Part shown: piece by piece, positions 1 through 64,000 of the stretch
Layout of the letters: each line of letters begins with the position of its first letter
How positions within the stretch are numbered: the first letter of the stretch is position 1
From: Candidatus Tanganyikabacteria bacterium
GTDB taxonomy: Bacteria; Cyanobacteriota; Sericytochromatia; S15B-MN24; VGJW01
DNA length: 64,000 nucleotides
NCBI GenBank assembly: GCA_016867235.1
Contig: VGJY01000003.1
Coordinates: 406 to 64,405 of the forward strand
Reading direction: 5' to 3'
Program-made: the position numbers and the translations under genes
Notes under the pieces: generated by a model
Told to the model about the DNA's origin: nothing
The model's input: only the letters and a program-made list of their open reading frames with translations
The model's database searches: none

Positions 1-1009
1 AAAGATCGGTTATGGTTGCTGATCTAGTCATGATAATCTTGGAGCCTACGCCCCGCGCACGCGTGGACACCTCGACCAACCCGTTCGAATCCGGGTTCAG
101 GGAATCCGCCCAGTCAACGTGTATGCGAGCATGGTGGCCGGCGAGTGCTCGACTTAGTGCCGCTCTCCGGTTGTCCAGGCCAACCCCCCGGTGATGGTGT
201 ACGTGATAGGTGGTGCTGGTGTCGGAATCTTCGATACCTAGCAGCTCGGCCTTGGCCTCTCGGTCGCCAACGGGGTCGATCAGCGACTCCTCGTCGAGCG
301 CCATGACGAGCCTGTGCAGACGCACCGGGTACTTCCCGAAGTCGAGGTACTTGCCATAGTGGCGCCGGATGTCGGCAGGGACGCCGCCCACGATGCGCAA
401 GTAATCGGTCCGCCTCGGCGGCGCCTTCGGCTCGACCCTGACCATGAGCGCATAAGAGCGTTCTGGCGGGATCCAGACCGACTCCTTTTCCCACGGTTGC
501 CTGGGTCGAAGGTCGAAAATCAAGTCCAGCCGATAGGTCCCGCCTTCCAAGTTCACTGGCAGAAGCCGGGCCATCAACCTTCCGCGCTTGAGGAGGACAC
601 CGCAGTAGGCGATCGGCGCCCCGTCGAAGGCAAGCCGACGTAGAGCGTCCAGCTCGGCAAAACTGACCGCGTCCATGAGGTTGTGGCCGCCTGCCTCGGC
701 ACGTGCCTCGCCGATCACCCGGCCTCCCTTGCCGTGGCCCCTGATAGCCACCAGCGCCTCGAAGTAGGGGGCGGGCCGGTCTGGAGTTGTCAGCGCCGGC
801 GTCGCCACGACCCGGTAGGACATGCGCCTGTAGCGGCCGGATAGCGCCAGGAACAGACGTTCAAGGTAGGCGATATGATCGTCCCGGGTAATGACTTCGG
901 TTGCCCTGAACGGGTCAGCGAGGTGCGACGCGCTGTCGTCGAGTATCGCCAGCGCGGCCATGTCGGCGAGCGCAACCTGGCGGCGACCGAGCGTGCTAGA
1001 CCTGGGCAT
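1..1009 (-). CDS. Hypothetical protein, partial. The 3' end runs off the window start; ATG at 1009; 336 codons with no stop in window.
   Basis: Manual frame check: no TTA/CTA/TCA in forward triplets at positions congruent to 2 mod 3 from 2 to 1009. Absent from the ORF track because no in-window stop exists. Protein is compositionally normal (MPRSSTLGRRQVALADMAALAILDD...). No family recognised. Confidence 0.5.
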   Translation of the reverse strand, partial: MPRSSTLGRRQVALADMAALAILDDSASHLADPFRATEVITRDDHIAYLERLFLALSGRYRRMSYRVVATPALTTPDRPAPYFEALVAIRGHGKGGRVIGEARAEAGGHNLMDAVSFAELDALRRLAFDGAPIAYCGVLLKRGRLMARLLPVNLEGGTYRLDLIFDLRPRQPWEKESVWIPPERSYALMVRVEPKAPPRRTDYLRIVGGVPADIRRHYGKYLDFGKYPVRLHRLVMALDEESLIDPVGDREAKAELLGIEDSDTSTTYHVHHHRGVGLDNRRAALSRALAGHHARIHVDWADSLNPDSNGLVEVSTRARGVGSKIIMTRSATITDL

Positions 1010-1288
1010 GGCCTGGCGAGCGTACCACGAGGCCGTCAGCCGAATTCAACGCGCAGGTCGATTCCGTTGAACGGATTTCAACGGGTCGATGCAAGCCGTT
1101 GACTTGGCGTTGCCCATCCTCCCCAGCGGGCTGACGCTGCCCTTCCAGGAGGCCCTAGATGCCGGCTGTCCCCATCGGCAGACGTAAGACCACCTCGGAG
1201 TCGCTTCTTGCGCATCCTGGGCTTCCTGTGCTGGTACCGCGAGCGAATTCGGCCGGCGCCCGGCCAGACCGCCTATGGCCAGCGCCTT

Positions 1289-2413
1289 CTAGCCTTCCCC
1301 GTACATGAGGTCTCCAAGCCGCTTCGTCACCTCGACCTGCTTGTCCGGCAAGACGTGGGCATACTCGCCCATCGTGACGAGGGGCGAAGAGTGGCCAAGG
1401 CGCTGTGCGACCTCTGGGATCGGCGTCCCACGCTCAAGCAGGATGGAGGCCACCGTATGTCGCAGGTCGTGTAACCGGATTTCTGGCAGGCCAGCACTCG
1501 CGAGTAGCGTCTTGAACCGGTGGTACGCTGCATGCCGCGTGAGCGGGATGCCGGGCGTACTGGTGAAGATATAGTCAATCGCAGGCCGAATCTGCGTCTT
1601 GAGCAGCTCGGCCCGCTGAACCCTACGCTGTTCCTTGAGGGCGGCGATCGTCTTGCGATGAAGCGGTAGCGAGCGCTTGCCCCCTTCGGTCTTGGGGCCT
1701 TTCCTGTCCACTTTGTTCTGGAGCGACCGGGCCATCGCCGCAGCGATTCTTACGGTGTGGTTCTTGAAATCGACGTCCGCCCAGGTCAACGCGACCACTT
1801 CGCTGATCCTCGCGCCGGTCGTGAGCAAGAGGTCCCACATGGCCGTGTCCGGCGCAAGCTCGGCGCGCTTGAGGAACATAATCGCCTGCTCGACATTCCA
1901 AATCGTGGCCTGGCGCTTCGCTGCCCGCGGAAGGGCAACACCGACTGCCGGGTTGATGGCCAGCTCATTCCATTCGATGGCGACGTTAAGCATCCGCCTA
2001 AAGACCCGGTGCGCGTGCCGCACGGTTGTTGGACTGACTTCCTTGGCCAAGTCGTTGAACGCGGCCTGTACGGCCGGCTTACGGAGGTCCGAAAGGCGCA
2101 CATGACCCAGGCGCGGCAACATGTAGTAGTCGAGCGTTTCCTGGTAGTCGATCGCGGTACTATCCGCCAAGTTGCCACGGACACCGATCTCAAGCCACTG
2201 CGCGGCGAAGTCCCTTACCGTGGCCTTGGCTGGTAGGACAAAAATGCCCTTGCGCTGGTCAGCCCGCGCCTGGTCGCGGTATGCCTCGGCATCTGCCTTG
2301 CGCTCGAATCGCTTTCGGTGCTGGCGCCGCTTGCCGTCTGGGTCTCGTCCCAGCTCGATGTTGACCAGCCAGCTTCCGTCTCTCTGTCGCTTGATCCCGT
2401 TACCACGCGCCAT
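1289..2413 (-). CDS. Tyrosine-type site-specific recombinase / phage integrase
   Basis: 374 aa. N-terminal SAM-like/core-binding region and C-terminal catalytic region typical of tyrosine recombinases, with conserved catalytic-box residues (R...HDLRHT...Y). Start lies 143 bp from a tRNA 3' end. Confidence 0.9.
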   Translation of the reverse strand: MARGNGIKRQRDGSWLVNIELGRDPDGKRRQHRKRFERKADAEAYRDQARADQRKGIFVLPAKATVRDFAAQWLEIGVRGNLADSTAIDYQETLDYYMLPRLGHVRLSDLRKPAVQAAFNDLAKEVSPTTVRHAHRVFRRMLNVAIEWNELAINPAVGVALPRAAKRQATIWNVEQAIMFLKRAELAPDTAMWDLLLTTGARISEVVALTWADVDFKNHTVRIAAAMARSLQNKVDRKGPKTEGGKRSLPLHRKTIAALKEQRRVQRAELLKTQIRPAIDYIFTSTPGIPLTRHAAYHRFKTLLASAGLPEIRLHDLRHTVASILLERGTPIPEVAQRLGHSSPLVTMGEYAHVLPDKQVEVTKRLGDLMYGEG

Positions 2414-2556
2414 GATGCCCCCCGTCGCCCGTGCAGAGCGCGGCTAACTACCCAAGCTGCATATACCCGATGTGATCAAAATGTGATCGAATCGACGATT
2501 CTGGGCCAGAGTCAGCGGAGGTGATTTGGCACTCAAACCCGCTTGCCTACTCACAG

Positions 2557-2637
2557 TGCCTGAGAGGAGACTCGAACTCCTACGGGTCGCCCCGCCAGAT
2601 CCTAAGTCTGGTGCGTCTGCCATTCCGCCACTCAGGC
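2557..2637 (-). tRNA. tRNA-Leu (anticodon UAG)
   Basis: Reverse complement GCCTGAG...CTCAGGCA folds as a cloverleaf. 7-bp acceptor stem, anticodon stem CCAGA/TCTGG with loop CUUAGGA (anticodon UAG, G37), long variable arm typical of Leu, T-arm GGAGTTCGAGTCTCC. Confidence 0.8.
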
Positions 2638-2875
2638 CCGGACACCAGTATACGCGACCAGACCGGCGGTCGATCGCCGGTGGCCGTGCTGCCACCGGCA
2701 ACCGTCACTCCCGATCCGGCCGCACCGCCGGCGGTGGTCCGAGCACCGCCGACAACATCTCCTAAGGACACGTCATGGATGGGCCAAGGATCGTTTAAGT
2801 TCGCCCCCGCCACGACCATACGGCTCGTTAACGGGCGATGACACCTCCACCCGCACGTGGAGACCAGGAGGTGTC

Positions 2876-3751
2876 ATGGCCCCTATCGACAATGCAACCG
2901 GCGCGAAGGTCCACCGGCCGCAGATCCAGCCCCTGAGGCCGCGCCCGCCGCGTGTCGAACCCGGGCCCGCCATGCCGCCCGACTCCCTGGAGCTCACGCC
3001 CATGCGCCCGATCGCCCCGCGGCAGGCCGGCGACGGCGGCGCGGCGGCCCGCGCGCTCGGCCAGGCCTACGCCGACGCCTGGGCCGATCCGACGCTGCGG
3101 CTCGAGGTGATTGCCGCCCTGGGTGCCACCGAGAGCGCGGAGGGCGCGCACATCCTCATCAAGGCCCATGAGGACTACTGGGCCGACCGGCAGGGTCGCC
3201 TGGCGGTCATGAAGGCGCTTGGCAACACCCGGCGCCCCGAAGGGATCGCCCTCCTGGTCGAGCAGTACGACGACTTCCGCTCCGACCGCGAAATGAAGAT
3301 CGTGGCGCTGCGCGCGCTGGGCGCAACCCGCCAGCCGGGTGCCGTGCCGACCCTGCGAAAGGCCTACTCCGACTCGCGAAACGATCGCCAGCTACTGATC
3401 GAGACCATCCGCGCACTGGGGGACTCGCGCACCGCCGAAGGCGTCGCCGCCCTGTCCCGCGCCTACGCCGATCACGAGCGCGACACTCAGCTCCGCTCGG
3501 AGATCCTCAAGGCGCTCGGCCAGACCCGCCGCGCCGAAGCCGTATCGCCGCTGCGCCGGGCCTATGCCGACGGCTGGTCGAACACCCAGCTGCAGCTCGA
3601 GGTCATCCGCGCCCTGGGCGAGCTCCGGACCAGCGCCGCCGTGCCGGCCCTCCAGCAGGCCTACCAGGACTCGTGGGCAGACCGGAACCGGCGGGCGGAA
3701 GTCGTGCGGGCCCTCGCGAAGGCGCACACGCCAGCCGACCCGCTGCCGTAG
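2876..3751 (+). CDS. HEAT-repeat (PBS-lyase HEAT-like) protein
   Basis: 291 aa with about 8 tandem repeats of roughly 31 aa (…R/L..EVIRALG…A.PAL..AY.D…), characteristic of HEAT_2/PBS repeats. Confidence 0.7.
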   Translation: MAPIDNATGAKVHRPQIQPLRPRPPRVEPGPAMPPDSLELTPMRPIAPRQAGDGGAAARALGQAYADAWADPTLRLEVIAALGATESAEGAHILIKAHEDYWADRQGRLAVMKALGNTRRPEGIALLVEQYDDFRSDREMKIVALRALGATRQPGAVPTLRKAYSDSRNDRQLLIETIRALGDSRTAEGVAALSRAYADHERDTQLRSEILKALGQTRRAEAVSPLRRAYADGWSNTQLQLEVIRALGELRTSAAVPALQQAYQDSWADRNRRAEVVRALAKAHTPADPLP

Positions 3752-3814
3752 GCTGCGCCGAAGCAGGCCACCCCCTGGAATAGCCCCGCACCCTGCACCG
3801 GGCGGGCCCGGCTC

Positions 3815-6800
3815 TTACGCCGGGCCGGGCGCGGAGCGGAGACCCCCTTCAAAGGCGCCCAGTTGCTCGAACAGCGCCTGTGCGGCCTGGGCGTGGTGGC
3901 TCCGCTCGGGCTCGGGGACCCGGGCGCACGCCCCGAGTTCCCGCTGGGCCAGGGCGCGATCGTAGGGCATCTGCAGCCGGTCTGCCGCCTCGAGGCTCCG
4001 GCGCCAGGCTCGCACCGCCGCGGCCACGCGGCCTGCCCGGGCGAGGCGCCGGCCGTCGCACAGCAGGTACCGGGGCATGGCCACCGGAAACACGCCCGCC
4101 AGCTTCCCCAGGGCGCGCGAGGCCCCGGCCGCACCCTTGCGGTCGCCGGTCTCGATGTAGAAATCCGCCACGGCGGCGTAGGCATCCAGCACCGACGGGT
4201 TGACGGGTGGGGTCCTGGCCATCAGGGCGAGGGCCGCCGCCGCGGACGTCCCCGCCGCCGCGAGATCGCCCGCCCGCCACGCGGCGAGCGTGGTGAGACC
4301 CAGGTTGATCATCTGCTCGCCGTGGTCCTTGCTGCCGTCGAGGTGCCCGGCCGCGCTGGCCAGCAGGTCCGCCACTCCGTCGTCGCGGCCTTGCCGCAGC
4401 AGGCTCCATGCCAGGAGGTTGGCGTTGGCGGCCTGGTACTGCACGTCGCCCGCTCGCCGCGCCAGTTCCCCGAGTTCGCGGGCATCCGCCTCGCAGCGGG
4501 CGAAGTCGCCGGTGAAGTACGGGACCAGGTTGGCCATGTTGCGCGTCATGGTCCACTGCCGGCGATCGCCCAGCCGCTCGAAAATGCCGTAAGCGGCGGA
4601 AAGCTCGGAGCGGGCGCGTTCCCAGTCGCCTATGCCGGCATGGTAGTAACCCAGGGGATAGCGGGCGTTGGCCTGCGTCCTGGGGTCGGCGACCTGGTCC
4701 AGCACGCCCTTGGCGAGGTCGGCGTAGAGCCGCGCCATGCCGTGCAGCGGGATGATGCCGGAGATGGCCGCGGCCGCCGCATACGCCCGGGCGAGCTCCG
4801 GGCTCGGGCCGACCGCTTCCGAGAGCTCGAGCGCCCAGAGGCTGGCCAGGAACCCTTCGGCCACCTTGTTTTCCAGGAAGTAGATCTCGACCAGCGCCTC
4901 GTAGATCGCGATGCGATCGCACAGGGCTCCCCGCTCCTCCTCCGCGACGTCGCCGCGTGCCGGCCGGCCGACGATGCGCCGCCAGGCCTGGCCGGCTACC
5001 CGCGCCAGCAGCGGGGCCACGGCGGCAAGGGTTCCGGCGGGCATCGGGTGGCCAAGCAGCGCGAGCGCTTGCTCGAAGTGCCCGCGCGCGTCTCCCAGGC
5101 GCCCCAGGCCGAGGTACGCCTTTCCCAGCCCGCGCTCGCGGCGCCACCTGCGCCCCCGGCCGGCAGCATCCCCCGCGCCGGCATCCAGCGCGCCGGCCCG
5201 CCCGAACGCATCGGCCGCCTCGAGATAGCCACCGTCGAGCAGGGCGGCCTCCGCGGCCCGGTCGAGATGCCCGACGGCCAGCGCCACGTCGCCGGCCTGC
5301 TCGCGATGGTACGCCAGCAAGCCATGGAGCGCCGCCGGGTCGCCGGCGTCGCGCTCGAGGCATTCGGCGGCGGCGCGGTGCAGCGGCTGCCGCTGGGACA
5401 CGAGCATCGTCCCGTAGACGACCTCGCGGGTGACGGCATGGCGAAAGGCGTAGAGGCGCTCCGCGGGCTGGACCAGCAGCTGCGTCGGCTCGACCGAAGC
5501 CAGGACCGACGCCAGGCGCCCGCGTTCCGGCACGATCGGGTAGATGGCCTGGGCAAGGTCGAAGCGGAACTGGCGCCCGATGATGCTGCCGGTCTTGAGC
5601 GCAAGCTGCTGGGACGGCTCGAGCCTGTCCACGCGCGCCCGCACGATACCCTCGATCGAGGTGGGCAGCTCCAGGCTGCCCAGCACCCGCTCGTCTCCGG
5701 CCAGCCGGCACTCTTCATCGGCTACCACGATCACCCCGGCATCTCGCAATGCCAGCGCCAGCTCTTCGGAAAACAGCGGGTGCCCCTCGCCGCGTTCGCG
5801 GACGATCTCAACCGCCGCCGGCGGCAGGGCCCGCACGCCCAGCCGCTGGCATGCGACCGCGAGCGCATCGTCGGGGGTCAGCGGCTCGAGGATCACGCGG
5901 CTCGCCCGCTCGGATGCCAGCAGCCTGGCGAGTTCCCTGGGAACGGTCGGCTGCGGGCGCTGGCTGACGACGACCAGGCACGGGAGGAACTCTTCGTGGA
6001 CTCGCGCGAGCAGCGCCAGGGAAAGAGAGTCGAGCCAGTGGGCATCCTCGATCACCAGCACCAGAGGCTCGTGGATCGCCCGGTCGGTAAGGAGCGCCAG
6101 CAGGGCGCGCTGCGTGTTGTCGGCCCTCACCTGCTCGGTCATGGCCGCGGTGGCGTCGTTGTCGGGAATGCGGGCGCCGACGATGTGCCCGAGGAGCGGC
6201 GCGAGGTGCTCGAGTTCGGGATGGCGGGCCAGACGCTCCCGTACCCGACCCTCCCGCGACTCGCCGTCGGCCTCGGGCGAAAGGCGCAGCAACTCGGCGA
6301 AAATGGGCCGCCAGGCGTGGTAGGGCCGCGCCCAGGCGCGCGCGTCGCCGGCACCCTGCCAAACCGCCAGGCCACGCACCCGCGCCAGCCGATAGACTTC
6401 CTGGACCAGGCGGCTCTTGCCGATCCCGGGTTCGCCCTCCACGACCACCACCGTGCTCTCGCCGGTCCAGAGGCCATCGAGTCCGCGTTCGAGCAGGCGG
6501 ACCTCGGCCGTCCGGCCCACGAGGGGCGTGGCGGTGACCCCGGCGGCGGTCCCCGCACCGACGGGAGTGAACACCGTCAGGAGGCCGGTCTTGCCCTTTG
6601 CCTTGATCGCCGCCCTTTCGGCGAAGGTCACGCGCCCCCGAGCCTCGCGGTAGTTGTTGACGTCGCACAGGATCGCGCCCGGCGCCGCCTGCATCAGGCG
6701 GGCCGCGAGATTGACCGTGTCGCCGAGCATCGTGTACTCGCGGCGCGTGTCGTTGCCGACCTCGCCGCAGAACACGCGGCCGGATGCGACGCCTATGGCG

Positions 6801-7846
6801 GTCCGGATTTCCAGGACGCCCAGTTCGGCCTGGATCTCGAGCGAAGCGAGGGTCGCGCGGACCGCATCGTCCTCGTGAGTCAGTCCGGGGAGCCCCCAGG
6901 CCGCCAGGAGCGAGACGCCCTTGTCGTCCACGCTCAGCTTGTTGATGCTGCCCTCGAACCGCGACACGACCTCCTGGAGGGCGCGCACGGCTTCGTTGAT
7001 CTGCTCCAGCGGCAAGTGCCAGAGGCCGGGCAGGTTGACGAAGACCACCGACACCCGGCGCAACTCCGCGAGCCAGGCCTGCTGCCCCGCGAACACCCGG
7101 GTGCAGACCGACTCGGGCACGAACGCGGAAACGCCCCCGGGAGCGGCGGAAGGCTCGGCTCCGCGCAGCAGGCCGGTGGGGGCGGGCGCCACGCGCACGG
7201 CGCTCAAGCGCACGGCTCCTCCGGCCCGTTCCTCGCCCTCGGCGTTGGCACCCATCAGGCGCCAGGCGGCGTCGGTCGCAACGACCTCGCCCGGTGCGGC
7301 CACCTTCCCGGCGCGGCCCAGGTCGGCCAGCACGGCGCCCGTCACGAGGACCTCCCAGCGGTCGCCAACCCCGCCGACCTCGGACACCGCCACGTCTCCC
7401 ACGCCGATCGCGACCCGCAGGCCCAGCCGTACCTCTCCTCCCGGGTCGAAGGCATCCATGCGCCGCTGCAGCGCCAGGCCGCATGCCGCGCTCCGGAGCA
7501 CCAGGCCCTCGAGATCGCCGTCTCCCGGGCTCCCGGGCCAGACAGCCAGGAGGGCGTCCCCGGCGAACTTCAGGATGTCGCCGCCGGCCGCGGCAATGGC
7601 GTCGATCAATTCGCCGAAGTAGCCGTTGAGGATGCGCGTGAGTTCCTCGACGCCGCCCTCGCCCGGCGACATGAGCCGCTCGGACAGCGCGGTGAAGCCC
7701 GAGACGTCGGCAAAGAGCACGGCCGCCGGAAACACTCCGGTGCGAGGGGCGACAGGCGGCCCGCCTCTCTCGATCCGCCCCAGCACCAGCCGCGGTACGT
7801 AGGTAGCCAGGGCCGACAAGGCCGTCGTCGTCACGGGGTTTGCCAC
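3815..7846 (-). CDS. Large regulator with two tandem class III adenylate/guanylate cyclase homology domains (CHD) followed by an AAA/NB-ARC-like ATPase domain and C-terminal TPR repeats
   Basis: 1343 aa, GTG start. First CHD has FADVSGFT and KFAGDALLAVW. Second CHD has VVFVNLPGL ... EYTMLGDTVNLAARL. Walker A VVVEGEPGIGKSRL. TPR-like helical repeats at the C-terminus. Confidence 0.85.
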   Translation of the reverse strand: MANPVTTTALSALATYVPRLVLGRIERGGPPVAPRTGVFPAAVLFADVSGFTALSERLMSPGEGGVEELTRILNGYFGELIDAIAAAGGDILKFAGDALLAVWPGSPGDGDLEGLVLRSAACGLALQRRMDAFDPGGEVRLGLRVAIGVGDVAVSEVGGVGDRWEVLVTGAVLADLGRAGKVAAPGEVVATDAAWRLMGANAEGEERAGGAVRLSAVRVAPAPTGLLRGAEPSAAPGGVSAFVPESVCTRVFAGQQAWLAELRRVSVVFVNLPGLWHLPLEQINEAVRALQEVVSRFEGSINKLSVDDKGVSLLAAWGLPGLTHEDDAVRATLASLEIQAELGVLEIRTAIGVASGRVFCGEVGNDTRREYTMLGDTVNLAARLMQAAPGAILCDVNNYREARGRVTFAERAAIKAKGKTGLLTVFTPVGAGTAAGVTATPLVGRTAEVRLLERGLDGLWTGESTVVVVEGEPGIGKSRLVQEVYRLARVRGLAVWQGAGDARAWARPYHAWRPIFAELLRLSPEADGESREGRVRERLARHPELEHLAPLLGHIVGARIPDNDATAAMTEQVRADNTQRALLALLTDRAIHEPLVLVIEDAHWLDSLSLALLARVHEEFLPCLVVVSQRPQPTVPRELARLLASERASRVILEPLTPDDALAVACQRLGVRALPPAAVEIVRERGEGHPLFSEELALALRDAGVIVVADEECRLAGDERVLGSLELPTSIEGIVRARVDRLEPSQQLALKTGSIIGRQFRFDLAQAIYPIVPERGRLASVLASVEPTQLLVQPAERLYAFRHAVTREVVYGTMLVSQRQPLHRAAAECLERDAGDPAALHGLLAYHREQAGDVALAVGHLDRAAEAALLDGGYLEAADAFGRAGALDAGAGDAAGRGRRWRRERGLGKAYLGLGRLGDARGHFEQALALLGHPMPAGTLAAVAPLLARVAGQAWRRIVGRPARGDVAEEERGALCDRIAIYEALVEIYFLENKVAEGFLASLWALELSEAVGPSPELARAYAAAAAISGIIPLHGMARLYADLAKGVLDQVADPRTQANARYPLGYYHAGIGDWERARSELSAAYGIFERLGDRRQWTMTRNMANLVPYFTGDFARCEADARELGELARRAGDVQYQAANANLLAWSLLRQGRDDGVADLLASAAGHLDGSKDHGEQMINLGLTTLAAWRAGDLAAAGTSAAAALALMARTPPVNPSVLDAYAAVADFYIETGDRKGAAGASRALGKLAGVFPVAMPRYLLCDGRRLARAGRVAAAVRAWRRSLEAADRLQMPYDRALAQRELGACARVPEPERSHHAQAAQALFEQLGAFEGGLRSAPGPA

Positions 7847-7852
7847 TGACTC

Positions 7853-8155
7853 ATGCTACGGGAATCTGGGTACGACCATGATATGCCGAGCTTCCAAGTG
7901 CCGCCCCCCGGGGCCAATACGGGTTCGCTGCGCAACACGGGCAGCGCGAAAGGCTCCTCGGGATCGTCCGTCAAGGAATCCCAGCAGGCCAAGGCCGAAG
8001 CCAAGGCCGAGGCGATGGAGAACGCCAACTTCAGTTCGGCCGCCGATGCGCTCAAGCAGACGGCCGGAGCGCCGATGGAGAAGCCCCCGCCCACCGACCC
8101 TAACGGGCCAAATACACCGATCGTCGATAAGCGACCGAACGGCATCATCCCCTAG
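7853..8155 (+). CDS. Small low-complexity (K/A/E/S/P-rich) protein whose stop overlaps the start of the downstream synthase gene
   Basis: 100 aa ORF; alternative ATG at 7883. Stop TAG 8153-8155 overlaps GTG 8155-8157 of the next gene (TAGTG). No homology recognised; the start is uncertain. Confidence 0.4.
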   Translation: MLRESGYDHDMPSFQVPPPGANTGSLRNTGSAKGSSGSSVKESQQAKAEAKAEAMENANFSSAADALKQTAGAPMEKPPPTDPNGPNTPIVDKRPNGIIP

Positions 8156-10113
8156 TGGTGCCGGCTCCCCCGCGCGACCTCGCCGCTCTCGAGGCCGCGA
8201 TCGCCGGGGTCCTGGAAGCCGCGCGGGTCGCGCCGGGCTTCCGGTCGGCGCTGGCGGGCCACCTCGGACGTTACGCCGCTTTCAGCCTCGAACGACCGGA
8301 CTGGTACCCGGCCGGCATCCCGGGAGCGATCTGCTCCTCGTTCGGCTGCCCTCCCGAGAAGGGCGCCATGGTCGCGGCGGGCTGCATTGCCTACCATCTG
8401 GCCCTCGACGCCATGGACGACGTCCAGGATGGCGACCTGGCCCTGTGGCCCGACCAGTCGGGACCCGAGGTCCTGAATGCCGGCATCGCCTTGCACGTGG
8501 TGGCCCAGGAGGCCTTTCGCCTCGCCGGCTGCGGGCCCGCGTTCTTCGAACGGTATCACGCCCTAGCTCTCGAGACCGCGGCCGGCCAGTCGCTGGATCT
8601 CGCCTGGCGGCCCGGGCGGCTGGCCGAGACGCGGGAGGTCGACTACTTCCGTATCGTCTCGCTCAAGACCGGCGCGACCTTCGAGATCATTGCGCGGGCC
8701 GCCTGCGGCACGGCCGGCGCCGATCCGGCGGCGACCGAGGCCCTGGCCGCCTGGTCCCGCGAACTCGGTACCTACATGCAGGCACTCGGGGACAACGATG
8801 ACGCCGCGACCGAACCGAGCCCGGATCTGGCAAAGGGCAAGCCCAGCCTCCCCCTGATCTTCGCCTACGCGGACCTCGCGCCGGCAGAGCGGATCGCCCT
8901 GGCGAGCGCGCTCGCCGCCTATGCGGATCGGGACGCGGCGCGAGAGACGGTCCACCGGCAGTTGCGCGAGACCGATGCCATGGGCCGCGCTCGCGCCCGG
9001 GTGGCCGACATGGGCCGCCTGCTGGCCGCACGCCTGGACGACCTGGTCCCGGCCGAACACCGGGCCGCCTTCCGGCGGCTGATCTACCGGCTCGAAGACG
9101 GTATGCCCCCTCTGCCCGAGAAGAAGCCGGCCAAACCCGCCGAGCCCGACTGGTCGGAACTCGCGCCCCGCGGCGACCAGGCCGCCGCCGCCCTGCTCGC
9201 CGCGCCGACGTGCCCCGAGAGCTGGGACATCCACCGCTGGGGATTCTGCGGGCACCCCGAACTGGTGGGCGACGTATTCCCGGTCGCCCTGGTGGCGGCT
9301 GCCCTGCAGGCGTGCGGCCGCGACGCTTCCGCGGCCAGGATTCACCTCCTCGCGCGGGCAAACGCCGACGGCTGGCGCTACTTTCCCGAGATGCCCGAAC
9401 TTCCGCCCGACGCGGACGTACTCGGCCAGGTGCTCCAGGTGCTGGCGCCGGGCTCCGACCTGCCGGCGGTCGCGGCCGCGGCCTCGGCCCTGGTGGCGCA
9501 CATCGCTCCGTCCGGGGCGATCCCGACCTGGCTGGAGGGCGCCCCCGACCCCGCGGATTCACAGTGGGGGGGAAACGACTGCGTCGCGGCGATCGCCAAC
9601 GCCTATTACGGCCTGCTGCGCTTCGATGCGGCCCGGTACGCCGAGATCGTCCACGCCGGCCTGCCGCACCTGCTCGCCCACCTCGACCGGCATGGCGACT
9701 GGGAAAGCTTCTGGTACATCCCGGCCTATGCTCGCTACGCCGCGGCGCGCCTGCTGGCCGCCGCCGGGCGCGGGGACCTGCCGCCTTTCCTCGCGGCCGC
9801 CGTCTCGAGCGCCCTCGCCCGCACCCGCGACCGGGTCAAGGCCGAGACCCGCCCGGACGGCGCCTGGAACGGGCCCCAGGACACCGCGCTGGCCCTCCTG
9901 ACCCTGGCGGCCGCGGGCGACGAGGCGACCGATTTTCGCCCCGGGCTGCGCCTGCTGTGCGACTCGCAGCGCGGAGACGGCTACTGGCCGGCCTGGCCGC
10001 TGTACCTCATCCCTGCGCGGGACGGCGGCTACACCTGGTACGGCAGCAAGAGCGCGACGACCGCGTTCTGCCTCCGGGCCATCAGCCTTAACCTCGGCTT
10101 TACCTGGGCATAG
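8155..10113 (+). CDS. Fusion protein: N-terminal trans-isoprenyl (polyprenyl) diphosphate synthase domain plus C-terminal QW-motif alpha-alpha toroid (prenyltransferase / squalene-cyclase-like repeat) domain
   Basis: 652 aa. Asp-rich motifs LDAMDDVQDGD (FARM-like DDxxD) and GDNDD (SARM-like) in the N-terminal half. C-terminal half carries QxxxGxW-type motifs (QRGDGYW, RDGGYTW, HGDWESFW) but no class II DxDD motif. Confidence 0.8.
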   Translation: MVPAPPRDLAALEAAIAGVLEAARVAPGFRSALAGHLGRYAAFSLERPDWYPAGIPGAICSSFGCPPEKGAMVAAGCIAYHLALDAMDDVQDGDLALWPDQSGPEVLNAGIALHVVAQEAFRLAGCGPAFFERYHALALETAAGQSLDLAWRPGRLAETREVDYFRIVSLKTGATFEIIARAACGTAGADPAATEALAAWSRELGTYMQALGDNDDAATEPSPDLAKGKPSLPLIFAYADLAPAERIALASALAAYADRDAARETVHRQLRETDAMGRARARVADMGRLLAARLDDLVPAEHRAAFRRLIYRLEDGMPPLPEKKPAKPAEPDWSELAPRGDQAAAALLAAPTCPESWDIHRWGFCGHPELVGDVFPVALVAAALQACGRDASAARIHLLARANADGWRYFPEMPELPPDADVLGQVLQVLAPGSDLPAVAAAASALVAHIAPSGAIPTWLEGAPDPADSQWGGNDCVAAIANAYYGLLRFDAARYAEIVHAGLPHLLAHLDRHGDWESFWYIPAYARYAAARLLAAAGRGDLPPFLAAAVSSALARTRDRVKAETRPDGAWNGPQDTALALLTLAAAGDEATDFRPGLRLLCDSQRGDGYWPAWPLYLIPARDGGYTWYGSKSATTAFCLRAISLNLGFTWA

Positions 10114-10146
10114 CAAGGGCTTTCCTTCCTTAACCGATAGCCTCGT

Positions 10147-10728
10147 ATGCGAAAGATGCGTGGCGGGATCGGGTTCTTGGCCCTGGCGGCCGCCCTGCTG
10201 GCCGGTTGCGGGGCGGGGACGCCCTCGCTGGCGCAGGCGCCGGTCCGGTCCTACGGGGCGCTCGAAACCCGGGCCCCGAAGATCGACCGGTTCGCGAAGG
10301 TCAACGACGGCCTGTACCGCGGCGGGATGCCCGCCGACGGCCAGTTCCGCGAACTGCGCAAGCTGGGCATCCGCACCGACGTCTCGCTCCTGGGAGCCGG
10401 CCCGGCCAGCCAGCGGCAGGTGGTGGCCGCGGAACGCGAGGCCGCCGAGGCGGCCGGCCTGCGGTTCGTCAACGTCGTCGTGCCTTACGGGGAGCCGAGC
10501 CGGGCGCTCATCGACAAGTTCCTGCAGGTCGTGCAGGATCCTTCCAATCAGCCCGTCTACGTCCACTGCAAGCACGGCCGCGACCGCACCGGCACGATGA
10601 TCGCCCTGTACCGCATCGCGGTGGACGGCTACACGGGCCGGCAGGCCCTGGCCGAGATGGAGACCTTCGGCTTCGACCGCGACGAATATCCCTACTACGC
10701 CAAGACCGTGCTGAACTTCGGCCTCTAG
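10147..10728 (+). CDS. Lipoprotein protein-tyrosine/dual-specificity phosphatase
   Basis: Signal peptide with lipobox LLAGC. Catalytic P-loop HCKHGRDRTG (CX5R). Confidence 0.8.
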   Translation: MRKMRGGIGFLALAAALLAGCGAGTPSLAQAPVRSYGALETRAPKIDRFAKVNDGLYRGGMPADGQFRELRKLGIRTDVSLLGAGPASQRQVVAAEREAAEAAGLRFVNVVVPYGEPSRALIDKFLQVVQDPSNQPVYVHCKHGRDRTGTMIALYRIAVDGYTGRQALAEMETFGFDRDEYPYYAKTVLNFGL

Positions 10729-10764
10729 GAGCGCTCGGGTATAAGGTCCCCACAGGGGGGCGCC

Positions 10765-11355
10765 ATGACCACCGTCGACAACAAGAGCTTCGTCACCGGC
10801 CTGTACCGGGAAATCCTGGGCCGCAATCCCGAGAAGAGCGGGCTGGAGCACCATCTCAAGCTCCTCGACGGCGGCATGTCGCGCGAGGAGATGCGTGCCG
10901 CCATCATGGCGAGCAAGGAAAAGCAGCTCAAGGACGCCCGCGAGGCCGACAATGCCCCGCAGGCCAAGCCGCGCAAGGATCGGGCGCCCCGGCGCCGCGG
11001 CGACGGCTCCGACCTGCCTCTCCCGAAGGAGCCCGCCGGGCCCGGCAAGCCGGGAGTGGTGCGCGACGGCCCGGGCGGCTTCCTCTGGAAACCGGTCAGC
11101 GACAGCGACGGGAAACTGGCGGTGCTGCTGCCCGAGAAGCTCACCAACAACGCCAGGGCCGCCTACCTCGAGGGCCCGGACGGCACCAAGCTCGAAGACG
11201 GGCGCTACGCCGGCAACGGCAACGGCGGCCGCGAGCACTTCCGGTTCCGGAAGCAGGGCGGGGCGTACCCGCCGGGCACGACCGTGGTCGTGGTCACCCA
11301 GGACGGCACGACCGTGCGCTTCACGGTGAAGGACACGGGCGCGAGAAACGATTAG
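10765..11355 (+). CDS. DUF4214 domain protein
   Basis: N-terminus FVTGLYREILGRNPEKSGLEHHLKLLDGGMSREEMRAAIMASKE matches the DUF4214 pattern (F...LY..LGR.P...G...W...L..G.SR). Confidence 0.6.
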   Translation: MTTVDNKSFVTGLYREILGRNPEKSGLEHHLKLLDGGMSREEMRAAIMASKEKQLKDAREADNAPQAKPRKDRAPRRRGDGSDLPLPKEPAGPGKPGVVRDGPGGFLWKPVSDSDGKLAVLLPEKLTNNARAAYLEGPDGTKLEDGRYAGNGNGGREHFRFRKQGGAYPPGTTVVVVTQDGTTVRFTVKDTGARND

Positions 11356-11370
11356 CCGCCCGGCCCGAGC

Positions 11371-13065
11371 CTACAGCCTGAGCTCGGCCCGCAACGCGCT
11401 CAGTTTCGAGCCGAGTTCCTCGTCGGTCATGGCCTTGAAGCGCTCGGGCAGGAGCCGCCGGCTCGAACACTCGAAGACCGCCAGGAGCTCCATGAAGTCG
11501 ATCATCTTGCGGTTGCGATTCGGGACGAAGTCGGCGATGGCGTCGAGCAGATCCTCTTCGGTCATCTTGCGCGACCGCTCGGCGGCGAACTCGTCGGCCA
11601 GCAGCAGCAGGGCCTCTATCTCGGCGGCCGAGTAGCCGTCCGTGCGGGCGCACGCCTGCTCCCACGGGAAGGGCTCGCGGTCGATCCGATGCTTGCGGAC
11701 CTGCGCCTCGAAGATCAGTTGCCGCTCGGCCGCGGACTGCGGGAAGAAGAACGGGATCTTGCGATCGAACCGCCCGGGCCGCTTGAGGTCGATGTCCAGC
11801 TTGTCGGGCCGGTTGGACATCACCAGCCAGAGGATCTTGCCGCGGTGGCTGGTATCGCTCATGAACGCCTTGATCCGGGCGAAGACCCGCGACGAGACGC
11901 CCGAATCGCCATCCTCGCCGCCGAGCGCCCGGTCCACCTCGTCGATGATGATCATGACCGAGCCCAGGGCCCGCACGATGTTGAGAATCTTCTCGAGGTT
12001 GCCCTCGGTCGAGCCCACCCACTTGTCGCGGAAGTTCTTGAGCGCGAGGCAGGTCAGCCCCGAGTCGCGGGCGAACGCCTCGGCCACGTAGGTCTTGCCG
12101 GTGCCCATCGGGCCGACGAAGAAGATCCCCATCGGCACGTGGCGCCTGACGCCGTTCTTGATCGCCTCGGCCACGCGGGCGAGCTGGCCCTTGACGACCT
12201 CCATGCCCCCGACGACGTCGAGGCCGTGGTCGGGGTCGATCATTTCGACCAGGCCGAAGCACTCGTTCTCGATGATCTCCTTGCGCTTGGCCGCCAGCAT
12301 CGAGATGCTGACCGCCTCTCCCGACTTGGCCGACTGCCGGAGCACCCCCTCCAGCTGGATCAGGCGCAAGCCCGAGGAGAGGCGCGCGATGGCCTCCTCG
12401 GGAGCCTCCAGGCGCGCCGCCAGTTGCTGGGCGGTCTTGCGCAGGAAGGCCAGGCGCTCGTTCTCCCCCGGGAGAGAAAGGTCGATCGGCTGGATCTGCG
12501 GGCTGCGCACGATGGCCTTGTTGATTTCCGCGACGTTCTCCCCGATCAGGATGATGATGTTGTCCGAGGCCAACAGGTGCGGCTCGTTGGCCCAGCGCTC
12601 CAGCGTGATGAGACTGGTCCTGTCGTCGCCGCCGAGCATGGCCGGGTCGTTGGCCGGCACCAGGGCCTCGACGAAGTCGATCACCACCGCCACCCGCTGG
12701 CCGGGGATCGACAGGAACGCCTCGAGCAGCGGCAGGGCGCGCCGCGCGTCGCGGGGAAGTTCGGCCGGGACGGGGGGCAGGCCCAGGATGTTGTGCCGCA
12801 CGTTCAGCGCCGTGAGGAACTTCTCCTTCATCTGCGGCACCGCGAAAGTCAGGCCCTCGGAGATGTCGTAGTACACGACGACATCCTTGGTCTGCTTGAG
12901 GAGCGCCTCGTACAGGAACTTGTCCAGCCGGAGATACTCGCCGCGCCAGGCCACCAGATCGCGCACGTTGTTGTGCAGCAGGAACTGGATGGTCGTGCCG
13001 CTGAGGTAATGGTGGCGCAGTTTTTCGGCCCAGGCGGGCAGCGCGGCGGCGACTTCCAAGGTCAT
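11371..13065 (-). CDS. Classical-clade AAA ATPase (Vps4/FtsH/CDC48-type AAA module) with unknown ~300-aa N-terminal domain
   Basis: 564 aa. Walker A GPMGTGKT, Walker B IIIDEVD, second region of homology [21 protein letters not shown]. 9 bp downstream of the preceding membrane-protein gene. Confidence 0.85.
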
Positions 13066-13074
13066 CAGGCTCTC

Positions 13075-13905
13075 CTAGCGTTCGGCGGCCAGCATCTGGT
13101 CCGAGATGAGGGCGTTGGTCTCCTGCAGCACGGCCTCGGTCATCTCGACGCCCGAGACGATCTGGCCCAGATCGATGCCGAGCGCGCCCGGCGCCCGGAG
13201 CGAGACCATCTGGTCGTTGACGAGCTGGAATGTGTCCTCGATGACCTCGAGTTGCGCCTGCAGGTTGAGGTAGTCCCGCTGGATGGCCTCGATGCGCTCC
13301 AGCCGCTTCTCGAGGATGTCCAGGTTCTGGCGGGTGATGCGCTGCGTGTCGGTGTCGAGGTTGCGCTCCAGCCGGCCGCGCAAGTGGGCCACTTCCTTGA
13401 CGATGGCGTTCTCGTCGGTCTTGTTGAGATAGCGGCGATACCGCAGCCAGGTGACGAGGAGCCGCAGGAAGGCGTCGAGCAACGCATCCAGCTTGTCGAG
13501 TTCCTCGGCGAGCAGATCGTTGGCCACCGCTCCCGAGTCGCGGGCGCCCTGCCGGATGTCGTCGTACAGGCGGCGGACCTCCTGGTAGCGCGTCCCGAGT
13601 TCGGGCGTCAGCGCCGTGACCATGCGCTTGCGGTCGCGCTCTTTCTCGGCCTGCTGCCGCCGCGAGCGGCCGCGCAGCAGGCGTCGCTGGTAGCCGGGCA
13701 CGAAGGGCGCCCACAGCAGGTAGACCCCTTCGCAGGCGGCCACCGCGGCCAAGACCGCGCCATAGTGGTGCGGCACGGCGATGGCGGGGGCGAGCGCGAG
13801 CGGCAGGGCCGCGCAAGTGAGCACGGCAAGGTTGGCCCGCTCGAGGAAAGCGGCCTTGACTCCTTCCCAGTAGGTGGGACGCCTTACCAGAGGCCCGCTG
13901 GCCAT
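13075..13905 (-). CDS. Membrane protein with two N-terminal TM helices and a long coiled-coil
   Basis: 276 aa. Hydrophobic segments LAVLTCAALPLALAPAIAV / VLAAVAACEGVYLLWAPFV, then heptad-rich region. Sits between pspA and the AAA gene. Confidence 0.6.
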   Translation of the reverse strand: MASGPLVRRPTYWEGVKAAFLERANLAVLTCAALPLALAPAIAVPHHYGAVLAAVAACEGVYLLWAPFVPGYQRRLLRGRSRRQQAEKERDRKRMVTALTPELGTRYQEVRRLYDDIRQGARDSGAVANDLLAEELDKLDALLDAFLRLLVTWLRYRRYLNKTDENAIVKEVAHLRGRLERNLDTDTQRITRQNLDILEKRLERIEAIQRDYLNLQAQLEVIEDTFQLVNDQMVSLRAPGALGIDLGQIVSGVEMTEAVLQETNALISDQMLAAER

Positions 13906-13962
13906 CTAAACCCCTCGGGGACGTCGATCTCGGCCGCCTGCGTCGTCAAGCCGCCATCCGGG

Positions 13963-14703
13963 TCACATGGTCTTTTCGGTGCGCGCTTGCTGTGCCCCCA
14001 GGCTTTTATCGGCCTCGGCGGCCGGCTGGGACAGGCCTAGCTGGATCTTGTACTGCTCGAGTTCGGCCGCGGCGGCGCTGGTCTTGGCCAGGTCCTTGAT
14101 CTTGCGCATCTTGGACTCGACCGACTCGCTGCCGACCTCGCGGGCCAGATCGGCCTGCGCCTCGGTCTTCATGATGCTCTCGCGCACCTGATCGAGCGCC
14201 TTGACGTCCGCCTCGACCGACATGCCCGAGAGTTGCTCCTGGATCGTCAGGCGCGCCTTGGCGCTGTGAGCCCGGGCGACCATGCGGTCGCGCTCCTGCT
14301 TGAGCTTCTCTATCTCGGTCTGGAAGTTGAGGAGGTCCTGCTTGTGCTTCTCGGCATCCTCGGCGGTCTTGGTGAGCTCGGCCTGGATACGCTCGACTTC
14401 CTCGGTCAGCAGGTTCTTCTTCTCGATCAACTGGAGCGCCAGTTGCTCCTCGCCCTGCTGCACCGCCACCGGGATCTGCGTCATGATCTCCTTGAGACTG
14501 CCGCTCTTCTCGGTGAGCTCCTTTTCGAGCTTGTTGCGGAGGTAGACGATGCCCGAGACGGCCTTCATCAGCTTCTGATACTGATCCTGCCGGCTCTGGA
14601 TGGCGGATTCGTAGACGGCCTCCGGGTTGTCTTTCTCGAGGCCGCCGATGAAAAGGCCGAGAATACCCTTGAACAAGTTGGCCAACCTGGTCAGGAAGCC
14701 CAT
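13963..14703 (-). CDS. pspA: PspA/IM30/Vipp1 family protein (bacterial ESCRT-III-like)
   Basis: Protein from the internal ATG: MGFLTRLANLFKGILGLFIGGLEKDNPEAVYESAIQ..., the typical PspA N-terminal amphipathic helix and coiled-coil. GGGAGG RBS about 11 nt upstream of ATG 14703. About 246 aa including a C-terminal extension. Confidence 0.85.
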   Translation of the reverse strand: MGFLTRLANLFKGILGLFIGGLEKDNPEAVYESAIQSRQDQYQKLMKAVSGIVYLRNKLEKELTEKSGSLKEIMTQIPVAVQQGEEQLALQLIEKKNLLTEEVERIQAELTKTAEDAEKHKQDLLNFQTEIEKLKQERDRMVARAHSAKARLTIQEQLSGMSVEADVKALDQVRESIMKTEAQADLAREVGSESVESKMRKIKDLAKTSAAAAELEQYKIQLGLSQPAAEADKSLGAQQARTEKTM

Positions 14704-14804
14704 CTGTACGCTTACCTCCCTCCGGCGCCCCGGGCGCGGTCGGACCAATTATCTCACGCGCGTCTGTTAGGATCGGTATTCCCTGCCACACAGAGGAGCA
14801 ACGC

Positions 14805-16178
14805 ATGGGTGAGCCGATCGCGGCGCCTCGGGGCACGGCCGACATAGGTCCCCCGGACGGCGCCGTCTGGCACCTGGTCGAGGACGTGGCCCGGCGCAAC
14901 TGCTCGCGCCATGGTTTCGCCGAGATCAGGACCCCGCTCTTCGAGGCGACCGAGCTTTTCGCCCGAGGCATCGGCGCGGACACGGACATCGTGGGCAAGG
15001 AGATGTACACCTTCCGCGACCGGTCCGACCGCAGCCTCACGCTGCGCCCGGAAGGCACCGCCGGCGTCGTGCGGGCCTTCCTCGAACACAAGCTGTACGC
15101 CACCGCGCCCAGCCCGCTCAAGCTCTGGTACCAGGGACCGATGTTCCGCTACGAGCGGCCGCAGAAGGGCCGCCAGCGCCAGTTCTACCAGATCGGCGTC
15201 GAGGTCTTCGGATCGGCCGAGCCCGCTGCCGATGCCGAGGTCGTGGCCCTCGCCTACCAGTGCTACCAGGATATGGCGGCGGACCTCGCGTGCCGCGTCG
15301 CCGACCGCCTTGGAGCGGAGCGTGCCGCCGGCCTGCATGTACCGCCCGATCTGCGGGTGGAGCTCAACAGCCTTGGCGACCAGGCCTGTCGCCCCCGCTA
15401 CCGCGAGGCGTTGCAGGCCTATTTCCGCGACCGGGCCGCCGCCTACTGCGCCGACTGCGCCCGCCGGATGGAGACCAATCCCCTGCGCGTGCTCGACTGC
15501 AAGGTGCCGCCGTGCGTGGCGCTGAACGCGCAGGCGCCCGCTCTCGAACTCTGTGCCGACTGCTCGGCGCACTTCGCGGCGGTGAAGGACCTGCTGGCCG
15601 GCGCCGGCGTGCCGTTCTCGGTCAATCCGCGCATCGTTCGCGGGCTGGACTACTACACCCGCACCGTCTTCGAACTGGTGCCCGCCGACGCGCCGGCCGC
15701 CGGCCAGACGACGTTGTGCGCCGGCGGCCGTTACGACGGCCTGGTGGCCGAACTGGGCGGCCCGCCGACGCCCGCCGTGGGCTGGGCCCTCGGCGAGGAG
15801 CGCGCCGTGCAATGGTTGCTCGATCGAGCCGAACTCTCGGCGGCCGAACTCGCCCGCGTGGGCGCCCCGGCCACCGACGTCTTCGTGGCGCCGCTGGCTT
15901 CCGAGGCGGTGGCGGCGGCGTTCCGCCTGGTCCAGCATCTGCGGCGCGCCGGCCTCGCCGCCGACATGGCTTTCAAGGCCGCAAAGCCCGACAAGCACTT
16001 CAAGCAGGCCGAGCGCGCCGGCGCCCGCTTCATCGCCTTGCTCGGCCCGGACGAACTGGCCCGCCAGGAGATCGCCGTCAAGGATCTCGCCACGCGCACC
16101 CAGATCAACCTGCCGCTGGATGCCGAGATCATCGCCGCCCACGCGCGCGCCCCGGCGCGCGCCGCGCAGCTCACCTGA
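14805..16178 (+). CDS. hisS: Histidine--tRNA ligase
   Basis: 457 aa. Class II aaRS motifs and HisRS-specific segments (FRYERPQKGRQRQFYQIGVE, GGRYDGL). AGAGGAG RBS upstream. Confidence 0.9.
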   Translation: MGEPIAAPRGTADIGPPDGAVWHLVEDVARRNCSRHGFAEIRTPLFEATELFARGIGADTDIVGKEMYTFRDRSDRSLTLRPEGTAGVVRAFLEHKLYATAPSPLKLWYQGPMFRYERPQKGRQRQFYQIGVEVFGSAEPAADAEVVALAYQCYQDMAADLACRVADRLGAERAAGLHVPPDLRVELNSLGDQACRPRYREALQAYFRDRAAAYCADCARRMETNPLRVLDCKVPPCVALNAQAPALELCADCSAHFAAVKDLLAGAGVPFSVNPRIVRGLDYYTRTVFELVPADAPAAGQTTLCAGGRYDGLVAELGGPPTPAVGWALGEERAVQWLLDRAELSAAELARVGAPATDVFVAPLASEAVAAAFRLVQHLRRAGLAADMAFKAAKPDKHFKQAERAGARFIALLGPDELARQEIAVKDLATRTQINLPLDAEIIAAHARAPARAAQLT

Positions 16179-16414
16179 TGCCCGACTACTGGCTCGTCGA
16201 TCCGGAAGGGACGCGGCTGGCCCGCCTGATCGTCGGCCCCGAGAACCTCCAGGTCCTTTCCGACGACGCCCTGCACCAGAAAGCGACGGCCTGGCTGGCT
16301 CGCCGGCGGCAGACCGACCTGTGGCACGGGTGCGCCTCGATGGGCAGCTTCCTGCACGAATTCTCGCTATCGGCCGAAAACGCCAGCCTGCCCATCCAGG
16401 TGCGCTTCATCTAG
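16178..16414 (+). CDS. Possible small protein (78 aa) whose ATG overlaps the hisS stop (TGATG)
   Basis: MPDYWLVDPEGTRLARLIVGPENLQVLSDDALHQKATAWLARRRQTDLWHGCASMGSFLHEFSLSAENASLPIQVRFI. Balanced composition unlike the R/P/A-rich spurious ORFs. It is the tail of track ORF 15260..16414. No family recognised. Confidence 0.35.
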   Translation: MPDYWLVDPEGTRLARLIVGPENLQVLSDDALHQKATAWLARRRQTDLWHGCASMGSFLHEFSLSAENASLPIQVRFI

Positions 16415-17449
16415 TTGGTCTCGTCCGGCGGGACGAAGCGTCGGCCGGTGGAGCCGGCGACCATGGCTCCCATGAAAGTCCAGATCTGCTGGGACATCCC
16501 GGGGGGAGCCTGGCAGCGGCTCTTCGACGCGTCACCGGCCGCCTCGCCCTTCCACTCGCCGGCGTGGTATGCCGCCTGGCACGCCGAGACCGGCCAGGCG
16601 GTCGGCGCGGTCGGCTTCAAGTTCGGCGACGGGACGCGTGCGGCCCTCCCGCTGGCCCTGGAGCGGACATACCGGGGAGCGCTCCTCAGCGCGCGCTCGG
16701 GCGTGGCCGGCGGGTATGGGGGGCTCTTCGGTCCGCAGCCCCTCTCCGGACGGCACGTCCGTCTCGCATTCCAGGCCCTGGCCCGGAAGTTCCCCGATCT
16801 GGCGGTCCAGGCGTTCCCCCACCAGAGCTGGGACGGCGCCCCGCGCTGCCCCCTGACCGCCGTGACGCGGTCGCAGCGCGTGCGCCTTGCCCCGCGGGAA
16901 GTGCTGCGCAAGGGTTACTTCAAGAACCGCCGCCGGGACTCCCGCTTCGCGTTCGAGTTTGCCGTCGACTTCGGCCCCCTGGAGGGCGATCGCCTCGACG
17001 CCTTCCTGGCCCTGTACCGCGTGGCGACCGGCGCGTGGGCCCCCGATCGCCATGTCCGCGGCGAGGCCTTCTGGCGCGCGCTCGGCGAGCGTTTCACCGA
17101 CCTGGCGCTCGACCTCGCCTGGCAGCAGGGGGTGGTGGCGGCCGCCCGCGTCTTCGCCTGGCGCGGCGGCACGGCGTACGACCTGGCGCACGTGGTCGCG
17201 CCGCGCTTCCGCAACGGCGAGGCGGCCACGGCCGTGACCGAAGGGGCCCTGGTGTACGCCCACTCCCTGGGCCTCGCGTACTTCGACATGATGCCGTCGG
17301 ACGGCCAGGAGGGGGTCTTCCAGTTCAAGGCATCGTTCGGCGCCCAGCCGGTGCCGGTGCTGGAGTTCCGCCAACGGAGCCTGCTCGGCCGGCTCTACGA
17401 CCGCGGCCGAGCGTGGCTCGAACCGCGCGCGAGCCGATCGAGGATGTAG
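16415..17449 (+). CDS. GNAT-fold acyltransferase, FemAB/BioF2-like family (putative)
   Basis: 344 aa ORF; the likely true start is ATG 16463 (MAPMKVQICW). Weak family-level resemblance only. Confidence 0.5.
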   Translation: MVSSGGTKRRPVEPATMAPMKVQICWDIPGGAWQRLFDASPAASPFHSPAWYAAWHAETGQAVGAVGFKFGDGTRAALPLALERTYRGALLSARSGVAGGYGGLFGPQPLSGRHVRLAFQALARKFPDLAVQAFPHQSWDGAPRCPLTAVTRSQRVRLAPREVLRKGYFKNRRRDSRFAFEFAVDFGPLEGDRLDAFLALYRVATGAWAPDRHVRGEAFWRALGERFTDLALDLAWQQGVVAAARVFAWRGGTAYDLAHVVAPRFRNGEAATAVTEGALVYAHSLGLAYFDMMPSDGQEGVFQFKASFGAQPVPVLEFRQRSLLGRLYDRGRAWLEPRASRSRM

Positions 17450-18618
17450 CTTTCCATCTCGGCCAGGCGCACGTCCCACGACGCCGCCCGCGCCAGCGAC
17501 TGGCGGCGCGCCCGCGCGGCCTGCCCCAGGCCTTCGGTGAACGCCCGGACCACGGCCGCGACGAACGTCTCGGCATCCCCGGCCCAGTAGGTCGCCTCGC
17601 GGGCGTCGGGCAGGTCGGCAAAGGGCGTCGCGACGACCGGCAGGCCGGCGGCGAACGCCTCATGCAGCTCGTGCGGGTAGATCGCCCGGGTCCGCGCCGT
17701 GAGCCGCCAGGGCAGGATGGCGACGTCCATGCCCTTGAGCCAGCGCGGCAGGTCGGCCTGCGGGACGAGACCCGGCGCCCGGCACTCGGGCCACCTGGCC
17801 CTCAGCCGATCCACGCGCCCGCGTACCCGCGGGGCCACCGCACCGAGCAAGATGAGCGACCAGCCGGGCACCAGCGCACCCACCTGCTCGAGCAGGTCGA
17901 AGTCCACGCGCTCGTCGATCTGCCCGACGTAACCGAGCACCGGCCGGGGCAGGTCGGCGAGCGCACGAGGGACGGGCAGGCCGCTGGATTGGGCCTCCGC
18001 GAATCGCTCGTAGTCCACGCCGTTGGGCACGTAGATGCCGCCTCTCGAGGCCGCAAGCTCGGCCGAGGAGCAGAACACCAGGTCGGCGCGGGCGATCAGC
18101 CGGCGCTCGATGCGGGCCGCCGCCGGCGCCACGCCCGGCATGGCCGCGACGTCGTCCGTGCAGTGGTACACGACGAGCGCCTCGGAGGTTGCGCCGATCG
18201 CCCCTTCCGACGGCAACGTGCCGAACGACAGCCACAGGATCGGCTCGCGCAGGCCCAGGCGCCCGGCCACCAGCCGCAGGTCGCGTCGCACCCGCCGCTG
18301 GTTGCGGGCGTATGCCCACTCGAAGAGCGGTCCGTCCGGCAACCCGCCCATCGGCAGGCAGGGCGGCGGGGTGTGGATCCAGAGGTTGAGGCCCTCGCGC
18401 CGGGGATCGGGCGCCAGCCCGAGCCACCGCGCCAGCCGACCCCGCAGCCGGGGATCGCCCAGGTGGCGGAGGACGGTCCAGGGGCTCTCGAACGCGTCCA
18501 CGAACAGCACCCGGTTGCACATCGCCAGGCGGGCCATGAGAGCGTGCCGGGAAGTCGGGAACGGGTGGTCCCAGTCCATGACGGACAGGCAGACGATGTC
18601 CCGGCCGGCCAGGCGCAT
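17395..18618 (-). CDS. Glycosyltransferase family 4 (GT-B, 'glycosyl transferases group 1')
   Basis: 407 aa. C-terminal GT1 motif region (GYVGQIDERVDFDLL ... E.AAGLPVVAT). Confidence 0.8.
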   Translation of the reverse strand: MRLAGRDIVCLSVMDWDHPFPTSRHALMARLAMCNRVLFVDAFESPWTVLRHLGDPRLRGRLARWLGLAPDPRREGLNLWIHTPPPCLPMGGLPDGPLFEWAYARNQRRVRRDLRLVAGRLGLREPILWLSFGTLPSEGAIGATSEALVVYHCTDDVAAMPGVAPAAARIERRLIARADLVFCSSAELAASRGGIYVPNGVDYERFAEAQSSGLPVPRALADLPRPVLGYVGQIDERVDFDLLEQVGALVPGWSLILLGAVAPRVRGRVDRLRARWPECRAPGLVPQADLPRWLKGMDVAILPWRLTARTRAIYPHELHEAFAAGLPVVATPFADLPDAREATYWAGDAETFVAAVVRAFTEGLGQAARARRQSLARAASWDVRLAEMESYILDRLARGSSHARPRS

Positions 18619-18742
18619 GGGTTCGATGATGCCTTGCGCCCGGCGCCCGCACCTAGCGCGGACTGGCCAAACCTGTCATAGCGCCGCTCACTTGACCTGG
18701 CCCCGGCTTACGTCCGCGGCCCCGTGCCTCACGTACGCGCTG

Positions 18743-18870
18743 ATAGCGGCGCTCAAATGACCTGGCGCCTATCGGACGCAGGCACGGAGGCCTGCGCCAC
18801 CGATGCAACGGGTGGGGCCGGCCTCCGTGCCGGCCGCGATGCCGGAGCGAAGTCATCAGAGCCGCGCTAT
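18743..18870. repeat. 128-bp dispersed repeat, copy A (100% identical to 32007..32134); contains a nested hairpin with loop ACGGAG
   Basis: Direct base-by-base comparison: atagcggcgctcaaatgacc...gagccgcgctat identical in both copies. A degenerate partial copy lies just upstream (18684..18742). Confidence 0.9.
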
Positions 18871-18964
18871 GAGTACGCTGCGGCCCGGGGCCTGTGGGCG
18901 CGCGCGGGGCGAGGCCAATTGAGCGGCGCTGTCAGCGCGGGCTGGCGGCTGCCAGCCGGCGGAA

Positions 18965-20518
18965 TCAGCCCTCGTGCTTGACGTAGACCGTCTGCCACTC
19001 GGTCCAGAAGTCGATTGCCGTCGGGCCCATCTCGCGGCCGCCCGTGCCCGAATCCTTGATGCCGCCGAACGGCATCTGGATCTCGCTGTAGATGGACGGG
19101 CAGTTGACGTGCAGCATCCCGGCCTCGGAGGCGCGGGCGTAGGCGAAGGCCGCCGAGAGATCCTTCGTGTAGATGGCGCCGGTGAGCCCGTACTCGACGC
19201 TGTTGGCCACGTCCAGGGCATCTTCCAGGCCGTCGGCCTCCAGGATCGACAGGACGGGCCCGAAGACCTCCTCGCGGTTGAGGGTGTGCTCCTTGCGCAC
19301 GCCCACCACGATGGTGGGTTCGAAGAAGTAGCCGTGCTCGTGCTCGGGGCGGCTCTGGGCCCGCTTGCCGCCGCACAGCACCTGGTTGCCCTCCTGCCTG
19401 GCCACGTCGACGTACTGCTGCGCCTTCTCGATGGCCCGGTCGTCGACCATCGGGCCCATCAGGATGCCGTCGGCAAAGCCGTTGCCGGTCTGCACGTTCT
19501 TGGCCTCGGCCAGCAGCTTCTCGACGAGCAGGTCCTTGACCTTGCGATCCACCACCACGCGGCTGGTGGCCGTGCAGCGCTGGCCGGTGCTGCCGAAAGC
19601 GCCCACCACGATGTCCTTCGCCGCCTTGTCGAGGTCGGCGTCGGGCATGACGATGCACGCGTTCTTTCCGCCCATCTCCAGTTGCACCTTCGCCAGGTGC
19701 TCGCTGGCCTTGCGGTTGATCAGCTTGCCCACCTCGGTCGACCCCGTGAAACTGATGGCCCGGACGGCCGGGTCGGTGACGATGGCCTCGCCCACCTCGG
19801 GGCCGCCATGCACGAGGTTGAGGACCCCGGCCGGCAGGCCGGCGTCCACCAGGGCCTCGACGAGCAACTGCGCGCACAGCGGCGTCTGCTCGGCGGGCTT
19901 GAATACCACCGTATTGCCGCAGACCAGGGCAGGGGCGACCTTCCAGGCGGGAATGGCGAACGGGAAGTTCCACGGCGTGATGATGCCGACCACGCCCTTG
20001 GGCCTGCGCTGCGTCCACGCGAACATCCCCGGCTGCTCGGACGGTATCGTGTGGCCCAGCAAGCGCCGCCCCTCGGCCGCGAGGTACTCCATCGCCGTCA
20101 GGCCGCGATTGATCTCGACCCGCGCCTCGGCGAGGACCTTGCCCTCTTCCCAGGTCAGGGCCTGTGCGAGTTCCTCGGCGCGCCCCCGCAGGGAAGCGAT
20201 GGCCTTTTGCACGATGGCCTGGCGCTGCGGCGCCGGCGTGGCGGCCCAGCCCTTGAGGGCTGCCCGGGCCGCGTCGAGCGCCTTCCGGACGTCCTCGGCG
20301 GTCGAGTCCGGGAAGATCGCGATGATCTCCCGCGAATCCGCGGGATTGCGATCTTCGAAGGTGCGGCCCGAGCCGCTGGCGACCCACTCGCCTCCGACGA
20401 GGTTGAGGTAAGTCTGCTGGACCTTCCCGCGCAGCGCGGTCGGGCCCGCCAGGGGAGTCGCAGTCGCCAAGGAAGACCTCCTGTAAGTAGAAACAACGGT
20501 CATTCTAGCTCCAGCCAA
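18965..20518 (-). CDS. NAD(P)-dependent aldehyde dehydrogenase
   Basis: Catalytic Cys (GQRCTA) and Glu (LEMGGKN) motifs; GSTEVG NAD-binding segment. Confidence 0.85.
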   Translation of the reverse strand: MAGARMTVVSTYRRSSLATATPLAGPTALRGKVQQTYLNLVGGEWVASGSGRTFEDRNPADSREIIAIFPDSTAEDVRKALDAARAALKGWAATPAPQRQAIVQKAIASLRGRAEELAQALTWEEGKVLAEARVEINRGLTAMEYLAAEGRRLLGHTIPSEQPGMFAWTQRRPKGVVGIITPWNFPFAIPAWKVAPALVCGNTVVFKPAEQTPLCAQLLVEALVDAGLPAGVLNLVHGGPEVGEAIVTDPAVRAISFTGSTEVGKLINRKASEHLAKVQLEMGGKNACIVMPDADLDKAAKDIVVGAFGSTGQRCTATSRVVVDRKVKDLLVEKLLAEAKNVQTGNGFADGILMGPMVDDRAIEKAQQYVDVARQEGNQVLCGGKRAQSRPEHEHGYFFEPTIVVGVRKEHTLNREEVFGPVLSILEADGLEDALDVANSVEYGLTGAIYTKDLSAAFAYARASEAGMLHVNCPSIYSEIQMPFGGIKDSGTGGREMGPTAIDFWTEWQTVYVKHEG

Positions 20519-20527
20519 GCGGCGGAG

Positions 20528-23281
20528 CTACTTGGCCGGCGCGGACCCCGGCCCGACCACCACCGTCAGCAGCTTTTCGGGCGCGAGGTACCGTCTGGCC
20601 AGACCCTGGAGCCGCTCGGCGGTCGCCGCGCGGATGAGGTCGTTCTGACGGTCGTAGTACTCGTAGCCCAGGCCGTACGCCTCGTACGCACCCAGGTTGT
20701 TCGCCAGCGCCACCGCTCGCTGATCGGCGATGGCCTGGCCGCCGATCAGGCGATCCTTGATGTGGCCGAGTTCATCGGCCGGCACGCCCTTCTCCCGGAT
20801 GTCGCGCCACTTGGCATGCAACTCGGCGATCGCCTCGTCGGTCTTCTCGGCGGCGACGCCGATGTAGAGGGAGAGGGCCCCCGCGCCCTGGAGGAGGCTC
20901 GCCATCCCGCCCGTGCTGTACGCCATCGGCTTGGTGTAGACCAGGTCGACGAAACAGCGGAAGCCCACGAGGCTCGACAGTACCCGCAGGTCCGTGTAGT
21001 CGGGATGGAGTCGGGTCACCGCAGGGGCCCCGACGATGATCTGGCTCTGCAGCTTGTCCATGGCTTTGCCCTGCCTGCCCAGGAGGGGCTGCGGCGGGGC
21101 CCCGGACAGTTCGGGGCCCGGCGCCCCGGAAGCCTGCCAGCTCGCGAACCGCGAGGCGGCCAAGATGCGCTCGAATTGCTGCTCGGTCAGGTCGCCCACC
21201 ACCGTCAGCACGCTGCGGCCCGGTTGCACCGCCGCCCGGTGGAACGCGACCAGGTCGGACCGCTCGATCGCGGAGACGCCCTCGGGCGTGCCCACGACGG
21301 GATGACGGTACGGCGACGCGGCGAAGATCGCGGCCGAGTAGGCGTCGCCGGCCTGGGCGTTGATGTCGTCGGCCCGGCGCTCCAGGCGGCTGACGGCGGA
21401 CGCCTTCTCCTTGGCGAACTCCGCCGGATCGATGATCGGAGCGGTCAGTAACTCGGAGAAGAGCGCGAGGCCGTCGCGGGCGTCCTCGGCGGCCAGCGTG
21501 AGCGAGCCGTACAGCAGGTCCCGATCCGCACCGATCGAGTAGTTGCCGCCCCACTCGTCGAAGCGCCTCGCGACCTCCTCCTGAGAGAGCTTGGCCGTGC
21601 CCTTCGGCAGCATGTCCGCCAGCAACTGCGCCGTTCCTTCGCGGCCCGGGGGATCGAAGGCCGAACCGGCCCGCGCGTGGAGCGCGATCCCCACCACGGG
21701 CCGACCAGGTCGCCGCTTGAAGAGCACCGTGAGGCCGTTGGGCAGCACGCGCTTGGCCACCGAAAACGCCGCCGCGGCGGGAGTCGGCGGCAGGAGCGCG
21801 TCGCCGGTCGGGACGTCGGCCTCGCCGGGGGCGAACGCCGCCTGGGAGAAATCCAGCCAGGCCGGCCTGTTCCCGCTTCCCGCCAGCGCGGCGACGGCCG
21901 CGGCGACGGCCGCCTCGTCGCCCGGCGCCGGCGCGTTGGTCTCCTCCGGGAGGGTCTGCACGGCCGTAAGGTTCTCCTTGACCAGGTACCGGGTCGCCAC
22001 GTCCGCCACCTCGGCGGCGCTCACCTGCTCGAAGCGGGCGAGCCAGTCGGTCTCGTAGCGGATGCCGCCGTACAGCGCCGATTCGCCGAGTTCCTGCGCC
22101 CGGCTCAAGGCCTCTTCGCCGGAGAAGAGCTGCAGCAGCCTCGCCTGGCGCTTGATGCGGGCGAGTTCGTCGGCCGAGATGCCTTCCTTGCGCAGCCTGG
22201 CCACCTCGCGCAGGATGGCCGCCTGGAGCTTGAAGGCATCTTCCGGGCGCTTCGGGTACGCCGAGAGGTACACCAGGCCCAGATCCTCGAGCGTGAAGGC
22301 GCTTGCCCCGACCTGCGAGGCCAGGGGTTCGCGTTCGACGACGGCCTGCCAGAGCCGGCTGGACGTGTTGCCCCCCAGCACCCTGGCCATCGCATCCAGT
22401 GGCCACCGGTCGGGATGCCGCCACCCGGGCACGACGAACGCCAGCGTGACCTCCGCCCGCTTGATCGGCTGGCGCTGCGTGAGTTCCTGGTAGCCGCGAA
22501 AGGCCGTCGGGAGCTTGGGGTGCTCGGGGAGCGCCGGGTTGCGCTTCCAGTGCTTGAAGGCCGCGCGCACCTTCTCCAGGGCCACAGCGGCTTCCACGTC
22601 GCCCGCGATGGCCAGCACCACGTTGTTGGGCGCGTACATCGCCTTGTAGAACTTCATGAAATCGTCGCGGCGCAAGCCGTTGAGGGTGGCGAAATTGCCG
22701 ATGACGGGCCGGGAGTAGGGATGCGGGCCGAACGCCAGGCGGAACGTCTCACGATAGGCCGCCGTACCTGGATTGTCGAGAAAGCGCCGCAATTCCTCGG
22801 TGACGACCTTCCTCTCCGCCTCGATGCCTTCGGGGGGCAACTGGGCGTTCTGCAGGATGTCCGCCAGCGAATCCAGCGCCAGGTCGAAATGCTCCTTGCC
22901 GACCACGTTGTAGTACTGGGTGCGGTCAAAGTAGGTGTTGGCCGAGTTCTGCCCACCCACGTGGAAGATGTCCAGCCGATCCTGGAGCGGCTTGCGCTTC
23001 TTCGTACCGCGGGCCGTCAGGTGCTCGAGGTAGTGCGAGTACCCCGAGAACCATTCGGGCTCGTCCTTCCCGCCCGCATGGACCCAGGCGTTGACGGCCA
23101 CGACCGGCGAGGCGTGATCCTCGACGATCACCACCCGGAGCCCGTTGGGCAGGGTGTGGTAGGACAGGGCCGGGGAGACGGCGACGGCGGCGGCAAACTT
23201 GGTGGTAGGCACGATCATCACAATCAACGAGAGGAAGACGAAGGCGGCAAGGCGGACATGGTCTGGCACTGGGCGGGACAT
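20528..23281 (-). CDS. Secreted M16 (pitrilysin/insulinase) family zinc peptidase, tandem M16 units
   Basis: 917 aa. Signal peptide. Inverted zinc-binding motif HYLEH (HxxEH) in the first unit; second inactive-type M16 unit. Confidence 0.85.
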   Translation of the reverse strand: MSRPVPDHVRLAAFVFLSLIVMIVPTTKFAAAVAVSPALSYHTLPNGLRVVIVEDHASPVVAVNAWVHAGGKDEPEWFSGYSHYLEHLTARGTKKRKPLQDRLDIFHVGGQNSANTYFDRTQYYNVVGKEHFDLALDSLADILQNAQLPPEGIEAERKVVTEELRRFLDNPGTAAYRETFRLAFGPHPYSRPVIGNFATLNGLRRDDFMKFYKAMYAPNNVVLAIAGDVEAAVALEKVRAAFKHWKRNPALPEHPKLPTAFRGYQELTQRQPIKRAEVTLAFVVPGWRHPDRWPLDAMARVLGGNTSSRLWQAVVEREPLASQVGASAFTLEDLGLVYLSAYPKRPEDAFKLQAAILREVARLRKEGISADELARIKRQARLLQLFSGEEALSRAQELGESALYGGIRYETDWLARFEQVSAAEVADVATRYLVKENLTAVQTLPEETNAPAPGDEAAVAAAVAALAGSGNRPAWLDFSQAAFAPGEADVPTGDALLPPTPAAAAFSVAKRVLPNGLTVLFKRRPGRPVVGIALHARAGSAFDPPGREGTAQLLADMLPKGTAKLSQEEVARRFDEWGGNYSIGADRDLLYGSLTLAAEDARDGLALFSELLTAPIIDPAEFAKEKASAVSRLERRADDINAQAGDAYSAAIFAASPYRHPVVGTPEGVSAIERSDLVAFHRAAVQPGRSVLTVVGDLTEQQFERILAASRFASWQASGAPGPELSGAPPQPLLGRQGKAMDKLQSQIIVGAPAVTRLHPDYTDLRVLSSLVGFRCFVDLVYTKPMAYSTGGMASLLQGAGALSLYIGVAAEKTDEAIAELHAKWRDIREKGVPADELGHIKDRLIGGQAIADQRAVALANNLGAYEAYGLGYEYYDRQNDLIRAATAERLQGLARRYLAPEKLLTVVVGPGSAPAK

Positions 23282-23288
23282 CCCGGGC

Positions 23289-23921
23289 TCAGGCGCCCGC
23301 CCCGGACGCCTCCTGGCGGCGCCGGCGGATGACGTCGTACTCGGGATCCCGGTAGAAGTGCGACTCGAAGGCGCCGGTCTTGCCCGAGTACTTGGTGTAC
23401 GTCTTCTGGCCGTACGGCAAGCGAGTGGGGTGGCCCAGGAAGAAGCACAGTTGCGCGATACGCACCCCCGGATACAGCGCGATGGGCACGCGGCTCACGT
23501 TGTGGAGTTCGAACGTGATGCTGCCGGCGAAGCCCGGATCGACGAACCCGGCGGTCGCGTGGATGAGCAGGCCGACCCGGCCCCACGACGATCTCCCCTC
23601 GACCCGCACGGAAATGTCGGCCGGCACGCGCACGAACTCCATGCTCGCGCCCAGCGCGAACTCCCCCGGATGCAGGATGAACGCCTTATCGGGCGCCACC
23701 TGGTAGTTGCGCATCAGCGGTGCGGCGTTTTCCTGGCCCCACGTGGGATCCAGGTGGCTGACGTTGGCCACGTCGACGACCTTGAAGTCGGTGCCCAGGC
23801 GGATGTCGACCGACGTCGGGCCGAACTGCTCGCGCGGGTTGACGATCGGCGTGATCACGATGCGGCGGGCCGTGTCGGGATCGGTCAGGCGGTCGAGGAG
23901 CTCCAGCTCGTTGAGGATCAT
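23289..23921 (-). CDS. dcd: dCTP deaminase
   Basis: MILNELELLDRL...; conserved SSWGRVGLLIHATAGFVDPGFAGSITFEL core. Start ATG 23921 overlaps the upstream gene's stop (ATGA). Confidence 0.85.
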   Translation of the reverse strand: MILNELELLDRLTDPDTARRIVITPIVNPREQFGPTSVDIRLGTDFKVVDVANVSHLDPTWGQENAAPLMRNYQVAPDKAFILHPGEFALGASMEFVRVPADISVRVEGRSSWGRVGLLIHATAGFVDPGFAGSITFELHNVSRVPIALYPGVRIAQLCFFLGHPTRLPYGQKTYTKYSGKTGAFESHFYRDPEYDVIRRRRQEASGAGA

Positions 23922-25030
23922 TCGCGAACTCCGAGGTGGCGGTGGACGCTCGCCGTCTCCAGGGACTTGAGCACCAGGGAGTCGAGTTGCAGGACGCGCC
24001 GGCCGTAGGCTTCCCACGGGTCGGCGCCGGCGGCCGCCTCGCGCAGCCAACCCACGCGCGAGCGCTCCCGGAACAGCCAGGCGCCGGCCAGGATCTGCGC
24101 TCCCGAGAGCGGCTCCTCCCGGAGACCCGCCAGCGCGCCGTAAACCGCTTCGGCTCCGGCAGCGGGGTCCTGCAGCACCCGCTCGCGCGCCGCCCGGATC
24201 CGCGCGAAGTCCTCGGTCGGTCGGGCGCTAGCCAGTACGTCGTCGGCCAGGCGCGCCGCGACGATCGCCTCCGCCGCGCCGGGTTCGGCCGCCGCCCAGT
24301 CGCCCGGCACGCCGCAGGTGGCGAGCAGGTTCCCCAATTCGGGGTACAGAGCGCCGCGAGTCGCGAGATCGGTCGCGACACCAGCGGCGCGATCCGCCAG
24401 GCCGGGCACCTGCCCGTGCACGCCGCGCTCCAGCAGCGAAAACAGGTAGGCCGGCCCGACCAACCGCGCGGCGGCCAGATCGCGGGCGGCGGGTTCGGCG
24501 ACACCGGGCGAACGCGCCGCCACGAGGCCGAAAACCAGCCGCGGCCAGGCCAGCGGCGCGGCCACCTGCGCGATCGGCAAGGCCAGGAAGCCGTCGTCGT
24601 CGAGATCCTGGTCTTCCGGCACCAGGATCACCGGCGGAATGGCCCCGTCCCCGGCCTGCTCGGACAGGAACTGATAGACCTCGGCGCGCACGGGAAGCCC
24701 CGGCAGTTTCCTCAGCGCCTGCTCCAGCCGCCTGAGGTCTTCGGCCGCGCCGGCGCAGCTCCCGGCGATCCCCTCGGCTCCCTGCGAGTCGCCTTCGAGC
24801 AGGCGCGGCACGTCGGTCCAGGATCCGGCGAGGCGATCGGTGATCGAGGCCAGCCGGGCCCGGAGGCGGGCCACCACCTGGCCCCCGCCCTGGCCCGCGG
24901 CGGATGCGAGCTGCTCGAGGACGGCGCCCCACCTGGCCACGCGCTCGAGCAGGTCGCACGCGCGAAGGGTCGCGAGGCGTCCGGCGACCTTGGCTGGCGG
25001 AACCCCGATCATCTGGGCGCTAATCGGCAA
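23918..25030 (-). CDS. Hypothetical protein (370 aa), translationally coupled to dcd
   Basis: Long ORF with a 4-nt stop/start overlap with dcd. No family recognised. Confidence 0.5.
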   Translation of the reverse strand: MPISAQMIGVPPAKVAGRLATLRACDLLERVARWGAVLEQLASAAGQGGGQVVARLRARLASITDRLAGSWTDVPRLLEGDSQGAEGIAGSCAGAAEDLRRLEQALRKLPGLPVRAEVYQFLSEQAGDGAIPPVILVPEDQDLDDDGFLALPIAQVAAPLAWPRLVFGLVAARSPGVAEPAARDLAAARLVGPAYLFSLLERGVHGQVPGLADRAAGVATDLATRGALYPELGNLLATCGVPGDWAAAEPGAAEAIVAARLADDVLASARPTEDFARIRAARERVLQDPAAGAEAVYGALAGLREEPLSGAQILAGAWLFRERSRVGWLREAAAGADPWEAYGRRVLQLDSLVLKSLETASVHRHLGVRE

Positions 25031-25178
25031 TGTGACATAACGGCAGCCCGCACATCCTAGCAGGATTCAGGCAGAACCGACAGATACGGTTCGGTCGTCT
25101 TACAGATCACGCCTCCGCCTTGCGCTAGCGCACAGAATCATCCCCCTCATTCCGGGTAGAATCAGCCGAGACAGCCGC

Positions 25179-27518
25179 ATGGACGCTTCAAGCACCAGGT
25201 GCCGACCGCCCTCCCGCCTCCGGAGGGCCTGGCCCGCGCTGGTCGTGGCGCTATTTCTCACCGGCTGCGGCTTCACGTCGGCATTCGACATCGCCAAGAA
25301 GCTGACGAGCACCAGCGAGTCCAATCGCCTCAAGCTCCTGCCGAGCTGGCCGCTCGGCCTGCGGGTCGAACTCGGCGAGGCCAAGATAGCCTGGGGGAAA
25401 GTGCAGAAGCAGCTGGATGACAAGATCGTCCAGTCCGGGGCGTCGGTCTCGGAGGATGCCTCGGGGGTCCCCGTCATCACGCCGCCCGCCACCGACATCC
25501 CGCCGGTCAAGCTGGGCGAGAAGCTGCGGGTCGACGCCACCACCAAGCAGGACATCGCCACCGTGTCGATCGGCATCCCGATCACCTCCCACCAGGTTCC
25601 GGGCGTGACCGTGAAGCTGTCGGACACGCCGGCCGGCCAGACGCTGTTTCCGTTCCCGCCGCCCATCGGCAACCAGACGCTCGCCAGCGCCAAGACCATC
25701 GCCGGCGCCCAGGCGAGCTCGATCCAGTTGCCCCAGCCCGCCTCGCTCGACCGCACCGAGACCCAGACCCAGAACATCCAGGACGTGCAGTCGGCGACCC
25801 TCGCGTCGGGCAGCCTCACCGTCCCGCTGGTCAACGACACGGCCGGCACGCTGACGGTGACGGTCACGCTCAAGGACGGCACGAACCAGACCCTGGGCAC
25901 CGACTCCAAGTCCCTGGGCCCGCGCTCGACCGGGCAGATCCTCATCGACATCTCCGGCAAGACCATCACGGCCCCGCTGGTCACCACGATCCAGACCCAG
26001 GGCAACATCCCGCAGGGCACCACGCTCGACAAGATCAACCCGGACACCGACAAGGTCTCGGCGGGCCCGATCGGCCTCTCGATGGACGCCACGCAGGCCA
26101 ACGTCCACATCGCCGAGCGCCAGGGCTCCAACCCGAGCGGCGCCGGTTACGACGCCAACTTGAAGGATATCGTCCAGTCCTTCGACATCTCGGGGCAGAT
26201 CCCTTCCGACTCGGGCATCAAGCGAATCACGTCCGTCAAGGTGAGCTCCGGCTCGCTCGACCTGGACATGACCAACAACTTCGGCGTGGACACCGACCTG
26301 CGCATCCGGTTCGACGGCCTGACGGGCATTTCCACGGTATCCGGCTCGATCGTCCGAAACACGCAAGACACGGTGACCCTGGAAGTCAACGCCAACAACC
26401 GGGCGACCGCCTCGATCCCGCTCGCCGGCTGCATCATCACGCCCAACGCGCAGACCGGCAAGATCACCGCCGTCGTCTCGCCGCGCACCCTCGATACCGA
26501 CAACGACCGCTCCCACCCCCGGCCCGTCCCGCCGGCCAAGAACTACGTCCTGGTCAACAAGACCGACTCGCTGGCCGGCAGCGTGACGATGACGCCGATG
26601 GCCTTCGAGTACGTCGAGGGCGACTTCGACCGCACGCAGCCCCTGCCGAACTCGGACGTGCCCGTATCCCTGCCCAAGGAGTTCACCGACACCGGCATCC
26701 AGCCGGCGCGCGTCTCGATCAAGCTGACCATCAAGAACCAGAGCATGATCAACGGCAAGCTCATCCCGGTGATGACGGGCATCGCGACCGGCGGCACGCA
26801 GATACCCATCACCTTCGACGCCGAGACCATCGGGAGCCGGGTGGCGTTCAACGGCGACTTCACGGGCGCGACCTCGACGGGCGCCACCGCCGACACGGTC
26901 ATCGAGATCAACGAGAAGAACTCGAACATCGTCTCGGCCCTGCAGGCCGGGATCACCACCTTGCGGTTCGGCGGCAGCACCAAGGTCACCGGCAACGGCA
27001 TCAAGGTCACCCAGGACGACGTCATCGGCGGCAAGGTCGACATCGAAATTCCCCTGGCGGTCATCGTCCAGGCTTTCGGGCCGGGGTCGGCGCGCAAGCC
27101 GTTCGACCTCGAGCCCGCCAATCCGCTCGATATCGACGATTCGACCCGCGACCAGATCGACAAGTACCTCAAGGGCGCGGCGATCGAGTTCCGGGTGGAA
27201 AACGGCTGGGGCCTCCCGCTGAACCTGGGCATCCTGATGTCCACCAATTCGGTGGCGGTGGGCCCCTACGCGCCCGGGGCGGCGGCCATCTCGCGCACCA
27301 TCTCGCTGGGCAGCGGCCCCGTCACGCTCTCCACCGTCGACCTCACCGAGGAAGAGGCGAAGAAGCTCGGCTCGCTCAAGTGCCTGGGCGTCCGCATCGG
27401 CTCTCCCGGCACGGGCGGCAAGATCGTGGAGCTCATGAAGTCTAGCCAGCTCAAGATCCGCATCGCCGTGCGCCTGAAGCTGCAGATCGGGCCGGAGCTG
27501 GCCGGGGGGCTGAAATGA
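25179..27518 (+). CDS. Large Thr/Ser/Gly-rich lipoprotein (779 aa), probably cell-surface exposed
   Basis: Signal peptide plus lipobox LTGC. Beta-strand-rich low-charge composition. Stop overlaps the start of the next gene (ATGA at 27515-27518). Confidence 0.7.
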   Translation: MDASSTRCRPPSRLRRAWPALVVALFLTGCGFTSAFDIAKKLTSTSESNRLKLLPSWPLGLRVELGEAKIAWGKVQKQLDDKIVQSGASVSEDASGVPVITPPATDIPPVKLGEKLRVDATTKQDIATVSIGIPITSHQVPGVTVKLSDTPAGQTLFPFPPPIGNQTLASAKTIAGAQASSIQLPQPASLDRTETQTQNIQDVQSATLASGSLTVPLVNDTAGTLTVTVTLKDGTNQTLGTDSKSLGPRSTGQILIDISGKTITAPLVTTIQTQGNIPQGTTLDKINPDTDKVSAGPIGLSMDATQANVHIAERQGSNPSGAGYDANLKDIVQSFDISGQIPSDSGIKRITSVKVSSGSLDLDMTNNFGVDTDLRIRFDGLTGISTVSGSIVRNTQDTVTLEVNANNRATASIPLAGCIITPNAQTGKITAVVSPRTLDTDNDRSHPRPVPPAKNYVLVNKTDSLAGSVTMTPMAFEYVEGDFDRTQPLPNSDVPVSLPKEFTDTGIQPARVSIKLTIKNQSMINGKLIPVMTGIATGGTQIPITFDAETIGSRVAFNGDFTGATSTGATADTVIEINEKNSNIVSALQAGITTLRFGGSTKVTGNGIKVTQDDVIGGKVDIEIPLAVIVQAFGPGSARKPFDLEPANPLDIDDSTRDQIDKYLKGAAIEFRVENGWGLPLNLGILMSTNSVAVGPYAPGAAAISRTISLGSGPVTLSTVDLTEEEAKKLGSLKCLGVRIGSPGTGGKIVELMKSSQLKIRIAVRLKLQIGPELAGGLK

Positions 27519-28951
27519 ACCTGCGGCTTGCGATTGCGGGTGCCGCACGCCCGGCGCTCGCGATCCTGTCCGGCGCGATCGGCCTGGCCCTCGCGGCCGC
27601 GCCCGCCCGTGCGGCCACCACCAGCGCCAGGGCCCTCGGAATGGGGAATGCCTACGGCGTGGTCGCCATCGAGGCGGACATGGCGGCGTGGAACCCGGCG
27701 CTCCTGGGCATCAGCCGGCCGGGCACCCCGGTCTTCGCCGTGCAGTTGCCGTCGGCGAACCTCGGCATGGGCAACAACTTCCTGTCCCTGGACGCGCTCA
27801 ACGGCCTGCTCCCCGACGACAGCGGAAACTCGCGTACCTTCGGCGACGCCACCATGGAAACCCTCGTGGGCAGCATGAGCGACCGCGGCTGGGAACTCCT
27901 GGCGGTCGATTCCGGCGCGCGCCTCTTCGCGCTGGCGATCCCCCCGCTGCGCACCTCGTTGCACGCTCAGGCCGACGTAGACTTCCAGGGCCTGGGCCTG
28001 CCGCGCGGCCTGGTGGAGTTGCTTCTGCAGGGCAACACGGAGCAGCGCAACATCAATCTCGACGGCCTCAAGGGCGCTTCCGCGGCGGTCGTGGCGTCGG
28101 CGGGCCTGTCCCATGCCGTGCCGCTCCCGATGTTCTCGGAGCGCCCGAGCGCCATCGGCGCGACGTTCCGCTACCTGCACGGCCTCGGCTGGCTCAACGT
28201 CGAGGACGCCTCCGGCTCGATCCTCACCGTGGACCCGGAAGGCCGCATATCGGCCGACGCGGGCTTGCGCTACCTGCTCACGTATCCCGGCGACTGGATC
28301 CGGACGGGCAACGGCCTGGCCTGGGACCTCGGCCTCGCGACGCAATGGAACGAGGCCCTCACCTGGGGCCTGACGGTCGGCAACCTGGGCTACATCAAGT
28401 GGAACAAGGTCTCCGACAAGGTCACCACCGCCAAGATCTCCCCGCGCAGCCTGGGCCTGTCGTACGAGGCCAAGCCCGACGGCAGCGAGCAGACCCAGGG
28501 AACGCCCCAGGACCCGTTCAAGGATGCCTTCAAGGACTCGGTCGGGCCGGCGGACGGCAAGAGCGACATCGACGGGCGGCTCCCGCCCTATGCCCGCCTG
28601 GGCTTCGCCTGGCGCGGCGCGTTGGGCCTGCCGCCGATCAGCCGGAGCCCCCTGGCGTTCAACACGCCGCCGTTGCCGATCCTGGTGGCCGCCGACATCG
28701 TGCAGGGATTCGGCAACGGCTACGGCGTGTCCACCACGCCCGAACTGCACGTGGGAGCCGAGGCCAGGCCCCTCTTCCCGATGATGCCGCTGCGGGTGGG
28801 CTTCTCGTTCGGCGCGCGCTCCATGGTGAGCATGGGCGCGGGCCTGGACTTGAGCTTCTACAAGCTCGATCTGGCGTTCGGCACGATGAACGGGGTATTT
28901 GGAAACACGAAGGGCGTCTATGCGGCGCTCACCAGCAACCTCGCATTCTAG
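27515..28951 (+). CDS. FadL/TodX-family outer-membrane hydrophobic-compound channel (putative)
   Basis: Signal peptide. N-terminal segment ALGMGNAYGVVAIEADMAAWNPALLG resembles the FadL hatch region (GLGRAYSGEGAIADDA..NPA). C-terminal ...NLAF ends in an aromatic residue, typical of OM beta-barrels. Confidence 0.65.
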   Translation: MNLRLAIAGAARPALAILSGAIGLALAAAPARAATTSARALGMGNAYGVVAIEADMAAWNPALLGISRPGTPVFAVQLPSANLGMGNNFLSLDALNGLLPDDSGNSRTFGDATMETLVGSMSDRGWELLAVDSGARLFALAIPPLRTSLHAQADVDFQGLGLPRGLVELLLQGNTEQRNINLDGLKGASAAVVASAGLSHAVPLPMFSERPSAIGATFRYLHGLGWLNVEDASGSILTVDPEGRISADAGLRYLLTYPGDWIRTGNGLAWDLGLATQWNEALTWGLTVGNLGYIKWNKVSDKVTTAKISPRSLGLSYEAKPDGSEQTQGTPQDPFKDAFKDSVGPADGKSDIDGRLPPYARLGFAWRGALGLPPISRSPLAFNTPPLPILVAADIVQGFGNGYGVSTTPELHVGAEARPLFPMMPLRVGFSFGARSMVSMGAGLDLSFYKLDLAFGTMNGVFGNTKGVYAALTSNLAF

Positions 28952-28955
28952 CCGG

Positions 28956-29546
28956 ATGCCGGAAGGCGCACCCCTGGCCGACGAACTGCGGCGCCTCGTC
29001 GACCATCACCGGGTCCACGGCGCCAAGGGCCTCGATGCCGCCATCTGCGGCGCCATCGAGTCGGCGCCGGCTTTCTCGTTCCAGGACCTCCACGATGCCG
29101 GCCGCGCCCTCATGGAGGCGGTCGACACGGCTCTTTCCAGCAGGGAATGCAAGGACAAGCGAGCGCTCCAGCGCGGCTGGTTCGTCGGCATGGTGGCCGG
29201 GGCGGCGCGGCGGGGATTCGCGCCCGAGGAACTGGCCTACGTGATGGCATACAACGGCCTCCTGGTGGCCGTCGACGTCGGGATGATCCTGGGCGTCTAC
29301 GCCTTCTCCCTGGCCTGGGGCATGGGCCAGGCGCATGTCCGCCTGGGCTGGGATCCGGCCATCAAGCCGAAGTTGCACGAGGCGATGCTCCGTGGCCTCG
29401 CGGACGCCGAACGGCATCTGGGCGACGAGGTGCAACCCCAGGAACGCAAGTGGATGCGCGAGAATCTGGTCACCGGGTGGCGGGCCGGCGCGGTGCTGGC
29501 CAGGTTCCTGCCCGGGGCGCCGCTGGGGGCGCCGGCAAGCCCATGA
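28956..29546 (+). CDS. Hypothetical protein (196 aa) in the lipoprotein/FadL/KS operon
   Basis: ATG 6 nt after the FadL stop. Its stop overlaps the KS start (ATGA at 29543-29546). No family recognised. Confidence 0.5.
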   Translation: MPEGAPLADELRRLVDHHRVHGAKGLDAAICGAIESAPAFSFQDLHDAGRALMEAVDTALSSRECKDKRALQRGWFVGMVAGAARRGFAPEELAYVMAYNGLLVAVDVGMILGVYAFSLAWGMGQAHVRLGWDPAIKPKLHEAMLRGLADAERHLGDEVQPQERKWMRENLVTGWRAGAVLARFLPGAPLGAPASP

Positions 29547-30757
29547 CCTGCCCGCCGGCCGATCGGGCTCCCATGCGCATCGCGATCACCGGCATGGGGG
29601 CACTCTCGCCGCTCGGGGTCGGCGTCGCCGCCCTCTGGGATGGCCTCCTGGCGGGCCGCCACGGCATCTCGCACGTGAAGGCCTTCGACACCGCCCCGTA
29701 CGAATGCCACATGGGCGGCGAAGTGCCGTCCTTCGACCCCCTGGAGTACATGCCGGCCGACATGGCGCGCGCCGTCGGCCGCACCACCCAGTTCGCCATC
29801 GCCGCGTCCCGGATGGCCCTGGCGGACGCGGGCCTGGCGGACGCCTTCGAACCGGCACGCACGGGCATCTGCCTGGGCACGACCATGGGAGAGGTGCAGG
29901 AAATCGAGGCTCACTACACGCGAGGCGAAGTGGGGCGCCTGGGCCGGTATCCCGCGGCGCAGATAGCCGCCGCCACCGCCCGCGCGCTGCGCCTGGGCGG
30001 TCCCAACGCCGTGCTGCCGACCGCCTGCGCGGCCGGCAACTACAGCATCGGCCACGCCGTGGACCTCCTGCGCGACGGGCGCGCCGCCGTCATGCTGGCC
30101 GGCGGGGTGGACGTCATGGCCGAGATCCAGTACGTGGGCTTCCTGCGCCTCCGGTCGATGGCGCCCGACGTGCCGCGACCATTCTCGGCCGGGCGCGAAG
30201 GCATGATGGTATCCGAAGGGGCCGGGGTCCTGGCGCTCGAACCGCTGGAAGCCGCCAGGCGCCGCGGGGCCAGGGTCTACGCCGAGGTCCTCGGCTACGG
30301 CCTGTCGTGCGACGCCCACCACATGACGGCGCCGCACCCGGACGGCGCCGGCGCCCTGGCCGCCATGGCCGCGGCCCTGGCCGACGCCGGCCTCACCCCC
30401 GGCGACGTGGCCTACATCAACGCCCATGGCACCGGGACCCCGGCCAACGACAAGGTCGAGACCCTGGCCATCAAGCAATTGCTCGGGGAGGCGGCCTACC
30501 GCGTGCCGGTCACGAGCTGCAAGTCCGCCCTCGGGCATGCCATGGGCGCGGCGTCGGCCCTCGAAGCGATCGTGACGGCGCTGATCATCCACCACGGCCG
30601 CATTCCGCCCACCCAGAACTTCCTGGGCCCGGACCCCGACTGCGATCTGGACTACGTGACCGGCGGGCCGAGGGATGCCGACGTGCGCGTCGCCCTCTCC
30701 AACTCGTATGCCTTCGGCGGCAACAACGCCTGCCTGGTGCTCGGGAGGCCCGCGTGA
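29543..30757 (+). CDS. Beta-ketoacyl-ACP synthase (KS-alpha, FabF/type II PKS-like, catalytically complete)
   Basis: Active-site Cys (PTACAAGN) and both His (DAHHMTAPH, INAHGTGT, LGHAMGAAS). Alternative ATG at 29573. Confidence 0.9.
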   Translation: MTCPPADRAPMRIAITGMGALSPLGVGVAALWDGLLAGRHGISHVKAFDTAPYECHMGGEVPSFDPLEYMPADMARAVGRTTQFAIAASRMALADAGLADAFEPARTGICLGTTMGEVQEIEAHYTRGEVGRLGRYPAAQIAAATARALRLGGPNAVLPTACAAGNYSIGHAVDLLRDGRAAVMLAGGVDVMAEIQYVGFLRLRSMAPDVPRPFSAGREGMMVSEGAGVLALEPLEAARRRGARVYAEVLGYGLSCDAHHMTAPHPDGAGALAAMAAALADAGLTPGDVAYINAHGTGTPANDKVETLAIKQLLGEAAYRVPVTSCKSALGHAMGAASALEAIVTALIIHHGRIPPTQNFLGPDPDCDLDYVTGGPRDADVRVALSNSYAFGGNNACLVLGRPA

Positions 30758-31785
30758 GCGCGCGGGTGGTCGTGACCGGCCTCGGCGTCGTGTCGCCGGC
30801 GGGGGTCGGGTGCGAGGCGCTCCGGGGACCGGGACCCCGGGCCGGGGAAGGGCCGGCTTCGACACCCTTCGACGCCGCCGCGATCCTGGGACCCAAAGGC
30901 TTGCGCCTGCTTGATCGCGCCACGCTCATGACGATGGTCGCCGGTCATCTGGCGCTGGAGCAGGCCGGCTTGCTGGACCGGGCGCCCGCCTGGGCCGGAA
31001 TGCGAGCGCCGGGAATCGTGCTCGGCACGTCGTTCGGCTCGCTCGCCTCCATCACCGGCTACGTGAAGACCCGCCTGGCCCAGGGCGCGGCCGCGCTCAA
31101 CCCGAGCCTCTTCCCCAACACCGTGATCAACTCCCCGGCCAGCCAGTGCGCCATCCGCTTCGGCCTGCGAACGCTGTGCACGACGCTCGCGGCCGGCTGG
31201 GCCTCGGGCGCCGAGGCGATCTCCTACGCGGCCGACGCCCTGCGGCGCGGGCGAGCCGACATCGTGCTGGCCGGCGGCGTCGAGGAAGCCTCGGCGGACA
31301 ACCTGCTGGTATACGCGGATCTCGGCCTCGACCCGCCGGCCGGCTTCGGCGAAGGGGCGGCATTGCTGGTCCTGGAGCGCGAAACGGCCGCCCTGGAGCG
31401 CGGCGCGGCGCCCCTCGCGGAATTAGCGGGATGCGGGTCGGGCTTCGCGGGCGACGGCCCGCTCTCGGCTGCCCTGGCGCGAGCGGTGGCCGAGGTGGGA
31501 CTGCCTTCGGTCGACCTGCTGATCACCGGCGGCAACGGCTCGCCGGATCTGGACGATGCGGAACACGAGGTGTTTGCCGGTTGCGCGGCGCCCCGCGTCG
31601 CGCTCAAGGAGCGCCTCGGCGAATGCGACGGAGCCGGCGCGGCCCTTGCGGCCGCCTTCGGCGTCCTCGCTTGCTCGCGGCGGGCGGCCTCCGGGTATGA
31701 TACGGAGGTGGAAGCGGCCCTGGTCTCGGCGCCGAGCTACACCGGGCACGCCGCGGCGCTCGGCTTCAAGAGGTGGGACGGATGA
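30754..31785 (+). CDS. KS-beta / chain-length-factor-like ketosynthase paralogue lacking the catalytic Cys
   Basis: GTG 30754 overlaps the KS-alpha stop (GTGA), with GGGAGG RBS 6 nt upstream. Cys position reads TTLAAGW (Cys to Leu). HGTGT is replaced by ITGGNGSP. Confidence 0.8.
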   Translation: MSARVVVTGLGVVSPAGVGCEALRGPGPRAGEGPASTPFDAAAILGPKGLRLLDRATLMTMVAGHLALEQAGLLDRAPAWAGMRAPGIVLGTSFGSLASITGYVKTRLAQGAAALNPSLFPNTVINSPASQCAIRFGLRTLCTTLAAGWASGAEAISYAADALRRGRADIVLAGGVEEASADNLLVYADLGLDPPAGFGEGAALLVLERETAALERGAAPLAELAGCGSGFAGDGPLSAALARAVAEVGLPSVDLLITGGNGSPDLDDAEHEVFAGCAAPRVALKERLGECDGAGAALAAAFGVLACSRRAASGYDTEVEAALVSAPSYTGHAAALGFKRWDG

Positions 31786-32009
31786 ACAGCGCGATGGCCG
31801 ACGAGATCCGGCAGATCATCGCCGAGATCGCCGAGGTGGACCCCGCCGAGATCGGCGACGACACCCCGTTGCGCGAGGCGCTCAACATCGACTCGATGAG
31901 CGTCCTGGAAATCATGAGCGCCATCGAGGCGAAGTACGAGCTGAAGATCCCGGACGAAATGAGCAAGGAGTTCACCTCTCTGGGGTCGATCGTCGCGGCC
32001 GTCTCATAG
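31782..32009 (+). CDS. Acyl carrier protein
   Basis: About 75 aa with LNIDSMSVLEIM phosphopantetheine-attachment Ser motif. ATG overlaps the KS-beta stop (ATGA). Confidence 0.85.
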   Translation: MNSAMADEIRQIIAEIAEVDPAEIGDDTPLREALNIDSMSVLEIMSAIEAKYELKIPDEMSKEFTSLGSIVAAVS

Positions 32010-32134
32010 CGGCGCTCAAATGACCTGGCGCCTATCGGACGCAGGCACGGAGGCCTGCGCCACCGATGCAACGGGTGGGGCCGGCCTCCGTGCCGGCCGC
32101 GATGCCGGAGCGAAGTCATCAGAGCCGCGCTATC
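32007..32134. repeat. 128-bp dispersed repeat, copy B (100% identical to 18743..18870), starting within the ACP stop codon
   Basis: Direct sequence comparison. Same nested hairpin (stem GGCACGGAGGCC / GGCCTCCGTGCC; inner loop ACGGAG). Confidence 0.9.
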
Positions 32135-33572
32135 ACAGGGTGCCGCCGCCTCCGCCTGACGGCGCGCTGGCGCTCTCGGCCGGCCGGCCATCCAGGTAGG
32201 AGCGCACGCCAGCGGCGATCGCCCGCGCCAGGACCTGCTGGTAGGCGGGATCGACGAGTTGCCGCTCTTCGGCCGCGTTGGACAGGAAGCCCATCTCGAC
32301 CAGCGTCGCGGGGATGCGATCGTGCCGCAGCACGAAGAGCCGGGCCTGCCGGACTCCCCGGTCCGGCCGGCCGGTGGCGGCCACCAGTCGCTCGTGGACG
32401 GCCCGGGCGAGCGGCAGGCCGGGATCGTGCCGGTAGTAGGTTTCGACGCCCGTTGCCTCGGGCGTCTCGGCCGAATTGCAGTGCAGGCTGATCACGGCGG
32501 CCGGCCCGTGGCTGGCGATCAGCGCTTCCCGGTCGGCCAGCCGCAGCTCGCCGTCGAAGGAGCGCGTCAGCACGGGCTGGAGCCCCTCGGCCCTAAGCTC
32601 CTTCGCGAGGTGGCGGGCCACGCCGAGGGCCACCTGGCTCTCGGACGTCCCGGCGCCGCCCAGGGCACCCGGATCGTAGCCGCCGTGGCCGGCGTCCACC
32701 ACGACCACCGGCCGGCCGGCATCGAGCGCTGGAGCCTGCTCGATGCGCAGCGTCAAGCTCCGGCCGTCGGGGCTGCGGGTCGAGTCGAGGGCCAGGCGCC
32801 CGCCAGCCAGATCGAGGGCGAGCGTCCAGGCTTCCGGCTCGCGGCGCAGGGTGACGCGTTCGACCGCACCCTTCGCCCGCGGGGCCGCCACGGCCAGAGA
32901 GGAGCGGGGAATTCTCACGGTGAGGCGCCGGGGCTCGAGTTCTTCCAGCACCCAGGCCATCAGCGGCTCCCGACCGCGTATCTCGACGGTGGTCGCCCCC
33001 GAGTGCAACCGCCTGATCCGCATCCCGTCGATCACCTGGGGGACCGAAGGCCACGGCACGCTGCGCGTGGCTTCTCGCTCGCCCGACGCCTCCTCGCCGC
33101 TCGCCCAGGCGTGCGACCGCGTGGGGCCGGGCGGCCCGATGAATGCCGCGGGGCTCAGCGGGGCCGGGGGACCGATCGGCTCGCCGTGCCGGCGACCCGG
33201 TCCCGCATCCCCTGCGTCCACCCAGGCAAGCCGCGCCACCAGGCGCCGGCCGCCCTCGATCACGTCGGTGCGCAGGGCGGCGTCGCCGTCCAGATCCAGC
33301 ACGACGCGCAGCGTCCGGCTCTCCGGGTGGCGGGCGATCCTGACCTGCCGCACGCCGCCATGCTCCACCGGGATCAACGTGGGGGCCTGGCGATCGGCCA
33401 GGTCGGCATCCTGCAGATCCAGGATGCGGCGCTCCGGCTCGCGCAGCGTGCTCTGCCGCAGCACGATCGGCCTATCCGCCTCGATGACCAGCTGTCCGTC
33501 GCGCCAGGCCACGCTGCACGAGGCCGGTGTGGAGACGGCAGCCGCCGCAAGGATGGCGAACAAGGCAGACAC
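32133..33572 (-). CDS. N-acetylmuramoyl-L-alanine amidase (AmiC-type, Amidase_3) with N-terminal AMIN-like domains
   Basis: Catalytic domain VVVVDAGHGGYDPGA ... SLHCNS ... TLVEMGFLSN. Signal peptide. Confidence 0.85.
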   Translation of the reverse strand: MSALFAILAAAAVSTPASCSVAWRDGQLVIEADRPIVLRQSTLREPERRILDLQDADLADRQAPTLIPVEHGGVRQVRIARHPESRTLRVVLDLDGDAALRTDVIEGGRRLVARLAWVDAGDAGPGRRHGEPIGPPAPLSPAAFIGPPGPTRSHAWASGEEASGEREATRSVPWPSVPQVIDGMRIRRLHSGATTVEIRGREPLMAWVLEELEPRRLTVRIPRSSLAVAAPRAKGAVERVTLRREPEAWTLALDLAGGRLALDSTRSPDGRSLTLRIEQAPALDAGRPVVVVDAGHGGYDPGALGGAGTSESQVALGVARHLAKELRAEGLQPVLTRSFDGELRLADREALIASHGPAAVISLHCNSAETPEATGVETYYRHDPGLPLARAVHERLVAATGRPDRGVRQARLFVLRHDRIPATLVEMGFLSNAAEERQLVDPAYQQVLARAIAAGVRSYLDGRPAESASAPSGGGGGTL

Positions 33573-33695
33573 GCGAGATCCCTCTCTTGCCTCATCCTAG
33601 GCCGATCTGCGGACCCGGAGCGGTGGTCCGCCTCACATTCGCCTGCTCTCCGAGCCGAGAGGTAGGCCCTGGACCGGCCCGGGTAGGACCTACGT

Positions 33696-34670
33696 ATGGC
33701 GCTGAATCACGAACAGTTGATCAAGCTTCCCCAGTTCCAGGGCTTCACGCCCGACGAACTCGACGCGCTCTTCTCCATCGCCAAGCGTGTGGAAGCCAGC
33801 GCCGGCGAGCACATCATCAAGACCGGCGATGCCGCCGACTGCTTCTTCATCGTCGCGGGCGGCAGCCTCGAGGTGCTCGCCGACTCGGGCGGCGGCAAGC
33901 TGATGCCCGTCGCGCAGGTGGGCTCCGGCCAGCTCGTGGGCGAGATGCCGCTGATCTACAACCAGAAGCTGCGCCAGGCGGACATCGTCTGCGCCTCGGA
34001 CTGCAAGCTCCTGCGTTTCGACTACGCCGACTACGAGGAGATCGGCAAGCTGCACCCGACGGTGGCCAAGAAGTTCCGCTCCAACATCGGCAAGATAGTC
34101 GCCTCCCGGGTCTGGGCGGCGCAGGCCGCCACCGCCAAGCCCGGCGCGGGCAAGCCTGGAGCGCCGGCGGCTCCGGCCAGGCCGGTGACCTCCAAGTCGG
34201 CCAACCGCGACGCGATGAAGCGAGCGCAGGTCTTCGCGGGCCTGACCGACGAGGAGTACGAGAAGCTCGAACAGATCGCCCAGCCCTTCCCGGTCGAGCG
34301 CACGCACACGGTCTGCACGGCCGGCGATCCGGCCACGAGCTTCTTCCTCATCACGCGCGGCCAGGTCGAGGTGCAAATAGAGAAGTCCGGGCGCGCCTTC
34401 CCCCTGGCGCGGCTTGGCCCGGGCCAGTGCGTCGGCGAGATGGCGCTCATTTACAAGACCGACAAGCGCTCGGCCACGGTCGTCGCCGTGGACCAGACCC
34501 ACCTGCTGATGTGGGAATTCGAGGACTTCAACCGCCTGATCGCCCACGAGCAGAACATCGGCCGCAAGCTGCGCAACAACCTCGGCCGCGTCGCCGCCTC
34601 CCGCTCCTGGGCCCTGCCCGAAGCCGACGAGGCCAAGAAGATGCAGGCCCGCGGCTCGAGCGACGACTGA
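33696..34670 (+). CDS. Tandem cyclic-nucleotide-binding (cNMP/CAP-family effector) domain protein
   Basis: Two copies of the cNMP-binding signature (...GEMPLIYNQKLRQADIVCA..., ...GEMALIYKTDKRSATVVAV...). No output domain. Confidence 0.8.
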   Translation: MALNHEQLIKLPQFQGFTPDELDALFSIAKRVEASAGEHIIKTGDAADCFFIVAGGSLEVLADSGGGKLMPVAQVGSGQLVGEMPLIYNQKLRQADIVCASDCKLLRFDYADYEEIGKLHPTVAKKFRSNIGKIVASRVWAAQAATAKPGAGKPGAPAAPARPVTSKSANRDAMKRAQVFAGLTDEEYEKLEQIAQPFPVERTHTVCTAGDPATSFFLITRGQVEVQIEKSGRAFPLARLGPGQCVGEMALIYKTDKRSATVVAVDQTHLLMWEFEDFNRLIAHEQNIGRKLRNNLGRVAASRSWALPEADEAKKMQARGSSDD

Positions 34671-34704
34671 CGGCGGCCCTCCCCCGTCCGGGTAGAATGA
34701 CCTC

Positions 34705-35310
34705 GTGGACAGGACCGTCACCGAGGAACGCCTGCGAATCGGCTTCCTGCTCGACACGATCTGGTTCGAGATGAAGCACCAGCCCGTACGCTCCAAGGAG
34801 CAGACCCTCAAGCTGCTCGTCGACCTGCTGGCCGCGGAAGGGATCCCGTACGCCATCATCGGCGGCATGGCCCTGCAGGTCCACGTGGCGGATCCGCGGA
34901 CCACGGTGGACGTCGACGTGGCCCTCCTGGCGCGCGAGGACGTCCCGCGCACCGCGCTCGAGGCGCTGGGCTTCAAGCACACCGGCTCCTTCGAGCATTC
35001 CGAGAATTTCCGCAGCCCGGACGGGATCATGGTCCAGTTCAGCGGCGAGCCCGAGTGGCAGGGGGTGGTCCGCCGGGCCGAGATCCATGACGCGTTCGAC
35101 CGGCGCATCCCTTTCATCTCCCCCATCGACCTGGTGCGGGCCAAGCTGCGGGCGGCCGCGGATCCGGGTCGCCGCAGGTCCAAGCGGCTGATCGACGTGG
35201 CCGACATCACGACGCTTCTGGAGGAGCACGCCGACCTCGCGTCGCTCCTGACGGAGGACGAAATGGCGCGCATCGCCCGCCTGCCCGCCGAAATCGGCAG
35301 TCCCCTCTAG
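34705..35310 (+). CDS. Minimal nucleotidyltransferase-fold protein (putative)
   Basis: 201 aa. IIGGMALQVHVADPRTTVDVDVAL fits the GG...[DE]xD pol-beta-type NTase signature. Confidence 0.5.
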   Translation: MDRTVTEERLRIGFLLDTIWFEMKHQPVRSKEQTLKLLVDLLAAEGIPYAIIGGMALQVHVADPRTTVDVDVALLAREDVPRTALEALGFKHTGSFEHSENFRSPDGIMVQFSGEPEWQGVVRRAEIHDAFDRRIPFISPIDLVRAKLRAAADPGRRRSKRLIDVADITTLLEEHADLASLLTEDEMARIARLPAEIGSPL

Positions 35311-35385
35311 CGGGCTGCCAGGCGCCCCGCGGGAAGCGCAAAGCGCCCCGCGATCGCGAGGCGCTCCAGCTTTGCCTTCTCGGGG

Positions 35386-35784
35386 TTACTTGCCGCCGCG
35401 CTTGGGCAGGTGGTCCATCCAGTTGGACCCCAGGCCGGCGAAGAAGTTGTGCGCGTCGAGGACCTCGTCGTCGCTGATGGGCGGGAGGTTGCTGAACTTC
35501 TCTTCCTCGCGGCGCGACGAGAAGATGGCGCGCGACCGGGCGCTGCCGTAGCTGGGCACCGGGGCGGGGAGTTCGTTGCGGTCGCGAGGGGAGTCGGAGG
35601 ATTCGTACTCGACGCCGACGATCGCGACGCCGGCCGGCTGGTTGCAAGAGGTGCAATGCACCTTCACCACCCAGTAATCCTTCTCTTCGCGCAGGAGCTT
35701 GACGCCGTCAGGGGTGAACGCTTCGTTGCAATGTGCGCACCGGAGCTTTCGGAAGTGCTCCTGCACCACGGAGAAGTTCTTCAT
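35386..35784 (-). CDS. Zinc-ribbon protein (CxxC...CxxC), unknown function
   Basis: MKNFSVVQEHFRKLRCAHCNE...VHCTSCNQ. Start chosen at the internal ATG of track ORF 35386..35844. Confidence 0.45.
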   Translation of the reverse strand: MKNFSVVQEHFRKLRCAHCNEAFTPDGVKLLREEKDYWVVKVHCTSCNQPAGVAIVGVEYESSDSPRDRNELPAPVPSYGSARSRAIFSSRREEEKFSNLPPISDDEVLDAHNFFAGLGSNWMDHLPKRGGK

Positions 35785-35890
35785 CGCCAACCTCTTGATG
35801 TCTCCTCGCTCGCCCACCCCCGGGGACGGCTCGGCATTTCCCATGCCCTTGTACCCGAAAAATCGGGCGCCTATCCCGGAGTTGACAAGT

Positions 35891-36652
35891 TTACCCGCCT
35901 GTCACAGCCTTTGCGACGACGACCAGAATCCGCGTCCCTGCGCCCTCCGGCAGGTCCAGAGCCATGAGCTCCGGCTCCCTGCCGCCGGCCCTCCGGATGG
36001 CTGCAGCCGCATTCGCGGCCTCTTCGCGCCCCTTGGGGCCCTTCGAGATGAGCAGCCGCCCGCCTGGGCGAAGATATTCCAAAGTCCAATCGACGATAGT
36101 CGCCACATCCGCCACGGCTCGGGCGGTAACGAGATCATACCGCCCTTTGCCAGATTTGGAAGCCTCTTCGGCGCGCCCCCAGTGGGCTTGGGCCCTGAGG
36201 GACAAGCCGAGTTCCCGGATTGCCTCGTCCAGGAAGTTTGCCTTCTTCCTGGTCGCCTCCAGCAGCACTCCCGTCCACTTCGGGCGGGCGAGCAACAGGG
36301 GGATTCCAGGAAACCCGGCCCCCGCGCCCACGTCGAGCAGTCGAGTGGGCCGGTCGTGCCAGGAAGCAGGGATGCCCACCAGGTAGGCGAGCGAGTCAAG
36401 AAAGTGCTTCAGGACCGCGTCGCGTTCCCCGGTGATGCGGGTCAGGTTGATCCTCTGGTTCCACTCGACCAGAAGGTCGTAGTATCGCCGAAAGGCGGAC
36501 ACCTGATCCGCCGAAAGGGTTGCACCGTAGGCCTTGGCGCCCTCTGATAACAGCTCCCAGGGCGTCAACAGGCCGCTTGTGCCTCCTCTGTCGGTAGCCT
36601 TATACCCGTCCCATCGGACTCTATTCGGCCTGGAAGCCCGCTTAAACAACAA
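35891..36652 (-). CDS. rsmG: 16S rRNA (guanine527-N7)-methyltransferase RsmG (GidB)
   Basis: SAM-MTase motif LLDVGAGAGFPGIPLLLARP and RsmG N-terminal helix (YYDLLVEWNQRINLTRI). The true start is probably downstream of the track start. Confidence 0.8.
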   Translation of the reverse strand: MLFKRASRPNRVRWDGYKATDRGGTSGLLTPWELLSEGAKAYGATLSADQVSAFRRYYDLLVEWNQRINLTRITGERDAVLKHFLDSLAYLVGIPASWHDRPTRLLDVGAGAGFPGIPLLLARPKWTGVLLEATRKKANFLDEAIRELGLSLRAQAHWGRAEEASKSGKGRYDLVTARAVADVATIVDWTLEYLRPGGRLLISKGPKGREEAANAAAAIRRAGGREPELMALDLPEGAGTRILVVVAKAVTGG

Positions 36653-36704
36653 TTCATCGGGTTAATTCGCGCTGAAGCGCGATGCCGCGACTGCCTCCCC
36701 GGAT

Positions 36705-37469
36705 TCAATCCAGCTTGAAGGCGTCGGGCTCGTGAACGTTGATCTTGATGCTCTCCAGTTGCAGCCGATAGGTAAGCTGCCCCTTCTGGTACATCTCGCG
36801 CACGACCGGAAGGTAGTTTCCGGTATCGATGGCGATCCGCTCGGACTCCACGCCCTTGACCATGAACTTGCTCTTGAGCGAGATCTGCGCGATCGGTCGA
36901 CCCTTGTACTCGCCGCGGCCGACCAGGGCCACCTGGGCCTGCGGATCGAGGAGGGCCTGCATCATCTTGGGCACCGCGGTGTCCGAAAGGCTGTCGCCGC
37001 GGGCGTCGCGCAACCGATCGTCCTGCTCGTCGAGGTTGGTCTTCACCCAGAAGCCGATGAACTTCGTCTTGATGCCCACCTTGGACCCGCCCATCCAGAC
37101 CATCTTGGTGCCGGCGGCGGCCGTCTTGGTGTGCTCCTTGATGAGCAAGGCGGTGGAACTGGGCTTCTGGAACCAGTAATCCAGCTTCGCCGACTCCACG
37201 GCACCCTTGTTGACGTCTTTCACGTAGAGCGTGACGTCGGCGCGGAGATTGGTGTTGCGGGCCCAGACCTCGCCCATCTTCTGGCGCAGCGTCGCGACCT
37301 CCTTGGCCGGATCCGCGCCAGGCTGCGCCGAACCCGTCGCCGGCGTCGTGGGCGCCACGATCTTGAGATCCTTGAGCTTGCCGCCCGGGTCGATGGTCGG
37401 CGCGTTGCTGCCGCAGGCCGTGGCGAGCTGGCCGACCAAGAGCAAGAACGGCAGACTAACGCGCTTCAT
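36705..37469 (-). CDS. Lipoprotein, unknown function (LolA-like size and composition)
   Basis: Signal peptide plus lipobox LATAC(G). Confidence 0.55.
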   Translation of the reverse strand: MKRVSLPFLLLVGQLATACGSNAPTIDPGGKLKDLKIVAPTTPATGSAQPGADPAKEVATLRQKMGEVWARNTNLRADVTLYVKDVNKGAVESAKLDYWFQKPSSTALLIKEHTKTAAAGTKMVWMGGSKVGIKTKFIGFWVKTNLDEQDDRLRDARGDSLSDTAVPKMMQALLDPQAQVALVGRGEYKGRPIAQISLKSKFMVKGVESERIAIDTGNYLPVVREMYQKGQLTYRLQLESIKINVHEPDAFKLD

Positions 37470-37591
37470 ACTGGCCTATAGCCTCGGAGGCTCGGCAGCT
37501 TCTTATCTTGCGGTTACGTAAGGGTAAAGAACCAGGGAGGATGTTCCCAAGTGGGCCCCGCGTAGGGTATAGTTCTTCACTCGAGTAACTG

Positions 37592-37665
<74 letters not shown>

Positions 37666-37711
37666 CCTGGGACGACCGGGACGCCCGCCTGCTTCGTTGC
37701 GCCGAGGCCGC

Positions 37712-39085
37712 CTACATATGCGCGACGATCGTCAGGCCGGAGTAGTTGGCGCCGCCGACGATCGGCGTGTTCTTGAGATCGGTGTTGTGCCAGACCCGAT
37801 CGAACTCGCGCTCGCCAAGTTTCTGGTTCGGCCCGTCGATGCTGTCGTGGTAGATGATCTCGCCCTGCTCGTCGTTGTAGCCGATGACCGTCACGTAATG
37901 CGGCACGTCGAACTGCAGCATCACGATCACCGGATGCCCCTGGTCCACGGCCGACTTGAGGTGGTTGATCGTGCCGTTCTTGTAGGCGTCGACCTGCAGG
38001 CCCTTGGCCTTGAGGTAGTTGGTCACGGTGGTGTGGGTCGTGGCCATGTTGAACTTGTTGGACTCGTCGACCACCTGCTGGTAGGTCGGCGCCTGCTGGC
38101 CCTGGTGGTAGTTCAGGACCATCGACATCGCGGCCTGGGCGCAGGTGTTGTCGGGGACGTCCCGCGTGCCCTTCACCGCCGCCCCCTGGAAGAACCAGGG
38201 CACGTTGTCGATGATGCGCGTCCCGTCCGCGTGATCGGAGACCGTGTGCATGCCGCCGCCGGCGTTGCTCGCCACCGTGCGGTGCTCGGCCCCTCCGGCG
38301 CCGCCTCCCCCGCCGTTCCAGGAGAAGGTCTTGCCGTGGCCGTTGTCGTACTGGTAGCTACCGGAAGTGGTCTTCGCGATGCCGGCTCCCTCGTGCACGT
38401 CGATGCCCGACAGGCTCACCCCCGTGCCGCAGCCGGTGAGCGCCGCCGAGCCGATGACGCCGATCAGCGCCGCCGCGACCAGCTTGCCCTGGATGCGCAG
38501 GGCCTCGGCGATGTGGTTGGGCTTGGCCAGGCCGGCCTCCACCAGGATGTCGCCGATTTGCCGCTTGGTGAGCTTCTGGGTCTCGAGGGCGGACTTCAAC
38601 TGGTCGCGGGTGATGACCTTGGACGCGACCAGGATCTCGCCGAGCATGAACCGCACGGCCTTGGCCGAGTTGTAGCTGTGCTCGTGCTGCCAGTCGAGGA
38701 CCGCCGAGAGTTCGTCGGCCGAGATGAGGCCGAGGCGCAGCAGCACCTCGCCCAGCTTCTCGTTGGTCTTCTCCTGCTCGGCCAGCGCGGATTCGAGCTG
38801 GTGCTTGGTGACCTTCTTCGCACGGAGCAGCAGATCGCCCAGCTTGTGGCGCACCGCCGCGTTGTGCTCGTCGGGGGTCTCCCCGTCGTGATGGTGGTAA
38901 TGCAGGACGGCGTTGAGCTCCATCTCGGACACGATGCCCAGCCGCAGCAGGATCTCGCCGAGGCGCTCGTTGGTGGCGCTCTGCTCGGCCAGCGCGCGCT
39001 CGAGGTCGACGGGCGAGATGAACTCGCCCGCGACCAGCACTTCGCCGATCTTGGGCTTGGGAACGAGCGTCGCAGTCGATGCCAT
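37712..39085 (-). CDS. Multidomain protein: three MshEN-type (T2SSE_N-like, putative c-di-GMP-binding) domains plus TM helix plus Gly-rich linker plus C39/papain-like cysteine peptidase domain
   Basis: Six 24-residue motifs fitting xLGxxLLxxGxIxxxxLxxALxxQ (KIGEVLVAGEFISPVDLERALAEQ, RLGEILLRLGIVSEMELNAVL, KLGDLLLRAKKVTKHQLESALAEQ, ...). TM segment LVAAALIGVIGSAALTGCG. C-terminal domain with Cys (NTCAQAAMSMVLNYHQG) and His (HYVTVIGYNDEQGEIIYHDS). Confidence 0.7.
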   Translation of the reverse strand: MASTATLVPKPKIGEVLVAGEFISPVDLERALAEQSATNERLGEILLRLGIVSEMELNAVLHYHHHDGETPDEHNAAVRHKLGDLLLRAKKVTKHQLESALAEQEKTNEKLGEVLLRLGLISADELSAVLDWQHEHSYNSAKAVRFMLGEILVASKVITRDQLKSALETQKLTKRQIGDILVEAGLAKPNHIAEALRIQGKLVAAALIGVIGSAALTGCGTGVSLSGIDVHEGAGIAKTTSGSYQYDNGHGKTFSWNGGGGGAGGAEHRTVASNAGGGMHTVSDHADGTRIIDNVPWFFQGAAVKGTRDVPDNTCAQAAMSMVLNYHQGQQAPTYQQVVDESNKFNMATTHTTVTNYLKAKGLQVDAYKNGTINHLKSAVDQGHPVIVMLQFDVPHYVTVIGYNDEQGEIIYHDSIDGPNQKLGEREFDRVWHNTDLKNTPIVGGANYSGLTIVAHM

Positions 39086-39087
39086 GG

Positions 39088-40149
39088 TTATCTAGCGCCT
39101 CCAGGGAAGTACGCGAATCCGGATGTGGAACCCTGGGGGGCGGCAAGCGACGCGAACACGATGCCACGTGCGCCGGCTGCCGGATATATACCCCAGGCCA
39201 GGGCCCGCCCGCCGTCGGGCAAGAACTGTAAAGTCGGATTTACATTGTCGTCGCCGCCGCTGGTCAGCGCCTCGGGGGCCGACCAGGCGTCCCCCCGCGT
39301 GGCGAGGGCCAGTTGCAGCGGGTCGTCCGGGCCGCCGCGGCGCCAGCCGAAGGCGAGCGCGATGCGCCCGTTGCGATCGACGGCGAGCGCCGGATTGATG
39401 GCCTGCCCGGACAGGCCCAGCGACTTCGGTGCCGACCAGGCGCCCGAGGGGCCGCGGGAGACCTCGTAGAGTTGCGCCGAGCGGTGCGCCACGACATGGA
39501 GGCGCCCGTTGGCCGAGGCGATCGCGGGATCGCCCAGATGCGTGGCCGCCACCCGCGCCTCGTACCAGTTGTGGCCGTCGGCGCTCTCGGCGACCACCAG
39601 GCCGTCGGAACTGCGGTAGGTGAGCGCCCAGCCATGCGGCGTCGCCGTCACGGCCGGCTCGGAGACCATCGCGCCCGGCACGTTCAGGCGCTCGGGAGCG
39701 CTCCACCCCGTACCGGTCTGATCGCAGACGTACAACGCCCATGTGGGCACCTCGCGGTTGGAGGCGAAGATCACGTGGAAGCCCCGGCTGTCTGCAAACA
39801 ACGCCGGGTCGATGTCCGAGAGGGCGCCAGGCTGGACCGCCGCCGCGGGCGTCCAGGAGGCGCCGTCCCTGCTGGTCGCGAAGTAGATATGCTTGTTGCC
39901 GAGCTTCTCGGAACCGTACGCCACGCCCCAGGTGCCGTCGGCGGCCCGGTACAGCGACGGCGTCTTGGGGCCCTCGGGACCGAACGAGACGGCCGCCGCC
40001 TGCTGCCCGCCGACCGTCGGCAAGCTCGCGGGCGGCCTGGTGCCGGGTCCCTGACCGGGAGCGCCGGGCCCGAACGGCGCCTCGGCGCCGCAAGCCGACA
40101 GCGCCGCCGTGGCCACGGCGGCGATGAAGATGCGGCGAAACAGAGACAT
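39088..40149 (-). CDS. Lipoprotein with BNR/Asp-box beta-propeller (sialidase-like fold)
   Basis: Lipobox LSACG. Asp-box motifs SRDGASWT, SADGHNWY. Confidence 0.6.
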   Translation of the reverse strand: MSLFRRIFIAAVATAALSACGAEAPFGPGAPGQGPGTRPPASLPTVGGQQAAAVSFGPEGPKTPSLYRAADGTWGVAYGSEKLGNKHIYFATSRDGASWTPAAAVQPGALSDIDPALFADSRGFHVIFASNREVPTWALYVCDQTGTGWSAPERLNVPGAMVSEPAVTATPHGWALTYRSSDGLVVAESADGHNWYEARVAATHLGDPAIASANGRLHVVAHRSAQLYEVSRGPSGAWSAPKSLGLSGQAINPALAVDRNGRIALAFGWRRGGPDDPLQLALATRGDAWSAPEALTSGGDDNVNPTLQFLPDGGRALAWGIYPAAGARGIVFASLAAPQGSTSGFAYFPGGAR

Positions 40150-40216
40150 GACCTCTAGTTGGAGTTATCCGGGGGCCCAAACGAAGCCTTGCTAAAGGCC
40201 GGGTTAAAGTTCCACT

Positions 40217-41182
40217 ATGAATGGGACCATGCGGACACTTCATGAACTCGGCGAAACCGGCGCGATCGCCCTGATGAGCGAGATCCTTGCCGGAGGGCGC
40301 CTGCCTCCCGGCTGGCTGGGCCCCGGAGACGATACCGCGATCACCGATCTGCCTGCCGGGATGCGGGTCTTGACCACCTGCGACGTGCTCGTGGAAGGGA
40401 TCCACTTCCGCCGCGAGACCGCCCCGCCGGAGGATCTCGGCTGGAAAGCCCTGGCCGTCAACGTGTCGGACATCCACGCGATGGGCGGCACCGCGGCCTG
40501 GGCGGTGGTGGGCCTCTGCCTGCCGTCGGAGCTGGCCGCCGACTGGCTGGCGGGCCTCTACCGAGGCCTGGCCGCCGCCGCCGCGGCCTACGACGCCCCG
40601 GTGGTGGGCGGGGACACCGGTGGCTCGACCGGCCCGATCGCCCTGTCGGTCACGGTGGTCGGCTACACGCGGCAACCTCGCCTGCGCGCCGACGCCCGAC
40701 CGGGCGACGTCCTGATCTCCACCGGCCCGCACGGCCTCTCGCGCGCCGGCCTCTGGGCGCTGGAGCACCCCGGGGTCGACCTGCCGCTGGATCTGCGCAT
40801 CCGGGCCGAACGCCACCACAACCGACCCGAGTTGCCGGGCGCCCGCGCCGCGCTCACCGACCTGCCGCGGGCGGCCCTGCTGGACGATTCCGACGGGCTC
40901 GGCACGTCGTGCCGGCTGCTGGCCGAGGCGTCGGGCGTGGCGCTGCACCTCGCGCCTGGCCGCGTCCCGATCGATCCGGTCGCCCGCGCGATCGCCGCGG
41001 CGGCCGGCGCCGATCCCCTGGCTTGGGCGCTATGGGGCGGCGAGGACTACGGCCTGGTCGCCGCCGTTCCCGCCGGCACGCCGCTGTTCGACGGCTGGCA
41101 CGTCATCGGGGACGTGCGCGCCGGCGCCGGCGTCTACATGGACGGCGAGCCGCTGCTGGGGATGCCGTACCGGCATTTTTGA
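40217..41182 (+). CDS. thiL: Thiamine-monophosphate kinase
   Basis: AIR-synthase-related fold with ThiL N-terminal signature (GDDTAI ... VLTTCDVLVEGIHF). Confidence 0.8.
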   Translation: MNGTMRTLHELGETGAIALMSEILAGGRLPPGWLGPGDDTAITDLPAGMRVLTTCDVLVEGIHFRRETAPPEDLGWKALAVNVSDIHAMGGTAAWAVVGLCLPSELAADWLAGLYRGLAAAAAAYDAPVVGGDTGGSTGPIALSVTVVGYTRQPRLRADARPGDVLISTGPHGLSRAGLWALEHPGVDLPLDLRIRAERHHNRPELPGARAALTDLPRAALLDDSDGLGTSCRLLAEASGVALHLAPGRVPIDPVARAIAAAAGADPLAWALWGGEDYGLVAAVPAGTPLFDGWHVIGDVRAGAGVYMDGEPLLGMPYRHF

Positions 41183-41192
41183 AGCACATGAC

Positions 41193-41210
41193 GCCGGCAC
41201 GGAGGCCGGC
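41193..41210. terminator. GC hairpin GCCGGC-ACGGAG-GCCGGC immediately after the thiL stop; member of a recurring hairpin family with loop ACGGAG
   Basis: Palindromic 6-mer stems flanking the loop ACGGAG. Same stem-loop at 47508..47525 and, with a GCAGGC/GCCTGC stem, inside both 128-bp repeats. Confidence 0.35.
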
Positions 41211-41357
41211 GCCACTGGGCCGGCGCCACTGGGCCGGAGCTACCGGGCCGGCGCCACTGGGCCGGCGCCACTGGGCCGGAGCTACCGGGCCGGAGCTACC
41301 GGGCCGGCGCCACTGGGCCGGAGCCACTGGGCCGGAGCCACTGGGCCGGAGCTACTG
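41204..41357. repeat. Tandem minisatellite: 11 copies of a 14-bp unit (GGCCGGCGCCACTG / GGCCGGAGCTACCG variants)
   Basis: Unit-by-unit parsing gives pattern A A B A A B B A C C D with no spacers. Period 14 is not a multiple of 3, so it is non-coding. Lies between convergent thiL and a small ORF. Confidence 0.95.
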
Positions 41358-41540
41358 GGCCGTCGGAGCCCGTCCGTTGGCGAAGCGCACCCGCAGCAGG
41401 CATTCGCCCGTGTTGTTGAGCTGCTCGGCGACCACGTACATCTCCAGTTGCTTGAGCACGCTTTCCAGCGAAAGCGAGGGCTCGTGGAAGGTGCGGCGCA
41501 TGAGGACTTCTTCGTTGCGATGTACTTCGGCTTCGATCAT
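41352..41540 (-). CDS. Small hypothetical protein (62 aa), divergent from recA
   Basis: MIEAEVHRNEEVLMRRTFHEPSLSLESVLKQLEMYVVAEQLNNTGECLLRVRFANG. Protein-like composition. Its stop lies in the last minisatellite unit. Confidence 0.4.
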   Translation of the reverse strand: MIEAEVHRNEEVLMRRTFHEPSLSLESVLKQLEMYVVAEQLNNTGECLLRVRFANGRAPTAQ

Positions 41541-41681
41541 GGCGTTACCGCTCCCTTCGGCCTGGAAGCGCTCCTTGGCACAGAGGGTAGGGCGGCGCCG
41601 TGCGGAAGCGTGCGGCCGAAATGTTCAAAAAAGACGTGGTAGAATGGGCCTTTGCTTTGTTCGCCTAGACAAGGAATCCGG

Positions 41682-42701
41682 ATGTCCTCGGACAAGGAAA
41701 AGGCGCTCGAGCTGGCGATAGCGGGTATCGAGAAGCAGTTCGGCAAGGGCGCCATCATGCGGCTCGGAGAGAGTGGCCGCTTCCGCGTCAGCACCATTCC
41801 CACCGGCATCCTCCCGCTCGACCTGGCCTTGGGCGTGGGCGGCCTGCCCCGCGGTCGCGTCGTCGAGGTCTACGGCCCCGAGTCCTCGGGCAAGACCACG
41901 GTCGCCCTCACCGTCGCGGCACAGGTGCAAAAGGCGGGGGGAATCGCGGCATTCATCGACGCCGAGCACGCCCTGGATCCTGTCTACGCCCGCAACCTGG
42001 GCGTGGACGTGGACGAGTTGCTCGTCTCGCAGCCCGACACCGGGGAGCAGGCGCTGGAGATCGCCGAGCACCTGGTGCGCAGCGGCGCCGTGGATGTCGT
42101 CATCGTGGACTCCGTGGCCGCCCTGGTGCCCCGGGCCGAGCTGGAGGGCGAGATGGGCGACGCCCACGTCGGGTTGCAGGCGCGCCTGATGAGCCAGGCC
42201 CTGCGCAAGCTGACCGCGGCCATCTCGAAGTCCAACGGCATCGTCATCTTCATCAACCAGCTGCGCGAGAAGGTCGGCGTGATGTTCGGCAACCCCGAGA
42301 TCACCACCGGCGGCCGGGCGCTGCGGTTCTACGCCTCGGTGCGCATCGAGGTCCGCCGCATCGAGACCCTCAAGCGCGAGGGCCTGGAGATCGGTAACCG
42401 GGTCAAGGCCAAGGTGGTCAAGAACAAGTTGTCGCCACCCTTCAAGGTGGCCGAGTTCGACCTGCTGTTCGGCAGCGGCGTGTCCCGCGAGGGTTGCCTG
42501 CTGGATATGGGCTGCGAGCACGGCATCCTCACCCGCAACGGCTCGTGGTTCGCCCTGGATGGCGAGCGCCTGGGCCAGGGGCGGGACGCCGCCCGCGAAT
42601 TCCTGCGCGAGCATCCCGACGTGGCCGCCCGCATCGAGGGCCGGATCCGCGAAAAGGCCCTCCCCGCCCCCGCCGACGATGCGGCGCTGGCCGAGGCCTA
42701 G
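41682..42701 (+). CDS. recA: Recombinase RecA
   Basis: Unmistakable RecA sequence ([50 protein letters not shown]). AAGGA RBS. Confidence 0.95.
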
Positions 42702-42704
42702 CGC

Positions 42705-44261
42705 GTGAGCTACAACCTCTTGCAGCTCCTGGTGGCGCTCGTGGCGATCGTCGCCGTGGGCGGGGTGGTCGGCGGCGCGGCCTTCCTGGCGTTCCGCCGG
42801 CAGGCCGCCGCGGCCATCGCCGAGGCCACCCGCGAGCAGGAAGCCGTCCGGGCGAGGTACCTGCAGGAAGCGGAGAGCGCCCAGCGCGCCGCCCTGCAAC
42901 TGGCCCGCGAGGAGGCGCAGCGCATCCGCGAGGACGAAGAGAAGCGCCTGCGCGAACAGGCCGACGAGCTCCGCAACCGCGAGCGCCGGCTCGAGCAGCG
43001 GGAATTCCAGCTCGACCAGAAGCACGAGACGCTCGAGGCCAAGCTCACGGAGGTCCGCACGAAGGAAGACGACCTGGCGGCCAGGCAGCAGGCCGTGGTG
43101 GAGGCCCGCGACCGGCACCTGGTCGAGCTGGAGCGCATCGCCGGCCTGAGCCGCGACGAGGCCCGCGACCAGTTGCTGACGCGCCTGGACGAGGAACTGG
43201 CCCGCGAGGTGGCCCTCAAGGTCAAGTCGGCCGAACAGGACGCCAAGGAGCAGGCCGAGAAGCGGGCGCGGGAAATCGTCACGACGGCCATCCAGCGCAC
43301 CGCCGTGGACCATTGCGTCGAGCGTACGGTCTCGGTCGTCCAGTTGCCGTCCGAGGAGATGAAGGGGCGCATCATCGGGCGCGAGGGCCGCAACATCCGC
43401 GCCCTCGAGAACGCCACCGGCATCGACCTGATCATCGACGACACGCCCGAGGCCATCATCCTGTCGTCGTTCGATCCGGTGCGCCGCGAGGTGGCGCGCA
43501 TCGCCATCGAGCGCCTCATCTCGGACGGCCGCATCCACCCGGCGCGCATCGAGGAGCACGTCGAGAAGGCCCGTATCGAAGTCGACGAGACCATTCTCTC
43601 CGAAGGTGAGAAAGCCCTGCTGGAACTCGGGATCGTGGGCGTCCACACCGAGATCACCAGGACCCTGGGACGGCTCCGGTACCGCACGTCCTACGGCCAG
43701 AACGTCCTGGCGCACACCAAGGAAGTCGCCCACATCTGCAGCGCCATCGCTTCGGAAATCGGCGCCAACGTCGCGATCGCCAAGCGCGCCGCCCTCTTCC
43801 ACGACCTCGGCAAGGCCGTGTCGCACGAGCAGGAGGGCTCGCACGCGGTGCTCGGCGCCGACATCGCGCAGAAGTACGGCGAGCGGCCGGAGGTGGTCCA
43901 CGCCATCAAAGCGCACCACTACGACGTCGAGCCGGCGAGCGTCGAGGCCTGCCTCGTGCTGCTTTCCGACGCGATCTCGGCCGCCCGGCCAGGCGCCCGG
44001 CGCGAGAACATCGACATCTACATCAAGCGCCTCGAGAAACTCGAGGAGATAGCCAAGTCCTTCGAGGGCGTGGACAAGGTCTTCGCCGTGCAGGCCGGCC
44101 GCGAGGTGCGCCTCATGGTCGCGCCCGAGGTCGTCGACGACGTGATGGCCGCCAAGCTGGCGCGCGACATCGCCAGGCGCATCGAGACCGAGATGGAGTA
44201 CCCGGGCATGATCAAGGTCACGGTCATCCGGGAGACTCGCAACACTGAATTTGCCAAGTAG
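42705..44261 (+). CDS. rny: Ribonuclease Y
   Basis: N-terminal TM helix, coiled-coil, KH domain ([15 protein letters not shown]), HD domain ([13 protein letters not shown]...FHDLGK). GTG start 4 nt after the recA stop. Confidence 0.9.
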
Positions 44262-44280
44262 GCCTAGATCGTAGGAATCG

Positions 44281-45066
44281 TTGCTTCATGTCCTGGTGAT
44301 CGGGGACGTCGTCGGCCAACCCGGGCTCAACAGCATCGCGGACCTCATTCCGCAAATCCGGAAGGAACGGGCGGTGGACCTGGTCGTCGCCAACGGCGAG
44401 AATTCCGAGCGGGGCTTCGGGCTCTCCGAGAAGAGCTATCACGCCCTCAAGGATGCGGGCGTGGACGTGATCACCCTCGGCAACCACGCCTGGGATCGCA
44501 AGGAGATCTTTTCGTTCATCGACCAGGCCGAGGACCTGGTGCGCCCCGCCAATTACCCGCCGGGCACGCCGGGGCGCGGGTGGGCGATGGTACATTCCGG
44601 CCAGACGCCGGTCGCGGTGCTGCAATTGATGGGCCGCACGTTCCTCAACATCGGCGACTGCCCCTTCCAGGCCGCCGACCGCGAACTCAAGGCCATCCAG
44701 GATCGCGCCCGGGTGGTCGTCGTGGACATGCACGGCGAGGCCACGGCCGACAAGCAGGCCATGGGTTACTACCTCGATGGCCGCGTGAGCGCGGTCCTGG
44801 GCACCCACACCCACGTGCAGACAGCAGACGAACGGATTCTCCCCGGCGGGACAGGGTATATTAGCGACATCGGAATGTGTGGCCCGGTGCATTCGGTGCT
44901 GGGCATGCGACCCGAGCAATCTCTGAGACGCATCCGGGAGCACCTCCCGGTGCGCTTCGAGGTCGCAGACGGCCCCGCCGTGTTTTGCGCCGTGTGGTTG
45001 GCAATCGACGCGGACACGGGCCTGACGAAGCAGATAGACCGCATACAAGTTCGTTCCAGCTCCTGA
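44281..45066 (+). CDS. ymdB: YmdB-family metallophosphoesterase (2',3'-cyclic-nucleotide phosphodiesterase, TIGR00282)
   Basis: MLHVLVIGDVVGQPG ... GNHAWD ... DMHGEATAD ... GTHTHVQTAD. TTG start. Confidence 0.85.
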   Translation: MLHVLVIGDVVGQPGLNSIADLIPQIRKERAVDLVVANGENSERGFGLSEKSYHALKDAGVDVITLGNHAWDRKEIFSFIDQAEDLVRPANYPPGTPGRGWAMVHSGQTPVAVLQLMGRTFLNIGDCPFQAADRELKAIQDRARVVVVDMHGEATADKQAMGYYLDGRVSAVLGTHTHVQTADERILPGGTGYISDIGMCGPVHSVLGMRPEQSLRRIREHLPVRFEVADGPAVFCAVWLAIDADTGLTKQIDRIQVRSSS

Positions 45067-45125
45067 TCACAGCCGATCTCCGCCGCCGTCGGCGGGGAAC
45101 AATACGTAACAAGAGGTCATCGCCC

Positions 45126-45395
45126 GTGTCGGACGCCAGCGTTTTCAAGGTTTCGGCCAAGTCGAACCCTAGCTCGGTGGCCGGCGCGCTGGCCGGCGCC
45201 CTGCGCGAGCGCGGGCGCGCGGAGCTGCAAGCCATCGGCGCCGGGGCGATCAACCAGGCGATCAAGGCCATCGCCATCGCCCGGGGCTACGTGGCCCCCG
45301 GCGGCATGGACCTGGTGTGCGTGCCGGCGTTCATCGACATCCAGATCGACGGCGAAGAGCGCACGGCCATCAAGCTGATCGTCGAGCCCAGGTAA
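45126..45395 (+). CDS. spoVS: SpoVS-family protein
   Basis: VSDASVFKVSAKSNPSSVAGALAGALRE...GAINQAIKAIAIARGY...IQIDGEERTAIKLIVEPR. GTG start with AAGAGG RBS about 9 nt upstream. Confidence 0.85.
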   Translation: MSDASVFKVSAKSNPSSVAGALAGALRERGRAELQAIGAGAINQAIKAIAIARGYVAPGGMDLVCVPAFIDIQIDGEERTAIKLIVEPR

Positions 45396-45467
45396 GCTGG
45401 AACTCCGGCGCGCAGATCCCGTAACATGGGGGAAAAGACCCCACCTGAGATTAGAGAGGGTAGGCGC

Positions 45468-46031
45468 ATGGAGCTCGTCATCAAGGGCAAGAACATAGAG
45501 ATCACCGACTCGCTGCGCGACTACGCCGCCAAGAAGCTCGGGCGCATCACCAAGAGCGCCAGCGACAGCGTCCAGTCCGCGCACGTCGAACTCACCGTGA
45601 TCAAGAACCCCTCGGTCGCCGAGAATCAGGTCGTCGAGGTCACCCTCTTCGCCAACGGCAACGTCATCCGCGGCGAGGAAGCCTCCGACAGCATGTACGC
45701 CTCCATCGATCTGGTCTCCGACAAGATCGAGCGGCAGCTCAAGCGCTACAAGAAGCGGCTAGAGGACCGGCGGCATCACCGTACCAAGACCTCCATGGCG
45801 GTCGTGACCGAGGAAGAGGCCGCCGAGATCACCACCGAGGAAGAGGCGCCCCAGATCGTCAAGGCGCGCGACTACGAGCTCAAGCCCCTCGCTCCCGAGG
45901 ACGCCGCGTACCACCTCGACCTGTCGGGCAAGGACTTCCTGGTCTTCCTGAATCGCAACACCGACCAGGTCTCGGTCATCTACCACCGCCGCGACGGCAA
46001 CTACGGACTCATCGAGCCCAACGTCGGCTGA
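45468..46031 (+). CDS. hpf: Ribosome hibernation-promoting factor (long HPF / RaiA family)
   Basis: MELVIKGKNIEITDSLRDYAAKKLGRI ... plus the C-terminal dimerisation domain. Confidence 0.85.
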   Translation: MELVIKGKNIEITDSLRDYAAKKLGRITKSASDSVQSAHVELTVIKNPSVAENQVVEVTLFANGNVIRGEEASDSMYASIDLVSDKIERQLKRYKKRLEDRRHHRTKTSMAVVTEEEAAEITTEEEAPQIVKARDYELKPLAPEDAAYHLDLSGKDFLVFLNRNTDQVSVIYHRRDGNYGLIEPNVG

Positions 46032-46062
46032 CCCACGGACCGCCCGGCTCGGGCGGCACCTG

Positions 46063-46701
46063 ATGCACTACGAGATAGGCCAAGAGGTAACACTGAGGCT
46101 CGGGGACCGGGTCCTCAAGGGCAAGATCACCGACATGACGGTCTCGTCGGCCGTGATGTCCTTTCCCGTGCCGTTCGAACTGCCGCCCTCCGGCATGGTG
46201 GTCTGGCCGGACGGCATGGTCGCCCGGGCCGACATGTCCCAGGCTTCGCCCTCGACTAACGTGATGATCAAGCTGCCCTTCCCCACCCGGTCCGAGGGCG
46301 CGCGCCTGCCGGCCCCGCTGCCCGCGGCCGAGAACAAGGCCACCGACCACCGCCGCACGGTGCGCATCGACGTGTCACTGCCCCTCACGGTCGCCGACTT
46401 CACCGGCACGCGGCGGCTGATGGACGCCAGGACGCTCAATATGTCCTCGGGCGGCGCCCTGGTGCTGTGCGAGTCCAACCTGATCGTGGGGCGGGACTAC
46501 ACCCTCAAGCTCGAACTGCTGGCCGAACTCATCGCGCTAAAGGCGCGGGTCGTACGCCGCCTCGGCCGCAACACCTACGCATTTCGCTTCCTGGCCGACT
46601 CGGACACGGGCCACGGCCTGATGCGCAAGGTCTTCATGCTGCTGCGCGGTTCCGAGTCCTCGTCCGGCAAGCGACCTTCATGGAATTTCAGGAGAGGCTA
46701 G
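46063..46701 (+). CDS. PilZ-domain protein (putative c-di-GMP receptor)
   Basis: RRTVRIDVSLPLTV (RxxxR) ... TLNMSSGGALV (D/NxSxGG). Confidence 0.6.
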   Translation: MHYEIGQEVTLRLGDRVLKGKITDMTVSSAVMSFPVPFELPPSGMVVWPDGMVARADMSQASPSTNVMIKLPFPTRSEGARLPAPLPAAENKATDHRRTVRIDVSLPLTVADFTGTRRLMDARTLNMSSGGALVLCESNLIVGRDYTLKLELLAELIALKARVVRRLGRNTYAFRFLADSDTGHGLMRKVFMLLRGSESSSGKRPSWNFRRG

Positions 46702-47501
46702 TCGCGGCGACCGGGGCCGGCGATCCCGAGACCGGCGCGGTCGAGACGCCGGCAAACGGGCAGCCCGAGGCCGAGCCCATGCGCAAGCCGGGCGAGATGC
46801 CGCTCACCGACCACCTCGAGGAACTGCGGTGGCGCATCATCAAGAGCGCGGGTGCCCTCGCCGCGGGCTTCGGCGTCTGCTTCGCGTTGCACCAGCAGAT
46901 CATCACCCTGCTGCTGGCCCCGGCTCACCGGGCCGCCATCGTGCACGGCAACCTCGTATTCACCGCGCCGGCCGAGTACTTCGTCGCCGCCCTCAAGGTG
47001 TCTTTCTTCGCCGGGCTCTTCCTCTCGCTGCCCGTGCTCCTCTACCAGGTCATGGCGTTCGTCGCCCCCGGCCTCACGAATCGGGAGCGGCGCTGGGTGG
47101 TGCCCATGTCCGTCGCGGCGGCGGTGCTCTTCGCGGCGGGCGCCGCGTTCAGCTATCTGGCGCTGCTGCCCATCGGCTTCAAGTTCCTGGTGGGCTTCGC
47201 CCCGCAGGACGTGGTGCAGCCCATGCTGTCCATCGGCGAGGTGCTGTCGTTTTCGACGCTCTTCCTCTTCGCCACCGGCGGAGTGTTCCAGTTGCCCCTG
47301 GTGTTGCTGGCCATGTCGCTGGTGGGCATCGTTTCCTCGGGGCAACTGGCTCGCTTCCGCCGGATGGCCATCGTCCTGGCCTTCCTCGCCGGTGCCCTGC
47401 TGTCGCCGTCTCCCGACGTGTTCAGCCAGGGCCTGCTCGCCGCGGCCTTGCTCGGCCTCTACGAGATCAGCATCGTGCTGATGAAGGTGGCGCGGCGCTG
47501 A
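46680..47501 (+). CDS. tatC: Twin-arginine translocase subunit TatC
   Basis: MPLTDHLEELRWRIIKS... six-TM TatC pattern. Overlaps the PilZ gene by 22 nt. Confidence 0.85.
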   Translation: MEFQERLVAATGAGDPETGAVETPANGQPEAEPMRKPGEMPLTDHLEELRWRIIKSAGALAAGFGVCFALHQQIITLLLAPAHRAAIVHGNLVFTAPAEYFVAALKVSFFAGLFLSLPVLLYQVMAFVAPGLTNRERRWVVPMSVAAAVLFAAGAAFSYLALLPIGFKFLVGFAPQDVVQPMLSIGEVLSFSTLFLFATGGVFQLPLVLLAMSLVGIVSSGQLARFRRMAIVLAFLAGALLSPSPDVFSQGLLAAALLGLYEISIVLMKVARR

Positions 47502-47507
47502 TCCGAG

Positions 47508-47525
47508 GCCGGCACGGAGGCCGGC
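47508..47525. terminator. GC hairpin GCCGGC-ACGGAG-GCCGGC 7 nt after the tatC stop (same family as 41193..41210)
   Basis: Identical 18-mer to 41193..41210. Confidence 0.35.
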
Positions 47526-47531
47526 CCCACC

Positions 47532-47726
47532 CTATTCGACCACCCGCAGGCGGCGGATCGGTTCGGCCACGCCGTGCCGGGACACGATCTTGAAGATCAC
47601 GGCCGGCGCCAGCAGGCGCATGCAGTCCATGACCCCCTCGGTGATGACGCTGACCTTGCCGCTGGTGCGAACCTCGAGGGGAATCGCCTCGATGATCGCG
47701 TCCACTGCCTTCTGTTCGTGCCGCAT
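47532..47726 (-). CDS. Small hypothetical protein (64 aa) at the end of the mglBA/GGDEF gene string
   Basis: MRHEQKAVDAIIEAIPLEVRTSGKVSVITEGVMDCMRLLAPAVIFKIVSRHGVAEPIRRLRVVE. GGAGGG RBS about 9 nt upstream of the internal ATG. Confidence 0.4.
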   Translation of the reverse strand: MRHEQKAVDAIIEAIPLEVRTSGKVSVITEGVMDCMRLLAPAVIFKIVSRHGVAEPIRRLRVVE

Positions 47727-47837
47727 CCTCTCAACCCTCCTGCAATCGAGGATAGGTGGGCGGACGCGGCGCTGTGAACCGGGATCGGGCCATCTCCCGA
47801 CAACCTTCACGGGTGACGCGGGTCGCCCCCGTCGCGA

Positions 47838-48611
47838 TCACTTGCCGCGGTCGGTGGATCCCCTGAGCATGTCGGTCACGCGCCGGACCGTGGGCCGGAA
47901 CAGGTCGGCCAGCGTGTAAGGCTGGGGCGGTGCCTCCTTGAGGCCCTCGACGTCCCTGGGATCGAGGGTGCCCGTGCCGCGTGGCCGCACCAGGTGCGGC
48001 GGCGGGAACAGGCGCGCCAGCACCGGATCGTTCTCGAAATGCACGTGCACCGACGTGAGGTGAAACACCTGCCCGCGCATCTTCTCGACCGAGATGCCGG
48101 CGAGCTTGTCGAACGCCTCCTCGGGCGGGCCCATCTCGCACTCGGTGAGCGCCTCCTCGACGTAGCGCAGGGCTTCCCATGCCGATTCGTACTGGCCGGA
48201 CGCCACGGCGGCGGCGCGGGCGGCGTCCCGGCTCTCGGCGATGCGGGCGGCGACCTGCCTGGTGAACAGCTTCTCCTGCATCGGCAGGTTCTGGAAGAGC
48301 ACCGCCTCTGAAAGCTTGCCTTCGTTGAGGCGTATGGCGCGCTTGAGGATGGCCATGCGCGGCCGCACCTCCAGGACCGTGGCCTTGGCTCGCGCCAGTT
48401 CCTCGTGGAGTTCGCGGATGCGCGCCCGGCCTTGCTCGGCGGTGCGGTTCGGCAACCGGCCCGTCCCGGCGCTCGCCCGCAGGCCCGGCGAGGCCTTGAA
48501 CTGGTCCGTGCCGAACGCCTTCAGGTCCTCCGGCTGCAGCGGCGCCGTAGGGGAAGCGGTGATCTTGTCGGTCCCTTGGCCTGCCTTCTGGGGCCGACGG
48601 GGAAAGGGCAT
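47838..48611 (-). CDS. Hypothetical protein, paralogue B of a tandem pair (about 258 aa)
   Basis: Shares the C-terminal motif ...EKMRGQVFHLTSVHVHFENDPVLARLFPPP... with the upstream paralogue (...EKIRGLVHPLAMLHVTFEGDEMLSALVPPP...). Start taken at the internal ATG (MPFPRRPQKAG). Confidence 0.5.
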   Translation of the reverse strand: MPFPRRPQKAGQGTDKITASPTAPLQPEDLKAFGTDQFKASPGLRASAGTGRLPNRTAEQGRARIRELHEELARAKATVLEVRPRMAILKRAIRLNEGKLSEAVLFQNLPMQEKLFTRQVAARIAESRDAARAAAVASGQYESAWEALRYVEEALTECEMGPPEEAFDKLAGISVEKMRGQVFHLTSVHVHFENDPVLARLFPPPHLVRPRGTGTLDPRDVEGLKEAPPQPYTLADLFRPTVRRVTDMLRGSTDRGK

Positions 48612-48645
48612 TCCGGCTTGCCCCCTTTGCTCGCTCGTCTCTCCC

Positions 48646-49428
48646 CTACTTACCCGACGGCGGCGGGGGGTATAACAGCGCCCTGACCGCCCGCCTGACG
48701 AACCTCCTGGCCGCCTTGGCCACGTCCTGCGGGTTGTTGAGCACGTTCGCCAGGGCGTCCGTGAGGGGGCCCGTGAGGGGCCGGGTGCCGGATGCCTGCG
48801 GCAGCCCATCGTCCGGCGCGACTAGCTTCCGGGTCTCGGTCTTGCGCGGCGGCGGCACCAGGGCCGAGAGCATCTCGTCGCCCTCGAACGTCACGTGCAG
48901 CATCGCCAGCGGGTGGACCAGACCGCGGATCTTCTCGATGCGCAGGTCGCGAAACGCCTCGGTGCCGATGGTCTGCGCGGAAACGGCCGCCTGCTCGACC
49001 GCCTTCTCCAGCGCGGCCATCTGCTCGGCGGCCGCATTGAACTGCGCCACCGCCACCTCGACGCGCTGCCGGAACTGCGTGGCGTCCACCAGGTGCAGGG
49101 CGAGGGCCCGCACGTAGTCCTTCTCGTCGGCCGAGCAACCGGCGAAGAGCTGGGCCTCCGGCACCTCGCCGGCCAGCAGGCCGAGCGCCAGGCGCAACGC
49201 GAACATCGGCCCCTGCAGGTCCTCGAGCAGCACCTTCGAACGCGCGATCTCGGCGTAGATGTCCCCCAGGCGCTTGGCGGCATCCGCGTCCACCGCCGAC
49301 CCCTGCTCGGCCCGCACCCAGGCCGACAGGCTGACCTCGTCGCTCCCCTTGGGACTGCCGAGGCTCAGGTCGCTCGTCCGGGGCGTGTTGAGCTTCCCCG
49401 TGTCGCCCCGCTGGAACTCGTCTCGCAA
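48646..49428 (-). CDS. Hypothetical protein, paralogue A of a tandem pair (260 aa)
   Basis: See paralogue B. Lies 4 nt downstream of the GGDEF gene stop. Confidence 0.5.
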   Translation of the reverse strand: MRDEFQRGDTGKLNTPRTSDLSLGSPKGSDEVSLSAWVRAEQGSAVDADAAKRLGDIYAEIARSKVLLEDLQGPMFALRLALGLLAGEVPEAQLFAGCSADEKDYVRALALHLVDATQFRQRVEVAVAQFNAAAEQMAALEKAVEQAAVSAQTIGTEAFRDLRIEKIRGLVHPLAMLHVTFEGDEMLSALVPPPRKTETRKLVAPDDGLPQASGTRPLTGPLTDALANVLNNPQDVAKAARRFVRRAVRALLYPPPPSGK

Positions 49429-49432
49429 TGGC

Positions 49433-51406
49433 CTATTCCAGCTGCTCGCGCGGCGGCACGCCGACCTGGTTGCGGCCGTTCTGCTTGGCGTGGTACAGCG
49501 CCTCGTCGGCCACGTGGATGAGCGCCTCCGTGGACGGCCCGTGCACCGGGTAGGTCGAGAAGCCGAAGCTCGCCGTGATGGTGCGGTCGGGCAGCAGTTC
49601 CTGGTCGGCGAACGGAAACTCCGCGACCCCCAGGCGCAGCTTCTCGGCGACCTGCCAGGCGCCTTCGTAGCCGGTCTCGGGCAGGATCACGGCGAATTCC
49701 TCGCCGCCGAAGCGCGCCACGATGTCCACCTTGCGCGTCTGGTCGCGCAGGAAGGCCGCGGTTTGCTTGAGCACGGTATCCCCCGCGAGGTGGCCGAGGT
49801 AGTCGTTGCAGATCTTGAAGTGGTCGATATCCAGGATGATAAGCGAGAAAGGCCTGTTGTAGCGATAGCCCTTCTGCTGCTCCTCGTGGAGGCGCTGGTT
49901 GAAGTAGCGGCGGTTGAAGACGCCGGTCAGGCCGTCGGTGATGGATCGTTCGTGCTCGCGCTGCCACTGGATGGCGTTGAACACCGCCGACGCCGTGTGC
50001 GCCACGAGGGTCTCGACCATGTCCCGCCCGGTCGTCTCGGTCTCGCTCTCGGTAGCCACGACGACCAGGCCCAGGCAGGCCTGCTGCACCTTGAGCGGGA
50101 AGAGCACGACCTTCCCGGCCTCGGAGAACGGCGTGCCCTCGAGGGCCTCGCGCGGCAGATCCAGCGAGGGCGGGTAGCCGGTCTTGTCCAGGAAGTAGAG
50201 CCACTGGTCGGCCGGCTTGAAGCCCTGGGTGCTCGACCCGGCCGCGAACGTCCAGCCTTCGATGCCGGCGAGGTAGACGTCTACCCAGTGGACGGGCTGC
50301 ATGAAGTGGGGCAGGTGCGAGACCAGTTCCTTGCAGGCGACGTGCATGTCCAGGGTCTTGCCGACCTCGCGGGTGGCCTTGGTCAGGTCGCGGAGCTTGT
50401 CGACCAGGGCCGCGACGCGGTTGCGCTCCTGGTGGGCCTCGAAGTACAGCCGGCTGGTCAGCAGCGCGCCGGTGGCGGCCTGGGCGAGATCGGCCAGGGT
50501 CTCGAGTTCCGCCGACGTGAAGAGGCGAGGTTGCCGGCTGCCCACCAGGAGAACGCCCAGTTCTTCCCGCTGCGTGAGGAGCGGCACGGCCATCGCGGCC
50601 AGGAGGCCGTGCTTGCCCAGGCCGGCCGGCGGTTCGCCGAGGGCCGCCAGGTTGGGGATGACCATCGGCTTGCCCTCTTCGAGCACGTCGGCCAGGAAGC
50701 CCGCCTCGGAGAGGGGGACCGTCGGTGCGACCTCCTGGATGCCGCCCTTGCGCAGGATGTCCCGCAGCGAGCCCTGCTTGGGCGGATACACAGCCAGATC
50801 CTCCACCAGGCGCAGGCCCCCGGGCTCGCGGTGGTAGAGGCAGGCGTACTGGGCGCCGGTGGCCTGGGCCACGATGGTGCAGATGTTCTGGGAGAGCTGG
50901 TTGAGGTCGTAGGCGTTGTTGATGTTGAGGGTGAGAAGTTGCAGCGCGTGGAGCTTCCGGGCGACCTCGCCCATCATCAGGTCGGCGCGGATGGCCTTGC
51001 GGCCGAAGGCGCTCGCCGCCAGGCCCGCGGCCACCATGTGGGCCGCCGTCTCCCACTCGCCGGCCACCACCTCGGGCGCGAAGAAGATCCCGCCCAGCGG
51101 CCGCGGCACCGGCAGGGCCACCGGCAGCCACATACGCCCGTCCTCGTCGGCCAGGGGGGCCAGGTCCCGGTCGCCGTAGGACAGCAGCAGCCCGGCGAAG
51201 TGCGCCTCCACCTCGGGCGAGCCGGCAAACGGCCGCCATGGCCGGGAGCCGTCCTCGCGGAAGGCGATGGCGCAATCGGTCTTGCCCAGGCCCTCGCCCC
51301 AGATCGCCGCCGCCCCGCGCGCGAACTCCGCGAGATCCTCCGCCTCCCGCCACAGCTTGGCGATCGGCTCCAGGACCCGACGGGTCAGCGCCTCGGATAG
51401 AGGCAT
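49433..51406 (-). CDS. Diguanylate cyclase with tandem N-terminal GAF domains (GAF-GAF-GGDEF)
   Basis: 657 aa. Active-site RFGGEEF, upstream RYNRPFSLIILDIDHFK. Two GAF-like regions. Confidence 0.85.
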   Translation of the reverse strand: MPLSEALTRRVLEPIAKLWREAEDLAEFARGAAAIWGEGLGKTDCAIAFREDGSRPWRPFAGSPEVEAHFAGLLLSYGDRDLAPLADEDGRMWLPVALPVPRPLGGIFFAPEVVAGEWETAAHMVAAGLAASAFGRKAIRADLMMGEVARKLHALQLLTLNINNAYDLNQLSQNICTIVAQATGAQYACLYHREPGGLRLVEDLAVYPPKQGSLRDILRKGGIQEVAPTVPLSEAGFLADVLEEGKPMVIPNLAALGEPPAGLGKHGLLAAMAVPLLTQREELGVLLVGSRQPRLFTSAELETLADLAQAATGALLTSRLYFEAHQERNRVAALVDKLRDLTKATREVGKTLDMHVACKELVSHLPHFMQPVHWVDVYLAGIEGWTFAAGSSTQGFKPADQWLYFLDKTGYPPSLDLPREALEGTPFSEAGKVVLFPLKVQQACLGLVVVATESETETTGRDMVETLVAHTASAVFNAIQWQREHERSITDGLTGVFNRRYFNQRLHEEQQKGYRYNRPFSLIILDIDHFKICNDYLGHLAGDTVLKQTAAFLRDQTRKVDIVARFGGEEFAVILPETGYEGAWQVAEKLRLGVAEFPFADQELLPDRTITASFGFSTYPVHGPSTEALIHVADEALYHAKQNGRNQVGVPPREQLE

Positions 51407-51431
51407 TTGCCCTCTTTACCTGCTCCCGCGG

Positions 51432-52013
51432 CTACTTGTTGAAGGTCTCCAGCACCAGTTGCGAAAGAGACCGCAATGTATCGGATACCCCCAAACCGGT
51501 CACTGCCACCGCTTCATGCGCCGGAACGGCGTTTTTGTTGAGTTCCCGTTCGAGATCGACGACCGGCACGGCACCCGGAATGTCCCGCTTGTTGTACTGC
51601 ATCACCCACGGCAGGCCGCCGAGGGAGAGGCTGTAGTCCTCGAGGTTCGCGGCGAGATCCTCCATGCTCTCCAGGTTCGCGCTCCAGCGCGCCGGGGAGG
51701 AATCGGCCACGAAGACCAGGCCGTCCACGCCGGAGAGGATGGACTTGCGCGAGTTGACGTACTGGACCTGGCCGGGGACGGTGTAGAGCTGGAAGCGCAC
51801 GTCGAACCCCTGGATCTTGCCCACCTCCAGCGGCATCAGGTCGAAGAAGATGGTCCGCTCCGTCTCGGTCGCCAGGTTCAGCAGATCGCCGCGCATGTCC
51901 GGGTCGATGGAGTGGTGGAGCCATTCGAGGTTGGTCGTCTTGCCGCAGAACCCCGGCCCGTAGTACACGAGCTTGCAGAGGATTTCTTTCTTCCCGAAGT
52001 TGATGATCGGCAC
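51432..52013 (-). CDS. mglA: MglA, Ras-like polarity/motility GTPase
   Basis: Near-collinear match to Myxococcus/Thermus MglA (INFGKKEILCKLVYYGPGFCGKTTNL ... TETERTIFFDLMP ... LYTVPGQVQY ... VMQYNKRDIP). Confidence 0.9.
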   Translation of the reverse strand: MPIINFGKKEILCKLVYYGPGFCGKTTNLEWLHHSIDPDMRGDLLNLATETERTIFFDLMPLEVGKIQGFDVRFQLYTVPGQVQYVNSRKSILSGVDGLVFVADSSPARWSANLESMEDLAANLEDYSLSLGGLPWVMQYNKRDIPGAVPVVDLERELNKNAVPAHEAVAVTGLGVSDTLRSLSQLVLETFNK

Positions 52014-52124
52014 GTCGGCCGCCTACCGAAGGCCGCGCGGCCGAAACGGCTGCGGCGGACGACACCGGCGCCTCATGCGCCCCAAGATCTCTCCCGAGCC
52101 GAGACCCAACACAGCAAATCTTCC

Positions 52125-52622
52125 CTAGAAGTTCCCCAGCGCGTCGTCGATGCTCGAGGCATCGAGCAGGCCGCCCTGCTGGACGGGCGCGCGCTGCTGC
52201 CGGGCCGACGACATCAGCATCGCCAGGCGCCCCGCGGCCGTCTTGAGCGGGACGTCCACCTGCGATGCCAGGCGTTCCGACGGGAAGGTCGCCACGAGCA
52301 GATCGTCGGTCTCGAGCAGGATCAGGGCCGTGTAGCTGTGCGGCCCCTTCTGCATCAGCTCGCGGATGGCGTACTCGCCCATGAGGCCCGAGAGGGTCTT
52401 GAGGCTCTTGAAGATGCCGCCGACCAGGGCGCCCACCGCCGGGTGCGCGGTCCGGCCGCCGCCCTTGGCCGCGAGCGTCAGGCCGCTGCGCTCGACCAGG
52501 GCCGCCGAATCGGCGCCGCCCTCGCGCAGCAGGCCGTCCAGCGCGCCGTCGAGTTCGGCTTGCAGTTCGGCCGTGACGACCAGGTTGGTCAACAGGTCGT
52601 GGGGAGTGCCTTGAGCGTCCAC
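52125..52622 (-). CDS. mglB: MglB, Roadblock/LC7-domain GAP of MglA
   Basis: 165 aa with roadblock-like core (SAALVERSGLTLAAKG ... ALILLETDDLLVATF). Immediately upstream of mglA in the canonical mglBA order. Confidence 0.7.
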   Translation of the reverse strand: MDAQGTPHDLLTNLVVTAELQAELDGALDGLLREGGADSAALVERSGLTLAAKGGGRTAHPAVGALVGGIFKSLKTLSGLMGEYAIRELMQKGPHSYTALILLETDDLLVATFPSERLASQVDVPLKTAAGRLAMLMSSARQQRAPVQQGGLLDASSIDDALGNF

Positions 52623-52901
52623 TTGGCCTCCTTGGGGGGAGTTCGGGTTCTACTTACCCGCCCGGGCCCAGCCTATCGCAACCGGGCACGCTCGACCGAG
52701 TCCAGCTGGCCGGCTGCACTCCCAGACCGCCGAGCACGTACAGGTGCGGGACAGAACGGCACGCTCGAACACGGCATCTCCGGCCCGCTGTCGGCAGAAT
52801 CGTTTCCGGCTCACCCGGCAAGGCAGTTCGAGGGCAATCGCTGCCGCGCAGGGCCCGAGCATTGCAGTCGAGGCGAATGCCGAGCATAATCGCTTCAGGA
52901 A

Positions 52902-54014
52902 TTGAAGCAAATGTGGATCTGGGAGCGACCAGAGTGGCCGACCTTCCGGTGGGACGCGGCCGCGCTTTCGGGCCCGCTCGGCAGCGCACGCCTTGCGCAG
53001 GGTAAGATGCTCGGGGCCATGCGGTTGTTCGACCCTGCCTCGAGCGCGGAGGCCGCTGCCGAGATCCTGGTCGAGGATGGTTTTGCCACCAGCGCCATCG
53101 AAGGCGAGCACCTCGATCCGGCCCGCTTGCGCTCGTCGGTGGCGCGGCACCTTGGCCTGCCGGCCGGCGGCTTGCCCTCCCCGTCGCCGGAGGGGGAGGG
53201 CCTGATCCAGGTGCTGCTGGACGCGACCGGGCGGCACGACGAGCCGCTGACGATCTCGCGCCTTTGCGCCTGGCAGGCCGCGCTGTTTCCCGGCGGGCGC
53301 TCGGGCCTCGCGCGGATCCGCGCGGGGGAGCTGCGCGGCGAATCGCCGATGCGCGTGGTGTCCGGCCGGCCGGAGCGCGAGCGCATCCATTTCGAGGCGC
53401 CGCCTCGCGCCGCCCTGGCATCGGAGTTGTCGCGCTTCCTTGATTGGTTCGGCCAGCGGGATCCGGGCAGGGATGGCCTTGTCCGGGCCGGGCTCGCGCA
53501 CCTGTGGTTCGTCACGATCCACCCGTTCGAGGACGGGAATGGCCGCCTCGCCAGGGCGATCACCGACATGGCATTGTCGCAGGACGAGGGGCGGCCGTTC
53601 CGCGCCTTCAGTCTCTCGGCGCAGATCTTGCGCGAGCGGGACGCCTACTACGAGATCCTCGAGCGCACGCAGCGTTCGGATCTCGAAGTCACGGCCTGGC
53701 TGGGATGGTTCCTCGCACAGGTGGCATCGGCTGCCGAGGCATCCGAAGCGACGATTGCCAGGGTCCTGGGAAAGGCGCGCTTCTGGCTCAAGCATCAGGG
53801 CACGCCGCTCAACGACCGGCAACGTAAGGTCCTGAACCGTCTTCTGGACGCAGGCCCGGGCGGCTTCGCCGGGGGCCTCAACACGCGCAAGTACGTGGGC
53901 ATGACGCGGATCAGCCGCGCCACGGCTTACCGCGAATTGACCGACATGGTTGCCAAGGGCTGCCTGCGGCAAGCGGGCGCAGGCCGATCGGTGAAATACG
54001 AGGCGGCCTGGTGA
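52902..54014 (+). CDS. fic: Fic-family AMPylase, class II (N-terminal inhibitory helix), with C-terminal wHTH-like domain
   Basis: Canonical Fic motif HPFEDGNGRLAR. Inhibitory motif TSAIEG ((S/T)xxxE(G/N)) about 115 residues upstream. Confidence 0.85.
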   Translation: MKQMWIWERPEWPTFRWDAAALSGPLGSARLAQGKMLGAMRLFDPASSAEAAAEILVEDGFATSAIEGEHLDPARLRSSVARHLGLPAGGLPSPSPEGEGLIQVLLDATGRHDEPLTISRLCAWQAALFPGGRSGLARIRAGELRGESPMRVVSGRPERERIHFEAPPRAALASELSRFLDWFGQRDPGRDGLVRAGLAHLWFVTIHPFEDGNGRLARAITDMALSQDEGRPFRAFSLSAQILRERDAYYEILERTQRSDLEVTAWLGWFLAQVASAAEASEATIARVLGKARFWLKHQGTPLNDRQRKVLNRLLDAGPGGFAGGLNTRKYVGMTRISRATAYRELTDMVAKGCLRQAGAGRSVKYEAAW

Positions 54015-54135
54015 GCGGCCTTTCCCTCACAAATCTGGACGAGGTTATCCAGACTGGCCGGGCGTTTTCCCGCCTCTTTCCCGCCAGGCTACGCGATCTG
54101 TTAATCCCCGGGCCTCTGGAGAGCCAGTGTAGCTG

Positions 54136-55191
54136 CTATTGGGCTGTTTGCGCGGCGTACGCGAAGACCTGCGACGCCTGCGAGACGGCGCCCAGGTCCA
54201 CCAGGCTGTCGTCGAGAGCCTTGACGGTCTCCTCGCCGCCCAGGCCGAACACGTTGGCGCTCGTCCTGGCCAGCTGCAGGACCCCGAACGCCGCTGTGGC
54301 ATACAGGCCGAGCGTGTTGCCCCACTCGGCGGTCGATTGCGTGACGTTGCCGGGCTGCTCGCCCTTGCCCAGCGCCTCCATGGCCACCCTGGACTCCTTG
54401 AAGAAGCTCTCGGCCCGGTCGGGGTCCGGGTTCGACATCCCGAGCCACTTCATCACCGGCTTGACGTACTTGAAGTTGCGGACCAGGTTGTCGAGGCTCT
54501 TTTGCACCTTCTGCGCGGCGCTCTGCATCTGGTAGGTCACCACGAAGGGCCGGGTGGCCAGATCGGCGGCCGCCCGCTGCACGTCGGGGGTGGCGTACTC
54601 GTTGACCGCCCAGTTGCCGTCGGCGGCCTTGTAACTCTGGTGCAGGCCGCGCATGCGCTTGAAGAGGATGACGGCTTCGGCGGTGGCCGCGTCGAACTGC
54701 CCGGTGGCGTACGACAGGTAGCCCAGGCGCACCAGGTGCCGCTGCAGTTCGTGCACCTGCCCGCCCATGCCGGGCAGGCTGGGCCCGACCGTGCCGCTGC
54801 GCGAATAGCCCTTGACCTCCTGCGTGAAGTTCCAGACGTTGTCGAGATCGACCTGCAGGCGGTACCGCGCCGCCGTCGCCCGCCAGTCGCCCAGTTGCAG
54901 CACGCGGAACGCCCGGGCGAACGCCGCCGCGATGCCGGCGAAGAGCGCCTTGATGGCCTCGAGCACGCCGCTGCCGGGCGACCCCTGTATCGGCTGCGCC
55001 GGGGGTCCCCCGTAGGCCGGAGGCGGCCCGTAGGGCGGAGGCGATCCGTAGGCCGGCTGGCCGAAGCCGGGGCCGGCAACCGGGGGGTTCCAGCCTGGGG
55101 TCGGCGCGGGGTAGTAAGCCGGCGCCTGGCTGGCACCCCGGGCTTGACCCGGGAGTGACCAACTATTGGAAGCGGGGACTCCTAACAGCAC
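54136..55191 (-). CDS. Pro/Gly-rich protein with peptidoglycan-binding (PG_binding_1-like) domain
   Basis: N-terminal PPPYGPPPAYGGPP repeats. VHELQRHLVRLGYLSYATGQFDAATAEAVILFKRMRGL matches the PGBD1 pattern. Confidence 0.55.
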   Translation of the reverse strand: MLLGVPASNSWSLPGQARGASQAPAYYPAPTPGWNPPVAGPGFGQPAYGSPPPYGPPPAYGGPPAQPIQGSPGSGVLEAIKALFAGIAAAFARAFRVLQLGDWRATAARYRLQVDLDNVWNFTQEVKGYSRSGTVGPSLPGMGGQVHELQRHLVRLGYLSYATGQFDAATAEAVILFKRMRGLHQSYKAADGNWAVNEYATPDVQRAAADLATRPFVVTYQMQSAAQKVQKSLDNLVRNFKYVKPVMKWLGMSNPDPDRAESFFKESRVAMEALGKGEQPGNVTQSTAEWGNTLGLYATAAFGVLQLARTSANVFGLGGEETVKALDDSLVDLGAVSQASQVFAYAAQTAQ

Positions 55192-55283
55192 TCTAACACC
55201 CCTATCCCGCCGGCCGGAGAATCCGCGGTTAAGCGGATGCCAAGGACGGGGAAAGCACCGGTTAAATGCTAGAATGGAGGCCC

Positions 55284-56111
55284 ATGGGCGGCCCAGAACT
55301 CACGGTGTACACGGTCTCCGACGCCTCCGGAGAGACCGCTGAGATGGTCGCCAAGGCCGCCGCGCTCCAGTTCAGGGGCCACGCCATAAAGCTGGTGCGG
55401 CTCCCGCGGGCGCGCACTCCCGAGCAGATCGTCGGCATGATCACCCTGGCTGCCCAGACGCCGTGCGTCGTGACGTTCACGATGGTCGACGCGAAGCTGC
55501 GGGCTTCGCTGCAGGCCGAGTCCACGAAGCGCGGGATCCCGACCGTGGATGTCATGGATCCGCTCATCACCTGCATCTCGCGGGCGCTGGGAGCCGAGCC
55601 GCGGCTGGAGCCCGGCCTTCTCCACCACAAGGACGAGCAGTACTTCAACCGGATGGATGCAATCGACTTTGCGATAAAGTACGACGATGGCAAGGATCCC
55701 AAGGGCCTGGTGAAGGCCGATCTCGTCCTGGTGGGAGTGAGCCGGACATCCAAGACGCCGACCTGCATGTACCTGGCCCAGAACCGCGGCATCAAGGCGT
55801 CCAACGTGCCGCTGGTCCTGGGCGTGCCGCCGCCCGAGGAGCTGTTCCACCTGCCGGCCGGCCGGGTAATCGGCCTTACCCTGCACTCCCGGACGCTGAC
55901 CGAGATACGCCATCAGCGACTGGCGAACCTGGGGCTGGGCCCCAGCGCGAGCTATGCCAAGCAAGATCACATCGAGCGCGAGCTGGATTACGCCGAGGGC
56001 ATTTTCCGGCGCCTGCGCTGCCCGGTGGTCGACGTCACCCACAAGGCGATCGAGGAGACCGCCGCGGAAATCCTGGAAATCACCCAGCGCAAAGAGACCT
56101 ACGTCCTGTAG
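55284..56111 (+). CDS. Pyruvate, phosphate dikinase regulatory protein (PDRP, DUF299 kinase/pyrophosphorylase)
   Basis: P-loop LVGVSRTSKTPTCMYLA. Directly upstream of ppdK. Alternative starts at 55266/55275. Confidence 0.8.
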   Translation: MGGPELTVYTVSDASGETAEMVAKAAALQFRGHAIKLVRLPRARTPEQIVGMITLAAQTPCVVTFTMVDAKLRASLQAESTKRGIPTVDVMDPLITCISRALGAEPRLEPGLLHHKDEQYFNRMDAIDFAIKYDDGKDPKGLVKADLVLVGVSRTSKTPTCMYLAQNRGIKASNVPLVLGVPPPEELFHLPAGRVIGLTLHSRTLTEIRHQRLANLGLGPSASYAKQDHIERELDYAEGIFRRLRCPVVDVTHKAIEETAAEILEITQRKETYVL

Positions 56112-56140
56112 TCCGCCCCTAGAGACCTGGAGGTAAGCAC

Positions 56141-58816
<2,676 letters not shown>

Positions 58817-58835
58817 CTTCTAGGCGTGTCCTGAT

Positions 58836-58858
58836 GCCGGCGCCCGAGGGCGCCGGCC
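58836..58858. terminator. GC-rich hairpin between convergent ppdK and the TPR gene (bidirectional terminator candidate)
   Basis: GCCGGCGCCC-GAG-GGCGCCGGC, about 9-10 bp stem, overlapping the TPR gene stop. Weak U-tract. Confidence 0.4.
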
Positions 58859-59886
58859 TACTTCTTTTCGATGATCGGCACCGAGTAAGTGGCGCCGGGG
58901 ATGAACTTGCGGATGACCTGCGGCTTGTCCCTGTCGTCGAGTTCCTTCTTGACGAACTGGAAGGCGATCGACGCCGAGGCGTTGGTGGGATCCAGCTGCA
59001 GGCTGCGGTCGAAGCGGTCGTAGGCCTCCACCAGGCGCTTGCCGTCCACCAGTTTCTTGCCCTCCCAGTAGAGGTCGGCCGACGCCGCGATCTTCGCCTC
59101 GCCCAGCATCGTCTGGCTCTCGAGATCGCCGGGCTTGAGCCGGACGGCCTCTTCGAGGAGGTCCACGGCGGCCTCGTTGCGCCCCTCCCGGAGCATCGTG
59201 CGCGATTCGGTCATGAGCTCCTGGTAACGCTTCTCGAGGATGCGCTTCGGATCGTTCTCGGCCGCCTCGCGCTCGCGATTCTGCGCGGCTTCCAGCTTCT
59301 CCACCTCCTGGAGCTTGCCCAGCGAGAACGTGCTGTTGCGCTTGGCCACGTTGAACATCTTGCGGGCGTTTTCCCAGTCCTTCAGCTCGATGAAGTACAG
59401 GCCCCAGGTGTTGTACAGGGCATCGCGCAGGTCGGCGCCGATCCCCAGCTTGCCCGTGCGATCGAGTTGCTTCTTGGTCGCCTCCACATCGTGCTCGTTT
59501 TGCAGGAGCGCGATGGCCAGGAGCAGGTTGTTCTGCACGTCCTGGGGCTCGTCGGCGACCAAGCGCTGGTAGACCATTGTTCCCTCGATGCCGGTGAAGG
59601 TCGAGAAGATGGCGATGCGGCGATTCTGGGCGCTGTCCTTGCGGGCTAGCGCCTGGCCGGCCTCGTGGACGAGCGGCGGGAAGACGTTCTGGTAGCAGTC
59701 GGCCAGCAGCCCCCACGCCCGCGGCTCGTTGGGGAAGGTCTTGGTGAATTTTTCCAGGATGGGGATCGCGTCCTGGTACTGCCCCGCCTCCATGTAGCCT
59801 CGCGCCTTGGCGAGTTCGCCGGCCATCGCCGCCGTCGGAACGGTCAGGGCGATCGCCAGCGCGAGGAAGAGCGCGCGAAACTTCAT
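58858..59886 (-). CDS. Secreted TPR-repeat protein
   Basis: Signal peptide MKFRALFLALAIALTVPTAAMA. TPR-like helical repeats. Confidence 0.7.
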   Translation of the reverse strand: MKFRALFLALAIALTVPTAAMAGELAKARGYMEAGQYQDAIPILEKFTKTFPNEPRAWGLLADCYQNVFPPLVHEAGQALARKDSAQNRRIAIFSTFTGIEGTMVYQRLVADEPQDVQNNLLLAIALLQNEHDVEATKKQLDRTGKLGIGADLRDALYNTWGLYFIELKDWENARKMFNVAKRNSTFSLGKLQEVEKLEAAQNREREAAENDPKRILEKRYQELMTESRTMLREGRNEAAVDLLEEAVRLKPGDLESQTMLGEAKIAASADLYWEGKKLVDGKRLVEAYDRFDRSLQLDPTNASASIAFQFVKKELDDRDKPQVIRKFIPGATYSVPIIEKK

Positions 59887-59934
59887 TTGAGCGGATCCTC
59901 TTCATGAGGCCGGCAGGGACGCCGGCCCCACATT

Positions 59935-61176
59935 CTAGGGTTCTGTGCCGTCTATACCCGTCTGATATTCGACGAGAACCTGCTGCACGCGGATCCCTTT
60001 GAGCGACTTGACCGTGACCTTCACGCCCTCGGCGGGTTCGACCACGTCGCCCACGCGGGCGACCCGGCCGAGCGAATTGATGACCAGGCCGCCGATGGTC
60101 TGGTAGCCGTTGACCGGCAACTCGATGCCGAGCGTGTCGTTGAGCTCCGAGATGGCCGTCATGCCGTCCGCCTGCGCCAGGCCGTCGCGGATGCGGCGGA
60201 TGGCGTCCTGCTCTTCGTCGTACTCGTCGCGCAACTCGCCGACGATTTGCTCCAGGATGTCTTCCTGGGTCACCAGGCCCGCCGTGCCGCCATACTCGTC
60301 GCTGACGATCGCCATCTCGATGCCCTGCTGCTGCATCTCCTTGAGCAGTTCGTGCAGCTTCTTGTTCTCCGGCACCGAGTAGGCCGGGCGAATCCACTGC
60401 GCCAGATCGATCGGCTCGCGCCGCGACATCGCGACCAGGAGGTCCTTCACGTGCAGGATGCCGATGATGTCGTCGACATTCTCGCGAATGACCGGCAGGC
60501 GCGAGTAGCCCTGCTCGGCGATGAGCTTTAGCACGCTCTCGAGGGGCGCATCCTCGGGGATGGCCACGATGTCCACGCGCGGCGTGAGGACCGCGTCCAC
60601 GGTGGTATCGTCGAACGCCAGCGCCGAGGTCACCAGGGTGGCCTCGACATCCTCGAGCGCGCCTTGCTCCTCGCCGATCTCCACCAGCGTGCGCAGCTCC
60701 TCCTCGGTGTAGCGCGGCGTCGCCAGCGCCTCCCGACCGCCGAGCAGGCGGATGAAGGGCATCGCCAGCACCAGGGCCGCGCCCACGAGGGGCCGCAGCA
60801 CCGCCATCACGAGCGACACCGGGCGGGCGATCCATTCTGCCACGTCCTGCGCGCGGGCGGTCGCGACCGATTTGGGGACTATCTCCCCGACAACCAGGAC
60901 CAGGGGAGCGAGGACGGCGATGGCGATGAGGGCCGAGAAAGCCTCGTACCGGCTGCCCGCGAGGATCTGGTGGCTGACGTGGGCGCCGAGTACCGCGACG
61001 ATGACGGTCGAGAGGGTGTTTACCAGCAACACGGTGGACATCAGCCGTTGCGGATGCTCGGACAGGTCGGCGACCAGTTTCGCCGCCGGGATTCCTTCGT
61101 CCAGGCGTTGTCGCAGTTTCACGCGATTCAGACCCGTCAGCGCCGCTTCGGCCGCCGAGAACAGCGCCGCCAGCAA
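59935..61176 (-). CDS. CNNM/HlyC-CorC family transporter (DUF21 plus CBS pair plus CorC_HlyC domain)
   Basis: TM-rich N-terminus, CBS pair region (VDAVLTPRVDIVAIPE...), C-terminal transporter-associated domain. TTG start; the true start may be slightly upstream. Confidence 0.8.
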   Translation of the reverse strand: MLAALFSAAEAALTGLNRVKLRQRLDEGIPAAKLVADLSEHPQRLMSTVLLVNTLSTVIVAVLGAHVSHQILAGSRYEAFSALIAIAVLAPLVLVVGEIVPKSVATARAQDVAEWIARPVSLVMAVLRPLVGAALVLAMPFIRLLGGREALATPRYTEEELRTLVEIGEEQGALEDVEATLVTSALAFDDTTVDAVLTPRVDIVAIPEDAPLESVLKLIAEQGYSRLPVIRENVDDIIGILHVKDLLVAMSRREPIDLAQWIRPAYSVPENKKLHELLKEMQQQGIEMAIVSDEYGGTAGLVTQEDILEQIVGELRDEYDEEQDAIRRIRDGLAQADGMTAISELNDTLGIELPVNGYQTIGGLVINSLGRVARVGDVVEPAEGVKVTVKSLKGIRVQQVLVEYQTGIDGTEP

Positions 61177-61348
61177 GAGCGCGAGGGTCAGAACCGTGAT
61201 CTCGATAGAGACCGTACTAATTCAGCCTGCCTCCACCCGGCCGGGAGGCCGGGATTGTCAAGATATTATACCGCCGGGCTACACGGTCCTCTCATAACCG
61301 CGTGCCCGGCGGACATTAATCCTGGCTTAGGGTCGGCCTCGGAGGAGG

Positions 61349-62629
61349 CTAGTCGAGCAGCGCCCGGTAGGCGTTGACCCGGCCGTGGCCGAATTCCTTG
61401 TCGAAGCCGGCGGTGCCGAGATCCTCGGCGGCCTTCTCGACCTTGGCCTGGACGGCCTTGTAATCCCAGTCCGGATGCAGGTCGCGCACCAGGGCGGCGA
61501 TGCCGGCGACGAACGGGGTGGCCATCGAGGTGCCCGAGAGCGTCCCGTAGTCGGTCTTGCCGATCTGGTTCTTGAAGGTCGGCAGGGTCGAGAGGATGGC
61601 GCTACCGGGGGCGCCGACCGAGATGTGGCTGCCCATGTTGGAGAAGCTGCTGCGGCGATCGGCCGAGTCGGTCGAACCGACGGCCATCACGCCCGGCAGG
61701 GCGGCCGGGTAGCTCTTCTTCTCGCGGCCGTCGTTGCCCATCGCGGCGACCAGGAGGGCGTCCTTGGAGATGGCGTAGGCGACCGCGTCCTCGAGGACCT
61801 TCGCCGTGCTGCTGCCGCCCAGGCTCATGCTGATGACCTTGGCGCCCATGTCGGCCGCGTGGACGATGCCGCCGGCGACGCTGTCGTACGAGCCGGAACC
61901 GTAGTCGGACAGAACCTTCTCGGCGAGGATCGTGACGTTTGCGGCGACCCCGACGACGCCTTCGCCGTTGTTGACGCTGGCCGCCGCGGACCCTGCGCAG
62001 TGCGTGCCGTGGCCGTGGCCGTCACGCGGGTTGTCGTTGTTGGCGACGTGGTCGCGGCCCTTCGCGACCCGGCTCTTCTTGTCGGCATCCTGGAAATCGG
62101 GGTGATCCCAGTCCACGCCGGTGTCCACGATGGACAGGATGGTCTTGGCGCTGCCCATGGTGATGGCGTGCGCCCGGGCGGTGTCGCCCTTGACGAGGGC
62201 GTACTGGTCCTTGGCCATCGGGTCGTTGTAGCTGACGGGCTGCACGTCGCCCTGCGGCTGGAGCTGCATCTTGGGAAGCTGCAGGGTGTAGCGGGGCTCG
62301 ACGGCGGCCACGCCGGGGTTCTGCGAGAGGGTCGTGAGGAGCGACTGGGCGCCGATCTTGCCGGCATCGTAGGCCATGACCTTCCAGCCGAGCTTGGCGA
62401 TCGACGCGTTGGTCGGCAGGGCCTTGAGGCCAAGCTGGCTCTGGGCCGAGATCAACGAGGAGGTATTGAGACCGGGCTTCATCTTGACCATGATCTGGCC
62501 GGGCACCGCCTGCGCGGTCATCAGGGAGGCCTGCCCGGTCTGGAGCTGGGCGCCGGGGTTCACTCCGCAGCCTGCCAGGACGGCCAGCGTGGCGGCGATC
62601 GCAGCGGGGTGGACGCGCAGGGGGTTCAT
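61349..62629 (-). CDS. Subtilisin-like (S8) serine protease lipoprotein
   Basis: Lipobox LAGC. Catalytic triad motifs DTGVDWDHPDF, HGTHCAG, GTSMATP. Confidence 0.9.
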   Translation of the reverse strand: MNPLRVHPAAIAATLAVLAGCGVNPGAQLQTGQASLMTAQAVPGQIMVKMKPGLNTSSLISAQSQLGLKALPTNASIAKLGWKVMAYDAGKIGAQSLLTTLSQNPGVAAVEPRYTLQLPKMQLQPQGDVQPVSYNDPMAKDQYALVKGDTARAHAITMGSAKTILSIVDTGVDWDHPDFQDADKKSRVAKGRDHVANNDNPRDGHGHGTHCAGSAAASVNNGEGVVGVAANVTILAEKVLSDYGSGSYDSVAGGIVHAADMGAKVISMSLGGSSTAKVLEDAVAYAISKDALLVAAMGNDGREKKSYPAALPGVMAVGSTDSADRRSSFSNMGSHISVGAPGSAILSTLPTFKNQIGKTDYGTLSGTSMATPFVAGIAALVRDLHPDWDYKAVQAKVEKAAEDLGTAGFDKEFGHGRVNAYRALLD

Positions 62630-62804
62630 CTCGCTTGTTGCTCCTCGTTAATCGGTTGTGTGTTAACTAGGGTTTAGTTATGGGCTAAGCTGAACTTAAC
62701 CTTGCTTTTACCTTAAGGACGCAACGAGGCGGATTCAAGCGGTTTGGCGGAGCTTTATCGAGGATTTAACAGCATGGAGACGAATTTAACGGCCCTTTAA
62801 AAAA

Positions 62805-62840
62805 CCAAGACGAAGCGCCGCCGGGCTCTCCGGCGGCGCG
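62805..62840 (-). terminator. Rho-independent terminator candidate downstream of the small gene 62861..63109
   Basis: On the minus strand: 8-bp GC stem (GCCGCCGG/CCGGCGGC, loop AGAGC) followed by ...CTTGGTTTTTT. Sits in an unusually AT-rich 230-bp spacer upstream of the S8 protease gene. Confidence 0.45.
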
Positions 62841-62860
62841 GTGATATTCTTCTCGTATTG

Positions 62861-63109
62861 TTACGGGCGGTGGAATGCCCTCACGGCTTGCTCGACGGTC
62901 TCGGACATCTTCTTGAGGGCGTCGAGACTGGCGGTGGCATACATCATGAACGCCTGGAACTCCTCGGCGGAGAACCCGCCTTCCTTGCCGACCCCCAGGG
63001 CGCGCCGGCGCATCTCGGCGATCGTCTGCTGCGCGGCCCACGCGCACATCTCGGCCGTCGCCACGCCTTCGACATGTATGGAACCCATTGAGGCCACCAC
63101 CCTTCCCAA
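62861..63109 (-). CDS. Small hypothetical protein (about 75-82 aa)
   Basis: MGRVVASMGSIHVEGVATAEMCAWAAQQTIAEMRRRALGVGKEGGFSAEEFQAFMMYATASLDALKKMSETVEQAVRAFHRP. Followed by the terminator candidate. Confidence 0.4.
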   Translation of the reverse strand: MGRVVASMGSIHVEGVATAEMCAWAAQQTIAEMRRRALGVGKEGGFSAEEFQAFMMYATASLDALKKMSETVEQAVRAFHRP

Positions 63110-63165
63110 CCGCTTTGTATATAGAAAGGGTTTCGTCCGGGGCCGCCTGGCTTAACAGAGACTTA

Positions 63166-63990
63166 TCAGTAGCGGAGGGCCGGGCGGAAGCCGCCCACGG
63201 CGTGCGCCCATGTTCGCTCTTTTACCAGCGCCATTCCCCAGATTCCCGCGGCGTTGTTCCATGCGCCCCCTCGCAAGGTCTTCATCCTGGCAGCCGTGTC
63301 GATGGCGAACGTCGCCCCCCAGAAGGAGTTGACCGCAGCCTGCGTCACTCCGGGCAAGCCCAGCCGACGCAAGCGAAGGTCCGTCGCCAAGGCGGAAACG
63401 AAGTTCGTTCCGGGAGCCACAACCGGCATCGTCAAGTCGTTCAGCAAGTACTTCCCCGTCGTGGCTTCCAGGCCGACCGTCTCGGTCCATTCCCAGGCGT
63501 TCCCGTGGAGATCGAAGACGCCATCTTCAAGGCCGGTGTGGGTCGAGAAGTTCGTCGTGCCTGCCCAGGTGCTCTTGGTCGCCGAACCCGTCAGAGCCAG
63601 AACCTGGGATTCTCCGAACGGATCTTCCAGGAACGTGATGGCGGGGTCGCCGGAGTCCTTTCGGGAATCGGTGTTTCCTGCCACGGAAACACCGTTGATC
63701 GTCGCCCAGACTGCCAGGGCGGTCCACTCGTCGTCTCGCATCAGATGGGCGTGCGCGTCGAAGGCCAGGCAAGTACTTGCGGCCGCGTCCCAATCCATGT
63801 TTCCCCACAACACGCAATACCGGGCGACCTTGAGCGTGCTGCCGGTGCCGGCCGTCGCGCCGGTGCCGGTCGTGGGATCGCCAGGGGTAGCGTCCGACCG
63901 GCTGGCCTCGTACTTGCCGGCGTAGAAGCCGCCGAAGCGCTCTTCGGCCCAGTCGGCGTCCCTGGTGCCGGTGGTCGGCTGGTTGGCCAC
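63166..63990 (-). CDS. FGE-sulfatase (SUMF1/formylglycine-generating-enzyme-like) domain protein
   Basis: Signature segments HGNAWEWT, LRGGAWNN, GGFRPALRY. No signal peptide seen. Confidence 0.7.
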   Translation of the reverse strand: MANQPTTGTRDADWAEERFGGFYAGKYEASRSDATPGDPTTGTGATAGTGSTLKVARYCVLWGNMDWDAAASTCLAFDAHAHLMRDDEWTALAVWATINGVSVAGNTDSRKDSGDPAITFLEDPFGESQVLALTGSATKSTWAGTTNFSTHTGLEDGVFDLHGNAWEWTETVGLEATTGKYLLNDLTMPVVAPGTNFVSALATDLRLRRLGLPGVTQAAVNSFWGATFAIDTAARMKTLRGGAWNNAAGIWGMALVKERTWAHAVGGFRPALRY

Positions 63991-64000
63991 CCAGTAGCCC

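Follow-up and report, generated by a model that had tools for sequence, protein, structure and literature searches.

A candidate peptide maturase of the prenyltransferase-cyclase type, translationally coupled to a tryptophan-free small protein, in a Candidatus Tanganyikabacteria genome

Within a 64,000-nucleotide stretch of the Candidatus Tanganyikabacteria contig VGJY01000003.1 (assembly GCA_016867235.1, positions 406 to 64,405; hereafter the window, whose own numbering is used throughout), an open reading frame at 8155-10113 on the + strand encodes a 652-aa fusion enzyme that starts at a GTG codon (8155). Directly ahead of it on the same strand lies a small ORF, probably of 90 aa (7883..8155), encoding a candidate precursor peptide. 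The two genes are joined by the stop/start overlap TAGTG (8153..8157, + strand), in which the TAG of the small ORF (8153-8155) and the GTG of the enzyme share the base G at 8155. This arrangement, already recorded in the initial annotation, ties translation of the enzyme to that of the small ORF. The corresponding junction in a related genome (L001) reads CTGA; moreover, protein conservation in the L001 enzyme extends 5′ of its annotated start with no in-frame ATG, GTG or TTG.

The enzyme gene is followed after 34 bp by a co-directional gene (10147..10728, + strand) for a dual-specificity/Tyr-phosphatase-like protein with a predicted lipoprotein signal (LLAGC). The two genes probably share an operon, and the lipoprotein is a possible component of the system; a counterpart with 79% identity was found in L001, and the gene does not adjoin more distant family members. 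On the opposite strand, a divergent gene (3815..7846, − strand) encodes a 1343-aa signalling protein in which class III nucleotidyl-cyclase domain(s) are combined with an AAA_16 ATPase and TPR repeats (Pfam Guanylate_cyc, AAA_16, TPR). Its start lies 6 bp from position 7853, as had been reported, and 36 bp from position 7883. L001 has a syntenic counterpart of this gene (73% identity over 500 aa), transmembrane segment prediction on its product returned none, and, judged by position alone, the protein is a possible regulator or sensor. A promoter/terminator scan of 7400-11500 yielded nothing beyond chance expectation. We also considered whether an island with an integrase and tRNA-Leu was tied to the locus and rejected this link because the island extends away from the enzyme gene.

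The N-terminal P domain (residues 1-315; 8155..9099, + strand) has the trans-IDS (trans-isoprenyl diphosphate synthase) fold, in agreement with the initial annotation. Pfam polyprenyl_synt (PF00348) matched residues 98-256 with an E-value of 3e-15 and 56.5 bits (cut-off 27 bits), 1WMW was matched at 1e-8, and Foldseek placed the domain on octaprenyl (OPPS) and geranylgeranyl (GGPPS) diphosphate synthases with TM-scores of 0.73-0.80. Both Asp-rich motifs named earlier align to the true first and second motifs. The first, DDVQD (residues 88-92, comprising D88, D89 and D92; 8416-8430, + strand), is invariant across the 18 to 21 full-length relatives aligned, corresponds to DDIxD of canonical synthases and is the predicted Mg2+-diphosphate site for a prenyl donor. 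In the second, GDNDD (residues 212-216; 8788-8802, + strand), D213 and D216 are conserved, Q209 lies four residues ahead of D213, and the family consensus is Q-x-x-[STG]-D-x-x-D. Glycine replaces the first aspartate, and we therefore regard GDNDD as a degenerate second motif like that of ComQ.

We aligned the P domain with four canonical synthases encoded near relatives and with 1WMW. Compared with these, GKxxR is missing (RPDWYPA stands in its place), a six-residue deletion takes out (E)RRG C-terminal to the first Asp-rich motif, and the GK following the second motif is absent. These elements, along with the second motif's first aspartate, are absent in every member of the clade, whereas all four canonical synthases keep GKxxR, RRG, the full second motif and GK. 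The P domain retains the first Asp-rich motif, GQxxD, KT (K171), D213/D216, D224 and K229. Judged by these residues, it lacks the IPP-binding determinants and is probably not the chain-elongating enzyme that it had been taken for; we predict a prenyltransferase acting on an acceptor other than IPP. A Pro/Lys-rich linker (residues 316-330; 9100..9144, + strand), with pLDDT below 50 at residues 316-328 and variable length in the alignment, separates the P domain from the C-terminal half.

Profile and Foldseek comparisons identified the C domain (residues 331-652; 9145..10113 including the stop codon, + strand) as a beta-only class II terpene cyclase with an alpha/alpha toroid fold. In an AlphaFold2 model of the enzyme (mean pLDDT 87.6), this domain gave Foldseek TM-scores of 0.73 to 8PAK and 0.69-0.72 to MstE; 8PAK, 8PAJ and MstE can each be aligned over the full length of residues 331-652, a single toroid that is homologous to the SHC beta domain and has no gamma domain, which bears out the toroid proposed at the outset. 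Protein prenyltransferase beta subunits were absent from the top 50 Foldseek matches, those of the C-terminal half being class II cyclases. By itself, this half matched SQHop_cyclase_C weakly (E 0.01), and all of its cyclase matches in Pfam and NCBIfam were sub-threshold. A family profile matched 8PAK (E 8e-25) and MstE (1e-13), in addition to 8PAJ, 6IJ1, SsDMS and SHC. Among 75 relatives, SQHop_cyclase_C was matched in 22 (best 1e-24) and Pfam Prenyltrans in one, weakly.

The initial annotation had found no class II acid in this half, a claim that the alignment overturned. The motif D419-A-D421-V (9409-9420, + strand), a DxD variant of DxDD, occupies the family position PPDxD[D/S/T/V]LG, and its counterpart in 8PAK is DADS. 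Of the 150 family representatives, 147 keep D419 and 147 keep D421; the third position of the motif is more variable (D 86, S 30, T 18, V 5, L 4, C 3). D421 is the predicted proton donor. MstE works with DxD instead of DxDD (PMC12414744). Furthermore, the QW-type repeat QRGDGYW (residues 605-611; 9967-9987, + strand) coincides in the alignment with the final QW repeat of SHC and drimenol synthase, with Q605, D608, G609 and W611 conserved in 142-148 of the 150 representatives; RDGGYTW follows at residues 622-628, both motifs having been noted before. Aromatic residues conserved across the same set are Y409, W459, Y521 and Y525. Together, these results assign the C domain to the single-domain class II cyclase family (MstE clade).

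The product of the small ORF is disordered, rich in K, A, E, S and P and free of Trp and Cys, and its C-terminus reads NGIIP. Two lines of evidence indicate that the ORF is real: GC3 is 0.82 in its own frame versus 0.60 and 0.57 in the other two, and a 92-aa homologue occupies the same position in L001 (37% identity, E 6e-7). An ATG at 7853 would give the 100-aa product originally proposed; since the L001 homologue begins where Met11 lies in that product, translation probably starts at the ATG at 7883, giving 90 aa. Motifs kept between the two proteins are MP[SN]F, A[NS]FS[SN]AAD and N[GN]IIP immediately before the stop. Identity between the window and L001 is 37% for the small ORF, 61% for the enzyme and 73-93% for flanking genes, and such fast divergence of the small ORF and the enzyme relative to their flanks is typical of precursor-maturase pairs. 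No match was found between the small ORF and known precursor families, including NHLP, proteusin, Nif11 and lanthipeptide, and HMMs from four precursor families detected no other precursor-like ORF in the whole window. Trp was likewise absent from the L001 homologue and from the small peptides beside the closest Sericytochromatia and cyanobacterial relatives.

In an exhaustive profile search, 972 cluster representatives matched the C domain, most of them 600-700 aa long with the domain C-terminal; the fusion of P and C domains is widespread. Word-index searches for homologues, run with the protein or with a 75-sequence profile, recovered nothing beyond the protein, one 61% homologue and one unrelated match. 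A genome scan with patterns taken from the two closest proteins gave no match, and the diversity of an 18-sequence alignment precluded deriving search patterns from it. Across about 60 scanned loci, genes recognisable as RiPP precursors were seen in relatives directly upstream of the fused gene. Among them are NHLP peptides of the Os1348 family (NF038399), scoring 59-73 bits where the cut-off is 40 bits, 80-aa peptides with CWS at the C-terminus and Cys-rich peptides whose leaders are lanthipeptide-like. A conserved family of 35-44-aa peptides adjoins the closest trans-IDS-type relatives in Sericytochromatia and cyanobacteria; in one locus (L003), for example, the peptide lies at 9804-9911 and the enzyme at 10001-11992. 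Because relatives carry such precursor genes, NHLP-type ones included, directly upstream, the small ORF in the window is likely the substrate of the enzyme, and the functional link between the two that had been suggested does appear to hold.

One subfamily clusters with YcaO, nitroreductase and methyltransferase genes and with a separate canonical polyprenyl synthase, and prenyl supply is therefore a separate function there. The closest relatives in cyanobacteria and Sericytochromatia carry, directly after the fused gene, a gene for a membrane histidine kinase for which 4-6 membrane helices are predicted. Distant relatives are often solitary, without other biosynthetic genes. Split halves as adjacent genes, for which a search had been proposed earlier, are only apparent in L009, where two linker frameshifts in a MAG contig mimic them.

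The architecture had been called unfamiliar but is already in the literature: ChrPC, a RiPP maturase whose P domain is trans-IDS-like and whose C domain is MstE-like, represents an enzyme type first described in 2024 (Hubrich et al. 2024, Chem 10:3224, as presented in PMC13290415). According to that account, ChrPC transfers a prenyl group from C10-C20 donors to a peptide Trp and subsequently cyclises this group. Compared with ChrPC as described, the enzyme in the window has the same domain order and types and an adjoining small peptide gene. It differs in that the precursor candidate is a 90-aa low-complexity protein outside the NHLP, proteusin, Nif11 and lanthipeptide families, in that this peptide is Trp-free whereas ChrPC is described as modifying an internal Trp, and in the acid motif, here DxDV. 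With the architecture known from ChrPC, what is unusual in this copy, which comes from a non-photosynthetic relative of cyanobacteria, is the Trp-free candidate peptide.

The two domains also have separate counterparts. For the P domain, these are ComQ of the Bacillus ComQ/ComX/ComP system and PalQ of the Paenibacillus PalQ/PalX/PalP system, trans-IDS-like enzymes that prenylate peptides and whose second Asp-rich motif is degenerate; their genes adjoin those for a precursor and for a histidine kinase (PMC10853753). ComQ is without a true second Asp-rich motif, and the region serves the acceptor (PMC10853753, PMC13290415). The P domain is similarly trans-IDS-derived, keeps the first motif, has a degenerate second one and is encoded next to a precursor candidate, and the histidine kinase recurs in the closest cyanobacterial and Sericytochromatia relatives. 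In contrast, ComQ and PalQ have no cyclase domain and use a Trp acceptor, and the window has, in place of an adjoining histidine kinase gene, the genes for the divergent nucleotidyl-cyclase/AAA/TPR protein and the lipoprotein phosphatase. For the C domain, the nearest counterparts are MstE (merosterolic acid synthase, PDB 6SBB), 8PAK and 8PAJ (myxobacteria), beta-only class II proteins of about 320-360 aa with a DxD-type acid (TM-scores of 0.69-0.74, family profile E-values of 1e-13 to 8e-25). Those proteins are standalone, whereas here the cyclase is fused to a prenyltransferase, and the substrate of MstE is geranylgeranyl-dihydroxybenzoate rather than a peptide. A literature search on 8PAK, 8PAJ, 6IJ1 and myxobacterial cyclases found nothing relevant.

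Considering these comparisons, we regard the 652-aa protein as probably a bifunctional peptide maturase of the prenyltransferase-cyclase type. The P domain would ionise an allylic prenyl diphosphate, probably of C15-C20 and drawn from the cell pool, and would hand the resulting cation to a non-IPP acceptor, given that the IPP pocket is gone. The acceptor would most likely be a residue in the 90-aa upstream peptide whose translation is coupled to that of the enzyme. The C domain may then use D419-x-D421 to protonate the double bond at the end of the attached chain and fold the chain into a polycyclic terpenoid. We infer that the product would be a ribosomal peptide bearing a cyclised isoprenoid, maybe a signal or a membrane-active compound.

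Several features of the locus weigh against a maturase of this type. Trp is the acceptor in all characterised trans-IDS-like peptide prenyltransferases (PMC13290415), and the candidate precursor has none. It is, furthermore, long and of low complexity, falls outside known precursor families and has one known homologue. The acid motif of the enzyme carries Val rather than Asp as its third residue, and no leader peptidase or exporter gene adjoins the locus.

As a tentative extension of the maturase reading, a clade of prenyltransferase-cyclase maturases in Sericytochromatia and cyanobacteria might lipidate Trp-free peptides by a new acceptor chemistry, for example on a C-terminal or other non-indole residue, with a cyclised-terpene peptide that could be a ComX-like pheromone. 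If so, the adjoining polytopic histidine kinase would be the likely sensor in relatives, and the divergent nucleotidyl-cyclase/AAA/TPR protein might take this role in the Tanganyikabacteria genome. Were the small ORF the substrate, the acceptor range of trans-IDS-like peptide prenyltransferases would reach beyond Trp, and ribosomal peptides with cyclised terpenes would occur also in non-photosynthetic cyanobacterial relatives. This would be useful for lipopeptide biocatalysis and might provide evidence of peptide signalling in a lineage without cultured members.

Given the conserved metal site and the lost IPP site, we also considered that the protein might produce a free terpenoid as a tandem terpene synthase, acting first in class II and then in class I mode. 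In that case, the toroid would cyclise FPP/GGPP to a cyclic prenyl diphosphate and the synthase-like domain would ionise or hydrolyse the diphosphate, in a manner resembling the bifunctional diterpene synthases of plants or drimenol synthase, a cyclase-phosphatase. A resemblance to drimenol synthase is indeed seen in the C-terminal segment of the cyclase, and AsDMS (PDB 9MHS) likewise fuses a single beta-domain class II cyclase to a diphosphate-handling catalytic domain; however, its partner is a HAD phosphatase and its substrate free FPP. The solitary occurrence of many distant relatives fits a free product, but small ORFs, bona fide NHLP precursors among them, are conserved directly upstream of family members. 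In addition, the characterised enzyme of the same architecture, as described, acts on a peptide, and MstE acts on an acceptor-attached prenyl chain carrying no diphosphate. We therefore consider a free-terpenoid synthase unlikely.

The MstE-like C domain would also suit a prenyltransferase-cyclase working on a non-peptide acceptor such as an aromatic small molecule, that is, a fused and soluble version of the merosterol (MstE) route, in which the small ORF would be unrelated or regulatory. The absence of Trp and of precursor-family matches in the small ORF accords with this proposal. It is nevertheless rather improbable: no genes for aromatic acceptor synthesis were found in the neighbourhood, the small ORF is translation-coupled to the enzyme in a conserved arrangement, both genes evolve fast together, and relatives have peptide precursors.

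Fungal copalyl diphosphate synthase (PvCPS) illustrates a further proposal, in which a true chain-elongating synthase is fused to an active class II cyclase that cyclises its own GGPP or longer chain. PvCPS and fusicoccadiene-synthase-type bifunctionals share with the enzyme an isoprenyl-diphosphate-synthase-fold domain fused to a terpene cyclase, and the polyprenyl_synt score above the gathering threshold, the intact first Asp-rich motif with K171/K229 and the annotation of relatives as GGPP synthase all agree with elongation. Yet in those proteins the prenyltransferase domains are complete elongating synthases, the class II part has two domains (beta-gamma) and the products are free terpenoids, and the clade-wide loss of GKxxR, RRG, the first aspartate of the second motif and GK, all present in canonical synthases, leaves this proposal very improbable. 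The model of the initial annotation, in which a chain-elongating synthase is joined to a non-catalytic isoprenoid-binding barrel that captures or channels its product, accords with a C-terminal half that by its own sequence has no strict DxDD and a weak Pfam match. It is scarcely credible, however, against the DxD dyad that 147 of 150 representatives keep at the DxDD position, the strong similarity in profile and fold to single-domain cyclases known to be active and the missing elongation residues of the P domain.

In public records, the enzyme is simply a "polyprenyl synthetase family protein", and GGPP synthase is the label on at least one close relative. With about 1000 cluster representatives carrying the C domain, these names would mislead pathway reconstruction.

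The 652-aa ORF at 8155-10113 (+), in a window of ~70% G+C, starts at a GTG that shares its G with the TAG stop of the ORF at 7853-8155, as the initial annotation had described. The Asp-rich motifs it had named (DDVQD, residues 88-92; GDNDD, residues 212-216) and the QW-type motifs (QRGDGYW, residues 605-611; RDGGYTW, residues 622-628) were likewise present. Pfam polyprenyl_synt matched residues 98-256 (E 3e-15), and the C-terminal half alone gave a weak SQHop_cyclase_C match (E 0.01). An AlphaFold2 model with 18 relatives as input (mean pLDDT 87.6) placed a disordered linker at residues 316-328; Foldseek matched the N-terminal half to octaprenyl and geranylgeranyl diphosphate synthases (TM 0.73-0.80) and the C-terminal half to the single-domain cyclases 8PAK and 8PAJ (0.73-0.74) and to MstE (0.69-0.72). 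The model and these matches therefore bear out both proposed folds, an N-terminal prenyl synthase and a C-terminal toroid. An identical or nearly identical protein, NCBI MBM3266141.1, carries the name 'polyprenyl synthetase family protein' and derives from a Candidatus Tanganyikabacteria (Sericytochromatia) MAG. The observations of the initial annotation thus held, as did the folds in its interpretation; its assignment of chain elongation and its denial of a class II acid did not.

We aligned the P domain (residues 1-315) with four canonical synthases, three encoded beside relatives and one forming an extra C-terminal domain of the metagenomic relative P0112. The P domain keeps the first Asp-rich motif, GQxxD, KT (K171), D213, D216, D224 and K229. 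GKxxR is missing, with RPDWYPA in its place; (E)RRG after the first Asp-rich motif is gone through a six-residue deletion; and the second Asp-rich motif lacks both its first Asp and the GK that follows. Alignment with 1WMW agreed with this comparison, and all 18 full-length relatives with this N-terminal domain type showed the same pattern of loss and retention. The missing basic residues bind IPP in trans-prenyltransferases. Judged from these residues, the P domain can probably bind and ionise an allylic diphosphate and is probably unable to add IPP; the absences contradict the proposed chain-elongating enzyme.

Searching exhaustively with a profile of residues 330-652, we recovered 972 cluster representatives (56 with E <1e-30), most of them 600-700 aa long with the cyclase domain C-terminal. 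The family motif is PPDxD[D/S/T/V]LG. Of 150 aligned representatives, 147 kept D419 and 147 kept D421, and the third acid-motif position most often held D (86), then S (30), T (18) and V (5); the aromatics Y409, W459, Y521 and Y525 and the QxxDGxW repeat were also conserved. The family profile matched 8PAK (E 8e-25), aligning PPDaDdLG to its PADADS, as well as MstE (1e-13), drimenyl diphosphate synthase and SHC, and SQHop_cyclase_C matched 22 of 75 relatives (best 1e-24). The fusion enzyme itself reads D419-A-D421-V (DxDV). MstE, a beta-only cyclase, uses DxD rather than DxDD (PMC12414744). Given the conserved Asp pair, the profile matches and this precedent, the statement that the domain has no class II acid is wrong, and the C domain is a predicted catalytic class II cyclase.

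The architecture, presented earlier as unfamiliar, has already been described as ChrPC, in which, as outlined in a 2026 review, a trans-IDS-like prenyltransferase domain is fused to an MstE-like cyclase domain; the enzyme uses C10-C20 donors to prenylate a Trp in a ribosomally made precursor, and the prenyl group is afterwards cyclised by the C domain (PMC13290415; primary report given there as Hubrich et al. 2024, Chem 10:3224). Two related trans-IDS-like enzymes, ComQ and PalQ, also prenylate peptides; ComQ has the first Asp-rich motif but not the second, and the PalQ gene adjoins NHLP-type precursor and histidine kinase genes (PMC10853753). We consider it reasonably likely that the fusion enzyme belongs, as a divergent member, to the prenyltransferase-cyclase (PC) RiPP maturases described in 2024, distinguished by its DxDV acid motif and a Trp-free candidate substrate.

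That candidate is encoded by the small ORF directly upstream. In a related genome, L001, the gene order is the same (regulator, small ORF, fusion, phosphatase), followed in both by AAA, a 276-aa protein and PspA on the opposite strand, then HisRS. Identity between the two was 73-93% for flanking proteins, 61% for the fusion and 37% for the small ORF. The L001 homologue begins at the equivalent of Met11, which makes 7883 the probable start of the window's small ORF; its reading frame is backed by GC3, and both proteins end in N[GN]IIP. A precursor-family HMM scan of the window found no further precursor-like ORF. Trp is the sole acceptor demonstrated so far for trans-IDS-like peptide prenyltransferases (PMC13290415), including ChrPC, whereas the window's peptide contains none; this is the chief departure from the known PC family and the chief uncertainty. 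In L001 (1716-1929), fusion-enzyme conservation extends upstream of the annotated GTG, with no in-frame ATG, GTG or TTG back to the preceding stop. The codon matching the window's GTG is CTG, overlapping the small-ORF TGA (CTGA), which points to a sequencing error or to termination-reinitiation that uses a non-canonical start.

Across ~60 loci scanned from species-representative genomes and metagenomes, small ORFs of several families lay directly upstream of the fused gene: Os1348-family NHLP peptides (NF038399, 59-73 bits; cut-off 40 bits), 80-aa peptides with a CWS C-terminus, Cys-rich peptides with lanthipeptide-like leaders, and 99-aa Flp-like peptides. Beside the closest relatives we found a conserved 35-44-aa family, xLxxALLNxSLxExE plus a short variable tail, whose hosts are Sericytochromatia and cyanobacteria and whose neighbouring enzymes share the trans-IDS-type N-terminal domain; no Trp occurred in the small peptides beside these closest relatives. 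At several such loci the next gene downstream of the small-ORF/fusion pair encodes a histidine kinase; in L003 (12117-13418), L007 (9877-11235), L009 (9906-11207) and L010 (10095-11414) this kinase has 433-452 aa, with 4-6 predicted membrane helices leading directly into HisKA and HATPase. The order resembles comQXP, and the kinase layout recalls ComP. In L009 (7860-9802, MAG contig), the apparent division of P and C into two ORFs stems from two frameshifts in the linker region and reflects pseudogenisation or misassembly. Conserved ORFs of 99-108 aa ~90 bp upstream of cyclase fusion genes (L054, L057, L058, L059) combine a Flp-pilin-like N-terminus (…AATEYAVIL…) with a conserved tail, CKLGGWE…NQGDC[VI]SF, and may be a further precursor family.

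Collectively, these comparisons indicate a P domain predicted to bind the donor and to lack an IPP site, and a predicted class II C domain with an acid dyad; translation of the fusion is coupled to a conserved, fast-evolving small ORF, and RiPP precursors adjoin relatives' genes. The P domain would move a prenyl group, probably C15-C20, onto the peptide; D421 would then protonate the distal double bond of the attached chain, and its cyclisation would give a peptide bearing a polycyclic terpenoid. A tandem synthase acting by class II and then class I chemistry could draw on the same acid dyad and ionising P domain to make a free terpenoid, an unlikely reading beside the peptide genes. A non-peptide acceptor, which would accommodate the Trp-free peptide, is slightly less likely still given the coupled small ORF. 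A true elongating synthase joined to a cyclase is improbable with the IPP-binding residues lost, and the original model of an elongating synthase with a passive barrel, at odds with both domains beyond their folds, is very improbable. For the PC-type peptide maturase that we favour, gene position alone points to a possible signalling role and to possible links with the regulator or the lipoprotein phosphatase.

Other N-terminal domains also occur. One subfamily clusters with YcaO, nitroreductase, methyltransferase and a separate canonical polyprenyl synthase. The cluster at L011 4265-12957 (also L014, L026, L015), common to Acidobacteriota and a Calothrix, encodes 80-aa CWS-ending peptides, DUF6065 and MTH865-like proteins, a 726-762-aa protein in which an N-terminal domain of unknown type, bearing the motif DDLVD, is fused to the cyclase domain, and canonical polyprenyl synthase, nitroreductase, methyltransferase and YcaO; its content resembles that of an azol(in)e-plus-terpene RiPP pathway. 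In P0112 (1081 aa), an N-terminal helical DDLVD domain and a single-domain cyclase precede a canonical polyprenyl synthase that is complete (DDIIDEAHERRG); within this subfamily, supplying prenyl groups is a function distinct from that of the N-terminal domain.

Within the window, the large divergent regulator (3815-7846, -), a cyclase/AAA/TPR protein, seems to carry an additional cyclase-homology segment at its N-terminus (…FADVSGFTALSE… near residue 45), ahead of the Pfam Guanylate_cyc domain (residues 263-425); transmembrane prediction found no segment. Downstream of the fusion, the dual-specificity/Tyr-phosphatase-like protein (10147-10728) carries a lipoprotein signal peptide (…ALLAGC) and so would be exported; it shares 79% identity with its L001 counterpart and is absent beside other family members. 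The genes at 11371-14748 (-), for an AAA ATPase (564 aa), the 276-aa protein (no Pfam match) and PspA/IM30, show 87-93% identity with L001, far above the neighbouring fusion enzyme; they may be a membrane-stress module, and their adjacency to the predicted lipopeptide locus may be coincidence. M16 family peptidases process some RiPP leaders, and a 917-aa M16 (insulinase-type) peptidase lies at 20528-23281 (-), ~10 kb from the fusion locus, a distance that allows no claim of a link. Finally, tRNA-Leu(TAG) (2556-2637, -) is followed immediately downstream by a gene for a tyrosine recombinase (phage integrase; 1289-2413, -), the usual signature of a tRNA-integrated island, which would run toward coordinate 1, away from the fusion locus.

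Follow-up and report, generated by a model that had tools for sequence, protein, structure and literature searches.

A compact pspA-ORF2-ATPase locus in Candidatus Sericytochromatia: a further example of a predicted bacterial membrane-remodelling system

A Candidatus Sericytochromatia MAG carries three minus-strand genes in a row, pspA, ORF2 and the gene of an AAA ATPase (Table 1), which we analysed within a stretch of 64,000 nt (hereafter the window). The gaps separating them are exactly 57 nt (pspA-ORF2) and 9 nt (ORF2-ATPase), as given in the original prediction. The ATG of pspA agrees with the MGF start of PspA homologues. The 57-nt spacer shows no regulatory RNA structure, its fold being no better than that of shuffled sequence (z = 0.36), and the shortness of the 9-nt spacer suggests translational coupling between ORF2 and the ATPase gene. 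A scan inside the three-gene unit found no minus-strand terminator-like site, terminator-like hairpins occurring only on the irrelevant strand, and a promoter scan of the locus returned no sigma-70-like sites; at the 69% GC of the host genome, scans of this kind are uninformative. The arrangement supports a compact unit formed by the pspA, ORF2 and ATPase genes. No paralogue of any of the three was found within the window. We also considered a defence system and rejected it, as the PADLOC matches were confined to generic AAA similarity to IetA (E = 1.6e-9, 36 bits) and, for PspA, to coiled-coil noise.

Table 1. Position of the genes, spacers and protein features of the locus (window coordinates)
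Feature	Position	Strand	Description
hisS	14805..16178	+	flanking gene, divergent, beside pspA
Shine-Dalgarno-like GGAGGGAGG	14723..14715	-	11 nt upstream of pspA ATG; read from the sequence
pspA	14703..13963	-	246 aa; PspA/IM30, ESCRT-III superfamily, Vipp1-like
PspA C-terminal tail, aa 220-246 (27 aa)	13966..14046	-	helix AAELEQYKIQLGL, linker with DKSLG, terminal EKTM-COOH; from alignment of ATPase-linked PspAs
pspA-ORF2 spacer, 57 nt	13906..13962	-	GAGGGG ahead of ORF2 ATG
ORF2	13905..13075	-	276 aa; predicted membrane-anchored helical-bundle protein
ORF2 hydrophobic hairpin, aa 24-70	13696..13836	-	two predicted TM segments, very short loop
ORF2-ATPase spacer, 9 nt	13066..13074	-	GGAGAGCCTG context
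ATPase gene	13065..11371	-	564 aa; tandem AAA; stop codon included
ATPase D1, aa 1-272	12250..13065	-	predicted degenerate AAA domain; FLLHNNVRD in place of P-loop, DFVE in place of Walker B DE
ATPase D2, aa 273-564	11371..12249	-	intact classical AAA module, lid, conserved C-terminal helical extension
Walker A GPMGTGKT, aa 318-325	12091..12114	-	G318, G321, T322, G323, K324 invariant
Pore loop 1, K348-W349-V350-G351	12013..12024	-	V350, G351 invariant; K348, W349 kept in at least 90%
Walker B IIIDEVD, aa 372-378	11932..11952	-	D375, E376 invariant
Second region of homology (SRH) RPGRFDR, aa 429-435	11761..11781	-	arginine fingers R429, R432; R429, G431, R432, D434 invariant
DUF4214 gene	10765..11355	+	flanking gene, convergent, beside the ATPase gene

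The product of pspA passes the threshold of Pfam PspA_IM30 (PF04012) over its helical core (aa 6-219, E = 2e-20, 73.6 bits for a cut-off of 33.9), and by this match it is a member of the PspA/IM30 family, within the bacterial ESCRT-III superfamily. It reaches only 47 bits on the NCBIfam PspA equivalog, whose cut-off is 243, and is therefore no orthologue of E. coli PspA. A profile of its subfamily (A4) aligns full-length with the Vipp1 structures 8qfv, 6zvr and 7o3w (Vipp1 chains 1-217) at E = 3e-20, and with the Synechocystis PspA structures (7abk/8akq) at E = 6e-5 only. As judged by these profile comparisons, the PspA of the operon is more Vipp1-like than PspA-like, which is a new detail, and the host belongs to a lineage that is sister to the oxygenic cyanobacteria. 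The likeness to cyanobacterial and chloroplast Vipp1 (IM30) is drawn on the helical core and not on the C-terminal extension, which in the operon PspA comprises only 27 aa, with K-T-M at its end. The reviews consulted describe no partner AAA ATPase for Vipp1.

All ATPase-linked PspAs share the N-terminus MGFxxRxxNLxxGF, a candidate for the membrane-binding amphipathic helix alpha0; R6, N9 and G13 are invariant. The original prediction of a PspA/IM30 protein with a ribosome-binding site and a C-terminal extension is borne out: GGAGGGAGG precedes the gene, the PF04012 match ends at aa 219, and the 27 residues beyond it are conserved in the subfamily. In about 110 of 120 PspA homologues the C-terminus is K-x-[MLI] or a close variant, and in 71 it is strictly [KR]T[MLIVF]. 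Among the ATPase-linked PspAs, only the L006 type departs from the ending K-[TS]-[MLI]-COOH, which follows a conserved ELExxKxQ helix. According to these alignments the subfamily carries a conserved K-x-hydrophobic tail at its extreme C-terminus, another new detail. On the contigs of another PspA subfamily, whose tail differs (APMDIFT...), no ATPase was seen; full 5-kb flanks are available on just three of these contigs. The idea that the K-x-hydrophobic tail strictly marks linkage to the ATPase was rejected, the tail being present at L098, L099 and L126-L128, where no ATPase is adjacent.

ORF2 belongs to a large family (2277 representatives). Two hydrophobic segments on the Kyte-Doolittle scale (aa 24-46 and aa 48-70), a stretch with 11 K/R behind them (aa 69-100) and an all-helical AlphaFold model (pLDDT 89.9, with AF2 helices at 23-38 and 46-68) agree with its earlier description as a two-TM coiled-coil protein. 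The predicted fold resembles BAR-type bundles and not ESCRT-III, again a new detail. None of 80 family members has a Snf7 or PspA Pfam match, hhalign gives a probability of 0.3% between ORF2 and the PspA profile, and in a Foldseek search with the ORF2 model Vipp1 comes only at rank 17 (E = 0.25). Such comparisons are difficult for helical bundles, so that a distant homology of ORF2 with ESCRT-III, Snf7 or PspA may escape them. The family also sits in operons of the type PspA-binding-protein/OmpA-ABC-ORF2(-AAA).

The C-terminal half of the ATPase (D2) matches PF00004 over aa 315-439 (E = 3e-24, 86.3 bits for a cut-off of 21.2), and in a search against PDB sequences it retrieves the D2 domains of Cdc48/VAT/AFG2 at E = 1e-42. 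The AF2 model of D2 has a pLDDT of 89.7; in the model of the ATPase the lid is followed by helices at 503-562. Conservation was judged across 52 homologues, in which the sensor-1 residue N418 is invariant, as are most of the motif residues listed in Table 1. By its profile match and motifs D2 belongs to the classical AAA clade, with Walker A, Walker B, sensor 1, the SRH and the pore-loop aromatic residue all present, and it is predicted to be active. The protein has no protease domain, no TM segment and no DNA-binding domain, and it is not of the NtrC type. Its clade placement is based on profile scores: it obtains 91 bits on the NCBIfam model CDC48 (TIGR01243, cut-off 803), 80 on PAN and 68 on FtsH, and the CdvC model NF041006 comes below these with 61.4 bits (cut-off 650). 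The assignment of the 564-aa protein to the classical AAA clade in the original prediction is thus retained, and its kinship with Vps4 goes no further than this clade; on these scores the ATPase is a tandem Cdc48-like enzyme and not one of the Vps4/katanin/spastin type.

The N-terminal 300 residues, previously left unassigned, can also be interpreted. A profile of the N-terminal half (272 aa) matches the AAA domains of Cdc48/p97 at E = 4e-7, and the AF2 model of these 272 residues shows an alpha/beta fold plus lid. An hhalign comparison of the two halves is weak (probability 7%, E = 0.005) yet in the correct register. By profile match and model, the N-terminal half is a degenerate AAA domain (D1) that lacks a P-loop. 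The MIT-like three-helix bundle that had been suggested for this region is rejected on the same grounds, the predicted structure being AAA-type. According to the model no domain precedes D1, with which the ATPase directly begins. A literature search found no experimental work on this ATPase.

Linkage of the ATPase to pspA and/or to the ORF2 family recurs in Sericytochromatia, in Armatimonadetes-labelled genomes, in Myxococcota and on unassigned metagenome contigs, and the linked forms occupy deep branches of the ATPase NJ tree. The expectation of a conserved pspA-ATPase linkage stands to this extent; it fails as a general rule, as pspA is missing within 8 kb at about 70 of the 80 top-ranking genome loci of the ATPase, so that the PspA-ATPase partnership is not universal. 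The order PspA-ORF2-AAA occurs at L004-L007 and L059, PspA-AAA without ORF2 at L009, L010 and L013, and ORF2-PspA-AAA at L120; ORF2 is inverted beside PspA-AAA at L103, and a 914-aa ORF lies between PspA and AAA at L079. Extended forms are ABC-ORF2-AAA (L087, with no PspA visible on the fragment), OmpA-permease-ABC-ORF2-AAA (L089) and PspA-PBP/OmpA-permease-ABC-ORF2 (L084). Gaps are tight, 9 nt in the present operon and 1-4 nt at L103, L120 and L087, and the ORF2 relatives of the linked loci are just 22-30% identical. Two genomes retain both ATPase and PspA genes, unlinked. Where linkage is absent, the ATPase has unrelated neighbours (RseP-type protease, SDR, HEAT). In a Myxococcota clade without PspA, a different coiled-coil protein is encoded directly upstream of the ATPase at 24 of 83 loci, of which three represent a single genomic place, and the filling of this slot suggests that the product of the upstream gene is a client of the ATPase. 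This family (U) is not a hidden PspA (hhalign probability 0.1%).

The same combination has been predicted computationally. In their passages on this system, Ravi, Anantharaman, Aravind, Gennaro et al. (mSystems 2024, PMC11237479) describe PspA with a membrane-anchored 'divergent Snf7' and an 'Inactive-Classical-AAA+Classical-AAA' protein as an ESCRT-III/Vps4 analogue, giving as examples AEY64320/AEY64321 (Clostridium) and OGG56892 (Handelsmanbacteria). The present locus has the same three components: pspA adjoins a gene for a two-AAA-domain protein with an inactive N-terminal AAA, the ORF2 family occurs in the extended PspA-PBP/OmpA-permease-ABC-ORF2-AAA context (L084, L087, L089), and the functional proposal, ATP-dependent membrane remodelling, is the same. 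We drew this match from architecture and operon context rather than from the sequences of the example proteins. By operon context ORF2 is their 'SIG+TM+Snf7' component, and Pfam, hhalign and Foldseek did not reproduce the Snf7 relationship for the ORF2 family. The compact three-gene form found here in Sericytochromatia is absent from the examples given in those passages. The locus is a genuine further example of a system whose idea is already published. An ESCRT-III/Vps4-like module, as originally predicted, agrees with the functional proposal that Ravi et al. reached independently; what has to be dropped is the Vps4 type of the ATPase, which is tandem and Cdc48-like.

Like eukaryotic and archaeal ESCRT-III-Vps4 and the archaeal cdvA-cdvB-cdvC genes, the operon encodes together an ESCRT-III-superfamily polymer, a candidate membrane adaptor and a classical-clade AAA ATPase, with an aromatic pore loop in the ATPase and a flexible conserved C-terminal tail on the polymer subunit. 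Unlike Vps4 and CdvC, its ATPase has no MIT domain, combines a pseudo-AAA with an AAA domain where they have a single AAA module, and has its highest score with Cdc48 D2; within the comparisons made, ORF2 shows no relationship to CdvA. By sequence and by structure the ATPase is best matched by type II unfoldases (Cdc48/p97/VAT, Rix7/NVL, Pex1/Pex6), which likewise have two stacked AAA domains and an RPGRFDR-type SRH. In Pex1/Pex6, D1 is catalytically degenerate too. The operon enzyme differs from Cdc48/p97/VAT by having no N-terminal double-psi-barrel or other substrate domain, by the loss of the whole P-loop from D1 and by a score far below the Cdc48 family threshold. A further parallel is offered by E. 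coli PspF-PspA and by the membrane anchors PspBC, LiaI-LiaH and PspM: here too, PspA is encoded with an AAA+ protein, and with a membrane protein of small size that may be able to recruit PspA. PspF, however, belongs to the NtrC-type enhancer-binding proteins and carries an HTH, whereas the operon ATPase is a classical AAA, and ORF2 lacks the signature of PspB, PspC or LiaI (no Pfam match).

We give about even chances to the reading that the three genes constitute a dedicated membrane-remodelling and repair module, a member of the system predicted by Ravi et al. What the analysis shows of it is the domain composition, the conserved catalytic residues, the recurrent gene linkage and the conserved tail. 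In such a module, the Vipp1-like PspA, with a putative N-terminal amphipathic helix and an ESCRT-III fold, would polymerise on the cytoplasmic face of a stressed membrane. The two-TM hairpin would hold ORF2 in the membrane, its long helical bundle reaching into the cytoplasm, where it could act as a membrane anchor, nucleator or adaptor comparable to LiaI, PspBC or CdvA. The ATPase would assemble into a double-ring hexamer in physical contact with PspA, its substrate; the nucleotide-dead D1 ring would serve as scaffold and for docking, and the active ring, D2, with its Walker A/B motifs, KWVG pore loop and arginine fingers, would take hold of the flexible conserved PspA tail. By threading PspA subunits out of the polymer, in the direction of disassembly, D2 would recycle or reshape it, as Vps4 does with ESCRT-III. 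Against this reading, most of the best ATPase loci lack a pspA within 8 kb, some PspAs have the same tail but no adjacent ATPase (L098, L099, L126-L128), ORF2 showed no similarity to ESCRT-III or PspA in the searches above, and the ATPase has no MIT domain and bears no mark of a PspA-binding place. Chloroplast VIPP1 oligomers are remodelled by Hsp70. For PspA rods, an intrinsic ATPase activity has been reported (PMC11746142). Taken together, these two activities mean that a dedicated AAA motor is not obligatory.

The ATPase could instead serve membrane-protein quality control, as a Cdc48/Msp1/FtsH-like extractor of damaged or mislocalised membrane proteins, with ORF2 as adaptor or substrate and PspA as a co-worker that seals the bilayer during or after extraction. 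This would fit the best scores of D2 (Cdc48 D2, PAN and FtsH rather than Vps4), the ORF2-AAA pair on the fragment without visible PspA (L087), the ABC transporter and OmpA-domain binding protein of the extended operons, and the missing adjacent pspA of most ATPase orthologues. We nevertheless find it unlikely, given the PspA-AAA pairs without ORF2 (L009, L010, L013), the conserved tail of the linked PspA subfamily and an ATPase devoid of protease domain and TM segment. Still less probable is a regulatory or assembly role, in which PspA inhibits the ATPase until membrane stress titrates PspA away, as in the PspA-PspF pair, or the ATPase builds or loads polymers of PspA or ORF2 instead of taking them apart. 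E. coli PspA is indeed a negative regulator of the AAA+ protein PspF (PMC7619361), and Ravi et al. write of AAA+ 'chaperones' that assemble sub-membrane complexes (PMC11237479), but the ATPase differs from the NtrC type, lacks a DNA-binding domain and combines an aromatic pore loop with a classical SRH as threading unfoldases do. That a general housekeeping AAA protein lies beside pspA by mere chance in this lineage, as the absence of linkage and the unrelated neighbours at about 70 of 80 related loci might imply, is very improbable, since the association recurs in distant lineages with differing gene orders and ORF2 relatives only 22-30% identical, keeps tight gaps (9 nt here; 1-4 nt at L103, L120 and L087) and has been published independently (PMC11237479).

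How bacterial ESCRT-III polymers (PspA, Vipp1) are disassembled or reshaped in the cell is still an open question in the field: a 2025 review states that a Vps4-like ATPase appears absent from bacteria, and a 2024 structural paper invokes 'chaperones or PspF'. Conceptual credit for the module goes to Ravi et al.; the present locus is valuable as an uncluttered, minimal case from a lineage neighbouring the cyanobacteria that possess Vipp1. Its compact operon lends itself directly to reconstituting the ATP-driven remodelling of a bacterial ESCRT-III polymer: it supplies a soluble AAA motor, the PspA that goes with it and a putative membrane adaptor, and the conserved PspA tail is a concrete target for mutation. 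A more specific version of the module reading, which we regard as possible but doubtful, is that in this non-photosynthetic sister lineage of cyanobacteria a Vipp1-like ESCRT-III protein has been retained alongside a dedicated Cdc48-derived disassembly motor whose first domain has degenerated, and which is recruited by the K-x-hydrophobic C-terminus of PspA and/or by a BAR-like membrane adaptor, not through MIT/MIM. If true, bacteria would have solved the ESCRT-III/Vps4 problem independently. For Vps4 itself, descent from Cdc48 through the loss of an ATPase domain has been proposed (Makarova et al. 2024), an origin that such a Cdc48-derived motor would parallel.

The three minus-strand genes proposed as a PspA/two-TM protein/AAA ATPase operon lie exactly where the original prediction placed them, with spacers of 57 nt (pspA/ORF2) and 9 nt (ORF2/ATPase), in a window of ~69% GC. 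The pspA ATG is preceded by GGAGGGAGG, 11 nt upstream; an upstream TTG is not the start because homologues begin at the same MGF. The unit lies between a histidyl-tRNA synthetase gene divergent from it and a DUF4214 gene convergent with it. A terminator scan found no terminator-like hairpin on the minus strand inside it, and RNA folding of the 57-nt spacer is unremarkable. Each of the three proteins has an identical record from a Candidatus Sericytochromatia MAG, where ORF2 is a 'hypothetical protein'. The convergent genes just downstream of the operon encode the DUF4214 protein and a lipoprotein-like dual-specificity/tyrosine phosphatase with a signal-peptide-like start and Cys. Beyond them lies an ORF whose polyprenyl synthetase domain is confined to aa 98-256; the last ~300 aa of this ORF have no Pfam match and carry W-rich repeats (DGWRYF, GAIPTW, DGAWNG, DGYWPAW) resembling terpene-cyclase/prenyltransferase repeats, and it may be a fusion enzyme.

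Features and loci (L, genome or contig loci; P, individual homologous proteins; AAA, ATPase gene)
Feature	Locus or protein	Position	Strand	Size
pspA	window	14703..13963	minus	246 aa
ORF2	window	13905..13075	minus	276 aa
AAA ATPase gene	window	13065..11371	minus	564 aa
DUF4214 protein	window	10765-11355	plus	
Phosphatase	window	10147-10728	plus	
Polyprenyl synthetase-domain ORF	window	8155-10113	plus	652 aa
Three-domain ATPase variants	P0049, P0052-P0056, P0059, P0060, P0067, P0074, P0076; L020	L020:7092-9701		823 aa (P0049)
PspA-ORF2-AAA	four Sericytochromatia/Cyanobacteria MAGs, one Myxococcota MAG			
PspA-AAA	L009, L010 (Armatimonadetes-labelled), L013			
PspA-914-aa ORF-AAA	L079			
ORF2-PspA-AAA	L120 (metagenome contig reached via PspA)			
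PspA-AAA with inverted ORF2	L103 (metagenome contig reached via PspA)			
PspA-binding protein/OmpA-permease-ABC-ORF2	L084 (Thermoanaerobaculaceae)			
ABC-ORF2-AAA	L087			
OmpA-permease-ABC-ORF2-AAA	L089			
Unlinked pair	ATPase L021 (JAXLXH010000001.1), PspA L126 (JAXLXH010000002.1)	L126:5001-5708		
Unlinked pair	ATPase L001, PspA P0303 (contig of identical length, 5.18 Mb)			
Family U	L012, L031, L066, 21 further loci (L002-L078)	L012:7319-7954, L031:1669-2361, L066:348-1040		
Doubtfully titled MAG records	L012, L014, L035, L036, L039, L076, L081			

The Pfam match of PspA stops at aa 219, leaving the predicted C-terminal extension of 27 residues, composed of a conserved helix (AELEQYKIQLGL), a variable linker and a terminal EKTM; the tail motif occurs twice (DKSLG...EKTM). 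The profile of this PspA subfamily aligned over its full length with cyanobacterial Vipp1 structures (E 3e-20, 76 bits), and with Synechocystis PspA at E 6e-5 only (26 bits). A Vipp1-like PspA is notable in a non-photosynthetic sister lineage of cyanobacteria. All ATPase-linked PspAs recovered, the type at locus L006 excepted, end in K-[TS]-[MLI]. About 110 of the 120 closest homologues finish in EKTM, EKKL, KKTI, EKTL or a close variant, 71 of them in the strict form [KR]T[MLIVF]. As a strict marker of ATPase linkage the motif was rejected: four loci (L098, L099, L127, L128) carry it without an adjacent ATPase. A related subfamily with an APMDIFT... tail had no ATPase on its contigs, full 5-kb flanks being present in just three.

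Pfam detects a single AAA domain in the ATPase (aa 315-439). An MIT-like three-helix bundle had been suggested for the unassigned N-terminal half; it is not one. A confident AlphaFold model (52 homologues as input; pLDDT 89.7, pTM 0.80) gives the first 270 residues an alpha/beta core and a four-helix lid. A profile built from the N-terminal halves only of 30 homologues matches Cdc48/p97 in the PDB (E 4e-7) over a stretch that starts at the Walker-B strand, crosses the SRH region and reaches into the lid, which identifies this half as a degenerate AAA domain (D1). Conserved FLLH(G/N)NVRD replaces its P-loop and D-(Y/F)-V-E its Walker B DE pair. Variants of ~820 aa begin with a second pseudo-AAA copy and are thus three-domain proteins (dead-dead-active); aa 6-210 of one of them, P0049, are matched by the N-half profile at E 3e-40.

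The C-terminal domain (D2) retains every component of a threading motor: GPMGTGKT, a KWVG pore loop, DE, N418 and RPGRFDR, their key residues being invariant in 52 sequences, apart from K348 and W349 of the pore loop, which are conserved in at least 90%. An SRH that reads RPGRFDR is characteristic of Cdc48, PAN and FtsH and not of Vps4, katanin and spastin. By profile, D2 scored nearest to Cdc48 D2 (91 bits), followed by PAN (80), FtsH (68) and CdvC/Vps4 (61), every score being far below the family cut-off; the best PDB sequence matches of the ATPase were Cdc48, VAT and AFG2 D2. The ATPase belongs to the classical clade and is a Cdc48-like type II AAA protein that lacks an N-domain. Its predicted place in the same clade as Vps4 stands for the classical AAA clade but not for the Vps4 family, and we rejected it as a Vps4 orthologue or a member of the meiotic group. 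The pore-loop-2 stretch (aa 382-400; gene at window 11371-13065, minus strand) and the pseudo-AAA+AAA layout are, we presume, reminiscent of cyanobacterial/plastid Ycf46.

ORF2 has the two hydrophobic segments expected of a two-TM protein (aa 24-46 and 48-70), separated by a very short loop and followed by a highly basic stretch, an arrangement that indicates a membrane hairpin with both termini in the cytoplasm. Its confident AlphaFold model (pLDDT 89.9) is all-helical, a long antiparallel bundle; the predicted fold is BAR-like, not ESCRT-III-like, which is a new detail. A word-indexed search gave just 20 relatives; searching 1.8 billion representatives with a profile gave 2277 at E ≤ 0.001, nearly all of 260-320 aa. 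None of 80 family members had a convincing Pfam match, Foldseek returned nothing significant (Vipp1 at rank 17, E 0.25) and hhalign against the PspA profile gave a probability of 0.3%. The published 'divergent Snf7' label was therefore not reproduced, although for long helical bundles such negative comparisons are still compatible with distant Snf7 homology.

Among the 80 top-ranking genome loci for the ATPase, pspA lies ≤8 kb away in nine; in ~70, mostly Myxococcota at 46-50% identity, it does not. Distant ORF2 relatives (22-30% identical) occur in three contexts (L084, L087, L089). Composition, conservation and linkage are direct observations, and the linkage is patchy and concentrated on deep branches of the ATPase tree, a new detail. 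In that tree (NJ, midpoint-rooted, rough and not a test) the unlinked Myxococcota forms make up one large derived clade. Lack of conserved linkage to pspA would have spoken against the original prediction; such linkage recurs in several lineages, yet patchily. Two genomes carry the ATPase and a PspA of the K-x-hydrophobic type at separate sites, so that lack of adjacency does not equal a missing pair; the tails are EKKL in one (STL-CYA2) and QKSLG, a departure from the strict motif, in the other. Within the Myxococcota clade lacking pspA, the gene directly upstream of the ATPase encodes another protein, family U, in 24 of 83 ATPase loci (three of the 24 being the same genomic place). Family U (~210 aa, beta-rich N-terminus, coiled coil, motif RLEDELEDLVGPDGD) has no Pfam family, was rejected as PspA-like (hhalign probability 0.1%) and might serve the ATPase as another client. 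At other loci the neighbours are unrelated. ATPases from MAGs titled Klebsiella pneumoniae, Enterobacterales and Rickettsiales nest in the Myxococcota-dominated clade, and the taxonomic labels of the doubtfully titled bins look wrong.

The system is already defined by comparative genomics, and the window locus is a further example: the contexts recovered here agree with the Table S3 architectures of Ravi et al. (mSystems 2024, PMC11237479), who described PspA operons with a membrane-anchored 'divergent Snf7' protein and an inactive-AAA+AAA ATPase as well as extended operons that include a PBPB+OmpA protein and an ABC transporter, and proposed ATP-dependent membrane remodelling comparable to Snf7/Vps4. 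What is new is the proof at sequence level that D1 is a pseudo-AAA domain, the resemblance of the window PspA to Vipp1 and its conserved K-x-hydrophobic C-terminus. For Vps4, Makarova et al. (2024) proposed an origin from Cdc48 in which one ATPase domain was lost. We found no experimental study of the ATPase in the literature.

The best-supported reading, to which we give an even chance, is that a PspA polymer would form on stressed membrane and that ORF2 would anchor or nucleate it, or recruit the motor. The ATPase, presumably a hexameric double ring in contact with PspA as its putative substrate, would grip the flexible tail and thread subunits out of the polymer, with D2 as the motor and D1 as a dead ring for scaffolding or docking. 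Its main rival, in which membrane proteins are extracted in the manner of Cdc48/Msp1 and PspA seals the bilayer, appears unlikely, and a PspF-like regulatory pairing or assembly-chaperone role slightly more so. Chance adjacency of the genes is highly improbable. According to a 2025 review, bacteria appear to lack a Vps4-like ATPase, and Junglas et al. (2024) did not settle which factor remodels PspA rods in the cell. The ESCRT-III/Vps4-like interpretation is partly supported, as a plausible likeness in working mode, with an ATPase that lies outside the Vps4 family.

Follow-up and report, generated by a model that had tools for sequence, protein, structure and literature searches.

A palindromic 126-bp repeat in a Candidatus Tanganyikabacteria contig is very probably a recently transposed MITE with inverted REP units at its centre

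A Lake Tanganyika contig annotated as Candidatus Tanganyikabacteria (class Sericytochromatia) carries two identical non-coding repeats on either side of a 13.1-kb segment that includes dcd, M16, an aldehyde dehydrogenase gene (AldDH) and a lipid (KS/CLF/ACP) operon. This arrangement raises the question of whether the repeats delimit a mobile or amplifiable unit or arrived at their positions separately. The window analyzed here, 64,000 nucleotides in full, was compared with related loci and with metagenome contigs from the same lake. The repeats are very probably two independent insertions of a 126-bp non-autonomous MITE, a DDE-type transposase being inferred to act in trans, and their bracketing of the segment is coincidental.

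Sequence reading, repeat finding and string comparison concordantly place the repeats at 18743–18870 and 32006–32133, with 128 of 128 positions identical and a start-to-start spacing of 13,263. The first-pass annotation had reported the same 128-bp identity, with the coordinates of copy B (32007–32134) one base too high. Similarity between the copies extends over 131 nt with one mismatch (18740–18870 against 32003–32133). An identity of 128 nt in 64 kb is beyond chance; the 12-mer GGCACGGAGGCC alone is not significant, with six matches against 1.9 expected and six reached in three of 100 shuffles. The mobile unit within the repeats is a palindromic element of 126 bp, TAGCGGCGCTC...GAGCCGCGCTA, and direct reading of the flanks (at copy A ...GCGCTGA, the element, then TGAGTACG) gives the following positions.

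18741–18743, unstranded: left target-site duplication of copy A, TGA
18744–18869, plus strand: MITE copy A, 126 bp, identical to copy B
18744–18769 and 18844–18869: terminal inverted repeats of copy A
18870–18872, unstranded: right target-site duplication of copy A, TGA
32004–32006, unstranded: TCA target-site duplication to the left of copy B, which doubles as the final sense codon (Ser) of the truncated acyl carrier protein (ACP)
32007–32132, plus strand: MITE copy B, 126 bp, the initial TAG forming the present ACP stop codon
32133–32135, unstranded: TCA target-site duplication to the right of copy B; its minus-strand reading, TGA, is the stop of the AMIN/Amidase_3 gene

The terminal inverted repeats are imperfect (TAGCGGCGCTCAAATGACC... 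and ...GTCATCAGAGCCGCGCTA); TAGCGGCGCTC... and the reverse complement of the other end, TAGCGCGGCTC..., match at 9 of 11 and 15 of 20 positions, and pairing runs along the whole length of the element. The long imperfect palindrome described in the first-pass annotation is real, the entire element being one end-to-end hairpin (−77.8 kcal/mol as RNA, z −5.6), computed to be very stable on either strand. The element is non-coding, the open reading frames that touch the 126-bp unit being frame artefacts only. Its G+C content is 70.6% (68.9% for the window), and its insertion sites are G+C-rich.

Copy B lies at the junction of two genes.

31782–32009, plus strand: acyl carrier protein gene (MBM3266160.1, NCBI), seven codons shorter owing to copy B
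32133–33572, minus strand: AMIN + Amidase_3 (AmiC-type) gene, intact

The window ACP terminates ...AAVS and is followed by the TAG of the element, so that copy B does begin at the ACP stop codon (32007–32009), as had been noticed on first reading. The lost ACP tail, S-QGAAASA*, reappears when the frame is continued from the right-hand TCA, and conceptual excision of copy B together with one TCA restores this conserved C-terminus. A seven-residue tail ending in ASA is present in six of eight ACP homologues, the other two tails being of five and ten residues. At the orthologous locus L134 the site is uninterrupted (atcTCAgag) and the ACP and amidase genes overlap convergently; a second locus (L136) shows the same convergent overlap without the element. 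Copy B has cost the ACP its last seven residues and has separated two convergent, formerly overlapping genes while leaving the amidase intact, since the target duplication regenerated the amidase stop codon.

Copy A lies between the aldehyde dehydrogenase and glycosyltransferase genes, where an older member of the family is identified by its alignment to the young element and to its own reverse complement, by flank reading and by folding.

17395–18618, minus strand: glycosyltransferase (Glyco_trans_1_4) gene
18676–18678: left TCA duplication of the older element
18679–18743, plus strand: left half of the older element, with terminal inverted repeat match TAGCGCCGCTCACTTGAC
18873–18931, plus strand: right half of the older element
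18932–18934: right TCA duplication of the older element

Copy A sits centrally, in the apical loop of this degenerate element, which measures 124 bp after removal of copy A and one TGA and in its reconstructed form refolds along its whole length (−48.7 kcal/mol as DNA, z −5.4). A degenerate partial copy had been described upstream of copy A; a degenerate relative is indeed present, but it is an older, complete element divided by copy A, and the upstream stretch is its left half. In alignment it has the ends of the young element but no recognizable REP units. The nested elements account for 259 of the 346 nt that separate the aldehyde dehydrogenase stop (18965) from the glycosyltransferase start; copy A and its older host take up most of the intergenic sequence preceding the glycosyltransferase gene.

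At least six further insertion sites with unrelated flanks are present in Lake Tanganyika metagenome contigs (Ga0194112/119/120), which are assumed to belong to the same population as the window, bringing the tally to at least eight young sites and one old site. All of the element bases recovered at the further sites are identical to the window copies, and two of these copies (L125 and L129) are complete. Matching 3-bp flanks border all five complete elements, TGA/TGA for copy A and TCA/TCA for copy B, the older element, L125 and L129; three more left ends (L122, L126 and L127) adjoin TGA, and either TGA or TCA is found at every site examined. The G or C varies between copies but is always matched within a copy, a pattern expected of a target duplication and not of a fixed element end. 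The insertion target can be written 5'-C|T(G/C)A|S-3', with duplication of the 3-bp TSA (S = G or C). About half of the eight young sites are at gene 3' ends or stop codons, clearly so for copy B, L125 and L126 and possibly for L122 and L129. These observations support the suggestion in the first-pass annotation of a MITE- or REP-type mobile element, the perfect identity of its copies reflecting recent transposition. That annotation had also named, as an outcome that would speak against its own reading of the segment, an element at dozens of intergenic sites without association to it, and in spirit this is what the other sites in the same lake metagenomes, at least six in number, represent.

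An assembly artefact, in which a collapsed or mis-joined repeat would produce the 128-bp identity, deserves practically no credence. The window derives from a short-read MAG contig (65,652 bp), a second assembler failed to pass this multicopy repeat, the Logan contigs of SRR7985589 ending 25–26 nt inside copy B from both sides. However, the sequence and its ends recur unchanged in the Logan contigs and in JGI contigs of three samples, synteny in relatives bears out both joins of the window and the ACP reconstruction is exact to the base; these independent assemblies and the synteny exclude the assembly collapse that had been considered earlier. It is highly improbable that the copies delimit a functional unit, either a composite transposon with a MITE at each end and dcd, M16, AldDH and the KS/CLF/ACP operon as its contents or a segment that recombination between the copies has recently duplicated, inverted or excised, even though two direct identical 126-bp repeats 13.1 kb apart suggest one and MITE pairs that mobilize the DNA between them are known. 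In Acinetobacter integrons flanked by identical MITEs (PMC10969869), as here, two identical direct copies surround a gene block; here, however, each copy has its own duplication, and the enclosed block is ancestral and syntenic, with no cargo-like content. A composite insertion predicts one duplication around the whole unit and exchange between the copies predicts hybrid flanks, so that the individually matched duplications (TGA/TGA and TCA/TCA) oppose both. The composite transposon was rejected, because TGA stands at the left outer flank but TCA at the right one, and both borders are syntenic in relatives. The ACP–amidase junction (L134 and L136) and the AldDH–GT4 junction (L140 and L141) are ancestral and element-free, gene order at both borders is retained in relatives without the element, and the genes inside and outside the segment are ordinary chromosomal genes. 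A 13,124-bp Logan contig approximates the segment in length, but is the expected product of a short-read assembler between two unresolved repeats. The special link between the repeats and the segment proposed in the first-pass annotation is thus not supported, given the intact duplication of each copy, the sites elsewhere and the border gene order in element-free relatives. Its view of the repeats as recombination substrates is possible in principle for 126-bp direct repeats, but the matched duplications show no exchange between these two copies.

The centre of the MITE consists of two inverted hairpins, and single units of the same family occur elsewhere in the window.

18777–18835, unstranded: core of copy A, two inverted head-to-head REP units (hairpin scan and DNA folds)
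18777–18800, plus strand: REP unit of copy A, CGCAGGC-ACGGAG-GCCTGCG-CCAC
18812–18835, minus strand: REP unit of copy A, GGCCGGC-ACGGAG-GCCGGCC-CCAC
32040–32098, unstranded: core of copy B, an inverted REP pair as in copy A (32040–32063 on the plus strand, 32075–32098 on the minus strand; hairpin scan)
41192–41215, plus strand: solo REP unit with loop ACGGAG, then a 14-nt tandem array (41204–41362)
47507–47530, plus strand: solo REP unit equal to the right-hand unit of the MITE, between convergent tatC and a 92-aa ORF
59908–59931, plus strand: solo REP unit with the sister loop AGGGAC (hairpin scan)

Each core unit is composed of GTGG, a 7-bp stem, 6 nt and the returning stem, as in REPs of the GTAG super-family, in which a 5' GT(A/G)G tag precedes a G+C-rich palindrome. 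Over 873 kb of loci a CCAC tail follows 227 perfect hairpins, compared with about 25 for other tails, and CTAC follows 43. The stems covary (C-G 82/A-T 45; C-G 85/G-C 45) and the loop alternates between ACGGAG and AGGGAC in a compensatory manner. The hairpin flanks Y1_Tnp genes in other genomes (L054, Pfam E 3.7e-12; L028; L033) and abuts a partial one in L058. It is multicopy, 24 nt long and hardly variable among MAGs that carry the labels of six or more phyla, the RAYT proteins having diverged to 55–61% identity; it is absent from the ∼50 kb examined of the ∼80%-identity relatives of this organism, and no RAYT gene lies within the 64-kb window. The inverted hairpins, 5' GTGG tag, 7-bp G+C stem and conserved loop are shared with REP/REPIN-RAYT systems of the GTAG super-family (PMC3733652, PMC3116915, PMC3337134), as are the flanking of Y1_Tnp genes in other genomes and the solo units downstream of genes. 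Opitutus terrae GTAG-20 has been described as a GTGG-tagged REP family, and GTAG- or GTGG-tagged REPs tied to RAYTs are an established class (PMC3733652, PMC3337134). The present mobile unit differs from these systems in exceeding the doublet, having its own inverted ends and making target duplications.

These likenesses suggest a REPIN, in which a RAYT (Y1/HUH) would copy an inverted REP doublet in single-stranded form with no DDE enzyme. REP doublets are normally attributed to RAYT mobilization, and the two inverted GTGG-tagged hairpins at the centre, their occurrence beside Y1_Tnp genes (partial in L058) and the solo units at 41192, 47507 and 59908 agree with this. The explanation is nevertheless very unlikely. 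Conservation reaches 33–34 nt past each REP unit to defined inverted ends, every recovered base of at least eight young copies matches across the 126-bp unit, and five of five complete elements have matched 3-bp duplications whose middle base varies between copies. HUH/Y1 single-strand transposition (IS200/IS605 family) is not known to yield such target duplications. The older family member, with ends but without recognizable REP units, and the lack of a RAYT in the window also argue against it. A REP doublet inserted without target duplication was rejected as the mobile unit, the conserved unit being 126 bp with its own ends and 3-bp duplications. Retention of the element for a role of its hairpin, as a terminator, mRNA 3'-end stabilizer or insulator between neighbouring genes, is compatible with the MITE explanation and would suit a hairpin that is very stable on either strand and found at gene 3' ends or stop codons in about half of eight young sites; such roles have been proposed for REPs and MITEs (PMC3733652, PMC10969869). 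This too is unlikely, since copies have also landed within a transposase gene and within another element, TGA stops are the commonest tolerated TSA targets at a genomic G+C content of 69%, and relatives do without the element. The terminator role suggested in the first-pass annotation lacks its canonical features, neither a T/U tract nor a terminator-like site being present at copy A or copy B, and the element matched no Rfam family.

Under the preferred explanation of independent MITE insertions, a full-length insertion sequence would supply the DDE-type transposase in trans, recognizing the MITE ends and making a 3-nt staggered cut at the target. An autonomous parent with these ends was not found in the window, any fetched locus or the viral contigs, so that the transposase family is inferred from duplication length and target alone. 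The best guess is the IS1031 group of the IS5 family, because a 3-bp duplication at TNA is the signature of that group, whose members produce a 3-bp repeat exclusively when they insert at TNA (the reported ISLrh site being TGA; PMC12016507); the present sites are TGA or TCA. The element ends are unlike, those of the MITE beginning TAG (TAGCGG...) and the sole IS1031-group end compared beginning GAACCTG... (GAACCTGTCTAGTATCT), and no DDE_Tnp_1 parent with the MITE ends was found. By extension from the IS1031 group, the 3-bp TNA duplication also resembles that of the PIF/Harbinger–Tourist type of eukaryotes. The L125 copy interrupts an IS5/IS1182-type transposase gene (DUF772 + DDE_Tnp_1), the reading frame of which resumes beyond the element; this gene was rejected as the parent, being a victim of the element.

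The element is small and non-coding, with terminal inverted repeats, target duplications and dispersed copies with filled and empty sites, and its 126 bp are within the MITE size range of about 50–500 bp (PMC10969869). With prokaryotic MITEs such as Correia, Chunjie and QMITE (PMC10969869) it further shares a stem-loop, nesting, and insertion beside and into genes without destruction of operons. It differs from them in being G+C-rich within a G+C-rich target context, prokaryotic MITEs being `typically AT-rich' (PMC10969869), in that no related autonomous IS was found in the window, the fetched loci or the viral contigs, and in having a REP doublet rather than decayed transposase sequence as its interior. 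The element is thus ordinary in kind, its hybrid architecture being modestly unusual. We read the centre as a REP doublet captured inside a DDE-type MITE. It is possible, though less likely than not, that the element is a chimera of two mobile-DNA systems, a REPIN whose doublet now spreads by a second cut- or copy-and-paste route with target duplication and whose REP belongs to a cross-phylum REP-RAYT lineage.

For this locus, the analysis removes a tempting over-interpretation, in that the lipid operon does not belong to a mobile or amplifiable island. Short-read assembly of these MAGs is interrupted by such elements, which is relevant to binning and annotation. A recently active MITE family is documented base by base in Sericytochromatia, non-photosynthetic cyanobacterial relatives known only from metagenomes, with a clear 3-bp TSA target for which TGA stop codons often serve as landing sites. 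The REP hairpin is a good system for studying hairpin recognition by RAYTs and the horizontal movement of REP-RAYT systems, because it is near-identical across distant phyla, with a constant tag and a compensatory loop variant, beside diverged RAYT genes. Lineage specificity and mostly vertical inheritance are described for REPIN-RAYT systems (bioRxiv 10.1101/2022.05.22.493013), in contrast to the near-invariance of this hairpin across many phyla; if true, the cross-phylum pattern would imply horizontal spread of REP-RAYT systems, against that prevailing picture.

The two repeats, at 18743-18870 and 32006-32133, are identical at 128 of 128 bases with starts 13,263 apart, as established concordantly by sequence reading, a repeat finder and string comparison. 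This confirms the perfect 128-bp identity reported in the first-pass annotation, although the coordinates of the second repeat had been placed one base too high. An identity of 128 nt within 64 kb is beyond any chance process; the 12-mer GGCACGGAGGCC on its own is not significant (six matches in the window versus 1.9 expected). The best reading of the identical block is an element of 126 bp, TAGCGGCGCTC...GAGCCGCGCTA. Identity extends one base past each end of the element because the 3-bp flanking repeats are TGA at one copy and TCA at the other, and for the same reason the base after that is not shared, yet agrees between the two sides of a copy (G on both sides of copy A, C on both sides of copy B). 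The features are as follows.

Copy A, 18744-18869: young element, with the direct 3-bp repeat TGA on both sides (18741-43 and 18870-72)
Copy B, 32007-32132: young element, with the direct 3-bp repeat TCA on both sides (32004-06 and 32133-35)
Older element, left half, 18679-18743
Older element, right half, 18873-18931
Nested cluster (copy A inside the older element): fills 259 nt of the 346-nt interval that separates the stop of the aldehyde dehydrogenase gene (AldDH) from the start of the glycosyltransferase gene (GT4), both genes on the minus strand

The ends of the element are imperfect inverted repeats (9/11 and 15/20), and either strand folds over its full length into a single hairpin (energies of -77.8 and -77.0 kcal/mol; z about -5.5, with none of 200 shuffles equally stable). 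Its G+C content is 70.6% versus 68.9% for the window. The element gave no Rfam match, either in the whole window at the gathering threshold or at the locus at E<=1, the only matches being tRNAs and two meaningless miRNA ones. Neither a sigma-70-like promoter nor a T-tract terminator was found at the element, so that canonical features lend no support to the suggested role of the copies as terminators.

The degenerate partial copy annotated beside copy A is one half of an older element that is present in full. The ends of this older element are TAGCGCCGCTCACTTGACC and, in reverse complement, CAGCGCCGCTCAATTGGCC, and a separate TCA/TCA duplication flanks it at 18676-78 and 18932-34. When copy A and one TGA are taken out, the reconstructed 124-nt element aligns with its own reverse complement and folds along its entire length (-48.7 kcal/mol as DNA, z -5.4); copy A was therefore inserted at cTGAg in its apical loop. 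A read-through transcript into GT4 would carry two nested hairpins. These three (copy A, copy B and the older element) are the only family members in the window.

Copy B lies at the end of the acyl carrier protein (ACP) gene (31782-32009), the product of which ends ...LGSIVAAVS. The stop codon, already annotated as containing the start of the repeat, is the TAG that forms the first triplet of the element. All eight of the closest ACP homologues (71-83% identical) run past this point, six of them with a seven-residue tail ending ASA. Since S-QGAAASA-stop is encoded onward from the right-hand TCA, removing the element together with one TCA gives back a normal ACP terminus whose tail has exactly the length expected; the predicted empty-site sequence is GTCTCACAGGG. 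The same TCA is the TGA stop of an AMIN/Amidase_3 gene on the other strand, which is intact. In the related contig L134 (GCA_040960315.1) the orthologous site, atcTCAgag, is uninterrupted and the ACP and amidase genes overlap convergently by 21 nt; in a second relative, L136 (JGI 3300056725), the overlap is 4 nt. Through copy B these genes, formerly overlapping tail to tail, now stand apart, the ACP is shortened by seven residues and its stop codon is placed at the foot of a very stable hairpin. As the lost residues are only loosely conserved, the shortened protein is probably still functional. The empty site of copy A was not alignable, the AldDH-GT4 spacer of relatives being too diverged; in L140 this spacer is 182 nt and element-free.

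The repeats had been described as bracketing a 13.1-kb segment. A composite insertion, or an exchange between the copies, would give each copy unlike flanks; instead, the outer flanks of the two copies differ and each copy has its own matched duplication (TGA/TGA and TCA/TCA). Gene order is also kept in relatives at both borders, with M16-dcd-...-DUF5723-KS-CLF-ACP followed by amidase-cNMP-binding-GidB in L136 and L134, and KS...dcd-M16-AldDH followed by GT4-acetyltransferase-...-HisRS-PspA-AAA in L140 and L141. Both joins are therefore ancestral, and the segment is not a unit defined by its repeats. This synteny also validates the assembly, so that the identity is not the assembly artefact that had been envisaged. 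In an independent Logan assembly of SRR7985589, the amidase-side contig ends 25 nt into copy B and a 13,124-bp contig with the ACP ends 26 nt into it from the other side; by arithmetic, the other end of the latter contig should lie near window position 18906, in the nested cluster. The window genes are otherwise ordinary chromosomal ones (HisRS, RecA, RNase Y, TatC, PPDK and others), with no transposase gene and no gene for a RAYT, the Y1 transposase associated with REP hairpins. The proposal that the copies are recombination substrates holds in principle, in that 126-bp direct repeats might permit RecA-dependent deletion or duplication of the segment, but nothing indicates that this has occurred.

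The gene set for a 779-aa protein, DUF5723 (FadL/TraF-like), a ~195-aa protein, KS, KS-like (CLF) and ACP (window 25179-32009), which forms a small lipid or polyketide-like operon, has a conserved order in several related Sericytochromatia-like contigs (L134, L136 and L140), and the AMIN-amidase gene converges on and overlaps the ACP gene where contigs reach it (L134 and L136). A glycosyltransferase/acetyltransferase-like block between AldDH and HisRS (window 16415-18618) is also found in L140 and L141 and is absent from L138 and L139; the difference is an indel of about three genes beside the copy-A site. An AbiEii-like nucleotidyltransferase gene (type IV toxin family; window 34705-35310) lies between the cNMP-binding gene and a 152-aa ORF, and the syntenic region of L136 has no gene at this position.

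A scan of JGI metagenome contigs with a combined pattern (the 11-nt end plus the core) gave at least 11 matches. Among the 11 listed, five are chance matches in coding sequence; the remaining six lie on contigs of Ga0194112, Ga0194119 and Ga0194120, match the window copies at every element base carried and have flanks unrelated to the window.

L125: complete copy, TCA/TCA
L129: complete copy, TCA/TCA
L122, L126 and L127: left end adjoining TGA
L132: element bases 6-126, right-hand TGA

A scan of viral contigs returned a single match, a chance one in coding sequence. The window proteins are recorded at NCBI as Candidatus Tanganyikabacteria/Sericytochromatia (MBM3266160.1, contig 65,652 bp), a lineage described from Lake Tanganyika (PMC8245535). 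One contig of a Lake Tanganyika MAG (L099) is named under Ga0194126, so it is very probable that the Ga01941xx contigs come from the same community. The L132 copy (681-845), which lacks the first five bases, is flanked by a 17-bp direct repeat, TGAGGGATCCAAAGCAC, rather than a 3-bp one; 14-15 nt of the right flank seem to have been copied onto the left end, for which aberrant transposition, repair or a quirk of the assembly could each account.

Matched 3-bp duplications are present in five of five complete elements, and the pre-insertion consensus of all sites is C-T(G/C)A-S. A TA duplication of the IS630/mariner type would need an identical 8-bp context at every site, and the context of copy A would have to be the reverse complement of that of copy B; a 3-bp duplication fits the data without the coincidence that a TA duplication demands. 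Of the eight young sites, about half fall at or beside the 3' end or stop codon of a gene; the clear cases are copy B, L125 and L126, and L122 and L129 are possible ones. Among TSA targets at which insertion is tolerated, TGA stop codons are the most readily available ones in a genome of 69% G+C, and the stop is restored by the duplication, so this bias is read as target preference and selection, not as function.

The inverted ends, matched duplications, dispersal, identical copies, nesting and demonstrated empty site identify the element as a real, recently active family of MITEs (small non-autonomous transposable elements), the two window copies being independent insertions. This bears out the first-pass suggestion of a MITE/REP-type element and recent transposition, the copies being identical in every recovered base. 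Element positions 34-92 consist of two inverted units of the form [7-bp G+C stem]-ACGGAG-[stem']-CCAC, which read on the other strand as the REP unit GTGG-stem-CTCCGT-stem, and an inverted REP doublet is the arrangement of a REPIN. Transposition of the single-strand HUH type (IS200/IS605) inserts beside a fixed short sequence without duplication. Here target duplications are present, with a middle base that varies between copies; what is conserved and duplicated is a unit of 126 bp rather than the ~58-nt doublet; and the element has its own ends, common to the older member without recognisable REP units. It is therefore filed as a MITE carrying a REP doublet and not as a REPIN.

A DDE transposase supplied in trans would mobilise this MITE through a 3-nt staggered cut. 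Like the element, the IS1031 group of the IS5 family makes an exclusive 3-bp duplication at TNA, and the reported ISLrh site is also TGA (PMC12016507), so that a helper from this group is a tentative lead, whereas the identification of the element as a MITE is firm. The helper transposase itself was not found in the window, the loci retrieved or the viral contigs searched. An IS5/IS1182-type transposase gene (DUF772 plus DDE_Tnp_1; L125:464-1816) was rejected as the parent: the element interrupts it at a cTCAg site, after which the frame resumes, and its ends are not shared.

In two copies with different left flanks (L122:163-405 and L126:1605-1815), element bases 1-88 are joined to the same sequence, CTCAGGATTGATCAC..., the 3' end (last 47 codons) of a transposase-like ORF (...GGHIKYNGPPGWQTLG...KK-stop) that resembles IS4/Tn5-type C-termini. 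A protein search with this fragment recovered only the fragment itself and one 79-aa relative. The break sits inside the right-hand REP unit, and either an insertion sequence repeatedly targets the hairpin or an interrupted MITE itself moved. In L122 this remnant is interrupted by an insertion sequence of 3,013 bp (406-3418; 23-nt inverted ends TATAGCGTCAAAACTCGGTTGGA; ORFs of 265 and 691 aa), the sole family match of which is a weak one to IS66 (E 2e-4); it is not claimed as the parent, its ends sharing just TAGCG..TCAAA with the MITE. One end of it adjoins sequence identical to window 53979-54040, the end of a Fic-domain gene, and the window differs past 54040, indicating a strain-level rearrangement there.

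Solo REP units occur in short intergenic spacers of the window at 41192, 47507 and 59908, the last with the loop AGGGAC, and two of the three are just past a gene stop codon. When one genome per species was scanned for GGCACGGAGGCCKGCSCCAC, at least 120 loci were obtained. Among the loci listed, many genomes have several matches each, in widely separated groups: Verrucomicrobia OH_PDB_75 and Opitutaceae; Planctomycetota SMAG_U4729 and Planctomycetales; Binatia; Acidobacteriota; Rhodospirillales bin_346 and Telmatospirillum; Noviherbaspirillum; Desulfobaccales; and Omnitrophota, with two units on one contig (L096). Some single matches are coding coincidences, for instance those to an IS110 transposase (L091) and to the GxGxxG motif of a flavoprotein (L018). 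In 873 kb of loci among the matches listed, the tetramer after a perfect 7-bp hairpin is CCAC in 227 cases, CTAC in 43 and any other in about 25. The loops of these hairpins include ACGGAG, the form searched (114), and AGGGAC, which was not searched for (58); the two differ through a compensatory exchange between loop positions 2 and 6. Stem positions left free in the search pattern covary (C-G 82/A-T 45; C-G 85/G-C 45), with few mismatches. The 24-nt REP hairpin is present in several copies in MAGs whose labels span at least six phyla (including Verrucomicrobia, Planctomycetota, Binatia, Acidobacteriota, Desulfobacterota and Alpha-/Betaproteobacteria), and none was seen in about 50 kb of ~80%-identity relatives of the window organism (L134-L141). 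The exact core sequence was not found in the literature searched, nor in the supplements of PMC3733652.

A 14-nt tandem array of 11.4 copies (window 41204-41362; consensus GGCCGGAGCCACTG), between an AIR-synthase-like gene and recA, grows from the 3' half of the solo REP unit at 41192. In Acidobacteriota (L032), Omnitrophota (L096) and a delta proteobacterium (L101), REP units are likewise followed by tandem arrays of their 3' half, which suggests a recurrent slippage or processing product of the REP hairpin.

Screening for ORFs flanked by REP units identified a Y1_Tnp ORF in Desulfobaccales (L054:6765-7304; Pfam E 3.7e-12; HUH motif DHVHAL, tyrosine motif YIINNP) with GTGGGGCAGGCCTCCGTGCCTGCC upstream and GGCGGGCACGGAGGCCCGCCCCAC downstream. 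Homologues with the same flanking units are present at L028:5686-6210 (61% identity) and in Planctomycetota at L033:200-685 (55%), and a partial homologue at L058:6604-6795 has one adjacent unit. In L054, L028 and L033 the flanking units, in inverted orientation, directly adjoin these RAYT-type Y1 genes. GTGG-tagged units have been described in Opitutus terrae, and GTAG-super-family REPs with a RAYT are a known class (PMC3733652). As the RAYT genes are flanked by the same REP units, the element core is a GTAG-super-family REP with its RAYT, and so belongs to this class. What is unusual is that the hairpin hardly changes across phyla while the RAYT diverges. The flanking pair is identical in L054 and L028, the proteins of which are only 61% identical. 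The element is of an ordinary kind; its target rule is neat and its REP-doublet core uncommon. The thread of most interest, the REP-RAYT hairpin shared across phyla, falls outside the original finding.
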